From Euprymna scolopes (lineage: Eukaryota): 64,000 nucleotides of DNA. The notes under the pieces are model-generated. The model had not been told where the DNA came from and ran no database searches. It saw only the letters and a program-made list of their open reading frames with translations. The stretch is from the NCBI GenBank assembly GCA_053919585.1, contig CM132790.1; one strand, 5' to 3'. A program made the translations under genes and the position numbers. Below, piece by piece: positions 1 to 64,000 of the stretch; the stretch's first letter is position 1; every line of letters begins with the position of its first letter.

Positions 1-29
1 ATATCAAAGTTAGTACCTTAGTAAGTGAG

Positions 30-325
30 AAGACGATAATGTGATATTAAAAATGATTGTCAAAATAAGTAACATATCCAAGAGTTATGAAAAATGATGA
101 AATATGTGTTAATTGATTGGTGTGTTTGTAATAAAATAATCAACACAGACAATGTATGAAAGGTATTATTTTCGTAAGGCGGGGGGAGGAGGCGATAATG
201 TTGGTCAAAATTATGAAAAATGATTGTTGAAATTAGTAACATATCCAAGAATTATAAAAAATGATGCAATGTGAGTTAATGTATTGGTGTGTTTAAAATT
301 AAATAATCGGTCTAGACAATTTATC
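30..325. repeat. Degenerate tandem duplication, ~167-bp period, 2 copies
   Basis: catatccaaga..aaaaatgatg..ttggtgtgttt..aaataatc..agacaat occurs at ~73 and ~240. Confidence 0.75.
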
Positions 326-559
326 AGTTTCTGTAGGTAGTTAATATTTTTCTTAATTTTCAATGTTAAATTCACGGAATGACGTCACAGTTTTAGGGGT
401 GAGGAGAAAAACACATAATTATGTTGCTTTTTAACGTGCTCTGGAGTTCTCTATGAATTAACAAACTTCACTTTTGAAGTGGAACTGGATGGAGTAAAGT
501 CCATTTTGGGGTCACTATGCAATTTCCCGCAATGTCCTATTCCAAAAATATGGAATAAT

Positions 560-1250
560 GATGGAACCATGTTCCGGAAATGAAATCGTTTCTCTTACTA
601 ATGTGTTGTTGTAGTTGGTGTAGAAAACGAGGAGAACTACATTAATATTGGAAATTGCGGTAAAGTAAAAGTTGCCTAATCATCATTCGCGTTAATGCAT
701 TTATGTAATTATTTGGAAAACCTGCTGAGTTATGGTAAAGAAATGATATCCTTTCACTTAAAATGATAGTGTTAGTAGTAGGAAAGAAAAGGAAACAGTA
801 ATGTGGAATTTTTAGTGAAGCAAAGGTTGCCTAATCACTAAGCTTTTCAACATATTTATTTATTTGTTTGTAAAGCTGGCTGAGTAATCTTCCAAAAATG
901 ACGTCTTTTTTCCCTAAAATTTTGTTGTCGGTAGTGGGGAAAAATGAAACAGAGTAATGTAGAATTTGATAATGAAGCAAGGGTTGTCTAATCACTTAAC
1001 TGTGTCAATGTATTTATGCATTAAGTTTAAACTCCTGCTGAGACATCTTCCAAAAATGACAAAATTTTTCTTACAATAATAGTGCCGATAGTGAGGGAGG
1101 AAAGAAACGCTGTAACGCCGAAATTTATGCTGAAGCAAGGGTTGCGAACTCATTAATCAACACAATGTATTTATGTATTAATTTGGAAATCCTAATGATC
1201 CATCTTCTATGATTTCAATTTTCTTAAAATTATAATAGCCTTGGTGGGAA
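560..1250. repeat. Degenerate tandem array, ~157-bp unit, ~4-5 copies
   Basis: Anchor gttgcctaatca-like motif at 671, 826, 983 and 1141, followed by conserved atttat..aaa.cctgctgag and aaaatga blocks. Confidence 0.85.
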
Positions 1251-1254
1251 GAGA

Positions 1255-1470
1255 AATTATTTCATATATGTTGTATAATACCTGTCGAGAGTATGTTAAA
1301 TTGTTTCATATATGCATATAAATTACCCGTCCGAAGGGAGGTAAACATATTTTAAATATGTGTGGTAAATTACCCTTCCTAAAAAGATAAAATTATTTCA
1401 TATACATTCTGTAAATTACCTCTCCTAGAAAGGTACCATTACATGGGTAATAGCCGCCCTATGGTAGGTA
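1255..1470. repeat. Short tandem array, ~43-bp unit
   Basis: Repeated tttcatatat..aattacc....aggtaaa units. Confidence 0.65.
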
Positions 1471-1597
1471 AACTATTATTTTGCTCGAAATAGCAAATGA
1501 TGCATAGACATTAAAAATTCCTCTCTCAAAAGAATAACAATAACAATTATATTCAAAATTATATTCAAGATCAACTTAAATGTTCTCATTCTTTATA

Positions 1598-1629
1598 CGG
1601 TGCCGAGTAACGCCAGGTAGCCCTGCTAG
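1598..1629 (+). mobile_element. Helitron 3' terminus; the upstream arrays are probably internal to this element
   Basis: GC-rich gccgagtaacgccagg, then a short spacer and CTAG|T at 1626-1630. Confidence 0.55.
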
Positions 1630-2123
1630 TAAATAAATAAAGATACAGATAATTCACGTTCCTGTATTTGACACCGTGTTTAAAAGTGTCTTTTGCGTAC
1701 ATGGTCATTCATTTTTGCCCAGGAAATCGCACTTTATTTTTACTACAAAACAAAGAAAGCACGGAATTTCAATTTACTCACCTCTTTCTAACCATCTACC
1801 TAACTAGTCAGATAGGAATCAAAGGTACATAAGCTTGAACCTGAATAGGCCTCTCTGAAACAGTTATATCTACCTACACTCTTTGTAGATTTCTCTGAAT
1901 TAGCTTTAAGTATAATATACTGTACTTCTCTTCATGGCGTGTAATATCTTACAATGGCACGAAAGTAAATGACGAATGAAGTACGGAGTTGGAATCATTC
2001 ACAAGTGATGGTTCTTGGTAAAGATGAAAAATTACAGGCACGTGGATGTGAAAATATTTACTATTCAATATATTATACATGTAAATAATTTATAAATTGT
2101 TTTTATTGTTTGCCATTGCGTTA

Positions 2124-3406
2124 CGAGGGGAGTGAATAAGTAATGCACCTGACCCACTTCCAGTTGTCTGATCTAGGTGAAACTTTGCATGACCAATGAT
2201 TTATATCTCTACGGTTTATATGACAAATTACAGCTCTGAACTAATTGTGGTTTCTGTTTTACAGGTGTTTGAACTGAGTCAGTTGTGAAATGGAGCCTGT
2301 TGAATGTCGAGCAGTGATCCGGTTTTTCTATTTGAAAGGACGCACACCACAGGAGATTTTTGATGAAATGAAAGAAACCTATGGTGATAATGCCCCATCA
2401 TATGACCTTGTAAAACGCTGGCATCCTGAATTATAACATGCCCGGAAGTCTGTGGAAACAGCCCCCAGACATTGTCGCCCCCCTTCTGCCATTGATGAGG
2501 CATCTGTCCGTCAAGTTAAGGCTGCCATTTTGGAGGATCGGCGCATTACTATTCGCCAAATAGCTCAAGATGTCAAGAGGGTCTGTGGAAACTATCATTC
2601 ATGACCATTTGCATATGCATAAGGTGTCTGCCAGATGGATTCCCAGGTTGCTCACACCATTCCAGAAGCGAGAACGCGTCGAGTGCTCGAGGATGAATTT
2701 GGAGATGTGCCAAGAAGATGAGCCAAAGTTTTTCAAAAGACTGATTGCACAGGATGAAATCTGGCTCCATCACGATGATTCAGAGACCAAAGCCCAGTCA
2801 ATGCAGTTGAAGCACTTGGATTCACTACCCCCAAACAAGGCAAGGGTGCAGCCCTGCGCTGACAAGGTCATGCTCACAGTCTTCTGCGACCAGGACGGAG
2901 TAGTGATGACAGATTTCCTGGCAAAGGATACTACAATTACAGGTACCTATTATGCTTCACTTTTGAGGAAATTAAGGGAAGCTATCAAAATCAAGAGGCG
3001 GGGCAAGATCAGCAAAGGTACCCTCCTCCTGCAGGACAACGCTCTGGTCCACAACTCGTATGTCGCCAAATCAGAAGCACGGGAGTGTGGTTATGAAATC
3101 CTCCCCATCCTCCCTACTATCCTGACATTGCACCCTCTGACTTTCACCTCTTTCCAACCATGAAGTTGTTTTTGAAAGGAAAGCGTTTCCCAGATGATGC
3201 AGCCTTGAGTTCTTAAGTCACGTCCTGGTTGGAGGATCAACATGGGGTGCTCTACAAAATCGGTCTCCATAGCTGCATCAAACGATGGGAGAAATGCATA
3301 ACTCTGGGTGCTTCCTATGTAGAGAATGACTAATAACTGTGCCAAGTTTCGTTGCTCTACTGCTATGGGAAGTGGGTCAGGGGCATTACTTATTGCACGC
3401 CCCTCG
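2124..3406 (+). mobile_element. Mariner (DD34D, irritans-like) transposon, near full length, defective
   Basis: ~37-bp TIRs (cgaggggagtgaataagtaatgcacctgacccacttcc and its near reverse complement at 3368-3406), TA on both sides, ~1.28 kb. Confidence 0.95.
2290..3333 (+). pseudogene. Mariner transposase pseudogene
   Basis: MEPVECRAVIRF.. HTH start; ARWIPRLLT, QDEIW, LLQDNA and HPPYYPDIAPSDFHLF motifs; in-frame stop and frameshifts. Confidence 0.93.
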
Positions 3407-3714
3407 TAGTCCTACGCTAAGTTGGGCTCTGCAATAAATATTCCCGTTGTACTTAACATGATTACATGCTTGATCAGAGTCTGCCTTAGAGAAACTATTT
3501 TGCAAGGCGGTTGGCCATCTACCTATAATATAATATAATATAATATAATATAATATAATATAATATAATATAATATATATAATAGCGAGTTTTGCTACAG
3601 GATCTAAATACATGCACGAATCATATAAGTCGTCATTCGCTTATTTTTTCCTGGGAGCGATGCGATGTAATAGTGCTTTTCTGATGTCGTCATAACTGAC
3701 AGGGTCGATCAGTG

Positions 3715-3890
3715 TACGAAAGGCGTTCCAAAAGTAATGTATCCTATTTTTCCTTCCACCCAAATAGATAGGAGGGACTTTCAAATTGCATTGTCATGAT
3801 GGTTGAGCATATGGATTCATTACCTGAAAGTTTCCTCTGTCTGTTGCAGATATTGGTGAATCTCTAAGAGAAGCAATCCTTAGCATGCGG
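3715..3890 (+). mobile_element. Mariner-type terminal fragment
   Basis: TA-cgaaaggcgttccaaaagtaatg..caaattgcattgtcatgat; homologous to 14337-14450 (+) and 59780-59870 (-). Confidence 0.55.
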
Positions 3891-4457
3891 AAATATACCT
3901 TTATATGATAACGGCAACATTATTATTTTTCTTTCTGTTATTTATTTTTCCATTCCTTTTCTTTGATGTGTTAAGGCCTTATTAAGCTACGTTGATCCGT
4001 CTATGTTTTTTATCCTCTCAAATTCTCGTCAATGGGATTGCTTTGAGACTTGGTTCATCTCAACGGAATTTTCTATCTTTCCTTTCTGATCTCGCTATAT
4101 AACACAGATGTTCGCTTCGTTTCTCAGCCTTGTTCACAACATTAGTATATTATTTTAATGTATTTATTGTTTAAGTTGAATCTACTTGTGTAGCAATTTC
4201 TTAGACAATATTTAACCCCGTAAATTTATATTTCTAAGGAATTCGTAGCTAGCTAGGTTTCCGACTATTTTCTTTCTTAGCTTAGTCATTTCTTTGGCAC
4301 CGTACATGTTTTTCTGTTGTTCTAGTATTACTTTTGCTTAAATCTCATTCTATTTGCTCTCATTCATCTTTTGTCTCCTTTTTTTTTAATGTCTACCCTC
4401 TCTTCTTCATCACAGTAAAACTCACCTTTTTTCATGTTTTATTTCAAATTTTCACTA

Positions 4458-4513
<56 letters not shown>

Positions 4514-4689
4514 CATGATTTTTCTTAAAAGCGAATGAGTTTGCGTGATTCTTTTGTGATTTCGAGTGTCTTGGAAAGCTGTTCGTAAGCATTTTGATGA
4601 GGACAGCACAGTATACATAAGATCAATATGTATCTATCTCTTCAAAATCGAAAATAAGTCATACCGTATAAATAATCTATATAATTATA

Positions 4690-5883
4690 CAACTCTAATG
4701 GCCTTTTAACGGGTGTTGTAACCCAATATCGGGCCTAGGGCTTCCGGTTGCACATGCGTACATAAACATAAACCCATAATAATCAACGCAACAATAAAAC
4801 GTATTGTTTTTATGTGTACGTTTTCAGCGTCCCAATTTTTGTTCACGTTTAAATTATCCAAACAAACAATTGTTTTACATCGTTCATTTCCGTATTACGT
4901 TTAAGTTATTTTTAGTTTATTCTCCATTTTTTAATACACCTTTCTTAAAAAACATTCATACATTTTCTTCTACACTACCAACATAAATAAATAACCTCGA
5001 AAATATGTTCTTTTTTAATTTGCGTTACATATAAATAATCAACGCGGCAATAAAACGTATTGTTTTACTGTGTACGTTCTCAGCGTCTCAAATGTTGTTT
5101 TTGCGTTTAAATTAAAAGACATATAAAAATTTAAATTTAACTAAGTATAATGTTATCTGTTCAGTGCACACCTATAAGTATGTCAAACCACTTATAATTC
5201 AATGGCTGTAAGTTTTTTCTCCAAAATAAACAATTGTAAACAGAACGACTCATAGAAATCTATCTATATTCTTTTGTCATTTTAATATACTTTCATAGAA
5301 ATGTTTCTGTTATGTCACAAAAAAACCTATTTGCTAGACAAGTTATGTCACAAAAACTATTTTCTAGACAAGGTTCAAAAGAGAGTCGCCAAACTGATAG
5401 GTGCTGAACTGTCATCTAAACTAGCCTCTGTCTCATCGACGAAATGTTGCCTGTCTTACAAGTACTTTAACGGTGAATGCTCTGACGAACTGCAAGCACT
5501 TGTGCCCCCTTTGAGGTAAATACCCCCGACAAACCCGACAAGCAGCTAAATCCCACCATTAACAGTAGAGATCCCTAGATGTAAGAGTAGTTTCTTCCCA
5601 AGAACAGCTAGACTTTGGAATTCCTTTCCGGGTCCCTGCTACCCCAACTGTACTGACATACTAAAATTAAAGTGCAACGTGAACCGACATCTTGCTGTCC
5701 AACTCCCTACACAGTATCCTGATAGTAGCCCCCTACAACAAAGTGGCAATGTGCCTTGTTTGGGGTGAAAATGTAAAAAAAAAACCCCAAAACACGATTT
5801 TGTTTACGTTACAAGTGTCACGCTCATACATTAATTCCATAGCTAATATAACATACTGACCCAACGGGACACGGGTAGTCTAG
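4690..5883 (+). mobile_element. Non-autonomous Helitron-like element interrupted by a LINE fragment
   Basis: 4690-5260 is homologous to 39740-40390 and has internal subrepeats (acgtattgtttt..tgtgtacgttttcagcgtc); it ends with accc..gggt then CTAG|T at 5880-5884. Confidence 0.55.
5330..5783 (+). mobile_element. CR1-group LINE 3' fragment
   Basis: LDKVQKRVAKLIG..HRRNVAC..YKYFNGECSDELQALVPP and FFPRTARLWNS, followed by poly(A). Confidence 0.85.
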
Positions 5884-5984
5884 TATCCTTATATTACTCT
5901 TTCAATTATGAGGATGAGTCTATTTGTTTTCTTCGGTTGCTTGGAGACTTATGTAGAAAGTATCAGTCAAGAATCCGTTCTTGG

Positions 5985-6258
5985 TTATCAGCCTGATAGG
6001 CGAGGGGCCAGGAACTGCCCCGGTACCTATCGGACTGAGGTACACCGCCTAGGAGGTTTATTCTCCAATGCCTTATACGGTATACGGGTGGGGCAAGTTT
6101 GTCGCTTGTTGTTTAAGGCGCCTTTACCGGGGAATGCTGATGGGGAAGCCCAGGCAATTTTTGCTAGTTCAGAGTGCCTCTCTTTTAGAAGCACTGGCAG
6201 GAATCCCCACTTTCTGACCTTGTGTCAGATCTTGCTGAGGTAGGCAGCAAGTAAATAT
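5985..6258 (+). ncRNA. Unidentified structured element, copy 1 (multiple hairpins, Sm-like AATTTTTG)
   Basis: 6095-6258 is ~66% identical without gaps to 16335-16498, with compensatory stem changes; extra hairpins upstream. Confidence 0.5.
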
Positions 6259-7290
6259 CTACCACATAATTTTAGATGTTTATATACGTAACTAAAAGTA
6301 AGCAAAACAGAGAAATCGTAATAGGGTCGTTCGAATGTGGAAACGGCGGGTATGATTAATTAGTCAACATAGATTATTTAATATTTATAAACATTTCTTG
6401 GCAAAAAGGTCAATCATTATAATGGTGTAACTGCTGAATTTTTGAGTGGGTTTTAAAAGCCGTTTCTAATCAACTATATATGATAAATATCAGTTATATA
6501 TCGCATACATGTCTATAATGACTATGTATCATCAAATAAGCCCGTTCCTTTTTTTTTTGTACTGTTCAAATTCTTACTATACGTTTCTCTTGTCTTCAAA
6601 TCACTTAGTTCCTCGTCTTTCGACCGGCAAATATCCTATTTCTCGCAATATTTAGCAATCTAATAAAAGCCGGCATTCCTTCTCACTTTTCTCACTCACG
6701 CCGCTGACATCTTTTTAGACTACAATACATTCATTCACGAAGGGTTCCATTCAATTTCCACCATTATGACCTTTTCTGGTAAGCCAACACGTCAGTAACA
6801 TTGAGAAATTCAACGATGTCGCTCAAAGGGAAGAGCCGTAATGGCCAACCACTTTGAAAAGCATACATCAAATAGTGGCTTATATTGGTAGGAACCTGAA
6901 TAGATATTCACGAATTAGAAATACAGCAAGATAACAAAAAACTGATATATTTCAAACTTGAAAACAATTCGTTAGGTGGCCTTATAACAGAATGTGCAGA
7001 TATGAATATCGAATGTTCTAGGCGCAAACATAAAACATTTTGACCTTTAGTGAAACCAAATCTTGGACGTTCATGATGAGGTATTTCGAGTATGCTCTCA
7101 TTCTATATACCATTCTTCTTTACATTGTAATATATAATGTATAGATGTAACATGTATATANNNNNNNNNNNNNNNNNNNNNNNNNNNNNNNNNNNNNNNN
7201 NNNNNNNNNNNNNNNNNNNNNNNNNNNNNNNNNNNNNNNNNNNNNNNNNNNNNNNNNNNNNNNNNNNNNNNNNNNNNNNNNNNNNNNNNN

Positions 7291-7546
7291 GACAGACTAT
7301 GGACACCCACGGTAAGGGTGCCTGCGCGTGAAATTTTTGTGGCACGAGTTGCGCAATCTCGAACCACACCTCTCCTGAGTCAACATTGTTGAATACCAGT
7401 GGCAAACGGAGGTTCAGGGCGACTAGAAACAATGCCGAGATAAGCGGAAAGCACATACAGCGCCTAGAATTCCCAAATGGTCACCCATCTGGTATTAGCC
7501 AGGCTCAACGTTGCTTAACTTCGGTGATCTGACGGGAACCGGTGTG
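7291..7546 (-). mobile_element. 5S rRNA-derived SINE (SINE3-type), family A
   Basis: Reverse complement of 7455-7546 is caccggttcccgtcagatcaccgaagttaagcaacg..gatgggtgacc..tgggaat (5S-like); body shared with 30845-31050. Confidence 0.85.
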
Positions 7547-7962
7547 NNNNNNNNNNNNNNNNNNNNNNNNNNNNNNNNNNNNNNNNNNNNNNNNNNNNNN
7601 NNNNNNNNNNNNNNNNNNNNNNNNNNNNNNNNNNNNNNNNNNNNNNNNNNNNNNNNNNNNNNNNNNNNNNNNNNNNNNNNNNNNNNNNNNNNNNNNNNNN
7701 NNNNNNNNNNNNNNNNNNNNNNNNNNNNNNNNNNNNNNNNNNNNNNNNNNNNNNNNNNNNNNNNNNNNNNNNNNNNNNNNNNNNNNNNNNNNNNNNNNNN
7801 NNNNNNNNNNNNNNNNNNNNNNNNNNNNNNNNNNNNNNNNNNNNNNNNNNNNNNNNNNNNNNNNNNNNNNNNNNNNNNNNNNNNNNNNNNNNNNNNNNNN
7901 NNNNNNNNNNNNNNNNNNNNNNNNNNNNNNNNNNNNNNNNNNNNNNNACACACCGGTTCCCG

Positions 7963-8009
<47 letters not shown>

Positions 8010-8014
<5 letters not shown>

Positions 8015-8770
8015 CAGGTGGACCTTACATTGCTCGAGATAAAATGATGCTGAACGAAAGTTTCACACTCCCATATTTTTATTGTCATCAAAATTAGTGA
8101 AATCGTCCATATTTCAATCAAATCAATTGTGTGCTCCATTTGGGAACCCATTGCGGTGTGACTTAGTTCACAATACATTGTAGATTACATTGCACTATGA
8201 GAACCAACTGAAGATTTTATAAAATTATTTTATATATAATGACTTTAAACAGGTAAAAGTCAAGTAACATGTTTCAATTTTGCTATCAGAAAAACATTAA
8301 TTTTGAAAGCATCCTTGCCATACCAAATACCTTACAGCTGATTTCATATGTTTGGCCTTACTCATTTTGCGGTGATAATGGCGTGAATTTAAGTTAAAAA
8401 GGAAGGAGTCAAGTATTATGTGCCAATCGTGCTTTAATCATAAACTTTCATTTCGAACGTGTCCCTTTCGTATAAAGGGACCTACTGTTTATTTTATATG
8501 TTAGGCTTTTCGGTCTGTGTTGTAACAAAACTTCTCAAATACACATATTAAAGGTGTAAACCTTGGTCAAAATCGCCTGTTCCCTTTTTCATTGAGTAAT
8601 TTCTATTATGGATTCTTATCAAGACATTTCGATACAAAACTTATCAAAGAACACTGCCAGGCACATAACGTACCTTTTCATAAAATTTTATGAAAATCGG
8701 CCAACTGTTTACGTCCATAATATACGGAAAATCAAAATGATACAATGACTTACCGTAACAATTTCTGTTA
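8010..8770 (-). mobile_element. Non-autonomous Helitron-like dispersed repeat
   Basis: Homologous to 46016-46770, which begins ACTAG; shorter matches at 12890-12990 and 51040-51125. Confidence 0.65.
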
Positions 8771-9340
8771 TATTTTTGTAACGATTTTGAGTTTAAAAAA
8801 TAATCAAGAAATTTGTATTTTCTGCAACCAATTGTTTTAATCAAACAGAATTGAACAAAATTAATAAGAAAACCACATTTTCTTTTGTTTTTCGTATTCT
8901 TTTAACAAGTTTTGTTTTATGTGTTTTTTTTTCACGTATAATATGTATTTTTTAATGTTTTTTTTAAATTTGTAACTAAGGTAAACATTTTCTTTTTTTT
9001 ATTCCATGAATTTTATTTCCTGTGAGGCTGGGCAACCGATTTCAAAACATAAATTCAATTAAGTTTAATAAGGTTTAAGATGAAGACAAAAAGATCATTA
9101 CTAAATTTCTGTCTCCACATAAACTTAAAAAAAAAACTTTTAATAAGCTCTTGACGTTTTCAACTAACTTGATATAAGGTGAAGATATTCATCCAGTATA
9201 AAGTTGCTAGGAAGTTGAGTTGTTTACTTCATTTTATGATATGTTTTCTTCCAATATTTTCCCCAAGGATCGTCTGCTCTTTTGTCGCATATAGTCAAAC
9301 TCGAGCGCATGACCACGCGAGTGGATAGTAATTTACGTCT

Positions 9341-9411
<71 letters not shown>

Positions 9412-9413
<2 letters not shown>

Positions 9414-9792
9414 GGCAGGATCATGTTGATACACCGGTTCTCTTTAGTCGGAGAAGTTAAGCAATTATGAGTCTGGTCAGTACAAGATGAGTGACTATTT
9501 GATATTGCCAGGCGCTGTATGTACTGCTCTGGAACGTAGAAATTCCCAACTGTATATCCGAGGGCGCGTTCAATCCACAGGGAGGCATGCACCCTCAGTC
9601 TTCTTTAAGACATGCATCTATTGGAAAGAATTGTCTAATGTAAAATCTGAGACCTACAGTCTGCTCTCTCCTGTGAAAACCATCCCACCGACTGTGGGCG
9701 TGTTCTACACAAAGCCTTTCCCACTAAAACATGTTACTGTGTGGTTTTCCGAATAAGTTAATTGTTGTGGCGAACCTCATACATCGGAATCG

Positions 9793-9795
<3 letters not shown>
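9412..9795 (+). mobile_element. 5S rRNA-derived SINE, family B
   Basis: tacggc..acaccggttctc..gaagttaagcaa..gatgagtgac..aggcgctgta head followed by an unrelated body; flanked by (TA)n. Confidence 0.75.
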
Positions 9796-9858
<63 letters not shown>

Positions 9859-9875
9859 TTTATAAAATATATATG

Positions 9876-9939
9876 GCGATTAAGCTACACTGAATGTTCC
9901 GCGTTTCATCCACTCTAGGACTCCTCAGGCTTATGCGCG
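9876..9939 (-). ncRNA. Type I hammerhead ribozyme
   Basis: taagc-CTGAGGA-gtcc(tagagt)ggat-GAAA-cgcggaacattcagt-GTA-gctta. Confidence 0.8.
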
Positions 9940-10052
9940 AATTCTGTGGGCGTTTATCGTTTTTATATAAAATTATATATATATATATAATATATATAAA
10001 ATATATAAAATTATATAAAAAATATAAAAAACGATAAACAACCACCGAATTC

Positions 10053-10115
10053 GCGCATAAGCCTGAGGAGTCCTAGAGTGGATGAAACGCGGAATATTCA
10101 GTGTATCTTAATCGC
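10053..10115 (+). ncRNA. Type I hammerhead ribozyme (stem I mismatch)
   Basis: Same core; the 3' strand reads GTA-tctta. Confidence 0.7.
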
Positions 10116-10242
10116 CATATATATTTTATAACTTACTAACTAGCTCTACCTACGTATTGAATACTTCTGAAGCAAATACTTAAAGTTTACGTATAAATCT
10201 ATACTTTCGTATATTAATTTTACGTAAGTAATTAATTAGGTA

Positions 10243-10296
<54 letters not shown>

Positions 10297-10297
<1 letters not shown>

Positions 10298-10348
10298 TAG
10301 CAGTATAGCCTGGCTTTGCACGGTCCCTATATACTGTTCATAACTTTA

Positions 10349-10410
<62 letters not shown>

Positions 10411-10970
10411 TGTGACTTATGTTCAGGTAACCTACATCTAAAATTTTAAGTGTCTTGACCGAAAATTTAGCAGAGGATTTCGGCAGAGTCTGAAAATGTC
10501 AACTCTTTCTGCTTTGACCTCTTGGCAGCCACATTTCCGCCCAAAAACTAATTAAAAAGCTTGCTGCATATCTGAATACCTTTTATGTAAAATGCCAAAT
10601 GTTTAGATCTAAAATTTGCCGAGAGGTCAATATTTTTTGTAAATTTGACTCCAATATGACCCCTTAACATTTATTGTTTGGGCTACAATTAAAGTAAAAT
10701 ATTTGATCGATGTCCCTGAAACCTACTTCTAAAAGTTCAGGGGTTTAGACGCAAAATTGGCGGAGGAGTATAGTAGAGTTTTCAAAGATCAAATCGTTGA
10801 ACTTTGTCCCCTTAAAAGCCAAATTACTGGCCGAAAATCTATTAAAATATTTTCTCAAACCTCAATACCCCTGATGTCAAATCTCGAGTCTGTAGGCTGA
10901 AAATTGACCGAGAAGTTTAGTAGGGAAATTTACAAACACAGACGGACACACAGAAAATTTCACTTATATA
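10297..10970 (-). mobile_element. Non-autonomous Helitron-like element
   Basis: Starts A|CTAG plus a GC-rich palindrome-like motif; homologous to 53265-54000; tttgacc subrepeats. Confidence 0.7.
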
Positions 10971-10975
10971 TATGT

Positions 10976-11038
10976 CGATTAAGCTACACTGAATATTCCG
11001 CGTTTCATCCACTCTAGGACTCTTCAGGCTTATGCGCG
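10976..11038 (-). ncRNA. Type I hammerhead ribozyme, sense to and downstream of the PLE ORF
   Basis: taagc-CTGAAGA-gtcc/ggat-GAAA-cgcggaatattcagt-GTA-gctta; core intact. Confidence 0.82.
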
Positions 11039-11427
11039 AATTTTGTGGTTGTCTGTCGTTTTTATATATACACACCTTCTATTGAGATTTAAGTTAGGCA
11101 ATAAGCTTTCTAGTATCCACCGCGCCCTTCCTATCAGCCAATGAACATGCACTTATCGGACCGAGTCCTATTTGAGCTCTGGTTGACCTGTTCCTTTGTG
11201 TGTGCTCTATTAAGCCTGAATATCTAGTTTCTTGACCTGTTTTAAATCTAAGTTATGTTAGTTTATATATAATTATATATATATGTACCTACATATATGC
11301 ACATATATATGTACATATATATATACATACATATATGTGTGATCGTTTATGTATATTCATGTTTACTTAATTTATTTATTTGTTTATTTTCTATTGTTTT
11401 TGTTAGTTTTAAAACTAGTTTGTATCG

Positions 11428-11905
11428 CTATCCTAGAGTAAATTTTATCTTGTGAACACAGTTGTTCGCTATTTCTCTTCTACAGTTTAATAGATGTTGG
11501 GATTCTTTAAAGTACAGGATAACAAATTTTTCATGAAGGCATAATCTACATGGGTCGTCTAGGTCCCTACACGTGGTAGCTTGTCTTATTATTTTCCATT
11601 CGACTACCGGCAAATGTCCGCTTTCCTTGAGTTCCCAGTATTTATTGGCTAGCGTTTTTTTCATTCGGTGTTTTTTATTGTTGAATGTACTTTTGTGGTC
11701 ATAATATCGAGTTTTGAAATCTAAGGATGTGATACCTGCGTAATATTTCTTGTTATTCGGGTTTTCTTTCGCAAATGTTGTGGCCTGGAAAACTACGCTT
11801 TTTGTTAGACATTTATTTTGAAGTGGGCAAAGTGTGCGGTGTCCACAGTTGCATTTATGTTGTTCGTTATTAGTATTTTTATTTCTAGTATGGTTGTTCT
11901 TGTTC
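11428..11905 (-). CDS. Penelope-like GIY-YIG endonuclease domain (C-terminal part of the PLE ORF; RT missing)
   Basis: CNC..CPLQNKC..VVF..YAGIT..FKTR..H..F..YWELK..W.I..CRLC..EK..LN.R.E..CVH; uninterrupted to the stop. The Met in the ORF track comes from the inverted repeat. Confidence 0.88.
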
Positions 11906-12283
11906 GGGGTTGGTTTATTATTATCATCATTATTATTATTATACATATGAACATGAATATGCATAAACGATCACACATATATGTATATATATATATATGC
12001 ATATATATGTGCATATATGTATGAACATATATATATATTTATATATAAACTAACATAAAAAAACATAACTTAGATTTATAACAGGTCAAGAAACTAGATA
12101 TCCAGGATTAATAGAGCACACACAAAGGAACAGGTCAACCAGAGCTCAAATATGCCTATGTCCGATAAGTGCATATTCATTGGCTGATAGGAAGGGCACG
12201 GTGGATACTAGAAAGCTTATTGGCTAACTAAAATCTCAATAGAAGGTGCTTTTATATAAAAACGACAGACAACCACAAAATTC

Positions 12284-12346
12284 GCGCATAAGCCTGAAGA
12301 GTCCTAGAGTGGATGAATCGCGGAATATTCAGTGTAGCTTAATCGC
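12284..12346 (+). ncRNA. Type I hammerhead ribozyme with core mutation (GAAA to GAAT)
   Basis: ctgaaga-gtcc/ggat-gaat-cgcggaatattcagt-gta-gctta. Confidence 0.65.
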
Positions 12347-13784
12347 CATATATATTTTATAACTTACTAACTAGCTCTATCTACGTATTGAGCATTTTTG
12401 AAGTAAATACTTATAGTTTACGCATAAATTTATACTTTCGTATATTAATTTTATATGAGTAAATGAAGTAGTTATATATATATATATATATATTTATTCA
12501 GTTCGATAATTTCTTCATTATTATTTCTAACATTTCCTTCACTTTATAGAGGCTTGTTTTTTCAGCTTTATTTTTATGCATTTAATGTTTATTCTCGAGT
12601 TTTAATTTTTTTGTAGCATAATGATTTTACCCCAATTAATATTTTGCCATTGAATTTATCGTTTTTGCAGGAACTTTTCACTTGATATTGTGTAATTACA
12701 TTTATCATCTGACTCCTTATAGGAGCTATTGATGTAGCGTTTTGAATTTTTTCAGTATACTCCTTGTTTTATACCTTATATATCGTTGGGTGTATATGAC
12801 AAGTCTATTTAATCATTATAACACGCCTATTTAATGTGTTCATGTAGATATATGACATGTATTTACGTAAAGTGTTTGTGATCGTCTGGTTTGTTGGTCA
12901 AAATCGCCTGCTCCCTTTTTCATTGACTAATTTCTATTATCCATTCTTATCAAGACGTTTCGATACAAAACATATGTCAGACACATAAAGGTGGAGCTCG
13001 CAAGTGAATGGTATCCTCCTACCAAATATTTGAAAATATTTGAAAATTGATCGAATAGTTTTGCAATAAAATACAATCAAAATAATTATTTTTAACATTT
13101 GGGATGCTAAAACGTATATGCTACAATTAAGAGCATTTCTGGACGATATTTGTAAAAAAAAATCTGTGTACATTGTCTAAAATTAAAAATAAAACGTTTA
13201 TATTAGATAAAATAATAAAGACTTCTATTTATATTGCAACGATTAAAAATAAAAAAAGTTATATATTTTTAAATTACTAAAAGTTTTATTTATATTGTTT
13301 AAAATTAAAAAAATATGGTGTATATATTATTTACAATAAATAAGATCTGTTCACTATTTTAAATGATTTTCATAGTGCTTCTTTTAAAAGAATTTCTGAA
13401 TGTTTAAAACTATTAACTTCTAAAATATCGATATTATTGTTTACAGATCGATTGCATGGTTACATGGATTAGGGATATTTGGCTCCTTTTTTCTGATATA
13501 AGAATCTAGAGTATTTTACGACTCAATTTCCAATCTTGCCCTATTTGTTTTTATCTGTAATGCAAAGCAATTTAAAAATATTTATAAAAACTTTAGATGT
13601 TATTATGCCTTGAGAGAATATTTCCATTTTATTAACACGGTTTCAATAGTTTCAGATGATTTGAGTAATTCTTTTTTTTTGTTCTACGGCATATCAACCC
13701 TTTTCAGGTTATTTAATGCTGAATCCAATGATTTTGAAGAATCATTTTTTAATAGAGTATGTTTTTTTTGTTGTTTTTTGTGTT

Positions 13785-13942
13785 GGCTTCTATTTAACCC
13801 ATAGTTGGGACCCTTACAGGTACTACCACTCCGGGTAGAGTGGACCTGGGAGCAATGGCAATTAAAGAGTGGCTCCACACTCCCTAAAGCCAGCAAGCTG
13901 GGACCTCACAATCGAATATAGTTTAAGGTAATATCTAGGACC
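13785..13942 (-). mobile_element. Short retroposon related to an RTE-type 5' region
   Basis: Reverse complement gtcctagatat..taaact..gaggtcccag..gggagtgtggag..ccaggtccactct..gtagtacc is homologous to 32485-32640. Confidence 0.6.
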
Positions 13943-14336
13943 GTTGTATAAAGGGTTCTTTTTAGAATTTTTATAAAGACCAATTTCATAGGATATGAGA
14001 GTATGGTGATTTAAATATATTTTGTTTTTGAGTAATTCTGTTGTCTTTAAACTCCCAATTACAAAATCTATAAAAGGCCGTAATCATAAACTAGTAATGA
14101 AAAGTACAAATAAAATTCGTAATATTCCAATGTAAAAGAAAAACAAATGCAATTTACAGATTTGTTTTATTTGAATATTTTAAACGTGAAAACATTTTTT
14201 CCTTACACATACGCATGGTAAAATGGAAACGGAAACACGGTTTTACCGACCAAGCTAGACACCATGTAAAAATGTTATTACAGCATCTAGATATATTTTT
14301 TTTTATTTAGATATTCTATTTTAAATTATTTTTATT

Positions 14337-14450
14337 TACAATTGGTGTTTCCAAAGTAACGCCCCCTCATTTTATTCTGCCGATGCAGATAAGAGTGAAT
14401 TGCAAATTGTATTGCTATGATGAAAGAGCCTTTCTTTTAAGCTTCGTATA
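14337..14450 (+). mobile_element. Mariner-type terminal fragment
   Basis: Homologous to 3715-3830. Confidence 0.45.
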
Positions 14451-14527
14451 ATACGTGAGCTTTTTCGTGACTTCGTTTTGAATTAAATATTGTACATTTA
14501 ATTCGATAATATCTTGACCTTTTCTAC

Positions 14528-14561
<34 letters not shown>

Positions 14562-14562
<1 letters not shown>

Positions 14563-15268
14563 TAGCTGATTTATGAAAGTATGATAGGTTATCAAAAGGA
14601 AGGGTTGTAAATTTGGGTTGAATTTGGGGGTATCAAAACCAAAGCAAAATATGATAAAAGTAAAAATCAAATAGATAAACCCGATAATTTATAATGCCAT
14701 ACCTGTTTACACTGAAACACTTATCACAATATTTTGTGGATCTATATTAAAACACCTTGTTAAACTTTGTGACATATTTCCATTCCATGGAAGTCAAGTG
14801 CGAACGAACACCCTATAATTTTATTATACCATATTTCTTCAAACTGAAACATAATTATCAAATTATACTTAGGCAGATAGATATGAAAAGTCTTTATTAA
14901 CGTTTGTGCCTATTTCCATTCTATGGAGGTCAGGCGCGAACGCAGACCCCACAATTTTATTATACCATCCTTATTTAAGTTAAAACGTACCCATCAAAGT
15001 ATTCTTATGTACACCTATATCAAAAAGACCTGTAAACGTTTTTTTTTAATTAATTTTTTTTTTTATTTCAATACTTTGTGGACCAGGCGCGAAAGCAGAC
15101 CCCACAATTTTAATGAAGCACCGTTCTGCCAGATCAAACATACCCATTCCTGTGTCTCGATACATCTTCTATCATTATATGTAATCAGTTCTTTTAGATA
15201 GTCAACCATATAGGAGCCTATTCGTGACCAGACACACCCACACACGCATACACACACAGACATTCAGC

Positions 15269-15275
<7 letters not shown>
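14562..15275 (-). mobile_element. Non-autonomous Helitron-like element (~700 bp)
   Basis: A|CTAG terminus; close inverted copy at 37735-38425; three internal ggaggtcaggcgcgaa..cccacaattttat subrepeats. Confidence 0.8.
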
Positions 15276-15317
<42 letters not shown>

Positions 15318-15319
<2 letters not shown>

Positions 15320-15843
15320 GAGCAAACAGTTAATGAAATATGTTAAAAACACTTTGAAATGAGTTAAAAACATATTTAATCTGAAAAGGAAACACTAGAT
15401 AAATGGATAGTCCTTAATCCGCGGAGTTTCGAAGAAATACTCTCCTTCTCATCAGAGGGTAGGAATTAGCAAAATGCGGGATCGGATTTTACATGCAGAA
15501 GTATTTGATGAAACAACAAATAAGTCAAAGATCTTACTTGAAAACAAAATAAGTTAAGCAGAGGGAATATGTTAAAGAAAGAGGTGATTACACATTAATG
15601 GATAGTCTGGTGGAAGATAAAAAATCCAGTGACGGTGAAATCCAAATGTAAAACTTCAAGAAAGTTAAAAGAATTTCCATTTGTACAAGTAAAATCCAAG
15701 GAAATCCCGTAATTGGAAGAAGATGGTCCATAATAATCCAAAGGCAGAAATCCATGGAATAATTCACAAAAAAATGTGTACAAGGAAAAAATAATATTAA
15801 TAAAAGAAAAATAAGATGTGCTTTTCACTCTACTACCGAGACA

Positions 15844-15847
<4 letters not shown>
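15318..15847 (-). mobile_element. PLE-derived non-autonomous element with a hammerhead-like motif at 15411-15464
   Basis: Reverse complement cct-CTGATGA-gaag..cttc-GAAA-ctccgcgga-tta-agg; both ends match the internally deleted copy at 30418-30500. Confidence 0.6.
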
Positions 15848-15921
<74 letters not shown>

Positions 15922-16334
15922 GTTACCTAGTCGATGTTTGTGCGAAACGTCTCCACAAAAATCGTTCCTGGACATTCGGTCTATTGAGTTAAAGCTTTAT
16001 ACATAAGGTTTTTGACCTGTAGCACACTGCTACTAATGGGTGAAAATTGCAAACAAATTAGTTGACCTTCACAGCATTAGTCGACTAACATCTTTACATG
16101 AACAAACCTACATTCATATGCTAAACAACGTTATATTTTAACTATTACTATGCATATGCGCGTGACAAAGTTGCTTAAAAATTAGGCCGGAAAGTATATT
16201 TCAGTTTCGTGTATAGGTGATATTTGTTTTGTTTTTTTATATCACTACTATATCTTATATATTAATAATCGATAGAGAATTGACTCAAGAATAATAAATA
16301 CATAATTTGCCTGAATTAAAATATACAATTGCTT

Positions 16335-16498
16335 AAGTTTATAGCTTGCTGCCTAAGATGCCGCAACCAGGGAATGCCGACGGTGATGCTCAGGCAATTT
16401 TTGCTCGGCAAGAGCGCCCTTTCCTTAAGGCGCTTGCTTGACCCCTCACACTCCTGATCTTGTGTCACATAATACTGAGGTGGTCAGTATTTAAATAT
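16335..16498 (+). ncRNA. Unidentified structured element, copy 2
   Basis: Homolog of 6095-6258; stems tgcct/aggca, agcgcc/ggcgct, tgat/gtca and aatactga/tcagtatt. Confidence 0.5.
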
Positions 16499-16900
16499 TT
16501 ATCCATTTTGAATTTGGAGACAAAGACGAGTGTCAAAGGTAAGGTAGACATTTTTTGATAGCATGAATAGGTTAGCCAATTTAATCTGGAGCAAGAAACA
16601 AGGTAAAATATTCGAAATATGTTTTGTTCTTGTGATTACAAGAGGTGGTGCTTGATCAACACTGCTGGGAACCAATATTTAATATACTGTTTTGATTTTA
16701 AATCCTCGAAATAGTTTTTCATGGTAGACAACTGATAATTCCTGAAATAATTTTAAGACTATTGTGAGTTCGAGAAAGCAAGTTGATACAACGATTACAG
16801 ATGATTACATGACTGACTAAGTAGTTTTCCACGAAATAATAAAATATATAAAGTTAAATAAGTTTTTTTTAATATAGTTTTAAAGGTTAAAAACTTACAA

Positions 16901-16961
<61 letters not shown>

Positions 16962-17766
16962 GGGGGTGTTGTAAATCATCTAATAATTTGTCAATCTTAC
17001 TATTTCTATGCTGAGTTATTCCTTCCTTAGAACTATATTTTTCTGGTGACGCGTGCTTTACTTTTTATAATTCCGGTTCCTCATCTATTTGCTTTGTTTC
17101 TCTGTCTTTGTTTCACCCTGCCTGTGTTTCCTATGTTACCAGAACGTCATTTATCAAAACAAAACTATTCAAATGCGTATATAACGTCTTGGTCGTAGTT
17201 GGCAATATATTTCACAATGACATTTCAATGATTATAAACTTTCCCTTCCTTCCCCCCTCTCTCGATAAATCTCCTTTTCTCTTTTACCCTCTTTTTCAAC
17301 ATATCTATTCATGTACAGTTTAGAATATATATATATATACGTTTATATATTTGTGTGTCCAAGATTTACCCCCAGACTAATTAACCAAATATAATAAATT
17401 TTAGAATACAATTTCTGGGCGTAAATATCGTAATATATGCTATATTTCGTTTAATTTAGTTTTATTTAAAAAGCAAAAATAGTGTCTATAAGCTAATTCT
17501 GAACGGTGGATACCATTGTTGTAAAAAAAATATTAGTATGTATTAAGCTAATTAGTACTTATTACCAAAATTTCAATTTTTATCAAGATTTTATAGGGTC
17601 ACAATTTGGCACATTATCCCGAACCCCAACACAAATCATGCATATATATTCCCATGTAAGCTATTAATATGTCTACATGAGCTATGAATTATTACAACTT
17701 TTGATGATGTAATGTATATAAATGTTTTAGCCGGCACCTAAAGGAATGCGCACAAAATACGTAACC

Positions 17767-17812
<46 letters not shown>

Positions 17813-18163
17813 TATTTTAGTGTATCGCATCATAAACTGGCTCCACTCCAAATAAGTAAGGAGGATCCAGGAAGATGAAAAGACCAAGGAGAGAAAGCAT
17901 TAGGTAGACTTCCGCTCCATGATTGCAAGTAGGACTGGGACCTTGGGGAGGTTTATTGCAACTCAAGTTCCAGTGAAGACCAATAGTCGCTGCCAACAAA
18001 AGATCAATGGTAAGCGGCTGTTCAGACAATGCAAATTCATCTGCAAAATTTATCGAAAAAGGTAGAGAGTACTAGAAATCTGGGGGAGACTTGTAGTCAC
18101 TCAGACGCAGAGAACGCCACAAGTTGTTCTCAAAGAGAAATCCCTGATAATAGCCTGTGTGAC
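17813..18163 (+). mobile_element. R4/Dong LINE 3' UTR fragment next to (TAA)n
   Basis: Homologous in inverse orientation to 27461-27800 and 49035-49350. Confidence 0.8.
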
Positions 18164-19505
18164 NNNNNNNNNNNNNNNNNNNNNNNNNNNNNNNNNNNNN
18201 NNNNNNNNNNNNNNNNNNNNNNNNNNNNNNNNNNNNNNNNNNNNNNNNNNNNNNNNNNNNNNNNNNNNNNNNNNNNNNNNNNNNNNNNNNNNNNNNNNNN
18301 NNNNNNNNNNNNNNNNNNNNNNNNNNNNNNNNNNNNNNNNNNNNNNNNNNNNNNNNNNNNNNGTAATTTATTGAGAGTTTTAAGGATTTTCACATATTTA
18401 ACACACTTGCCACGCATCCGTATTTGTTTTTCAACAGATAAAAAGGATTTTCCTTTATAAAAAGACAGATAACAGAGAGGGAATTGATTATTTCTCTACT
18501 TCCGGTGTTTACTGCATTCGTCGATAAGAAAATGTCTAAGAAGTAACGAATAGGTTTAAAGACAAACATTCTTCACAAACCTTTAGTTATTTGCTAAAGC
18601 ATTGACAACTATCTTAACAATGTATGAATAAATAAAATGTATATACGTACATAATACATACATAATGCATACATACATACATACATACATACATACATAC
18701 ATACATACATAATACATACATAATGCATACATACATACATACATACACGCATATATACTTATATATTTATTCATACTATTTATATAATTATAACAAAAGT
18801 AATTTTAATTCCGGTTAGGTTCTTTTCAAAGAAGATAANNNNNNNNNNNNNNNNNNNNNNNNNNNNNNNNNNNNNNNNNNNNNNNNNNNNNNNNNNNNNN
18901 NNNNNNNNNNNNNNNNNNNNNNNNNNNNNNNNNNNNNNNNNNNNNNNNNNNNNNNNNNNNNNNNNNNNNNNAGAGCTTTATATTCATTCGGTATAAGTTT
19001 TATTCAATCATAAACCTAAGTTTGGCTACACATTCGTAGAACATTCCTTCTCTCATGTTTCAACTCCGCAATCATAACCTGATAAATTCATCCCATACCC
19101 AGGTATAATTCAAACATATCTGCAAATGTGCGACCAAATAAGTCAAACACACACACACACACACACACAGTCACACACACACACGCACACACACACATGT
19201 TTGTGAATAAGTATACTAAGCCAAAGGCTGATAATACCATTAATTAGTTATCTCAAGTAAGCACTATGTAGAGATGAACGCTATAGTAAACTTTAGATCG
19301 CCGCATTTCTTGAATCATTTCCTTAAGAATTATGTATGTAGCTTCCTTGCTATAAATATATTTTCATCCTATAACTTAACTCTACGGATGTGTCGAGGAA
19401 TTATGAAGTTAATGCATGAATGAGAATCAAGAAAATGAAATGTGTTAATATATTGTGCATAGAAAACCGTAATAGTAACGAATTATATATATATATATAT
19501 ATACA

Positions 19506-19561
<56 letters not shown>

Positions 19562-19705
19562 TTATTTCTTGATGTTTAGTTTAACGGTGATCAATATGCA
19601 AGTATAGCAAAACATTAAGGTATGTACTCCCTATTTTCAAACAGTAAAATATTCTGTATTCACAATTTAACCTTTTAGAATTATATAATTTTAATACCTA
19701 AATTT

Positions 19706-19770
<65 letters not shown>

Positions 19771-20259
19771 TAAATTTTTGGTGCAGCAAAATGGAAGGAG
19801 GAATTTCAGAGGAAACATAATTTAATATAATTTAAATACCAAAAAAAAAAAAAAAAACAAGAAACGGGCAGGTGAAATTATTAAAATTACCTTAAGGCCT
19901 TATTGTCTGACCTTCTAAGAGGAAACGTCAGAATGATAAATTAAAAACTAAGAAACGAATGAGGGAAGAAGGGAATTTGGTTTCAGTTGGAAGAACAGTG
20001 AAAAAAAATATCTCACTGTTCAGGTGGTTTTAAATCAATGAATATCTCCAACTGATGTTTTAAAATCTTTTGTCTACACAGGCTACTTTGCACCGCGTAC
20101 GTGAGTCAATACATTTCATTTCAATCAAGTGTTTCGATTTCATGTACATACGTTACTGATTAACATCTTGTAAAATAAATCTGATATATTTATTTTATTC
20201 ATATTTATTATGATAAATCATAATCATATTATTATAAAAGTAATAATAAATGAGAGTAC

Positions 20260-21450
20260 AACTCATTTTCCAACTGGGGGCACATGAGCCGATAACCAGA
20301 AAATCATAAAAGGACGCCGGGCAAATGTAATTAAAAAATGCGGCAACTTGAAATGTATCTATAAACTGACAACATTCAAGCCATGAAAAAAATTATATAC
20401 AGCGAAATCTCTAGATAAAAAATTATTTGTTTCGTCTCGGCTTTTGTATCATGAAATTTTCGTATGCACGATGAGACCGTTAAGCGACACTTTTAAAATT
20501 TGGATTCCGTCCAGAAGAATACCTGCTTTACAGTCCAGCTACGAAGTGGCATAGCGAACCGTGAAATGCAAGAAACCGTGCACTATTGCTAAGAAATTTA
20601 TAAAGTCATATACAGAGAAAATGGTGGAACCGATGATCAGAACAAAAGAAGGGGGGGGGGGAAAGAAAAATGATCCAGCGAATTTTGATTCTAACGATAC
20701 TATCCACCGACAGATTGATTGTTACTGATGTACGCCGATAATATTTCTCTGGAATCAAGCAAAACATACACATGACTAGTTTACAATTAGACGAATCTTA
20801 AAATACTGTTCTGAAGACTTAGTTGATTGCCTATGAGAAAAAGGAAAGGTAAAGAATCTAGTTTTTGTTTTGCAATACTCTGCTATCCGCAACTATAGCA
20901 ACAGATGTCATAACCATCGTAGACTCTATATGAAGTTAATGGACTTTGCCAGCAGAATTCCAAACACATCTGTACTGCTCCAGAAATGACAGATGTTAGA
21001 GTAGTTTTTTTTACGCTTGCTAAAAAGGAATAGCCACACATGATGTCTTCCAACTGTTGTCTACACCGACATGCTCTTGCCTTAAAACATCTATCTGTAC
21101 GTTCCTTGAAATCATTGACATCACGGTCAAAGTGATAAACTTGAGTCGAGCGAAGGACAAAAATTATCAGCTCTTCCAACTTCTAGCCTAAGAAATGTGA
21201 GCGCAGTATATGAGACTTTGTTTTATACAAACGTTCGTTGGCTATCAGAAGGGAAATACTTTACCTGGATAAATGAACTGTATATGAGAGTGTAAATATT
21301 TCTATGAGAACGAAAGCACTACTTCGACAATGAAGAATTTTTCATGATGTTCATCTATCAACTGATATGTCCGTTTACCTAACGAAATGAACCAGTAATT
21401 ACAAGACCATGATGTAGCAATGTAATTCATAGTTTCTCCGATTGCCTCTC
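20260..21450 (+). pseudogene. Degraded hAT (Buster/Charlie, ZBED5-like) transposase
   Basis: Remnants ALQSSYEVA..KKPCTI, SNDTIHRQI, LQLDES, CCLHRHALA and VRWLSEGK in the expected order. Confidence 0.85.
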
Positions 21451-22130
21451 CCATGTGAATCATAGTATTGCAGGGCTACTTAACTGCTGATTATAACTAG
21501 TCGTCTTCAAATCAAATATCAACAAATTCTTGTAAAAAATATACTTGTCGAGTAGATTTACTTATTTCTGAAATAAATCGACTCATCCAGATATAATAAA
21601 TACATTTATATCTAATCATCATGAGAGCGATTCGCGGCAGTAATTGTCACAGAATCATGACGTGTACTTCAATAACGCACGCTTTTTTAATACACTTTTT
21701 GTTAAATATACCAATGTGTTTGTCTTGATTATTGTTTGGCTTAAAGGCGATAGCCATAAATAACAATCAGTTCACACCATTACTAAATAATGCGCCCATA
21801 TCTTTACTATCATTTAAGTTGTTAATAATTTCAGACTAATTCCCCCCTTAGCACCCATGTTTTGCTTATGTTGTAAGGATAACCGTATTTAAGCATATCA
21901 TCACAGGGACATCTATTGGTAGTCATAATGCCCAGAATGTCTTTCAATTATTACCTTATAATATCGACAACGTGTTTTCAGTAAGTTGTGCAAATCAAGT
22001 GTGTACTGCTACCATCTCTTTCATCTAGTATTAAATAAAAGTTTTGGCATTTCGTTTTTATAAGTGAATCACATTTTTAAATACATATAAATTAATACTC
22101 GGCGTATCCTGTAAAGTCAAGTGAATCGAT

Positions 22131-22567
22131 GTCTTTGTTTTATCGTTATTTCCATGGCCATGCCTTTGTTGTATCGTTATTTCCATGGCAAGTGCTCGTC
22201 TGAGCTCCAATCTCTCGCCCCCCCCTCGCCAATCTTTCACGAGAAACACCCGTCTGGCTGAAACTACTGTCAATAATTTTCCCCATTCTTTATCTGTGCC
22301 TTAATCCAAACGTAGTTTCCATGAGCAGAGCTTCCTTCTCAGAAGTGCCCGATTGTGGAACTCTCTTCCGTTCGCCTGTTCCCCACCTGACTTCAAATCC
22401 AACATAAACAAATTCCTGACAAACCGCCCCCTTAAGTAAGACACTCTATCAAATCTCCAATACTAATGATTACTACAATACTATCTCATTGATTACTGTA
22501 CACGCCATAACCCTTATCCCTGAGTGGCTTCCGGGCCTTGATAAGTGGTGATCCCCATGTAATAAAA
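22131..22567 (+). mobile_element. CR1-group LINE 3' fragment
   Basis: Close match to 58620-58980. Confidence 0.9.
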
Positions 22568-23064
22568 GAAGTAAGTTTGTTCAAATAAAAACTTGTATAT
22601 AGGAAAGATTTTGGTCATAAATTAAAAGTCTAACGTTTATCTTCAATTAACAATTGGCATTGCCATATAATGATTAGACAACCAAAGAAAACAATGTTAA
22701 AAGTAACAGCACTTGTTTTAACATATACAAGTTCTTTATATCTTCAAATATTAATCCATTGTGTTTTAGTTGCTATTTTTCATTTTATGACATAGCAAGG
22801 TCAGTCATATTATTAACTGTTTTTCATGCCTCAAGTTTTTTTTATATTTTCAAATATTGATCATCGTGTTTGCTTTGATTGGTTTGCTTTAAAGCATATA
22901 AACCTATTTCGGGTTTAGACATTTTTGTAAAAAGTTTTATATCTAAAGTTAGTAATGAATTCGAATATTTATTCTTGGTATTTGATTTGGTTCTATTGTA
23001 GATAAAAATAAATCTTTTTTGTTTCTGCCTTTTCAGAAAATAATTAAGTTTTGAAAAAGAAAAA

Positions 23065-23710
23065 GGCGATAAGAATAGCATCAATGATTTTAGTCCCGTA
23101 AACCGGCCTCTTCAGACAGCCTTATCTGGTAACATCAGTGATAGCACAGGAGAAATAATATATTATTTTACAAGGAAACATTAATAATGAAAGGTTTTCT
23201 GCCAATAGATACTGGTGCCAAGCCGCACCGAAAATTCAGGAGAGTAAAGTAAGTATAATTAATGTTAAAGAGTGAAAAAAAGGAGGGGGTAGTGACGATA
23301 GAAATGAATTGAAAACGGAAATGATGAAGCTTAAACGGGGGCGCGTCGAAAACTTGAATAAAGAAAGAGAAAGTAAGTAGGAATGGGAAAAGAAAAGAGA
23401 ATAAAAGAAGCAGCGATGGGTGTGTGTGAGGAATTATCACAAACCAAACACTTAGACTGTTAATGATGAAACTATGCAAATGCTTCGAACTGGAATCGAT
23501 ATCCGAGTGTTTGGCGCACAAGTTGACGAGAAGCCGAAAAACGCCGACACCGGGAAAAAGAATTAATGATGTCAGGAAATTGAAAAGTTAACAACAACGA
23601 AAGGAAAATATTTATTCCAGTCGCGTATCAGACTCGAGCCGAAGACAGCAAAGCGAATCCATCATCTGAATTCGCAGTAGACAACCTTCTAACTCGGACC
23701 GCATAAGCTT
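23065..23710 (-). mobile_element. Putative SINE-like element: tRNA-like head (23620-23710) and degenerate hammerhead (23065-23127)
   Basis: Reverse complement has ggtccgagttag (box A-like) and ggctcgagtc (box B-like), then gataag..CTGAAGA-ggcc..ggac-TAAA..cttatc. Confidence 0.4.
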
Positions 23711-24329
23711 CATACTTCTTTTTTTCTTCGTTTTCAAAAACAGAAATGTCAAAGATAACTTATCACAGCAAGGCATTTATTACGACCATTAAAACTATTG
23801 AGATGTCAAGTTTATCTACTTGACAGATGCCGCTTGAAGAACACGAGACTGATTAATAGAATTAATAGTCAGATCAGAGAAAAAAATTGGCAAAATAAAA
23901 CTTATTAAAATGCTCTTTAAATAATACTAGTTTGCATCAAGTATGTTGTTCAAATAACTAGGATAATTAGTAGATGCCTACCGTAATGAGGATAACAACC
24001 TTCGACCTAGCAAGACAATGGCTTTCGGCATCTGATGCACTACAGTCTAAACTGAAGTTCCCACTATACAATCAAAACTACCTTTACTGATGCAGGTCTG
24101 CGCGGGTTATAAGGAGAGATAGGTTTGCCCAGTTACCAAGGCTTACTGTAGCAGAGAATGTTCGACGGAGAAGCAAGCCAATGAGCCAGAACAGCTTCAG
24201 GAATTACCGGAATTGCTTTAGCATCTGCCTATCGGGACACCAGCCTTTTTAAGGGTTTACTCGCGTAGCCTTAGCCTTTTCCTGGGCAACAACAAGGCAG
24301 TGCAACACTTATCCTATATCTGGGGACAC

Positions 24330-24398
<69 letters not shown>

Positions 24399-25123
24399 CT
24401 AGTATATTTGGGCAGCATTTTTTCTCTTATGCCTCATTAACCAGCAAGGATAATTCCTGCTTGTTTCTCTTGCGATTCGTTTTTTTTTTTTTTCATTTCA
24501 TAGGAAAATGTTCGAACGTTCAAATGTAGAAATTTGCTGTAGTCGCGATATCATGGAAGTTGAAAACGTTCGCGACTATGACAATTTTTCTTTACACTCA
24601 AACAAAACGTGCGGATATCGCTCAGCCTAATGGGTGAAAAACAGATCGCAAAAGAAACAAACATGAAGTATTCAGTTTACATTGTCACTGATTATTGGAG
24701 GAGAAGTGTGTATTAGTACAAGAATCATGTTAGAATTATTTTCACGGATCCGACTCGCAAGAAATCTAAGTATTTATTAAAAACGAGTTTAAAATAATAG
24801 GAGTCAGTTTCAATCCTTGCTATAAACGACCGTACGAAAAGAATAAGTTAATAATTTACATTCTACTTTGTCATAGTTGATAGAAAGTGAACCCCTTAAA
24901 ATAAAATAAAAACATATTTCAGTGCAAAAATTATATTGGTTTCCGAGGTCAACATAAGGATCTCCAAGATCAAATGAGCGAACCTTAAAATAAGCTGGAT
25001 GTTACATCGGCCATATTTTAACAGCATTGAAACGTGTAAGAAGATTATAGAAAAAATAAATGACGTAAATAAAGAAGAAGAATATAAAGCATAACAATTA
25101 CAGTACATGATAAAACGATACTA

Positions 25124-25987
25124 TAGGTAAGAATGATAAAATTGTCGCCCGAGAAAAGACAACATGATTCAATTTCCGTTTCATGATAACCGGTTTTCTT
25201 TTTTTTTTGTTGCAGACCATCTAATGGTTAGCCAGTTTTGTACAAACCCCAGGAGCAGTAGGAGCCTTCTATCGTGTCTGAAAGTGATACATTGTTTAAC
25301 GAGCACTATCGAAGATGCGACACTGTATAATTCATGCTCTCTACCGATCCAAGCTATGAGGACAGGACCATTGCCAGCACCCGCAAAATGCAAATTCCGA
25401 CGATTCAACGCTTGAGGGGAGAGCTCAACGAAGTTTCCGGCCACGGTTATGGTCTTTGGTGTGGTTTCAAGTGAGGGCCACAATATGCCACCTCACATCT
25501 TCGAAATCAGCTTGAAAGTCAAGACCAAAATGTATCTGGATGTGCTGAAGAGTGTGGTGATGCCCTGGTGCAATTGTATAGCGACAGGCAGATCCCGAGT
25601 GTGGTAGCAATACTTAGCGCCGGTTCACAGGCTGGGTTTCAGAATGAGAGCTACAACTGTGTACCCCTCTCTTACCGCACCTCCTCCTTTGACCTAAACC
25701 GTTGCACTACTTCGTTTGATCATACGTTGAGAACACAACTAACATGACCTCCAACAACACCAAAGCTAACCTGATCGCCAAATATTCGCTGGGCTCTTGT
25801 CAGCACAAAGGCATCCTCTCTATTCCGAACCTGTGTCGAGGCGGTGATTTAGGCTGAAGGCAGCTACATTGAATAAATGCCAGCTCTACTAAATAATCAA
25901 GTTACCTGAATTGATTCTTTTAATAAAAGTTAAAAAAACAAACTTGAGTTGTTTTCTCTAGGGTGATAAATTTATCTTTGAACCCTG
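25124..25987 (+). mobile_element. Tc1/mariner maT(DD37D)-like element, internally deleted
   Basis: TIRs gataaaattgtcgcccgagaaaagacaac / gttgttttctctagggtgataaatttatc..ccctg-TA; KFPATVMVFGVVSSEGHNMPPHIFE..YLDVLKSVVMPW remnant; solo end at 30226-30283. Confidence 0.85.
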
Positions 25988-27391
25988 TATAGGAATAAAT
26001 GCGCAAAGGATTTTAATGCATTACCGGGCAATGCCGTATGTGTATTTTACTACTTTTTTATATTCTTGATGCGTCTGCATATGACGTTATTAAAAAAATA
26101 ACCTGAACTTTTCTGCCTCTTCTGTATCGACAGTCACGATATTTGGAATCGGTATTAAGTTTGAAGATTCCAAAAAATGTTTTGACACGAGTAAATCATT
26201 AAGTGACGCGAATCCCAAAGATAAACGCTTCTCACGCATTGTGCAGTGGATACATTCTTCATTTGTATCAAAGCTATTATTAAGACCAGCTCTGATTAAC
26301 ATTCAAGGAATCACGACATTGAACAAATAAGAGCGCGTGTTATAACGAAATAATGCTATGACGTCGATTCGTGGATTTTACGAATACCCGCGAGATTTGA
26401 GTGACATTACAGGTTTCATTCTAATGAAAACAAACAAAGATTCTCTGAGATTGAAGTAGTTTGTTACAAAATAAACGACAGACAATTTGGAAATACAACA
26501 ATCAGAGCCCCTATTAAGCTGTTCTCCCAGAAGTGTAAAATAAAGAAAAATAAAGGTTTTTAATGTGAGTAAAACCCCCCTCCCAAATGTGGGGTACTTT
26601 AAACTAGGACACAAAAAGACTTACTTTAGTCTACAAGAATGGATTTTTCTTACCTACAAAAATTTATAATAAAAATTAGATATTTAAAATAATGCATTGT
26701 TATCTATATAAGATGGTGCTTGTGCCTCTTATAGTTAGTCCGTACGTTACACTTTGAAATAGGTCAAATAAATTTTTGAAGGCCAAACTGCCAAAAAAAA
26801 AAACAACATAAAAACTAACTGCGAGAAATTTGTCTTTAAAATGTTTAATTTGCAACTCTTGACAAGAATATCAGAACGACCTCTTTTGATGTAGCCTCGC
26901 TTCGGATATCATTATAATAATATATACCTATTGTTGTAATGTCGTGGAAAAAAATTTGTAGTAATTTCGATGTGCAGTGATTCTTCACCGAAGAAAGAAA
27001 TCAGCGAAATTTTATGTAAAAAAAAGAAAAATTCGAAAATAAATAAATAAAAACAAGGTTTTAAATAGAAAATTGCCTGCGAAGAGGTACTGGACTGAAA
27101 TAATAAAATGAACTGTTTTTCTTCCTTTATGATTTAATTATATTGTATTGAACAATATAGCACAATATTACTTTTCGTGTATTTACTTGTACATATTAAT
27201 TTATCTTATTTGAGCAAGTTCTATATTTAATTTAAAATAAACACTAGTTTTATACAAATTTTAATATATCATCTTTGTTGCGTGTTATTGTTTTTTTCTA
27301 AAAAACCATCTAATTTTTACGCTATCCAAAAACTTAAAACATATTGATTAAATATATTTCTCATTCTGTGGAATTTTAACAGAACAGTTTC

Positions 27392-27460
<69 letters not shown>

Positions 27461-27461
<1 letters not shown>

Positions 27462-28310
27462 TGCTCACAAAGAGCTTTCACACAGGTCATCAGAGCTGTC
27501 ATTGAATACAGCCTGTGGTGTTCCCTGGAAGCTGAGTGACAACAAGTCTCCCCAGATTTTTCAGTACTGTCCACCTCTTTCGATAACATTTGCAAATAAA
27601 TTTGCGTTATCACAACAGTTGTTTGCCATTGATTTTTCTTTGGTAGTGGCCACTGGTCTTTACTGGAATTTATGTGGCAATAAGCCTCCCTAAGGTACCA
27701 GTTCTCTTCGCACTTATACAGTAGAGGTCTGGTCAGTGCTCACTCCTCTTTCCTTCCTCCTTGACTACTTGGCTATTCGGTCTCGCACTTTTCTTTGAGG
27801 AAGGGGACAGTGATGTCGTAATGGGAGAAGGGGGTAGATATCTTATAGGTATGCAGCTTCAGTGTTCTTAGTTCCATGTAGCGATGTGTTTTGTCTCTGA
27901 AGCAGTTTATCTGGTCTGCGCATGTCGTTCGTGTGTGTTAGTCTCCACATTCAAGTGTTTTCCTTAATATTTCGGCTGTTTTTATTATTGCTGTTCGTTG
28001 TATTTTTACAGTTATTCCTCTGATTCCAATTTCTCCCATTCTTTTTTCAAATTTTCCGGGATTGTTCCCAGTGCTCCTATTATTATATGTATCATTTTGA
28101 TTTCCATCATCTTCCATATCCATTTCAGCTCCCTTGCTAGCTCTGTGTATTTGTTCCGTTTCTCCTTTTCTTTGATATTCACTCTGTGGTCAGCTGGAAC
28201 AGCAAAGTCTACGATTTGACAGATTTTTTCTTTCTTGTTAATTATTACGACATATGATCTTCTTAGTTGGATGGGTTTATATATTTGTACGTCTATGCTC
28301 CATAAGATTA
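27461..28310 (-). mobile_element. R4/Dong-clade LINE 3' fragment (REL endonuclease and 3' UTR)
   Basis: VDFAVPADHRV..KYTELAREL..IIIGALGT..KTAEILRKTLE; ends in a (TAT)n tract at 27392-27460. Confidence 0.9.
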
Positions 28311-28468
28311 CTAAATATTAAAGTAGCTCTAAGATATTTGCCCATGGATCTTATTATATATCTGAATTACAACGAGCACTGTTCTTTTCTTGTATTTTAA
28401 TCAAATTAGTAATTTTACTATCACATTAAATACACTCTGCTCTTTAGAGTACTGTTTTAACCCCCTTT

Positions 28469-28522
<54 letters not shown>

Positions 28523-28529
28523 CATATAT

Positions 28530-29926
28530 CAGAACCCAGCTCAGTTGACAATGGTGTGGAACAGGGTGATATCCCAGCACCTACCCTTTTTTCTATTTAT
28601 TTTGCAACTATGCTTTCCTATACCTTTAGGGAATGTTTTCTGGGGGGTTGTTTGCGTTTTTGAACCACAGGTAAGGTCTTTGATCTTCATCGTTTTCATG
28701 CTTCTACAAGGACCTTTCAGCACCTGGTTCGTGAATTGCTTTATACGGATGACGCCGATCTCGTAGCCCATAGTTAGAGGAATATGCAGGGTATCATGGA
28801 TCTGTTTTCAGGGGCCTGTGTGTCTTTAGGGCTTACTATTAGTCTTAAGAAAACTAAGGTCATGTTCACCCCTCCACCCGGTGGTTTGCATGTGGAACCA
28901 AATATTTTTGTCAATAACGAGAGACTTGCCGTGCTTGACACATTTGTGTATTTGGGCAGTACTCTTGCCAGAGACGGAACCCTGGAGGCTGAGGTCAACT
29001 ATAAGATACAGCGTGCCACTGAGGCTTTTGGTGGCTTAGAGAAGCGAGTGTGGTCTGGCAGGGGTCTAACTGTTCATACAAAGATCAGTGTCTATCAATC
29101 TTGTATTTTACCATTCCTGCTTTACGCTTCTGAGGCCTGGACAACTTATGGTAGACACATAAAAGCCATGGAGAAAGTGCACCAGAAATTCCTGAGACAC
29201 ATTATGGGCATCAGGTGGAGCTCTTTTATACCTGATATGGATGTTCTCATGCGAGCTAACGTACCTTGTATCGAGAAGTTGATTATACGAAACCAGATGA
29301 GGTGGGCTGGACATCTGACAATGATAGACGACGAGAGATTGCCAAAGCACCTGTTCTATGCTGAAATTACATAAGGAAAGCGTCCACAATATAAACCTAG
29401 GAAACGCTTTAGGGATAACATCAAAGATAACCTTAAAGCTCTTGGAATTGACGTGCTCAGTTGGGAAAGTGTTTCCAATGGTCGTAAAAAGTGGCGCTCC
29501 TTGGGCTATCATGGCTGTGATAGCTTTGAGAAGAAAAATATGAGCATACAAAAATGAAGAGTGATATCCGGAAGAAGAATCTGTCAGATATATCAGGTCT
29601 GTCGGAGTCTTTCGTGCAGAACCACATCTGTGATTTATGCGGTAAAATGACTTTATCCGGAGCTGGCCTAGCTAGCTACAAGCGATCACATGGAGATCAA
29701 TCTTTCTTTGATGGGGTAAACACTGCGGGGCACAGATGTTCTGTTTGCTCTGTGGTCTGTACATCGAGTGGAGGCCTGAAGCGTCATATGAACGTCCACA
29801 ATAGAACAGCACCAGTTGGCATCCTTCAATCTCAGCTTAAGTGTGACCTTTGCAACAGAGTGTGTAAGAGCAGGGGTGGTCTGAAGAGCCACCTTCGTTC
29901 CCACAGCAGATAGAAATTGATGCATC
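28530..29926 (+). mobile_element. RTE (BovB-like) LINE, 5'-truncated; RT C-terminal half plus C2H2 fingers
   Basis: GVEQGDIPAPTLF, LLYTDDA, GLTISLKKTKVM, FVYLGS, LLYASEAW and RWAGH; frameshifts present. Confidence 0.93.
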
Positions 29927-30345
29927 NNNNNNNNNNNNNNNNNNNNNNNNNNNNNNNNNNNNNNNNNNNNNNNNNNNNNNNNNNNNNNNNNNNNNNNNNN
30001 NNNNNNNNNNNNNNNNNNNNNNNNNNNNNNNNNNNNNNNNNNNNNNNNNNNNNNNNAAAAAACAATATATCAAAAGTTCATGAAAATGAATGAATAATCA
30101 ACTATAAGGCAAGGGAAAGATGGTCTTCTTCTGTCAAGAACTGACAATCATCATATATATGTCTGTGTGTGTGTGAGTGTGTGCGTGTGTGTGTGCGTGC
30201 GTGTGTGTGCGCGTGTGTGTGTGTGCAGGGTGGAACGATAAAATTATCGCCCTAGAAAAGACGACATGGTTCAATTTCCGTTTAAGTACTAGTCCTACAG
30301 CGTCCTCTCGAAGAATATCAGTTAGAAGTCAATTTAACTTAGTAC

Positions 30346-30416
<71 letters not shown>

Positions 30417-30844
30417 AAGATCAAACAGTTAATAAAAAAATGTTAAAAACACTTTGAAAAAGAGTTAAAAACATATTTTCACACGACTGCCGAGACATAA
30501 TGTAAATAAGAAAGATCAGAGAAGAAGAAGAGGAAAAAGATCAGGGAAGAAGAAGAGGAAAAATATTAAATGATGATAGAATTAAAAATAAAGTAGAAAA
30601 TCAAATGCCAAAATGACTCAGACAAAAAGATGTTAAAAAGCGCGAAAGAATATACAGGGCAAAAAAATTGGTCAATTGAACTGTACAGGTTATTACTTAA
30701 GAAAATGTCAGCAAGAGTTGTTAAAAGACACTAAATGGAAATAAATAAATAAATAAAAAGTATAAAATATAAAATTTAAAAAAAATAAGGGGAGAGGATG
30801 GCCGTTATCTGCAAATTCAGGATAAAGCACGTAAGTAACTAACC

Positions 30845-31050
30845 ATACTTCTCCTGACTCGACACTGTTTGAGTTTAGTGGCAAGAAGCAGTGCTATACG
30901 ATAGGAAACATTGCCGAGATAAACGGAGAACACATACACCACCTGGAATTTCCAAATGGTCACCGATTTTAGTAGTGACCAAGCTCAACCTTGCTTACCT
31001 ACGGTAATCTAATGGGAACCCGTGGGTCAACGCAAATGATGCCGTATACA
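30845..31050 (-). mobile_element. 5S rRNA-derived SINE, family A copy
   Basis: Degenerate 5S head plus body (ctcctga.tc.aca.tgtt..agtggcaa..gaaaca.tgccgagataa.cgga) shared with 7370-7546. Confidence 0.8.
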
Positions 31051-32482
31051 TTTGTGCCACGTCAACGTAAATACTCTCAACAAAGTCCAGTAGCAACGAA
31101 AGAGATACTACTGTTCTCCTTTTTTTTGTTGAAAGAATACAAAATCTCTATTACAATCAAAAGGGAGTATGTGATCCCCACAGTTTAATTCTCACAGAAA
31201 CGTGTCTTGTCTTTCTCTGCTTTATATTTATTTCAATGGTGGTTTTAGTTTGGGCATAGATATTTGGTACTTTTGTAAAACATTTACAGCAATTATTCGT
31301 CTCGCTACCACAATTGCAAATAACATTTCGTATCTTTTCCCGTCTATTTGAAACCAATCAAAACTTCTATAAACGTTTTCCGTATGTAGAACGCCATACC
31401 ACGTGACTCTTTTACTGCTGACTACAATATTGCCGTTTATTAACTTTTATTATCAAGTGTTCTTGAACCTTTTCGCTTAAATTATGAAATTTAGTATGCA
31501 TTTAATATTTAACGTATCGGAACTTATGTATATTTTTAGTTAAATTTCCGATTCGTATTTTTTAACTTAGAAAACGACCGTCAATTAATAGGGAAATAGC
31601 GTTTAAAGTAGATGGTAAGATTTAATGCCACCAAGACTAATTTATTCCCCTTAAAACTGTAAAAAACAACTTCTCAACCAACGAGTAGTATGACAAATAA
31701 CACCCTATTTAAGGGCCCATCTGTCACATTATATGACTTAAGATTTATAGGAAATATGGATTGGAAAAATACATTGATGAAATTACGAAGGCTTTATAAA
31801 GGAAGTTGAGCTTCCTCTAGAAAATTACTCACACTAGCGTATCCTATATATTTATAAAGCCACAATTTTCACGTGCATAGATTATTGTTTTCAGATCTAG
31901 GCTGGCGCAACTGTTGTGTAGGTGTGTCTAAATCATACTTATATTTTCTCTTGATTAATTTACGGGCGTAGATAAATGTATGTTGTGCTCGTGATAAATA
32001 ACGAACTGTGGTCTTCGTCCTAAATGTCTTTTGTAACTGCCCGTGACTCGGCTAGTCTTCTAGGTGCGTGGTTCCGTGTCAACATACATGCCTATATTCA
32101 CATACATGACGACATACCTATTCTCCTGCTGCTTGCTTCTCGGTGATTCGTCAACCGTCCATGGGGAGCCGGAGCTGTTTTAAGGAGAATGCTTCACAAG
32201 ACATAGACCAAGACATTGTAGAATTTTATATATTTTATTCACTCCCAGATATTCGTCACAACAGATGGGAGTGATAGATGGACTCTCGACTTTCTTTGGC
32301 ATTTCGAACCAAACTCAACACTATGCTCACGTGCGGTCCTTGTTTGCATACTTAAAGGTGCAAACTGATCGGTCACAGAATTTGACAAAGTTTGACAATC
32401 TGTCAAAACATGAAGATTCAAATTTCTCTTGTCCACTCATCGATAGATAGATAAATAAATAGATAAATAGATAGATAGAGAT

Positions 32483-33085
32483 GGTCCTGGGTATGACGTA
32501 AAACTACACCCGGCAACGAGGCCCTGGTGCGGGGAGCTCCAGGGTTTTGGGGAGAATGTCACTACCCCTTAGTCGTTGCAGTGCTGGGTCACTCTTGGGC
32601 AATGTGTAGTATCCACTAGCCTCCCTATTTAGGGTCACAAAAATCCAAGCATGGTCAACGATGCTCTTGGCGGACGAGGAAGGAATCCCAACGGCTTGCG
32701 CAGCGGATGAACCACCACCGCAATGCCGACGCGATCAACAAAGGTGATGTACAACTCGACTTGGGTCAGTGTCAGCCATCAGATGCGGCTGATTGCATCT
32801 GTGCAGACTGTCCTGGCCCGTCCTTGCCTCTGTACTTTTGCTTTCAGCGGAGAGGGTACTAGCAGTACTGGGCAAGCTGCTTATCCTTACTTTGCGTAGG
32901 GAGAGGTGAAAATCCTGTGGCGAAGAAGTGAGGGCGTACCGGCAGGCCTGATGGACTGAAAGCCGAGGCGTGATCCCTGCACTCAGGCGATTGGAGTATG
33001 ATGGTCGTGCTCTTGCTGAAGAGAGCTCCGATCGGACTCACATCGCAATTTCGACACGGACACTAACCGACCTCCGCATCATCGT
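32483..33085 (+). mobile_element. GC-rich LINE (RTE-type) 5' UTR-like segment
   Basis: First 160 bp is homologous to 13785-13942; GC-rich with many hairpins; runs into a gap. Confidence 0.5.
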
Positions 33086-33216
33086 NNNNNNNNNNNNNNN
33101 NNNNNNNNNNNNNNNNNNNNNNNNNNNNNNNNNNNNNNNNNNNNNNNNNNNNNNNNNNNNNNNNNNNNNNNNNNNNNNNNNNNNNNNNNNNNNNNNNNNN
33201 NNNNNNNNNNNNNNNN

Positions 33217-34454
33217 CTTCTATACGGCTACTATCTAACACAACTACCCTCTTAGACAGAGTCCCAAATTATTCTACAATTTATACGTCCCACATTATTG
33301 GCCAAGTGCCAATTTTATTCTCATCGCCGCAATTCTGCATCCGTGTTTTTTTAAAAATTTATTAGAGCTTTAAAATGGAATATTCTCTAATGAACTCATA
33401 ACATTTGTATCCCCTTGACGTTCATAGTCTCTACTAACTCGACAAACAACCCTTTTTAATAGATTGCGGAAAGTTTTACTCTAATGCTTTTTTCTCTCAG
33501 ACTGCTAAACGTTGGAATTCCTTCCAAGCATTTTCTTCCCTGACTATACTTGTATGCAGGAGTTTAAATGTAATGTAAACAGTCATCTCGTAGCTCAATT
33601 CTCCACAGTACTCTGTTCAACACGATCCCAAAAGGTAAAAATTATGAATAAAGTATTTTTGGTAAATCAGTATCCTATGTTCATACTTCTCTAGTTTTAT
33701 GCCATTTCATAAAAGCCACCATAGAAAACCTGTGTAAGATTCAGATAAATAGACGAATACCGAACCTTGATCAGATTTGTATTATGAATGTATATTTTCT
33801 TTTATTTATTTACGACAACCGAAAAATCACGTTATTAAAGTGTCAGAAATCAAAAGCCTAGCTTTCGTCAGCACGAATAAAGTTGATGTCAATTTGTGTT
33901 GCAATAAGTTTTTGATGTTGAAACCCCCCAATCTGGCAAAGCCAATACGAAAAACATCTAAGCTGTTTGATATACTGTCCAAGATCAGAAAGGTAAATGA
34001 ATTACGCGCAAAGAACTTGTAACCCGATGTCATGATTTTTCTTCTTGACATCGGCTTACAGGCTCTCTTCGCGTATCTTGTTTTTCCTTCTGTTCTTTGA
34101 CAGTATATCAAACAGCTTGGAAGTTTTCGAATGCAACTTTGATGAAAAAGATCTGCAAGCTTCACAGCACTCGTCGACATATTTTGACAAGATTCAACTA
34201 CATTATCAATGATCACTAAGCCAACGAGTACAATACACTTATCCAAATCGCAAAAATGAACACATCTTCACAGAAACTTGGAGTTTCTCACTCGAAAAGA
34301 TTGATGAATCTAATGAATCTAAACACGGATGCAGAATTGCGGCGATGAGAATAAAATTGGCACTTGGCCAATAATGTGGGACGTATAAATTGTAGAATAA
34401 TTTTGGACCCTGTCTAAGAGGGTAGTTGTGTTAGATAGTAGCTGTATAGAAGCG
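33217..34454. mobile_element. Unclassified TIR DNA element with ~133-bp inverted repeats
   Basis: 33217-33349 is nearly the exact reverse complement of 34321-34452; contains a CR1 remnant at 33490-33610. Confidence 0.85.
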
Positions 34455-34458
34455 TTAA

Positions 34459-34811
34459 TTGTTTGTTATCTCGTTATTTCCATGGCAGGTGCTCGTCTGA
34501 ACTCCAATCTCTGGTCCCCCCTCGCCAATCTTTCACGAAAAACACCCGTCTAGCTGACTCCACTGTCAAAAATTTTCCCCACTCTTTATCTGCGTCGAAA
34601 TCAAAACGTAGATTCCATAAACAAAGCTTCTTTTCTTTATTAGAAATGCACGCCTGTGGAACTCTGTTCCCTCTGCCTGCTTACCACCTGACTACAACCT
34701 GCATGTCTTCAAGTTCAACGTAAACTAATTCCTAATGAACCGCCCCTTAAGTAAACACTTCATTAAATCTCCACACTAACGTACTGTACTTACTTGATAA
34801 TGGTCACCAAC

Positions 34812-34842
<31 letters not shown>
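34459..34842 (+). mobile_element. CR1-group LINE 3' fragment with poly(A)
   Basis: Matches 58620-58980. Confidence 0.9.
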
Positions 34843-35917
34843 CTCGTTTCAGGACCAATATAATTCCTCTAAGAAGTAAATATAGTTTGCTTTTTTGTAT
34901 TTAATTTTATATTCCGGAATTGATAAAACGAGAATCGATATTTTGTATTATTTCGTATTACTTAGATTATTCTAAAATACTATCCTTATCTTGACTGGGA
35001 TTTTCACACTGTTTTAGCTGACGTAACCTCCGACGTTTTTAGGTTGTATTTTGTCGAACTCTGGGAGTCGTACCATTAAAACAAGATACATTTTGTTCTT
35101 CAGAATTTATTTCTCTATAAATAGTTGTTTTACCTCAGCAGCAATGCCACCTACGAAACCTTTTTCATCAACATGCTAAGAGCAGTGACCACATGAAATT
35201 CTTAGCGCTACCCAGCCAATACTTTTCCGTAAAAAGTTGAGATGGAGTCATCAGTAATATCTGTCGTCTTCTAATTGGCTCGTGTAACACATGAAAGTAT
35301 AAATCCATGATGTGCTGATAAGAAATTCGCATGCGTAAACTCTTTTATAGTTTTAACACTAGACCAAACACTGAACCTTGCTACTTGAGGCGGTGAAAGG
35401 GAAAACGTGCACTCTTAAAATAATTAAAAAAATGAATTACTGCAAATCAGGTACATAAATCCTTGTGTGCTCCGTGTATTCGTATAACCTTACGTTTCGC
35501 GCCGCGACCACCATCATAACAACCACTTCAACAAAAACAAGAACAATAATCGGAGCAACAACAAAGCTCAAGTTGGTAAAGCAATGTATTTATTTTTGTC
35601 GTAACGAACACATTCGATTTTAATTTCGTTAAATTACATACAGACGGCAACTCTATGTTTTAAACCCTAGATAATCTGTGAAAATAGTTATATAACTTAT
35701 ATTCCTTATCAGGCAAGAAACAGGGACGTATATAATAATGTACATTTTAAAAGGGGATCAGAGTAGACTAACACCTATGCTTATTAACTTTCATGTAATA
35801 GTTTGCCCCTGGAACCAAATATCGAAGGGATTCTTCCAAATTTACTACAATATGGTAGTTACTTAGTCCATTGTAAACAAGTTCTTGCTGAACCACATTT
35901 TTAAATAATCAAATTCT

Positions 35918-36197
35918 ACCTAATCATAACCTTAACCCTAACCCGAACCTAATCCTAACCCTACTCTAATCATAACCCTAACCCCAACTTAATCATTACC
36001 CTAACCTTAACCTAATCATAACCTTAACCCTAACCATAACCTAACCCTAACCTAATCATAACCTAATCATAACCTAATCATAACCCTAACCCTAACCTAA
36101 TCATAACCCTAACCATAACCTAATCATAACCCTAATCATAACCTAATCATAACCCTAAGCCTAACCTGATCATAACCTAATCATAACCTAATCATAA
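35918..36197. repeat. Interstitial telomere-like degenerate repeat (CCCTAA/CCTAA/CCTAAT/CATAAC mix)
   Basis: Visible directly in the sequence. Confidence 0.85.
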
Positions 36198-37649
36198 ACA
36201 ATCAACGTCTACCTCACATGTGTTTATCCCTCATCTGAGTGGCCTTTGGGACTTGATAAGTTAAGACCCCTAGTAAAAGAAAAACTCTTTACAGACTTGC
36301 ATGTTCTTCATTTAACCTTAGATATAAGATTTTATCTGAAATGTAAACCCTCTTTCAAAAATGATCTATGCATAAGTCCTGAATCCCTCATGTCCAGTGT
36401 TGTGGTCTTACAAGTCGGCAATAATCAAGTCAAAGAGAGTTGTATAATTAACATAACGTTTTTTAAAAAGAGTACCTTACAAAAGTGCACGTCGTTACTC
36501 TGACGTCAAAAAAAATTGCTAATCCCCCCCCCCGCGTGGCTGTTTTGTTTGGTTTTGTTTTACGGATTATTTAATGCAGAATGAAAATACTTAATATCTC
36601 CAAATTAATTTTTTGGGGGCCGGAAGCGAATATATTCAATCATCCTGATCTCGTGGCAGCACGACTTTTATATATAACTGCAGTCATTGTCGAAATCTGA
36701 GTATATTATTAATGAAATCTGTAACTCAGATTATGTATATAGCAAGAAATGAAACCGAAGATTTTATGTGGACATCCGTTTCCCCGATATTTTTTAGTCA
36801 TGATTCTTTAAATGCATTGGGTATTTATGGGAGGGAACACATTAAAGTTTCTAACAACCTAAGTGAAAAAACTATTTTATAGAACAAGCTAAATTCAAAC
36901 TCGAACACCCAAGGGTATAGTCTGTAGCGTTAACCCTTTGACGACGTTCAGCCCCGTTTTTATTATTCGTATTTTGATCAGGCTACCGAAACATATATGG
37001 GTAACTAGAATATTAATTTTCAAGCCTTGGCTATGGAAATAGTATTGGAGAAGTAAAATCAAATGAAAAAGAAATAATAGTATTTTTGTCTGCTAATCCT
37101 CAGTGTCTCCTGACACCTCAAGCTTCTTATTATTTCACTTAATCAATACTGATTATTATTGCGTAACGCGTGTTTTTTCCTATAAAATCAAGCGTAGGCA
37201 GACTTTCAAGAAGGTCTAATTTCTCTCGAGACTGCAAAAATGTTGTTATAACGTAAAGATAAAACTTTCATAGCTAAAAGCTATTTAAGAAATAATAATA
37301 ACAGTTTGATCATATCATATATTTAATTTTGCCCGGTTTTCGCTTGTTTTTCTATTTCCAAATATGAACAAAACAAAGTGACGAGATTTTTTGACGTCAA
37401 TCACTACATTGTTATTTCCAAATGGAAACTGCTTTGATAAAACACAAACAAACAAACAAAAAAAAACTATTACATGTAAACGTATTTTGCTTTAAGGAAA
37501 ACAGTAACCTCACACCAAACTACGCATATGCCCAATAGACGTGAAAAATATTTCTCTTTAAGCGCGTAGCTAAATTTAAACTTAGGTTGACAATACATTC
37601 TGAAAAGCACATAGAGCAAAATCTAATTTATAAATAATAATGAATGTTG

Positions 37650-37715
<66 letters not shown>

Positions 37716-37734
37716 GCGATGGTTATATTGTATA

Positions 37735-38425
37735 TAATATAAAGCTGAACGTCTGTGTGTGTATCTGGTCACGAATAGGCTCCTATGTGGTTGACTATTA
37801 TAGAAAACTGATCACATATAATGATAGAAGATGTATCGAGGCACAGGAATGGGTATGTTTGATCTGGCATAATGATGATTCATTAAAATTTTGGGGTCTG
37901 CGTACGCGCCTGGCCCACAAAGTATGGAATTTAAAAAAAAACCAAAAAAAAAAACGTTTACATTTTTTTTTATATAGATGTACATAAGAATACTTTGATA
38001 AGTATGTTTTAATTTAAATAGGGATGGTATTATATAGTTGTGGAGTCTGCCTTCGCGCCTGGCCTCCATAGAATGGAAATAGGCACAAACTTTAATACAG
38101 ACGTTCATATCTATCTGCGTAAGTATACTTTGATAATTATGTTTCTGTTTGAGGAAATATGGTATAATAAAATTATGGGGTGTTCGTTCGAACCTGACCT
38201 CCAATAAATAGAAATATGTCACCAAGTTTAACAAAGGGTTTAATATAGATCCACAAATATTGTGATAAGTGTTTCAGCGTGATAAGGTGTGGTATAGTAA
38301 ATTATGGGGTTTATCTATTTTATTTTTACTTTCATTATATTTTGCTTTGGTTTTGATACCCCCATATTCGAAGCTATCGCTGTACATCCCTTACTTTTCA
38401 TAACCTATCATACTTTCATAAATCA
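37735..38425 (+). mobile_element. Non-autonomous Helitron-like element, copy of 14562-15275
   Basis: Inverted homology along the whole length. Confidence 0.8.
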
Positions 38426-38866
38426 GAGTCCATTTTGTGTAGGCTGTTTTTTAACCCAGTCAACNNNNNNNNNNNNNNNNNNNNNNNNNNNNNNNNNNNN
38501 NNNNNNNNNNNNNNNNNNNNNNNNNNNNNNNNNNNNNNNNNNNNNNNNNNNNNNNNNNNNNNNNNNNNNNNNNNNNNNNNNNNNNNNNNNNNNNNNNNNN
38601 NNNNNNNNNNNNNNNNNNNNNNNNNNNNNNNNNNNNNNNNNNNNNNNNNNNNNNNNNNNNNNNNNNNNNNNNNNNNNNNNNNNNNNNNNNNNNNNNNNNN
38701 NNNNNNNNNNNNNNNNNNNGTGGATGTTGTAAGAGGGAAGTAAATTTCAACTCGATGCTTAAATCTCATACAACACATTGAATACTGAAAACATACCACA
38801 ATCAAATCATATCAGTTTTTCATCATATCCTTTTGTAGAACTTTTCTTAAAGAGCCTCGTGCTAAA

Positions 38867-39042
38867 CTACGTTTCTGCTTCTTTGATTTGGAGTTTTTCT
38901 GAACTTCCTGTCCGGCTGATGAAGAGGTAGAACATACCGTGACTGAAGCAGTCTGATTTCAGGTCTACGCCAATGGTTTTAAACGTCTGAACTTGTCTTT
39001 TATTATGCTCATTGCAAAACACACCTTCACAGGAAACATTTC
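38867..39042 (-). pseudogene. PIF1-type helicase C-terminal remnant (Helitron RepHel)
   Basis: FPVKVCFAMSI [frameshift] QVQTFKTIGVDLKSDCFSHGMFYLFISRTGS matches the FP...FAMTINKSQGQT..VG.DL...FSHGQLYVA.SR motif. Confidence 0.85.
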
Positions 39043-39739
39043 TAGATAGTACAATTACAACTACGCCGACATCCTCCCGGCCTCCGCCGACTTCCCCCCG
39101 CCCCAATATAAACAAAATGTTCTTTTTGTTAGGAGGGGGGTCAACGTGTCGGTGCTCACGTTAGGTTAAATTATCATAGAAAATTGATCTCCCAGTTTAT
39201 TGAAACTAACATTTCTTCAAAATGTCCCAGGGTCCATGAGTTCATACCATGCAAACGGTAAATTTGCGACGAGTTTGATTATCAGATTTGGTGTCAGAAG
39301 AAAAAAATCGGTTGGTGTCAAAAAATGAAAATAAATGACTTTTTTATCATAAAAATGATTATTTGTCTAATCATGAGAAAGTGAAAGGAGGCCTGGGGTA
39401 ATATTTTTGGCTCGTTTGGCTCTTTTTGGTGTTTTTTAGTAAATGCTGGGGTTGCCATCTTGCTTGGCAAACTGATATGATTACGTTGGATACTAAATAT
39501 CTTCAAATATGAATAACTACTCGTTTGCGCAAGAAATAAATGCGCAAGAAATAAATGCAATATTCGTTCTCAGCGTCCCCCAAAACATATAAAAGTCGAC
39601 AATTAAAAGGTGAATGCCGAGGGGGCGGTAAACTAAAAAATACCGATTTCTGGTAATAATTATACCAATAGCGATGTATGTGATATCATATATGGTAAAA
39701 AAATTATATTTTATATTTAATCTATATAATTATAAAACT

Positions 39740-40390
39740 CAAATGACCTTCTAACGGGTATTTTAACCCAACATCCGGTTTACGACTTCCGACATAAACA
39801 TAAACCCATAACAACGTAAACAAATAAACATAAATTGCTCCTTTTTGCAGAATTTGACCTGCGCACTAAAATATGTACGCCATTATTTAGACATTATTAT
39901 TTAACATGGGAAGGGTGGGGCCTTTTTACAACTATTCTGTACTACTACTATACTGTCACAATTTTCTTACAAATAAATCAACTTTAACCCGTTAACAACG
40001 TATTGTTTTACTGTGTACGTTTTCAGCGTCCCAATTGCTTTTTTCGCGTTTAAATTATCAAAATAAAACATTGTTAATACTTTCTGCATTTCTTTTTACA
40101 TCGTTCATTTCCGTATTACGTTTAAGTTATTTTAACGCAATTTTCTTACAAATAAATCTACATTAACCCGTTGACAACCATAAACACATTTTACAACGTA
40201 TTGTTTTACTGTGTATGTTTTCAGGGTGCCAATTTTTTCGCGTTTAAATTAAAAGATATACCAAAATTTAACTTTAAGAATTATGCTATCTGTTCAGTGC
40301 ACATTTACCTATAAGTGTGGCAAACAAATCACTTATAGTTCAATGACTGTAATTTTTTTTAATCAAAAATAAACAATTATAAACCGAACG
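39740..40390 (+). repeat. Dispersed repeat homologous to 4690-5260
   Basis: Shared blocks such as catcgttcatttccgtattacgtttaagttat and tatctgttcagtgcaca. Confidence 0.8.
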
Positions 40391-41257
40391 ATGAATTATA
40401 TTGGCGTAAAACTAATACATACAGTGAAAAAAAAACGGTAACTCAACAATAACAAATAAAAAAAGGTTTGTACTCATTCAGAGATTGATCCAGATGTAAC
40501 TCAGCGCACGCCCGGCTTTCTCCGGAACATGACGTCAACAGCCGGAGTAAGCCGAGCGTCGCCGAGAAAATTAAGCCGTCTGATAAAACATAAAACTGAA
40601 CCAATGACAATGTAGCGCGATGGTTTTCAACGCGACGCGCGTTCGCGCGAGTTGTAAATTCAAAGCAGCAAACGACAATTTTGAAGAGGAAAAAAAGAAT
40701 ATAAATTAGTAAAAAATAATGGACACCATTTCGTACTTTAACGTCAGAAAAAAACATGAATTTTATAGCCTTAAGTGAGCAGCTGGAAACACCAACTGGA
40801 GTCCTCGACTTTTGTCAAGAAAAAAAATTACTGGCACGAACGAAAACTTGGAGGTGTCAGGCTACCACATGCCGAACCTTTACATCATCCGGACTGGTAT
40901 CTTTTTTTGCCAAGTCTAGGCCTACAATTGCCATTGTGGGCGTTTGAGTAAGCAACACAGAAAGACCTCCAATACGAATGCGGAATATGATTCACGCACA
41001 CACACCATTAATACAACAACGGTCTGAGGAAACAAAAATAATATGTTTTAATATAAAAAAAAATCTATCCCACCCAGTTTTGTTTCAATTTTTCTAGTTT
41101 TCAGGTTTTTCCTTGAGAAAAAAAATAATAATAGTAATAAAAAAATAAAAATAACACCCCAAAAAACAAAGATAATTTTTTTTTCAATTGTTCTTGAAAA
41201 AACAAAAATTTACAAAAAAAAGTGTTTATTTTACTTACCTTCTCGAACAAAAAATCG

Positions 41258-42642
41258 GTCAATGTCAAGTTTCTTTCCAACTCCTCAAAAAACATTTTTA
41301 AAGGTTTTCGGTGGTGCTGAAAACGAATATCACATTTAAATTTGGGGCATATTAGTAGCTTTCATGATATGAAGAAATTTTTTTCAAAAGTAGGAATCAC
41401 TTTCCTATATAAATTTAACGTAAAATGAGCACCCACCTTCTGGCCACCTAGTAATTTCTTCATACCAAAACAAATTAACTGCTATTAGTTTTCAGAATCT
41501 CCGAAAACCGGCGCTGTTTTTTTTTTTACTAAGATTCGTTCATTTATTCATTTAGGACGCTAATTATGCTGTCAGTAAGATACAAAATCATACTTTTTTT
41601 TTCATTATACAACTTGTATAGTTGTTAATAGGTGCTTCAGCAGTTAAATGTTTCACAAAAATTCTGTTTACATTAGGGGGCTGTGGAGCCACCTAATGTA
41701 AACAGAATTTATGTGAAATATTAAATGATTCTGCTTTAATGGTTTAATGGTTAATGTAGGCATGTTACTTACGGAAAAACGGTTAATTAAACTATAGAAG
41801 CACATGTTAAAAACTATACGAATTATATAATTGAATACCCACCTAAAAAAAAAATGCTCAAGTAAGCTTACTGACGGCATTATTAGCGTCCTAACTTATA
41901 AAAAAATGAACGAATTTCTTAGTTAAAAAAAAAAAACAAAAAAAAAAACAGCGCCATTTTCGGGGGTGCTAAAAACGAAAATCACAGTTAAATTAGTTTT
42001 ATGATATGAAGAAATATTAGGTGGCCAGAAAGTGGGTGCTCATTTTGCGTCAAATGTATATAGGACAGTGATCCCCCATTTTTGAAAAAGTAATTTCTTC
42101 ATATCATGCCCCAAATTTAAATGTGATATTCGTTTTCAGCACCACAGGAGAGATGTTGCGAGCCTTTGTTTTATCGTTACTCCCATGGCAATTGCTCGTC
42201 TGAGCTCCAATCCTGGTGCCCTTTCGCCGATATTTCACGGAAAACACTCGTCTAATTGAAACCACTGTGAAAAATTTTCTCCACTCTTTATCTGTGCCAA
42301 AACCAAAACGTAGATTCCATGAACTTCTTTCTTAGAGTGCACGCCTGTGAACCCTGTTCCGTCAGCCTGTTTCCCACCTGACTCCAACTTGTACGTCTTC
42401 AAGTCCAACATAAACAAATTCCTGACGAACCGCCCCCTTAAGTATACACGTTATCAAATTTCAACATTAATGTACTGTACACGCAATAACCCTTATCCCC
42501 GAATGGCTTCCGGGCCTTGATAAGTGGTGACCACCTTGTAAAAAACACAAAAAAAACAAAAAAAAAAAAACAAAACACCGAAAACCTATAAAAGTCGTCA
42601 TTTCAAAGTATTTTGAGGAGTTAGAAAGAAACTTGACATTGC
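41258..42642. mobile_element. Foldback/MITE-like element with ~320-bp inverted arms
   Basis: 41260-41580 is inverted at 41865-42145 plus 42576-42642; gtgctgaaaacgaat subrepeats. Confidence 0.8.
42146..42575 (+). mobile_element. CR1-group LINE 3' fragment inserted in the foldback arm
   Basis: Matches 58595-58980; splits cagcaccac|cgaaaacc. Confidence 0.9.
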
Positions 42643-42681
42643 TCAAAAAATGTTTAACATTATTTATCTAAAACAATATAT

Positions 42682-42882
42682 GGTGCTAATGCAGAGAGTG
42701 ATCCGCGCTATTTTTCAAATCGTAAGTCCAGGTTTAATTAAAGTTTTATGATATATTTTTTTATTCAATTGTAAGGTTAAAGTACAGAATGGGTACAAAA
42801 CACCCTCCCCTCCTAATGTTAAGAATGGCTTTTTAAATAATAACGTTATTATTTCAGCACGGATCACTCTCTGCATGAGTAC

Positions 42883-42883
<1 letters not shown>
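42682..42883. mobile_element. Merlin-family MITE (202 bp)
   Basis: TIR ggtgctaatgcagagagtgatccg / cggatcactctctgcatgagtacc; flanks caatatat / aaatatat. Confidence 0.85.
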
Positions 42884-42937
<54 letters not shown>

Positions 42938-43716
42938 AAAATAAAACAGAACAAAAAAATATTATTATAACATTTTTCTTTACAGTTAATTAAATTTAAA
43001 ATTTAAGGTACGTTTTCTTTTCTTGTTATGCTTTCATCGGCGACGCTCGGCTTAATTTCCTCAGCGACGCTCGGTTTACTCCGGCTGTTGGCGTCATGGG
43101 ACGGAGAAAGCCGAGTTCACTCTCTGCATGAGTACCAAAAGGTTACTTAAAAATTAAGAATAAGCGAAAAAAAACCCTCCGAATTAAAAATAAAAATAAA
43201 GATTCAACTTAGAAGAATATTTCGAAATGAAAACAAATCTATTATAGAAAATATTTAATAACGTACTCAAAGAATTAAACTATCACAGTTATTCCCCTTG
43301 TTTTTCTGGTTTGAAAATTAAAAGGTTTCAGATTTACGATAATAATAAGTAAATTTAAGTTGAATAAAATCTAAATTCAAATGAAAATAAACTAAATAAT
43401 TACATTTTAAATTATATTTTTAAATAGTACAGTATTAACGAGGCTATTATGTCGAATAAGTAATATAATCGAGCTAATTATTTAAAATGATTTAATTTAA
43501 TGTGATATGCTAATAACTATAACTCAGTCGATGTACATGTAATGTGAAGAATGCTATATCAAGAAATTACGCAATAAAAATGAATGTCTCCTTTGACAGA
43601 AGTATCCTACAATGGGCATTAATATTTCTTGACCAGGAGAGGTGTACACACACTATAGACACTTTATATATTTTTGATCATAGGGAGTTGTGCACACACA
43701 AGAAGGCTATCACTTA

Positions 43717-43771
<55 letters not shown>

Positions 43772-43781
<10 letters not shown>

Positions 43782-43899
43782 AAAAGGAACACACCGTATT
43801 ATGTGTTCGTCAACGTTTCGTCTTTATTTCGAGACTTCCTCGAAATAAAGACGAAACGTTGATGAACACACAATACGGTTTGTTCCTTTTTATTTCTCT
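43772..43899. repeat. Near-perfect ~60-bp-arm palindrome, probably a PLE remnant
   Basis: ..caacgtttcgtctttatttcgag-acttc-ctcgaaataaagacgaaacgttg.. Confidence 0.85.
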
Positions 43900-43932
43900 A
43901 TTTTGTCGGAATACTATTTCCATTATTTTCAT

Positions 43933-43966
<34 letters not shown>

Positions 43967-44189
43967 CATATATGGCACATATAAAATATATTATGGGAAT
44001 TATTCACTGAAAAACACGATAAACATTTACTTACACAAGGTTGATATATTCTTGGGTTTAGCACTGTTGGTAACAGCATCGTCTACTGTTACTTCAGTGT
44101 AATTCAGATGTCTTTAAAAACATATGAATTACTGTGGAAGCAGCAGTGAATGTTTGTACAAAGCATTGTTAGATATCATTAAGACAACG

Positions 44190-44330
44190 CCGATTTCCAT
44201 GATCTGATGTGTAGAACAAATTTTCTGACTATCAAGTGAATGGTTGTTAGTTCGATCCACGCTTAGGATAGACGCTGGTCTATTTACACTAAGGACCTGT
44301 GATACAGCGACACAAGTTGTCTATGGATGA

Positions 44331-44332
<2 letters not shown>
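44190..44332 (+). mobile_element. tRNA-headed SINE-like element with a degenerate hammerhead
   Basis: Box B agttcgatcc at 44249; ctaagga-cctg(tgata)cagc-gaca-caagttg-tc; homologous to 52640-52778. Confidence 0.55.
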
Positions 44333-44386
<54 letters not shown>

Positions 44387-44774
44387 TTCAATATCGCAAT
44401 TTAAAAAATAACACTTAATTTTAATACCCATGATTAAAGAGAGAAAATAAACATCAGCTGATATATTTCGCCCTCACTTATCAAGAATTTTAGCGAGGGA
44501 TTTCTATTACCGAAGGAGAAAACGAGGAGCACTTTCTATATTTCAATAAATTGGCGTTTTTGTAATAGAAGAATATCTTAGAGGGTAATCGTGTAGAGGA
44601 AAATTTTTATATTTACAAAGAGAAGTTCTTTTTAACGAACCTATACAGTTTCCAATATTTTTGGATATTGTTTGAGTGAGCATTCACAAAAAAATGAAAA
44701 TGAGTCAGAGTTGCAATTCGTTGTGCGTTTTTTTTAAGTAAATGAAGGCCTGAGTGTATTTTTTACATAGGAGT

Positions 44775-44983
44775 CACCAAGTATCAAGGCCATGAGGTCA
44801 CTTCAGGATAAGTGTTATTGTGTGTACAGTAATAAATGGCAGAATTTCGTAGTAGTCGTTATTAATGGAAATTTGGTAGATTGGATTACTTAAGGGGGCG
44901 GTTCATCAAGAATTTGTTTATGTTGGACTTGAAGAAAACCAAGTTGTAGTCAGTTGGGAAGCAGGCAAACGAAAGAGAGTTTA
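44775..44983 (-). mobile_element. CR1-group LINE 3' tip
   Basis: Reverse complement matches cttcaagtccaacataaacaaattc..gaaccgcccccttaagt. Confidence 0.85.
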
Positions 44984-46015
44984 CTTAGAACGTTCGTTGG
45001 TTGTTACATCCCATTCTGAGTATGCTAGTTATTTGTTATATTGTAGTTTCAATCTCAACCAGGTTCAAACCACGTAGTCGGTCCTCCAACTACATTTAAA
45101 TTTATAAATTAAATTATTATGTTATGCGAATAGCACGTACGTTCGAGAGAAGGCCATTACCTGTACCGTAGAAAACCAAACACGTGCATCGAAAGTAGCA
45201 TTGTTCAAACGTTGAGTTGATTTGCTCCGCGAATTTCTCACTTATTGTCCCTTACCAAAGCAAACGAATGTAAATTGGACATTTGGTCATCGTATTTAAT
45301 TTAGTTTTTGAAAAAGTCGTTTTACTACTTTGGACCAACCCAATTACATCAAGAAGGTTATTTGATAAAGTAGTATTTAGTTTCTCCTCCAATTTTGCTT
45401 TTGAGCAATTAAGGGCACAGTGTGCTTGGGCCCAGACTTAATTATGCTTTCCTTTGTTAAAACAAAATGCATCCCAGTTTATATATACAGTCCCGTAAAT
45501 GTAGGTTAACGTTAGATTAATGTAAGGCAACTGGATTTACTTTTTCTAATCAAAACATAAAGGAAAGCTACAGTCGCATTACGCTTTTCTTCATAAGTAT
45601 ATAATTTGATGCGGGATGCTAGTTATTAATAAGAATTTTTTTCTGCTTAAGACATTGTTTTTAATTGGAAAGACAATGTGTGTTGTCTACGTATGGAATG
45701 TAGACTAAAGGTTTTAGGAGCCCAAATAATAATTGTTTCACATGGAAAAAATGTTCGCCATTATTAGTCCTGCGATTGAACCTATGCATACCCTATCTAT
45801 TTGTATATTCATCGATAAAATAAAATTCAGAAAGAGTGAGGAATAACTGGTTACGGTATACAAAATCAGCACATATAGCTAATAGCTATTGTTTCTAATC
45901 TAGGGACACAAGTAAATACGTTACTAATATCAGAGAAGCACATAAATTTATTAACAACTTGACATTTTCTAAACAATTAGTAAAATAAAATGAATTTTTA
46001 ATTCAGTATTTACTA

Positions 46016-46770
46016 CTAGCAGGAAGACTTGATGTTGTTCGGGATTCAATGATGATCAACGAATGTTTTACACTCCTATAGTTTATTGTCACTGAAATCG
46101 GTTAAATCTCCCATTTTTCAATCAAATCGATTAATTGCCTACTCTAGTTGGGAAATCATCGCGGTGCAACGGAAGAACAATTTAGATACCTGCAGTGACT
46201 TAGCGTACAATACATAGATAACCTACTCTTATTTTTCTAAAATTGTTTTGATATATAATGGCTTAAAATAAAGTTTAAATGCAAAAGTCAAATATCATGG
46301 TTCAATTGTGCTCAAAACAAAAACGCGCTTTTCAAACGTGCCCCTAGCATATTAAAGAACATAATATTGATTGTATATGACGGGTCTTACTGCTTGTACG
46401 GTGACAATGGCTTGAATTTAAGTTTAAATTGAAAATGTCAATTATAGTGCAATTGTTCTTTAAACAGAAATATGCATTTCGAACAGACCCTTGTCATGTT
46501 AAAGAACTTACTGTTAATTTTTATGTCGGGCCTTTCAGCTGGTGTGGTGATAAAACTTCTCAAATGCATATGTGATGTTAAACTGTACCAGGTGTTAACT
46601 TTGGTCAAGATCGACTGTTTCTTCTTTAATCGGATTATATCGATTATCGAATACCGATACTTATCAAAGGCATTCCGATAGAAAACGTATTCAAGTACAC
46701 TGTCAGGCACATAAAGTGCCTTCATGTGCAATGTTATCATCGCCACATCCGTTTTTCTTCATACGGAACT
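46016..46770 (-). mobile_element. Non-autonomous Helitron-like element
   Basis: A|CTAG terminus; homologous to 8010-8770. Confidence 0.65.
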
Positions 46771-48245
46771 CTCTCTCTCTCATTCTCTCTCTCTCTTTAT
46801 CTATCTATCTATCTATCTATCTATATATCTCACACACACATACACAGACACACACGGGAAAGGTCCTTTTTATATAGTAGTAGATAAGGCTCTAATAGAG
46901 GCTGTAAGATATTGAAGATCAATTTTGCAACTTATGTTGTTATGACCCCACCATAGAAACAATGAAACCTTTTGAGTTTTGAGTAAGCCATATAACATTG
47001 GACAGATACAGCCTGGGAGTCTAGTCTTATTTCCTATAGCTGAACTAAGCACACCACTTTTAACCCACTTTAACCAATATTTTTAGGAATTTAGTATCTA
47101 AGGGAGCTGTTGCATCATGAACGTCGACAGGGTCAAATTTAACACATTTTCCTGTCATTCAAAAAGGCTAACTTTTTGTCGGCATAATTCCTTACGAGTT
47201 ATACAAATAACTTTTAAACCTTTATCTATGGTTATTACTAAAGACTTATTTTGTCGTAGAGAGTTTATGGCAACGATGTGTTATTTACGCAATTTAAACT
47301 CAGAATCCGATAATGTGGTACTCGAAAATCTGTGAGCAAGATAATTTAATCTTGTTTTCAGGTCCCCAACTTTCGTCTAAAAATAAATGAGAACTAAGAA
47401 TGTCAGATTCTGAAAGAAAAAATATTTACCTTTACAACATTCCAATCCATAATCAAGCACTCGAAGTTTGGAAGGGGACAACTTATGAGAGAAGAGATGT
47501 AGGACGTTTCGTTTACATTTGTGTTTGTTGAACATCCACATATTTTTGCATATTAAAATTTGCAATTTAGCATAAAATTGAAGAACTAGCCTTTTAAGAG
47601 AACGCTTCCGTTAATAATAACACACCGTGCAAAACGAATTTTATTCTACCAGATAGAGTAACTCTAAAATTCAAGGTATTTATTTTTTAGACTTTTCGAA
47701 ATTTAATGCTGATTCCCCGATATAAAGTACAGATAAAGGCATTATAAATTTTATATTCTGGGTGTAACTTCGATTTCAAGCGGTTTCGCCTTCACTCATC
47801 AAGAACCGTGTCGGGAGGGGGGTTAATTAAAGGGAGAACAACGAGGGAAACGTTCTGATATATATATATATAATGGTGGATGTATTATAGCTAATCACGT
47901 ACTAACTGAAGAGACCCACCTGCTTCACAAAAAAAAGAGTCTCATTTTATGAACCTGAAGAGTATCCAATGTCATCATATGAAGTTTGGAATAAGGATGA
48001 CATGGAAATTATTCAATGCTAAAATTTGTTAGGATTGATGATCTCTAAGTAAAAGGTCCTTTATAAAATACACTGATATATAACAGAGAACCTTCCCTGG
48101 TTCGCAGGTCGTATTCCTGATTATACTAGATCGTTATGAGATTGTTGCGTTCTACTATCCAATCTCATCGTAATCCTCCCTACGTAGTATGTACTGCAAC
48201 TGCATTAAAAATAAGTCTCACTATTAATTGTGTGGATTTTAGATC

Positions 48246-48287
<42 letters not shown>

Positions 48288-49034
48288 TACGACAAATTAT
48301 CCTTGATATAGAACAGTATAAGATAACCGTAACTTTTTTAAATAGCCAACTGAAAGAAACTACTACTCCGATTTATATAAAATCTCCGATATATGAATGA
48401 AAGAATTATCTATTTTTTTAATTTTGACAAAACTAGTATACTTATATAAGTTATTTTACGTAGTTCGTTTGTAGCGCATTTATAACCTAATTTCCTTCCC
48501 ATATAAAATAATAAGATTTCCCATAATCGGAATAATGTACTAGAATTAATTTTTATTTCATTAGAAATACAATTGAATAGAAGAATATATATAGAAATAA
48601 AATATAATATTTGATAAACAATATAATATCGATAGAATAGAGTTTTAAATTATATTTATATTTAAAGGTAATTGAACACCACTGTTTACGTTTTTATGAA
48701 TGTGATATCGAACAGTAATTCATGTGTAATATCTTTTATTGCAAAATTAATCATTATTAAATTAATAAAAATCAGTGTTTAAAGGAAGGATTTTTTACTT
48801 CGAAAATCGATAAAAAATATATCGAGATTTCATTGCATAATACTTATTGAAACATATATAAAATACTTGATTTAGTCCAAATTGTTAGCATTGGTATGGG
48901 ATCTCAGACTGTAACATCTGCTACTTTTTAATTTTGATTATTGAGTGTTTTTTTGCATAATATCATGCATATTTTTCCCTATTCAAGCTACTATTATAAT
49001 GATTGATAATGAGATCGTATTATCATTATTATTG

Positions 49035-50061
49035 ACTCAAATGGAGCTTTCACACCAGTCAACAACCGATCAGTTTGAGGACCTGTGGTGTTCTCTGGAA
49101 GCTGAGTGACAACACGTCTCCCCAGATGTCCAGCTCCCTCCAATTCCTTCGATAGCACTTGCAGATAAATCTGCGTCATCGCAACAGCCTCACATCATTG
49201 ATTTCTCGCTGGTAGTGGCCATTGGTTTGTACTGGAATTTGAGTGGCACTAAGCCTCCCCACGATCCCAGTTCTCTTCGCGCTTGTCCAGCGGAGATCTG
49301 TCCAGCGCTCTCTCCTTGGTCTTTCCATCCTCCTTGACCCTTCTCGGCTCTTTGGTATCACTTTTCTATTGGGGGGGACGGTGATGAGACAATGGGGAGG
49401 GAGGTGCATGATGGTGGCGTAGAACTTGTTGATATGCAGCTTCGGCGATCTCCATTCCCTGTAATGCTTCTTTGTTATATTGTCTTGTGTTATTCCCCGC
49501 ATTCTTGGGTTTTCCTTAATATTTCAGCCGTTTTCTTTATCGTTAGGTGTTGTATTTTTGCAGTTATTCCTCTGATTCCAGTTCCTGCCATTTTTTTTCG
49601 AAGTTTTTTGGAATTGTTCCTAGTGCTCCTACTATTACCGGTACTATTTTGATTTTCTTCATCATCCAACTCCCTTTTAACTCTCTGGCTAGTTCTGTGT
49701 ATTTGCTTCGTTTCTCCTTTTCTTTCATACACACCCTGTGGTCAGCTGGGACAGCAAAGTCTACGATTTGACAGGATTTTTCTTTCTTGTTAATTATTAC
49801 GACATCTGGTCTTCTTTCCTGGATGGGGTTTGTCCGTCTGTATGTCCATGTCCCATAGGATTTTGTGGTTCTCGTTTTCGAGTGCTGTTGCGGGTTTATG
49901 CTTGTACCATTTGTCTGCACGCTCAAAATGCAGTCGTTTGCATAATTCCCAGTGCACTGCCCTCCCCACTTGGTCATGCCTGTTTTTGTATTCCTTTTGG
50001 GTCAGTTCGCTGCATTCACTTACAATATGGTTTATCGTTTCGTCTCTCTGTTCACATAGTC
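49035..50061 (-). mobile_element. R4/Dong-clade LINE 3' fragment
   Basis: ERRPDVVIINKKEKSCQIVDFAVPAD..EKEKRSKYTELAREL..VPVIVGALG (PD..D restriction-like endonuclease); TAT-rich tracts at both ends. Confidence 0.92.
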
Positions 50062-50122
<61 letters not shown>

Positions 50123-52639
50123 ATTATTATAACAGAAGAATAGTGTGACGACATTCTCATTTCAAATTAGCTTCTCTGACAGCCTCTTCTATTTTTTAAT
50201 AATTTCTTATGTAAAGAAATAAATTAAAAAAAATATCCTCAGGTAATAATTTACATTTCGTATTAAATGATTTCTGGTTTTCTGTATCGATCATATTATT
50301 TAATTAAATCGAACAAAAGAAGTGCACTTATTTCCTCGACACAAAAATCCGAACAGAGAGAAATACTGTTTTTTAAAGAGATTTAATAACAATTAGTAAT
50401 AATTTAAAATGCTAGCCAAAACCTAATGCTTACGATGAAGGCGTTGTTTTTTTGTTTATTATTAAATAATTTATCTATAGACTATACTTAAATTGTATAA
50501 TTGAATTGCAATAACGCAAAACAGAATTTATCGATATAAAAATATTTTGCTTTACGTGTTTAACTATCAAGGCTGGATTAACGAAAATGGGCTTATTGTA
50601 CAGACGGCGTAACGCAAATCAAAAAGGTAGATTTTGCTTAGCTAATATGAAAATAGGATCAAATAAATCTTGTGTGATATAAATCTGATTTTTATTTTGT
50701 TTCAAACATTAATTTGGGAATTGTATTTCAATACATTAAAAAAAAAATTGAAAAATTTCCAAGCATTATTAATTAAATATTTTATAAACAGACTGGCAGG
50801 GATAACCGAAGTTATCCAGGATTTAATAGAGGCTAACGAACGTCCCACACTTCCAAATCATCGAAATTTCCCAACTTTCATTAAAATCAATTGATTACAT
50901 GCTCTAGTCACTTCGGTCCACCTAGAGGAGTTTCACATGCTTCCCTACAGTAACTTAATCCACAATACGTTCTAGTCTAAATTGCACTGTATGGAATCTA
51001 CTGTTGATTTTATAAAATTATTTCTGTATAATGTAAAATTAGTTGAAGTTTAAAAAGGCAGGGTCAAATATCATGGTTCACTTGTTATCTAAACAGAAAC
51101 CTTTATTTTAAATGTGTTTCTAAAAGAAAATATGTTTAAATATAAATAATCAATATAGATATGTATATATATATATACTTGAGTATACTTTGTTTTATAA
51201 TTATAACAGCTATTTTAGTAATTATAAGTTGATAAATCGGATAAATTTTGGTTTATTTCCATTTTTTAATAGCATTTTATATTATAATAATATCATGAAA
51301 TATAACTCCGTTATAAATTTATTCAAGTTAAGTTAACGTTTATTTATAAAGTTTTTATTGAATGTTTTCAAAAAATTATTCATCTCAATTTACTTTACTT
51401 CAATGAAAACAGCAATATTGCCATATCCCCGTTGGTTACTTATATTTTTGTAATGCAATTAAAAAAGCAGCATAGGAAAATATCCGGTAATCAGGTTTGT
51501 TGTTCCAGGAATGTTGAATTGTTTACGAATTATCTAAATATCTATAAAAGTAAGAATCTATGAGTGAGGACATTTCTAAACCTATATACTCAACGAATAT
51601 TTGATCTACAAACTTGCTATTTGATATATAAAGTATTCAGATATGTGCCAAATGTTTTAATTGCTTTTCATCTGGCAAGTAAGGGCTGTTAAGGGGTCAA
51701 AATGTACAATCGGTATGTAAGGGTCATCGGGTTTTTATCTGTTTGTCAACTGTTTCAGGAATGCGCATGCGTATACTTCTAACTTTTAAACTTTATATTA
51801 GTTACATCTATCCTGCTCCTTTTTCCAGCTATTTCTTCTTTCACTCTTTCTCTTTCATTTTCTTTAAAGCCTAATATCAATCGGATGTAAATATCCGAGT
51901 AAAGGTGACATGAATAGCCTAATAATCATTACTAATTTGTCTAAATCAAATATTGTATATTTCATTTATATTTTAATATTTGATGGGACCCTACAGCTAT
52001 TTTCCTTTTCGTAGTGACGTATATTCGATTGTAATTTTAATATTTTTAATAATTTTTAATATATTAATTGAAAATATATTATTTTTCTGTAAACATTAGC
52101 AAACAAACTTTTCAGAAAAAGACGTTTGTGAAATTTTTCCATTGGGCAATAGATTTTTCCCTCATCAGGTTTTATAAGTAACATAACAATCTCTCAATTT
52201 GGTCTGGATTATAGTTTTCCTCATTGTTTTAGATCTTATCATTTTTCTTCATTGAACCTAACAACACCATGGAGTACGCTTTATTAATCTTGGCTTCTAT
52301 TAGTCTTTTCATGCATTTTTTTTTAGGTTTTCAATATATGTGGAAAATTTATGACTGCCTATATACATTATTTTGCTGAAAACGTTTCCTCTGATGAGAT
52401 TAGCTATTTATAGAAAATCAATGGATTAAGAAGAAAATGCCTTACATTTTTATATTTTTATTGTAATAATTAATTGGTCGTATTTTTTCTTATTTCAGTA
52501 AACTAAAAATACGTCGAATTAATTGTTTAACATCAAATTTTCATTTTGTTTGTTTATAAATAAACAAGTAGCTCGAGAACTGTAAAAGCGGTAGGTGAAT
52601 GTTTATTTAATGTACATTTGATGAGGTCATTTGCGAGAA

Positions 52640-52773
52640 CTGATCCATGAACCAAAGGGAAGAACTGCTTACTATCAACGTGATGGTTATAGGTTCGATC
52701 CCCGTCTGGGTAAAGGGGCTAGTCTAGCCGTATCGATGAGTTGTGATACAACGAAACAGTGACGTATGTTGAT

Positions 52774-52778
<5 letters not shown>
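52640..52778 (+). mobile_element. tRNA-headed SINE-like element with a hammerhead-like motif
   Basis: Box B ggttcgatcc at 52692; tcgatga-gttg(tgata)caac-GAAA-cagtgac-GTA. Confidence 0.6.
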
Positions 52779-52830
<52 letters not shown>

Positions 52831-52831
<1 letters not shown>

Positions 52832-53190
52832 CTAATATATCAACGTCAACTAAAAGTTGTAGAGCGGCGCTAAAGGCTTCAAATGATTGGATTTATTACG
52901 GGCCGTTCTTTTATAGGTTTTTAGCCGGTTGAAATTTTTTGAAGTGGCCAAAAATGGGTCAAAATTAGAAATAATCGTAAAACATTTTGTACATTCATCT
53001 TAATTTGTATTTAATTTTAATTTTTAATCGGTTTATGTGCGTGGCGCGTTGGTAGAGTGGTAACATCACCAGCTTTGAATGCTATAGTTTCGGTTTCTAT
53101 TTACGCCGATAGCACCTAGATATTTTTTTACTTTAGAAATCACGATTATAAAATAATATTTTATGCCCGGTTAAGGCAGGATGCCTCCTG

Positions 53191-53194
<4 letters not shown>
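52831..53194 (+). mobile_element. Short Helitron-like element with an internal tRNA-like segment (53041-53115)
   Basis: TC start after (TA)n; tggtagagtggta box A-like motif; ends gcccgg..gcagg..ctaa. Confidence 0.4.
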
Positions 53195-53264
<70 letters not shown>

Positions 53265-53265
<1 letters not shown>

Positions 53266-54000
53266 TAGCATGGGGGCCCGCATTGCCCAGGTGTTTTGAA
53301 GTGAAAAAAAGGTCAATTCTTTTAAATTTGACCTGTATTATGACCTCTTAAAATTTATTGTTTATGGCTCAAATCAAGTTAAGTTAGATCCATGTCCAAG
53401 GAACCTATATTTAAAATCTCAAGTTCGTAGACCCAAAATTGTCGGAGAAGTTTGGTAGAGTTCTCAAAGGTCAAATCGTTGAACTTTGACCCCTTAATCG
53501 CCAAATTTCTGGTCCCAAACCGATCACATCGATTTTCCCAAATCTCAGTACCCTGTATATCAAATTTCGAGTCTGTAGTCTAAAAATTGAGAGAGTTATT
53601 ACGTAGGGNNNNNNNNNNNNNNNNNNNNNNNNNNNNNNNNNNNNNNNNNNNNNNNNNNNNNNNNNNNNNNNNNNNNNNNNNNNNNNNNNNNNNNNNNNNN
53701 NNNNNNNNNNNNNNNNNNNNNNNNNNNNNNNNNNNNNNNNNGCGTTGCCCGGGTGTTTGGAGGTGTATTCTGAGCAAAAAACAAAAAAACAAAAAAGCGG
53801 TCAATTTTTTAAACTTTGACCCGTATTATGATCCTTTTAAATTTATTGGTTTGGGCTCAAATCAGATTATTAAGTTAAATCCATATCGAAGGAACATTTA
53901 TCTAAAATTTCGGAGGAGTTTGGTAGAGTTCTCAAAGGTCAAATCGCTGAACTTTGACCCCTTAACAGCAAAATTTCTGGCCGAAAACCGATCACATCGA
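53265..54000 (-). mobile_element. Two adjacent Helitron-like copies separated by a gap
   Basis: A|CTAG..cccgcattgcccagg at 53265; second unit starts gcgttgcccggg at 53742; homologous to 10297-10970. Confidence 0.7.
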
Positions 54001-54699
54001 AGCGGTAACTTATACCCCAAATAAAGATGTACAATACAATGTAAAATTTAGATTATATTTATAAATAATACCCGTTATNNNNNNNNNNNNNNNNNNNNNN
54101 NNNNNNNNNNNNNNNNNNNNNNNNNNNNNNNNNNNNNNNNNNNNNNNNNNNNNNNNNNNNNNNNNNNNNNNNNNNNNNNNNNNNNNNNNNNNNNNNNNNN
54201 NNNNNNNNNNNNNNNNNNNNGCTTATCCGTCTAAACTACTGTCAGTTTTTGATCTACACAATTGAATCTGTATTTGAAATTGTCCAACAAATTCGATTTG
54301 ATTTTTACACGCTATAAATAGTTAAGGTGAAAAGTTGTAAAAAAAAAAAACGGAACTTTGCAGATGTAGGTTGACTACACGTATTAAATTTACGCATGCG
54401 AAAACATACATTTACACTTCAAACAATGTAATATTTAAGAGATGTTATATGCGTATGGACTAAGCTAATTAATAACGCTGTAGGGCTATATGCTTTAGTT
54501 TCGATTCTAGGTGATGCCTCCCCCCCAGTCAGATATATATATTTTAAAATGACGTTCGATGGTTAATGACAACGTTTTCAAAACGAAAAATATAATGTAA
54601 CTATTTTACTCACTTAGTTGATTTTTTTAATTTAAATTTTCTTCCTTTGAAGATTGTAACGCTAAGTATGGGGCAGCCAAACCAGTTGCCAACATTATT

Positions 54700-54945
54700 G
54701 AAACCAACTGAGAACTCTTTTTCGTATCCTCGTTGTTCCCTTAAGTGCAATTGTCTGGACCTATTTTGCATTTCGTTCACCAGGAATATTAGTTAGGTAG
54801 GACTTCAGGTTCTTCTTCACAAGCCCTGCGGCACCTATAATAACTTGTTTGATTGATATCTCCCTAATACTTCAGTTTCTTTTCATATAATACATGAGAC
54901 CTTGATATTTGGTCTGTTTCTCTCTTTCAGCTTTGTTCAGACCCC
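54700..54945 (-). mobile_element. REL-endonuclease LINE remnant (second R4-like family)
   Basis: KAEREKQTKYQGL..IIGAAGLVKKNLKSYL..IALKGTTRIRKRVL. Confidence 0.65.
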
Positions 54946-55270
54946 ACTTCAACCAAGGTTGCAATTCTCTCTGACTTATTCCTTATAACTATATCAAGTT
55001 TCACAGCAACATTTTCGAGGTAGGTGTCTAATTCAAACATTCAATCATTTTCGAAGCACATAGTATTCAGGCTAAATCGCTCACTAATAATTTGACAAAT
55101 GTATTACTTAATAAAACTGAATATTTTATGCAGAGAAATTCTTTTATTTTTTAAAATTTATTATGTAGATTATAATAAAAGTGTTGGTAAAAATGCAGTT
55201 TATGTTGGCGTACCGCCTGAATTGTAATGCTTCCACAAAAAAACTAGTGTACTCATATCTATCAGCGTGT

Positions 55271-55338
<68 letters not shown>

Positions 55339-56319
55339 TATGTATGTATGGGTATATATAGAAACAAAATAAAAGCTAACTTAACAACTATTTGTAAAGC
55401 TTTAGTATTTAAACATATAAAGATATAAATTAAATAAATGAATATCCAATTTGATATAACTAGAAAAAGCCAGTGTTAATTTCAAAACAAAAAGATATAA
55501 TTTAAAAAATAAACAAAAAATTGAACGCCAAACGTCGTGTTTTATAGATAGACAATAAGACCGACCCAATTCAGTAAAGCTTTTCACCATATTTGAGACA
55601 CTTTTAAATGACTTGAATTATAAAATTGTTATTATCGTCTTCTGACACCCTTGTTTGTTACATGTCAACTGTTGTCATCCCTCCCTTTCTCCCTCTTACT
55701 GAATTCATATTCCCTCTTATTACTCCTTCTAATCCTTCCTCAAACTATAATTTTACGCCCCCTTTTTTAACTGAAATTTTATTTTTGTAATTAAATTTAA
55801 CTCCATAATAACATTAGCCTTGCTTCACACCAGTCATGGGAAAGCATTTTTCCTCTCCACTAAAATTGAATATGGTCTCGAATCCTTTTTAATGTTTGAA
55901 TTTTTAAATCTTCTTGCCTGGTGAGATCAATTATAATCGAAACGGTCTGCACATTGTAGCAAGATATGACTTTATTTACATAAAGAATAATAATAAAATT
56001 TATTTTTAAATTGAATTATTCGTTATTTTNNNNNNNNNNNNNNNNNNNNNNNNNNNNNNNNNNNNNNNNNNNNNNNNNNNNNNNNNNNNNNNNNNNNNNN
56101 NNNNNNNNNNNNNNNNNNNNNNNNNNNNNNNNNNNNNNNNNNNNNNNNNNNNNNNNNNNNNNNNNNNNNNNNNNNNNNNNNNNNNNNNNNNNNNNNNNNN
56201 NNNNNNNNNNNNNNNNNNNNNNNNNNNNNNNNNNNNNNNNNNNNNNNNNNNNNNNNNNNNNNNNNNNNNNNNNNNNNNNNNNNNNNNNNNNNNNNNNNNN
56301 NNNNNNNNNNNNNNNNNGA

Positions 56320-59300
56320 TACCCATAGAAACAGTTTCTTTCAATAAACATAAAACTTATAGAACAAAATCCAAATATCAATGGTTACAAATTAAATGTC
56401 TAATAATGGGTTGACATTGTCTTTGTTGATTTTAATGGAGGGAGCCTTCCAGATATCGCATTGTTCAGTTGACGAATATCATTTGGAGTAATTTCCTGCC
56501 ATATCTGACGCAATAATGCTAAGTGATCTAGGATTTGAAGATGGCTTCTTTTTCTTTTTGCGAAGGTTGGGTTTATATCCGGAGAATGACTTGGCCATGG
56601 AAGCTTACTAATCCCATTTTGGTTCAGCTAATGTCGAATCACCCTAACAGAGTGCCAAGCAGCTTCGCCATCCTTAAATAGTGAGTTAACTTCATTTATT
56701 TTACAACTTGAAAATATTGGTAGGAATATATATTAAAACATATTTAGCAGCAGAATTGATGTCGTCCATCAAGTTTGAGCAACCATCACTCAAACTGTTC
56801 TCTATACCATAACCAAGACACCCCCATGTTTCCGCATTGGCTGCCGTCTTTTTAAGGCAAACTCTTACTGAGGAAGCTTCCAAACCCATACCCTTCCACT
56901 GTCGGGAAATAATGCAAATTTTAACCTAAGAGAGAAAATTACATTAGTACAAAAGATCATAGGTGTCTCCAATATTTTCTAATACTGTTATTCGTATGAT
57001 GAAGAAGACGTTCCTCTTCTCACAGCTCTACCATAGTAGTCCACCTTGTGAAGATACCTGACAACTGTTCTTGGACTGAACCAGCTTCTATTGCAATGTC
57101 AGAAGCTTTGTACCAAGGACCCTCTTCAGTATTTTATTTCACAAGACACACGCTTCTTTCAGGAACGCCAGCAACCAAATAGGATCCTGAACAGAAGTGT
57201 GCGTTCTATTATCCCAACCATTATGAAGGACCAGAGGTCATCTCCTCAGCTTCAAATAAGGCCACGCTATTTGCCAAAAACTTTGCAGCTAATTCTACCC
57301 TATGCGACGAAGGCCATCAACTCCCCATATTTCCTCCTATAACACAGAACATGCTAGATAATATACAAATATCCGTGCATGAGCTCGCCAAGCTAATCAA
57401 GAACCTTGATTCCAGTATAGAAACTGGCTTTGACGGCATCCCAATTATAGTGTTAAAAAAGCTTCAACCAGAACTTGCTCCCATACTTACGAAACTGTTT
57501 AAACGTTGCCTTAAGGAGAAGTGCTTTCCAACACCCCGGAAAAAATCATCAATATGCCCTGTATTTAAGAACTCAGGTGATAAGTCATCTCCCTCTCAGT
57601 ACAGACCAATAAGTCTCCTGTGTGTCATGAGTAAGTTGCTGGAATCCACATTAAATAGAGAAATAGTCAACTACCTCAGCAGAAATAACCTTCTTAGTGA
57701 CACGCAATATGGTTTCCGTTCTGCAAGATCTACCGCAGATGTGTTAACGGTTATAACTCATAGGATTAGTGAATCTCTTGACAAAGGCTTCCTTTCCAGG
57801 GCAATTGCTCTTGACATATCAAAGGCCTTCGACAAAGTATGGCATAAAGGCCTAATTCACAAGATCTCCAGCTACAGTATAACTGGAAATATTCTGTATA
57901 TCATTAAATAATTTTTCTCTGATAGGTTCATAAGAGTAGTGGTTGATGGACAAAAATCAGAGGCCTGCAGTATTAATGCTGGAGTCCCTCAAGGGTCCAT
58001 CCTGGGCCCAACTCTCTTCCTGATCTACATCAATGATCTCCCTAAACACATACTTAAATCATTCGTTGACATCTATGCTGATGACACAACCATCTACAGC
58101 AACACATCAAAGGCCGTAAATGACAAAGCTTTCTCTGATTCTCTCTCTTCTAATCTCGAACGAGTTGTTCAGTGGGGGAAGACGTGGCTGGTTACCTTTA
58201 ATGCATCTAAAACCAAACTCCTATCTTTACATCATCAGCGCTCTGATCCCCATCTGGCATCAATTGTGATTGATGGCCCTCATCTAGGAGAAGCCCCATG
58301 TTTTGACAAGCTTCTGGGTTCGACATTTTCTCATGATCTGAAATGGAACACGTACATCAAGTCTGTTGCCAAGGTCGCTGGAAAGATGGTGGGATCCTCC
58401 TACCGCTCCAGAAGATATCTCACTACTGATGCAATTCTCTATCCTCATAAAAGCCAAGGACGTCTAAGGATTGAATGCTGCTACCATATCTGGGCAGGAG
58501 CTGCCAAAAACAGCCTATCCTGCCTTAACAGAGTACAAAATAGACTTCATGGCTTAGTGGGGGATGCCCCTTTCTCTTCCCTGCAACCTCTCTCCCACAG
58601 AAGAGACGTTGCAAGCCTCTCTTTGTTTTATCGTTATTTCCATAGCAGGTGATCGTCTGAACTCCAATCTCTGGTCCCCCCTCACCAATCTTTTACAAAA
58701 AACACCCGTATAGCTGAATCCACTGTCAAAAACTTTCCCCACTCTTTATCTATGCCTAAATCAAAACGTAGATTCCACGAACACAGCTTCTTTCTTAGAA
58801 CTGCACACCTGTGGAACTCTGTTCCGTCTGCCTTCTTCCCTCCTGACTACAACTTGGATGTATTCAAGTCCAACGTAAACTAATTCCTGATTAATTGCCC
58901 CCATAAGTAGACACTAACGTACTGTACTTACAATAACCCTTATCCCTGAGTGGCTTTGATAAGCGGTGACCACCTTGTAAAAAAAAGAAAAGAAAAAAAA
59001 AGTGGACCCCGGGCGATCTGGATCAGGTTTTGTGTAGTCTTGGTCATTTCTTGTGAATCGTACGATCATGCTATTAAAAGTAGAAAGAGGCATTGAAAGA
59101 TTTTCTGCTATTTTACGTTGACTAGGATTACCTTCATTTTTACCCACAATTCAACGTCTTTCTTTTTTGTCCGATGCGCCCCTGATTCATGGCATGCTTA
59201 AATGTTATTTGATACAATTTAAATAAAATGCTGTTAGTTGTTTCAGCACTATTTTTATCTGTAAATGTAAATAAGCATACATTAATCTTAGGAAAAATAT

Positions 59301-59337
59301 TTATCTGTGTCTAATCTTTTATGTCATGTTTGTGTGT
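56320..59337 (-). mobile_element. Tc1-like transposon split by a CR1 insertion
   Basis: N-terminal SQRKIAENLSMPLSTFNSMIVRF..RPG at 59002-59195; SPRTVVRYL..YGRAVRR, VWVW..KHGG and WPSHSPDINP..IWQEI at 56405-57160. Confidence 0.8.
57165..59001 (+). mobile_element. CR1-group LINE, 5'-truncated, with an almost complete RT pseudogene and poly(A)
   Basis: YRPISLL, QYGFR, LDISKAFDKVWH, GVPQGSILGPTLF, YADD, FNASKT and LSHRRDVASLSLFYRYF; a few stops. Confidence 0.96.
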
Positions 59338-59506
59338 AGATATCTTTCTATCTATCTATTTGTATGTCTCTAAAATTCATAATAATTAGTTTATATAGTT
59401 TAGAAGCTTAACCCGCGCAAAAACTATGTGTCCATGTCCTGAAGTTATCAAAAATATTAAAAAAGTATTGGACTATTAGTTTAGGATGTTACGATCCACA
59501 AATATA

Positions 59507-59870
59507 CGAGGGTCTTTCTAAAAGTAAAGGCTCTAATTTTTTTTAACTCAATACGTCCAAGACAATGGGGACAGAAGTGGTATTATTAAGACAATCGAGA
59601 TTTTGTGCTCCAGAACTTATTTTTCTACATCGTCACCACATTGTCAATGCAAATGTTAGAAATTCAATGATGCATCTACTTTTAACAGACAGACGTTCAT
59701 GAAAGCACTTGTTTCTCAGAGTTTAATACCGTCAATATCTGCATCAGAGATGAACTCCAAGGTTTTGAATGCATAATTTTAATCATTATAGCAATACAAA
59801 TTGCAATCCTCTATGATCCATTCGGGTGTATTAAAATAAATAGGAGGCGTTACGTTTGGAACTCTCTCTA
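59507..59870. mobile_element. Mariner-type remnant with TIR-like ends
   Basis: TA-cgagggtctttctaaaagtaa at the left; the right end is homologous in inverse orientation to the 3715 and 14337 fragments. Confidence 0.5.
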
Positions 59871-60998
59871 TATATACGTATCACTTAAATGTTAGCTGTA
59901 TCATAGGTTATAATCAGGATTCGGTTCTGGGGTTGGGGAAGGAGTGAGTCACTCTCTCGATAACAGCACGTTTCTGCCCTCTTCTTTTCCAATCGACCAC
60001 ACCTGGCCTCTCGCCCCCAATGTCACACCGCACAATCCCAACGTCAGCAATACAAAATTCTTTTCAAGAGAAGATGTTCACGACTCTTTTCTCTCTGCTC
60101 CTCCAGGGAATTTTCCCCTGCTTTTATATCCTCCTATCTAGAAAAACAAACAAAGAGACAGGGGGAAAAATAGCTTCTCCCATCATGCTATGCCTTCCCA
60201 AGATGCCCTTCGCGTATACAAATGCGCTCGCCATCCTTTCCTTCTTCTTTCCCAAAGAGAGATGCAGATAAGCCCGGTACGTTTCTTTTTTTTCTTCTTT
60301 TTTTCTAACCATATACCCCACATTGTGGCTAGGCTAACATCTAACCCAAGCTTAGAGCGAACCTACAACTATTTTGTTCAATTCTCCGGCTCATAGATAC
60401 GCGCCTGCAAACGATCTTATTAAATATCTATTCATAGAAGTATTTTGACCGCTATATTTATAGGTGTGTAATGCTAAAAAATGCATAAAGCTAATGACAG
60501 CATCTTTGATGCCTCTTGAGACAAATAAGAATTTGATATCGTGGAAAATTGTGCAAATCATTGCCAATAAAGTTAGGTTAACGTTTATATTTACGCATTG
60601 TTTTGTCACTTAATGTAGCTAGACATTGTTAGTCAGATTCATTAAGCTCTTTTACGTGTTGTTGTAACTTTTATACGAGAGCGTTGTAGACCATGATAGA
60701 TTCATGTGTTGTTGCTTTCGTAATTGTCTTCTTGGTCCGTGTTCCTGGGCGAAACGGAATGTTGTAGAAAAACGAATGAAATCGACGCTCACCAAACCTT
60801 TATTTCCGTCTGAATAAACGGACACTTACGCGCGTAAATCAATTTATTGTTCGTCTGATGTGAATTAATTCCCGGGTGCGCCGTTTCGTCCCTTTTCAAT
60901 GTTGTCAAGATGTTTCTAAAATAAAGCCGAATCGAACTTTCCGTGCAAAGTTGATAATCGTTCCCGATTATTAGTATTGACTTTAACGGCAAAGGTAC

Positions 60999-61058
<60 letters not shown>

Positions 61059-61099
61059 GGGAAGAGAGAGTCTTATAGAAAGTGGGGAGGGAAATAGAC

Positions 61100-61163
<64 letters not shown>

Positions 61164-61179
61164 AAACAGAGGCCTACAA

Positions 61180-61470
61180 TCTCCAATCTCTGAGCGGCAA
61201 TCTCTGGTCGCCAATCTTTCACGAAAAACACCCGTTTAGCTGAAACCACTCTCATTTATTTTCCCCACTCGTTATCTGTGCCCAAATCCAAGCGTAGATT
61301 CCATGAGCAGAGTTTCTTTTTTTAGAAGTACACGACTGTGGAACTCTCTTGCGTCTGCCTGTTTCCCATCTGACTTCAACTTGGATGTCTTCAAGTCCAA
61401 CATAGTCAAATTCCTGAAAAACCGTCCCCTTAAGTAAGACACTTTATCAAATCTAATAAAGAAAGAAAAA
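61180..61470 (+). mobile_element. CR1-group LINE 3' fragment
   Basis: Matches 58660-58915. Confidence 0.88.
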
Positions 61471-63146
61471 AAGCATGCCGGGAAATAGAGAGGAGGAGAG
61501 ACTATAGTTGATATAGATTTGATCATGACTAGGATAATTAGTTTTTGTAGATTATGTCGTATGTTTGAAAGTTATTAAAGAATCCATAGGAAAATCATTT
61601 GTCATTACTCATAATTTTTATATTGCAAATAGAGCATAATGCATATTAAAATAGACAAATGATTGTCATTGACCGTCAGAAGCNNNNNNNNNNNNNNNNN
61701 NNNNNNNNNNNNNNNNNNNNNNNNNNNNNNNNNNNNNNNNNNNNNNNNNNNNNNNNNNNNNNNNNNNNNNNNNNNNNNNNNNNNNNNNNNNNNNNNNNNN
61801 NNNNNNNNNNNNNNNNNNNNNNNNNNNNNNNNNNNNNNNNNNNGATTTGAAATAAAATCACTCGACCACCGGTTGAGTCTGAGGAAAAAATTACTCGCCC
61901 CCAAATATTTGTACTCGTCCGACTCTATGTCGTTGTTTCAGTCCATAATAGTAAATAATTTTTCAACAATTCAAGAAATTACCGTATGTATAATCTAACA
62001 AGAAACTATTTGTTTAACTCTTGTAAATCAACTATTTTATTACTATAAACATTTCGGTAAATATTCAACAAAACGTTAAAATACAACACCAGTTTCTTTA
62101 TATAGCATCATTCATATTATTGTTCCATAGAAATAAGAATCATTTCTTCAGATGCTTGACGGAACGATGCGTTTTTTTTCCTCTCTCAAATGTTCGTCGT
62201 TACTTTTGTAAGCATGAAGTGTATGTAGTTGTAGCGTCGAAGATTTTTTTTTTCAAATAAATTTCAAAATCAGAGCGCTAAATGAAAGCGATATTTTGAC
62301 TACACGCCGAATGTGTCAATTTGACCTCTTGTTGACCTTTAGCGTGACCACTCTTTTTTCAATACGATATTCCAACGGTCTCACAGCTAGAGATGAAAGA
62401 ATTCACAAATGATGAGACATAGGTCATTCTAAGTCACCGCATATTTTAAAGTCGTAAAATGAGTTTTCCCGTTTCTTTATTTAAAGAAATTTTAGTGACT
62501 GGCGGGCGAGTGATTTACGACTTTTAGTCGCCTCAAGAAATTTTCAATCGACTGTGGCGACCGATAGTGTAAAGTCGCAAAGACTGTATTTATGGATAGT
62601 AGACACACCATTTGGAGCTAGAGGGGTGGCTTGCTCCAAAGAATAGCTTAGTGTGAGTGCAGGTTAGTTAAATAAGGATGTGTGATCAGTAATGAACGCC
62701 TGTTCGCTGTTGGAAACTGGAGAAATTGCATAAAAAATGACGCCAGTAACATCTTCATTTGCTTACATCTAAAAGACATGTGATAGACACTAAGTTCCCA
62801 GTAAGGGAAGATTAGTCATAAGAGGATAATACTTGTACATGTAGTTTTTGTCGGAAGTGGGATAATCAGTCATACAGGGAATATATTAACTCAATATTCG
62901 TTGCGAACTATCGTATTCTCTTTGAGGAAACAGCGGTTATAATTTGGAACCTGTTTTGTCCAACTTTAGGAACCATTAATGCGAAGGCCAGACATAGACG
63001 GTCATTCAGCTAANNNNNNNNNNNNNNNNNNNNNNNNNNNNNNNNNNNNNNNNNNNNNNNNNNNNNNNNNNNNNNNNNNNNNNNNNNNNNNNNNNNNNNN
63101 NNNNNNNNNNNNNNNNNNNNNNNNNNNNNNNNNNNNNNNNNNNNNN

Positions 63147-63189
63147 GCACTGAAGATTCCCGGAAGGAGGAAACACTAGTGTCTATAGG
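63147..63189 (+). ncRNA. Type I hammerhead ribozyme; 5' strand of stem I partly in the gap
   Basis: gca-CTGAAGA-ttcc(cggaa)ggag-GAAA-cactagt-GTC-tatagg. Confidence 0.8.
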
Positions 63190-63478
63190 TATTTAATTAT
63201 TATAGTAAAAATAAATCATGGCAGCCCTTTTAAAAAAACTCGGTTCTTATCGTTGAGCACTTTCAGTTGAATAATGTCGGTCAATTTAGCTTTTATGTAT
63301 AAATCATCGTATAACGATTATATCACTGTTCTGACGTAAAGAAGATTTAAAATGAAAATGTTTAAATTTAACGTTATTTCCCGCGGTTACTTGTAATGGT
63401 ATGTGGTCTTTGCTAATCGGGCCAGAGATGGCTTGTGTTGCCGGGTTCGAATCTGTCATCTGGTGTTACTCGTGACAC

Positions 63479-63533
63479 CCTGCACTGAAGATTACTGAAG
63501 ATTACCGAATGATGAAATACTTGTGTCTGTAGG
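63479..63533 (+). ncRNA. Type I hammerhead ribozyme with a duplicated CTGAAGA box
   Basis: cctgca-CTGAAGA-tta-CTGAAGA-tta..tgat-GAAA-tacttgt-GTC-tgtagg; cctgca pairs with tgtagg. Confidence 0.7.
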
Positions 63534-63553
63534 TATTCAATTATTATAGTTAA

Positions 63554-63603
<50 letters not shown>

Positions 63604-64000
63604 CCTATGTATATTATATGTATAACTTGTTATTATAACATTTATGAAAATGCCCTACCAATAAGCCTTGTATTTTATTCGGTTATCGACCTAAACCCAT
63701 CTGTGAGTCGTTTTTTTTTGCAATATGAGAATGTTTTTTTTATTCATTTGTATTTATCACGTGTAATTTGGCAAAACGTATTCTATTTGTGTTTTATGAG
63801 ATGTTAAACGTCGCTCGTACATTTTATGTCGGAACAGTAAACAGATTAATGCTTCATTTAGCAATTCAATGCTTTATAGATGGATAACATATTTATGTTT
63901 TCTTTTTCTAAACTACTCGCCGTCACATAACATCTACCAAAATGTGAGTCGACTCTGAATATTAGTTTACAAATTACTTTAATTACTTTTAAACGAAGCT

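What the first reader, a model, noticed from the sequence alone, without database searches (positions are those of the whole stretch)
6095..16498. Unidentified structured RNA-like module in two copies, with compensatory stems around an invariant Sm-site-like motif
Seen: 6095-6258 and 16335-16498 align at 108/164 identities without gaps (hand count), yet four stems are kept. The last hairpin is cttgctg/cagcaag versus aatactg/cagtatt, which is three compensatory pairs. Another is agtgc/gcact versus agcgc/gcgct (one compensatory pair). The others are tctgac/gtcaga versus tgat/gtca and tgttt..gg/cc..aggca versus tgcct..ga/tc..aggca. Non-canonical pairs are mostly G-T on the + strand, which points to + as the folded strand. 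The longest invariant stretch, caggcAATTTTTGct (AATTTTTG at 6156-6163 and 16396-16403), lies between hairpins. Known: an unpaired RAU4-6G between stems is the Sm-binding site of spliceosomal snRNAs, SL RNAs and SmY RNAs. I could not match the sequence from memory to U1, U2, U4, U5, U11, U12, U4atac, 7SL or 7SK. Inference: this is an undescribed Sm-class small RNA or a structured cis element under selection for its fold.
Basis: partly seen in the sequence, partly recalled or inferred. Interest (0 to 1): 0.8.

Follow-up and report, generated by a model that had tools for sequence, protein, structure and literature searches.

The report
Structured retroposon module, not an snRNA
The two look-alike 164-base stretches are decayed copies of the 3' half of a highly folded mobile element. 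It is present in thousands of copies in this large mollusc-type genome, so they are not genes for a new spliceosomal-type small RNA.

Summary
Window 6095-6258 and 16335-16498 match at 108 of 164 positions without gaps, AATTTTTG sits where stated, and the stem differences are compensatory.

The module is not a two-copy RNA gene. It is the 3' half of a roughly 370-nt unit ("Y") of a dispersed repeat:
- The 5.9-Gb genome gave about 1,800-3,000 first-look candidates.
- An 18-mer of the module has 174 exact hits against 0 for its control.

Copy A (window 5899-6263) is a solo unit. Copy B (16334-16961) is a 5'-truncated copy of a variant with another 3' extension.

The evidence for RNA-mediated spread is variable flank duplications, 5' truncations and dispersal over many contigs.

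The unit consensus is very structured (z -6.5). On 101 copies, three base pairs switch between subfamilies with both sides changed. Individual copies decay alike at paired and unpaired sites, and the two window copies fold no better than shuffles.

So the fold was selected in the source elements, probably as the 3' recognition structure for a reverse transcriptase. It is not selected at these loci.

There is no Rfam match, no tRNA head and no hammerhead. AATTTTTG is the best-kept 8-mer, so an Sm-type role for the element RNA is unproven but not excluded. Other notes of this scan describe different stacking retroposons in this genome.

The parts
5899..6263 (+). Copy A: a solo unit-length ('Y') copy of the repeat. 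It has no carrier leader and no carrier tail. Its true 5' end is probably about 15 nt further upstream, near 5884.
   Evidence: BLAST of the family consensus covers consensus positions 322-700 at 79.5% identity. The sequence was read.
5899..6094 (+). Head of unit Y in copy A. In the consensus it is a series of near-perfect hairpins.
   Evidence: Consensus built from 60 loci extended upstream; consensus fold.
6095..6258 (+). The 164-nt module in copy A, which is the 3' half of unit Y.
6156..6163 (+). AATTTTTG in copy A. It is unpaired in the consensus fold and is the best-conserved 8-mer of the module.
6231..6251 (+). 3'-terminal hairpin of copy A (cttgctg / cagcaag, subfamily A type).
   Evidence: Helix 7 is 92% paired across 101 copies, and two of its pairs covary.
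16334..16961 (+). Copy B: a 5'-truncated copy of a variant ('C-type'). It consists of the module, an extension of about 465 nt (the last ~60 nt is a (TA)n run), and lacks the head.
   Evidence: It aligns over about 630 nt with L040, L058, L044 and L043. The sequence upstream of 16335 is unrelated.
16335..16498 (+). The 164-nt module in copy B.
16396..16403 (+). AATTTTTG in copy B.
16471..16491 (+). 3'-terminal hairpin of copy B (aatactg / cagtatt).

Best explanation
The 164-nt module is the 3' domain of a roughly 370-nt, highly structured unit ('Y') of an abundant non-autonomous retroposon family. The host is a 5.9-Gb mollusc-type genome, probably a decapodiform cephalopod (inference).

Shown:
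- Y occurs as solo copies flanked by target-site duplications of variable length.
- It also occurs as 5'-truncated copies and as head-to-tail stacks of 2-3 units.
- It also occurs inside a carrier element ('X') of about 330 nt. X has a 45-bp minisatellite, two inverted CCAAT boxes, a TATAAATA box and its own A-rich tail.
- Solo Y copies delimited by flank duplications begin 20-33 nt downstream of where the TATA box lies in X-Y composites.

Inferred:
- Y RNA is transcribed from X-Y source elements, probably by RNA polymerase II. A run of five T inside the module would stop polymerase III.
- A reverse transcriptase supplied in trans by a LINE or a Penelope-like element copies it from its 3' end.
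- The module's helices, above all the terminal hairpin followed by GTAAATATCTAC, are the structure that enzyme or RNA stability requires. That would explain why substitutions fixed between subfamilies are compensatory.

Once inserted, copies decay neutrally. The two window copies are such relics of different subfamilies, so their stems look compensated around blocks that never varied in the source lineages, such as AATTTTTG and CTTGTGTCAC.
For: Copy number and dispersal:
- 2,956 and 1,817 first-look candidates; full-length 164-nt hits at 78-84% identity on many contigs.
- 174 exact hits of an 18-mer, against 0 for its control.

The element is longer than the module:
- Conserved head upstream.
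- Leader and 5' region.

Retroposition:
- Flank duplications of 9 nt or more in 13% of 76 single copies, against 1.1% in mismatched pairs. Examples: L084 13 bp, L054 12, L078 11, L005 and L015 10.
- 5'-end histogram with a peak at consensus 310-349 plus scattered truncations; 3' ends are tight.
- Six copies, including copy B, begin at about consensus 520-539, the first base of the module. This is just 3' of a 7-bp G+C-rich hairpin and is consistent with stalling of the reverse transcriptase.

Carrier element:
- The leader and the X tail go together: 24 of 28 with the leader, against 6 of 40 without.
- TATA lies at consensus 283, and ATTGG boxes at 226 and 257.
- Forms that skip the unit exist in RNA contigs (joints).

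Structure:
- Consensus unit folds at -179 kcal/mol, against -139 +/- 6 for shuffles, z -6.5.
- A well-kept copy gives z -3.2.
- Covariation score is 0.217 against 0.164 for shuffles (0 of 500 reach it).
- Three pairs switch type with both sides changed: 87-131 AU 41 / CG 40; 178-200 CG 54 / AU 31; 179-199 UA 51 / AU 46.
- Between the two main subfamily consensuses, all 6 differences that fall in shared helices keep the pair.

Neutral decay of copies:
- Paired and unpaired non-CpG sites keep 0.849 and 0.847 identity; CpG sites are lower.
- The window copies give z -0.66 and -0.94.
Against:
- The internal start site rests on motifs and on clustering of 5' ends. Poly(A) RNA-seq shows no rise in depth downstream of the TATA box and no clustered read starts.
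- Shuffle controls for covariation are inflated by shared ancestry. The strong signal comes from a few subfamily splits, and at least two subfamily differences at helix ends are not compensated (pairs 82-135 and 93-127).
- Solo copies end at CTAC(CC), although the carrier tail lies downstream in X-Y sources. This needs an extra assumption: internal 3'-end formation, or priming at the hairpin.
- I could not search Repbase or Dfam, so the family may already have a name.
Confidence: 0.8

Rival explanations
1. The element RNA is an snRNA-like parasite. It would be a capped polymerase II transcript whose unpaired AAUUUUUG between stems binds the Sm ring, which would give stability and nuclear re-import. 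The Sm-like motif would then be functional in the source elements, though not in the two window copies.
For: - AATTTTTG is the most often intact 8-mer: 72% of 72 copies that were not selected on it, rank 1 of 163.
- It does not vary between subfamilies.
- It is unpaired in the consensus fold, between a long-range stem and a 15-bp hairpin.
- A run of five T argues against polymerase III, and a TATA box with CCAAT boxes lies upstream.
Against: - No Rfam snRNA model matches at E<=10.
- The base after the G is C, not the usual purine (my own knowledge of Sm sites).
- A second block without Sm character, CTTGTGTCA, is kept almost as well at 69%.
- A and T sites decay least in this family anyway.
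- The motif can also pair as GCAA-UUU-UUGC.
- There are no RNA data of the right kind.
Confidence: 0.07
2. A retrozyme-like, Penelope-dependent element. Unit-length RNAs would be made from tandem units and perhaps circularised. The 5' TGATGAG...GAAA stretch would be a degenerate hammerhead.
For: - Head-to-tail stacks occur in 14 of 96 arrays.
- Solo copies are slightly longer than one unit, with like sequence at both ends.
- The fold is extreme.
- The same genome carries tRNA-plus-hammerhead elements (L046 253-372). According to other first-reader notes, it also carries CCAAT/TATA cassettes directly upstream of hammerheads (not checked by me).
Against: - No hammerhead or other ribozyme model matches the unit at E<=10, or 20 loci at E<=1.
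- Read by eye, the core deviates at C3 and lacks the G10.1-C11.1 closure.
- Adjacent units are no more alike than random pairs (76.9% against 74.9%), and some belong to different subfamilies. This fits separate insertions better than multimer copying.
Confidence: 0.08
3. A repeat that spreads at the DNA level: a satellite-like short array carried by a Helitron, Helentron or MITE, as is known in bivalves. The hairpins would be DNA signals.
For: - Variable unit number (0-3) between fixed left and right flanks.
- A hairpin about 12 nt before the CTAC end.
- The reverse complement folds almost as well: -177 against -179 kcal/mol.
Against: - Flank duplications are of variable length, 5-13 bp.
- 5' truncations are many and 3' truncations few.
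- No terminal inverted repeats were seen at the ends read.
- G-U pairs are conserved on one strand only.
Confidence: 0.04

Closest known systems
Stringent-type SINE/LINE pairs in which a conserved 3' stem-loop is recognised by the partner's reverse transcriptase (eel UnaSINE1/UnaL2; named from my own knowledge of Kajikawa and Okada's work, cited in PMC5786205)
   Same: - A non-coding retroposon whose 3' domain carries a hairpin kept by compensatory change.
- 5' truncations and flank duplications.
- Subfamilies.
   Different: - No tRNA, 5S or 7SL head and no A or B boxes.
- A run of five T inside the body.
- No partner LINE identified.
- The unit rides inside a second element that carries a TATA box and CCAAT boxes.
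Ceph-SINEs of squids and cuttlefish (Akasaki 2010, as described in PMC5786205 and PMC4824008)
   Same: The probable host group, and the modular build of head, conserved body and tail.
   Different: - The 23-nt RTE-like signature quoted in PMC5786205 is absent; the best match has 10-11 mismatches.
- No tRNA-like head.
- I had no Ceph-SINE consensus to align.
U2-headed self-stacking retroposons noted elsewhere in this genome by this scan (s1-275095, s1-259178 and others), and SINEU of crocodilians
   Same: - Same genome.
- Short non-coding retroposons that pile up head to tail at a fixed junction.
- An snRNA-like look.
   Different: No U2 or other snRNA match on this unit. The junction sequence here (ATACCC | TCATTATAT) is not U2-like.
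Metazoan retrozymes and Penelope-like elements with hammerheads
   Same: Tandem units of 170-400 nt, a very stable fold, and a promoter-bearing repeat upstream.
   Different: No ribozyme detected.
Sm-class snRNAs (U1, U2, U4, U5, U7, SL RNA)
   Same: An unpaired A-U5-G between stems, and probably polymerase II transcription.
   Different: - Thousands of decayed copies with flank duplications.
- No family match.
- The motif lies mid-molecule in a unit of about 370 nt, with three further hairpins downstream.

Membership tests
Sm-class snRNA gene | Match to a known snRNA family, by sequence plus structure | tested here: not met
   There is no Rfam hit on either window copy at E<=10. There is none on a well-kept unit at E<=10, and none on 20 other loci at E<=1.
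Sm-class snRNA gene | Single-stranded RAU4-6GR site flanked by stems | tested here: inconclusive
   AAUUUUUG is unpaired in the consensus fold. However, it is followed by C, and it can also form a GCAA/UUGC mini-hairpin.
Sm-class snRNA gene | Few conserved gene loci that give a discrete, abundant, Sm-bound, trimethylguanosine-capped RNA | tested here: not met
   - Locus number: not met. There are thousands of copies about 10% diverged from their subfamily consensus.
- Discrete RNA: poly(A) libraries show low two-strand coverage without clustered ends.
- Sm binding and cap type cannot be tested with these tools.
SINE (polymerase III retroposon) | Head derived from tRNA, 5S or 7SL with an internal polymerase III promoter | tested here: not met
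   - ARAGORN finds no tRNA in the window or in 28 loci.
- The best A-box and B-box matches have 2 mismatches each and are misplaced.
- A run of five T lies inside the unit.
Non-autonomous non-LTR retroposon (broad sense) | Dispersed copies with variable flank duplications, 5' truncation, and no coding capacity | tested here: met
Non-autonomous non-LTR retroposon (broad sense) | 3' end shared with an autonomous LINE or Penelope-like partner | not tested
No reverse-transcriptase open reading frame lies next to the five module-only copies examined.
Ceph-SINE | tRNA head plus Ceph domain (CORE-like part and RTE 5'-UTR-like part) | tested here: not met
   The 23-nt RTE-like signature from PMC5786205 is absent, and there is no tRNA head. 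This is only a partial test, because no full consensus was available.
Retrozyme / hammerhead-bearing repeat | A hammerhead ribozyme in every unit | tested here: not met
   There is no ribozyme match on the unit. The same search does detect a genuine type I hammerhead in a flank (L046 328-372, 38.2 bits).
Solo LTR | TG...CA ends with a flank duplication of fixed length, 4-6 bp | tested here: not met
   Flank duplications range from 5 to 13 bp, and the ends vary by 1-3 nt.

The most novel reading that the evidence does not exclude
Y RNA may be a polymerase II-made, snRNA-like selfish RNA. In this reading it borrows the Sm assembly pathway through its invariant AAUUUUUG between stems for stability and return to the nucleus, and it is launched from a mobile CCAAT/TATA promoter cassette carried by a second retroposon. 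That would be a two-element 'launcher plus cargo' system.
Probability: 0.07. Interest if true: 0.7.

Novelty: new member of a known kind. Interest (0 to 1): 0.3.

Why it matters
It removes a false lead. Compensatory stems around an Sm-like motif here reflect subfamily evolution of a mobile element, not a new spliceosomal RNA.

The family has some interest for transposon biology:
- It has no head derived from a small RNA.
- It is one of the most tightly folded repeat consensuses one meets.
- It rides in a promoter-bearing carrier element.
- It stacks head to tail.
- A cuttlefish genome paper leaves about 40% of total base pairs as uncharacterised repeats and reports almost no SINEs (PMC13218726). 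That this window comes from such a genome is my inference.

It also offers a natural data set for how selection on RNA structure acts on source elements while their copies decay.

Tried and rejected
- Rfam at gathering and permissive thresholds on the window, on both copies, on 20 loci and on a well-kept unit: nothing on the element.
- tRNA scan: nothing.
- By eye I suspected a 5S-like or U2/U6-like head and a hammerhead at the unit start. No model supports any of these, so I dropped them.
- LINE 3'-UTR idea: no reverse-transcriptase-like open reading frame upstream of the five module-only copies.
- RNAalifold on 101 decayed copies predicts almost no consensus structure. Decay breaks the pairs, so I tested a structure taken from the consensus instead.
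- Literature: a search for k-mers of the consensus found no paper, and the supplement of PMC5786205 is not held.
The analysis therefore rests on 100 loci, about 140 copies.
- Poly(A) RNA-seq laid at 85% likeness gave low, two-strand, sense-biased coverage. It showed neither a start site downstream of the TATA box nor discrete ends. It is uninformative for a non-adenylated small RNA.
- Local tandem duplication as the origin of the stacks is not favoured, because neighbouring units are no more alike than random pairs.


Full report
**1. The observation**

The two stretches are as described. Window 6095-6258 and 16335-16498 share 108 of 164 positions without a gap (alignment). AATTTTTG lies at 6156-6163 and 16396-16403, and the four stems can be read in both copies.

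The assembly gaps at 7161-7290 and 7547-7947 lie between the copies and touch neither. They do not matter here, because the two copies turn out to be separate insertions.

**2. It is not a two-copy feature**

- Each 164-nt stretch finds full-length matches at 78-84% identity on many contigs of the window's own 5.9-Gb assembly. The first look gave 2,956 and 1,817 candidates, of which only 40 are scored per search.
- The 18-mer CCAGGCAATTTTTGCTAG occurs 174 times exactly, against 0 for its reversed control.
- Sequencing runs that hold the locus include 'mollusc metagenome' libraries.
- Genome size and contig layout resemble decapodiform cephalopods (PMC13218726). One flank holds a near match to the Ceph-SINE signature (L022).
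- The host identity remains an inference.

**3. Anatomy of the element**

Extending 60 loci shows that conservation continues about 200 nt upstream of the module.

The repeat unit, here called Y, is about 370 nt. It consists of a head that begins GGATGAGTCTCC, the 164-nt module, and an end at CTAC(CC).

About a third of the copies carry a further conserved leader of about 330 nt. The leader has these parts:
- a 5' end near TTTTGAATTGGAAGCC;
- a 45-bp repeat, present twice in the consensus and about 24 times in L019;
- two ATTGG boxes at consensus 226 and 257;
- TATAAATA at consensus 283.

Such copies also end in TCATTATAT(A)nTATTGCAACA. Leader and tail go together: 24 of 28 arrays with the leader have the tail, against 6 of 40 without it. 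They therefore form a carrier element, X, that holds Y near its 3' end.

Contigs from RNA runs contain forms that join the leader directly to the tail (joints), so X also exists without Y. A search with the leader alone gives 3,841 candidates at 86-89% identity.

Fourteen of 96 arrays hold two or three Y units head to tail. Neighbouring units are no more alike than random pairs (76.9% against 74.9 +/- 5.2%). In L013 and L052 the neighbours belong to different subfamilies. This favours repeated insertion at one junction over local duplication.

**4. The two window copies**

- Copy A (5899-6263) matches consensus positions 322-700. It is a solo Y without leader or tail.
- Copy B (16334-16961) starts exactly at the first base of the module. 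It continues for about 465 nt, ending in a (TA)n run, into a sequence shared with L040, L043, L044 and L058, where a head precedes the module. It is therefore a 5'-truncated copy of a variant family.
- Five of the first 60 loci, copy B among them (L031), start at that same base with unrelated sequence upstream.
- That point lies directly 3' of a 7-bp G+C-rich hairpin of the head. A reverse transcriptase stalling there is a simple explanation (inference).

**5. Mode of spread**

- Among 76 single copies, the flanks share an exact word of 9 nt or more in 13%, against 1.1% for mismatched flank pairs. For 10 nt or more the figures are 9.2% and 0.7%.
- The lengths vary from 5 to 13 bp. This fits target-primed reverse transcription. 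It does not fit LTR, TIR or Helitron insertion.
- 5' ends are scattered, with two peaks, while 3' ends are tight.
- The main peak of 5' ends is at consensus 310-349.
- In the five solo copies with clear flank duplications (L005, L015, L078, L084, L094), the element starts at consensus 303-316. That is 20-33 nt downstream of the first T of the TATA box in X-Y composites.
- This suggests that solo Y copies are retrocopies of RNA started at that TATA box in X-Y source elements.
- It remains an inference. Poly(A) RNA-seq laid at 85% likeness gives low coverage on both strands, with a 2-10-fold sense excess over the module in one run, no rise after the TATA box and no clustered starts or ends.
- The run of five T inside the module, and another in the leader, argues against polymerase III.

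**6. Structure and covariation**

- The Y consensus folds at -179 kcal/mol, against -139 +/- 6 for dinucleotide shuffles (z -6.5). The module alone gives z -3.1.
- A well-kept copy gives z -3.2.
- The two window copies give z -0.66 and -0.94.

I tested the consensus-derived helices on 101 copies (A2):
- 85.8% of cells pair, against 82.2% after shuffling partners (0 of 500 reach it).
- With partners slid by 1-3 columns, 33-44% pair.
- The covariation score is 0.217 against 0.164 for shuffles (0 of 500 reach it).

Three pairs switch type with both sides changed:

| Pair (alignment columns) | Pair types and counts |
|---|---|
| 87-131 | AU 41 / CG 40 |
| 178-200 | CG 54 / AU 31 |
| 179-199 | UA 51 / AU 46 |

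The terminal hairpin exists as CTTGCTG/CAGCAAG, CATGCTG/CAGCATG and AATGCTG/CAGCATT. Two divergent copies have CTTCCTG/..AGGAAG, and L086 has CTTGCTT/AAGCAAG. That amounts to several separate pair-keeping changes.

Between the two main subfamily consensuses, all six differences that fall in shared predicted helices keep the pair.

Caveats:
- The shuffle control ignores shared ancestry.
- Two subfamily differences at helix ends are not compensated (pairs 82-135 and 93-127).

Within copies, paired and unpaired non-CpG sites are equally conserved (0.849 against 0.847), and CpG sites are lower. Selection therefore acted on the source elements, not on the inserted copies.

**7. The Sm-like motif**

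Among 72 copies that were not selected on the motif, AATTTTTG is intact in 72%. That is the highest of all 163 8-mers of the module. TTGTGTCA follows at 69%.

It is unpaired in the consensus fold. These facts keep an Sm-type role for the element RNA possible.

Against it:
- A and T sites decay least in this family.
- The motif is followed by C.
- It can pair as a small hairpin.
- No snRNA model matches.
- Nothing can be said here about Sm binding.

I put this reading at about 7%.

**8. Comparison with known families**

- The unit is not a tRNA-, 5S- or 7SL-headed SINE.
- It lacks the quoted Ceph-domain signature.
- It has no ribozyme match. The same search finds a true tRNA-plus-hammerhead element in a flank.
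- It does not match U2. Other agents of this scan report U2-headed self-stacking retroposons in this genome, and first readers report CCAAT/TATA cassettes in front of hammerheads. I used these as leads only.
- It works most like a 'stringent' retroposon whose 3' stem-loop is read by its partner's reverse transcriptase. The partner was not found.

**9. Verdict**

The interpretation as a new Sm-class RNA is not supported.

It is a module of a mobile element whose fold was selected in the source copies. This is a new or unclassified member of a known kind, of modest interest.

Noticed in passing
window 30931-31049 (-), window 7462-7556 (-), L059 2323-2439 (-): There are 5S rRNA matches above the gathering score (48.9, 44.3 and 53.4 bits), scattered in unrelated places. 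The one at 7462-7556 is cut by the assembly gap at 7547. They could be dispersed 5S pseudogenes or a 5S-derived retroposon.
   Followed up: no
L046 253-372 (+): A tRNA-like stretch (21.8 bits, below threshold) is followed directly by a type I hammerhead (38.2 bits, above threshold). This is the same kind of element that another first-reader note reports at window 44190-52778.
   Followed up: partly
L019 (- strand), about 1,080 nt upstream of its X-Y copy; consensus positions 41-121 of the carrier: The 45-bp repeat in the 5' region of carrier element X is present twice in the consensus. In this copy it has expanded to about 24 tandem copies.
   Followed up: partly
L036 1159-1220: The stretch of the carrier just 5' of its CCAAT/TATA boxes has far higher RNA read and contig depth than the rest of the element. 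About 160 reads continue upstream into a different consensus (CCCGGGAAAGAACATGTGAAATTGCTCCAG). This piece is therefore shared with another, more highly expressed repeat or gene.
   Followed up: no
L022 (- strand) 1283: A near match (4 mismatches in 23) to the RTE-like signature of the Ceph-SINE domain quoted in PMC5786205 lies in a flank. It hints that Ceph-type SINEs are present and that the host is a cephalopod.
   Followed up: no
L030 1496-1665 and 2516-2684 (-): Two near-identical copies of the module, with the same private substitutions, lie about 1 kb apart. This looks like a local segmental duplication that carried the element, unlike the stacked arrays.
   Followed up: no
L018 2541-2636, L041 1279-1349: Long perfect inverted repeats in the flanks score as plant or animal microRNA precursor families, far below their gathering scores. 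They are probably MITE-like hairpins.
   Followed up: no
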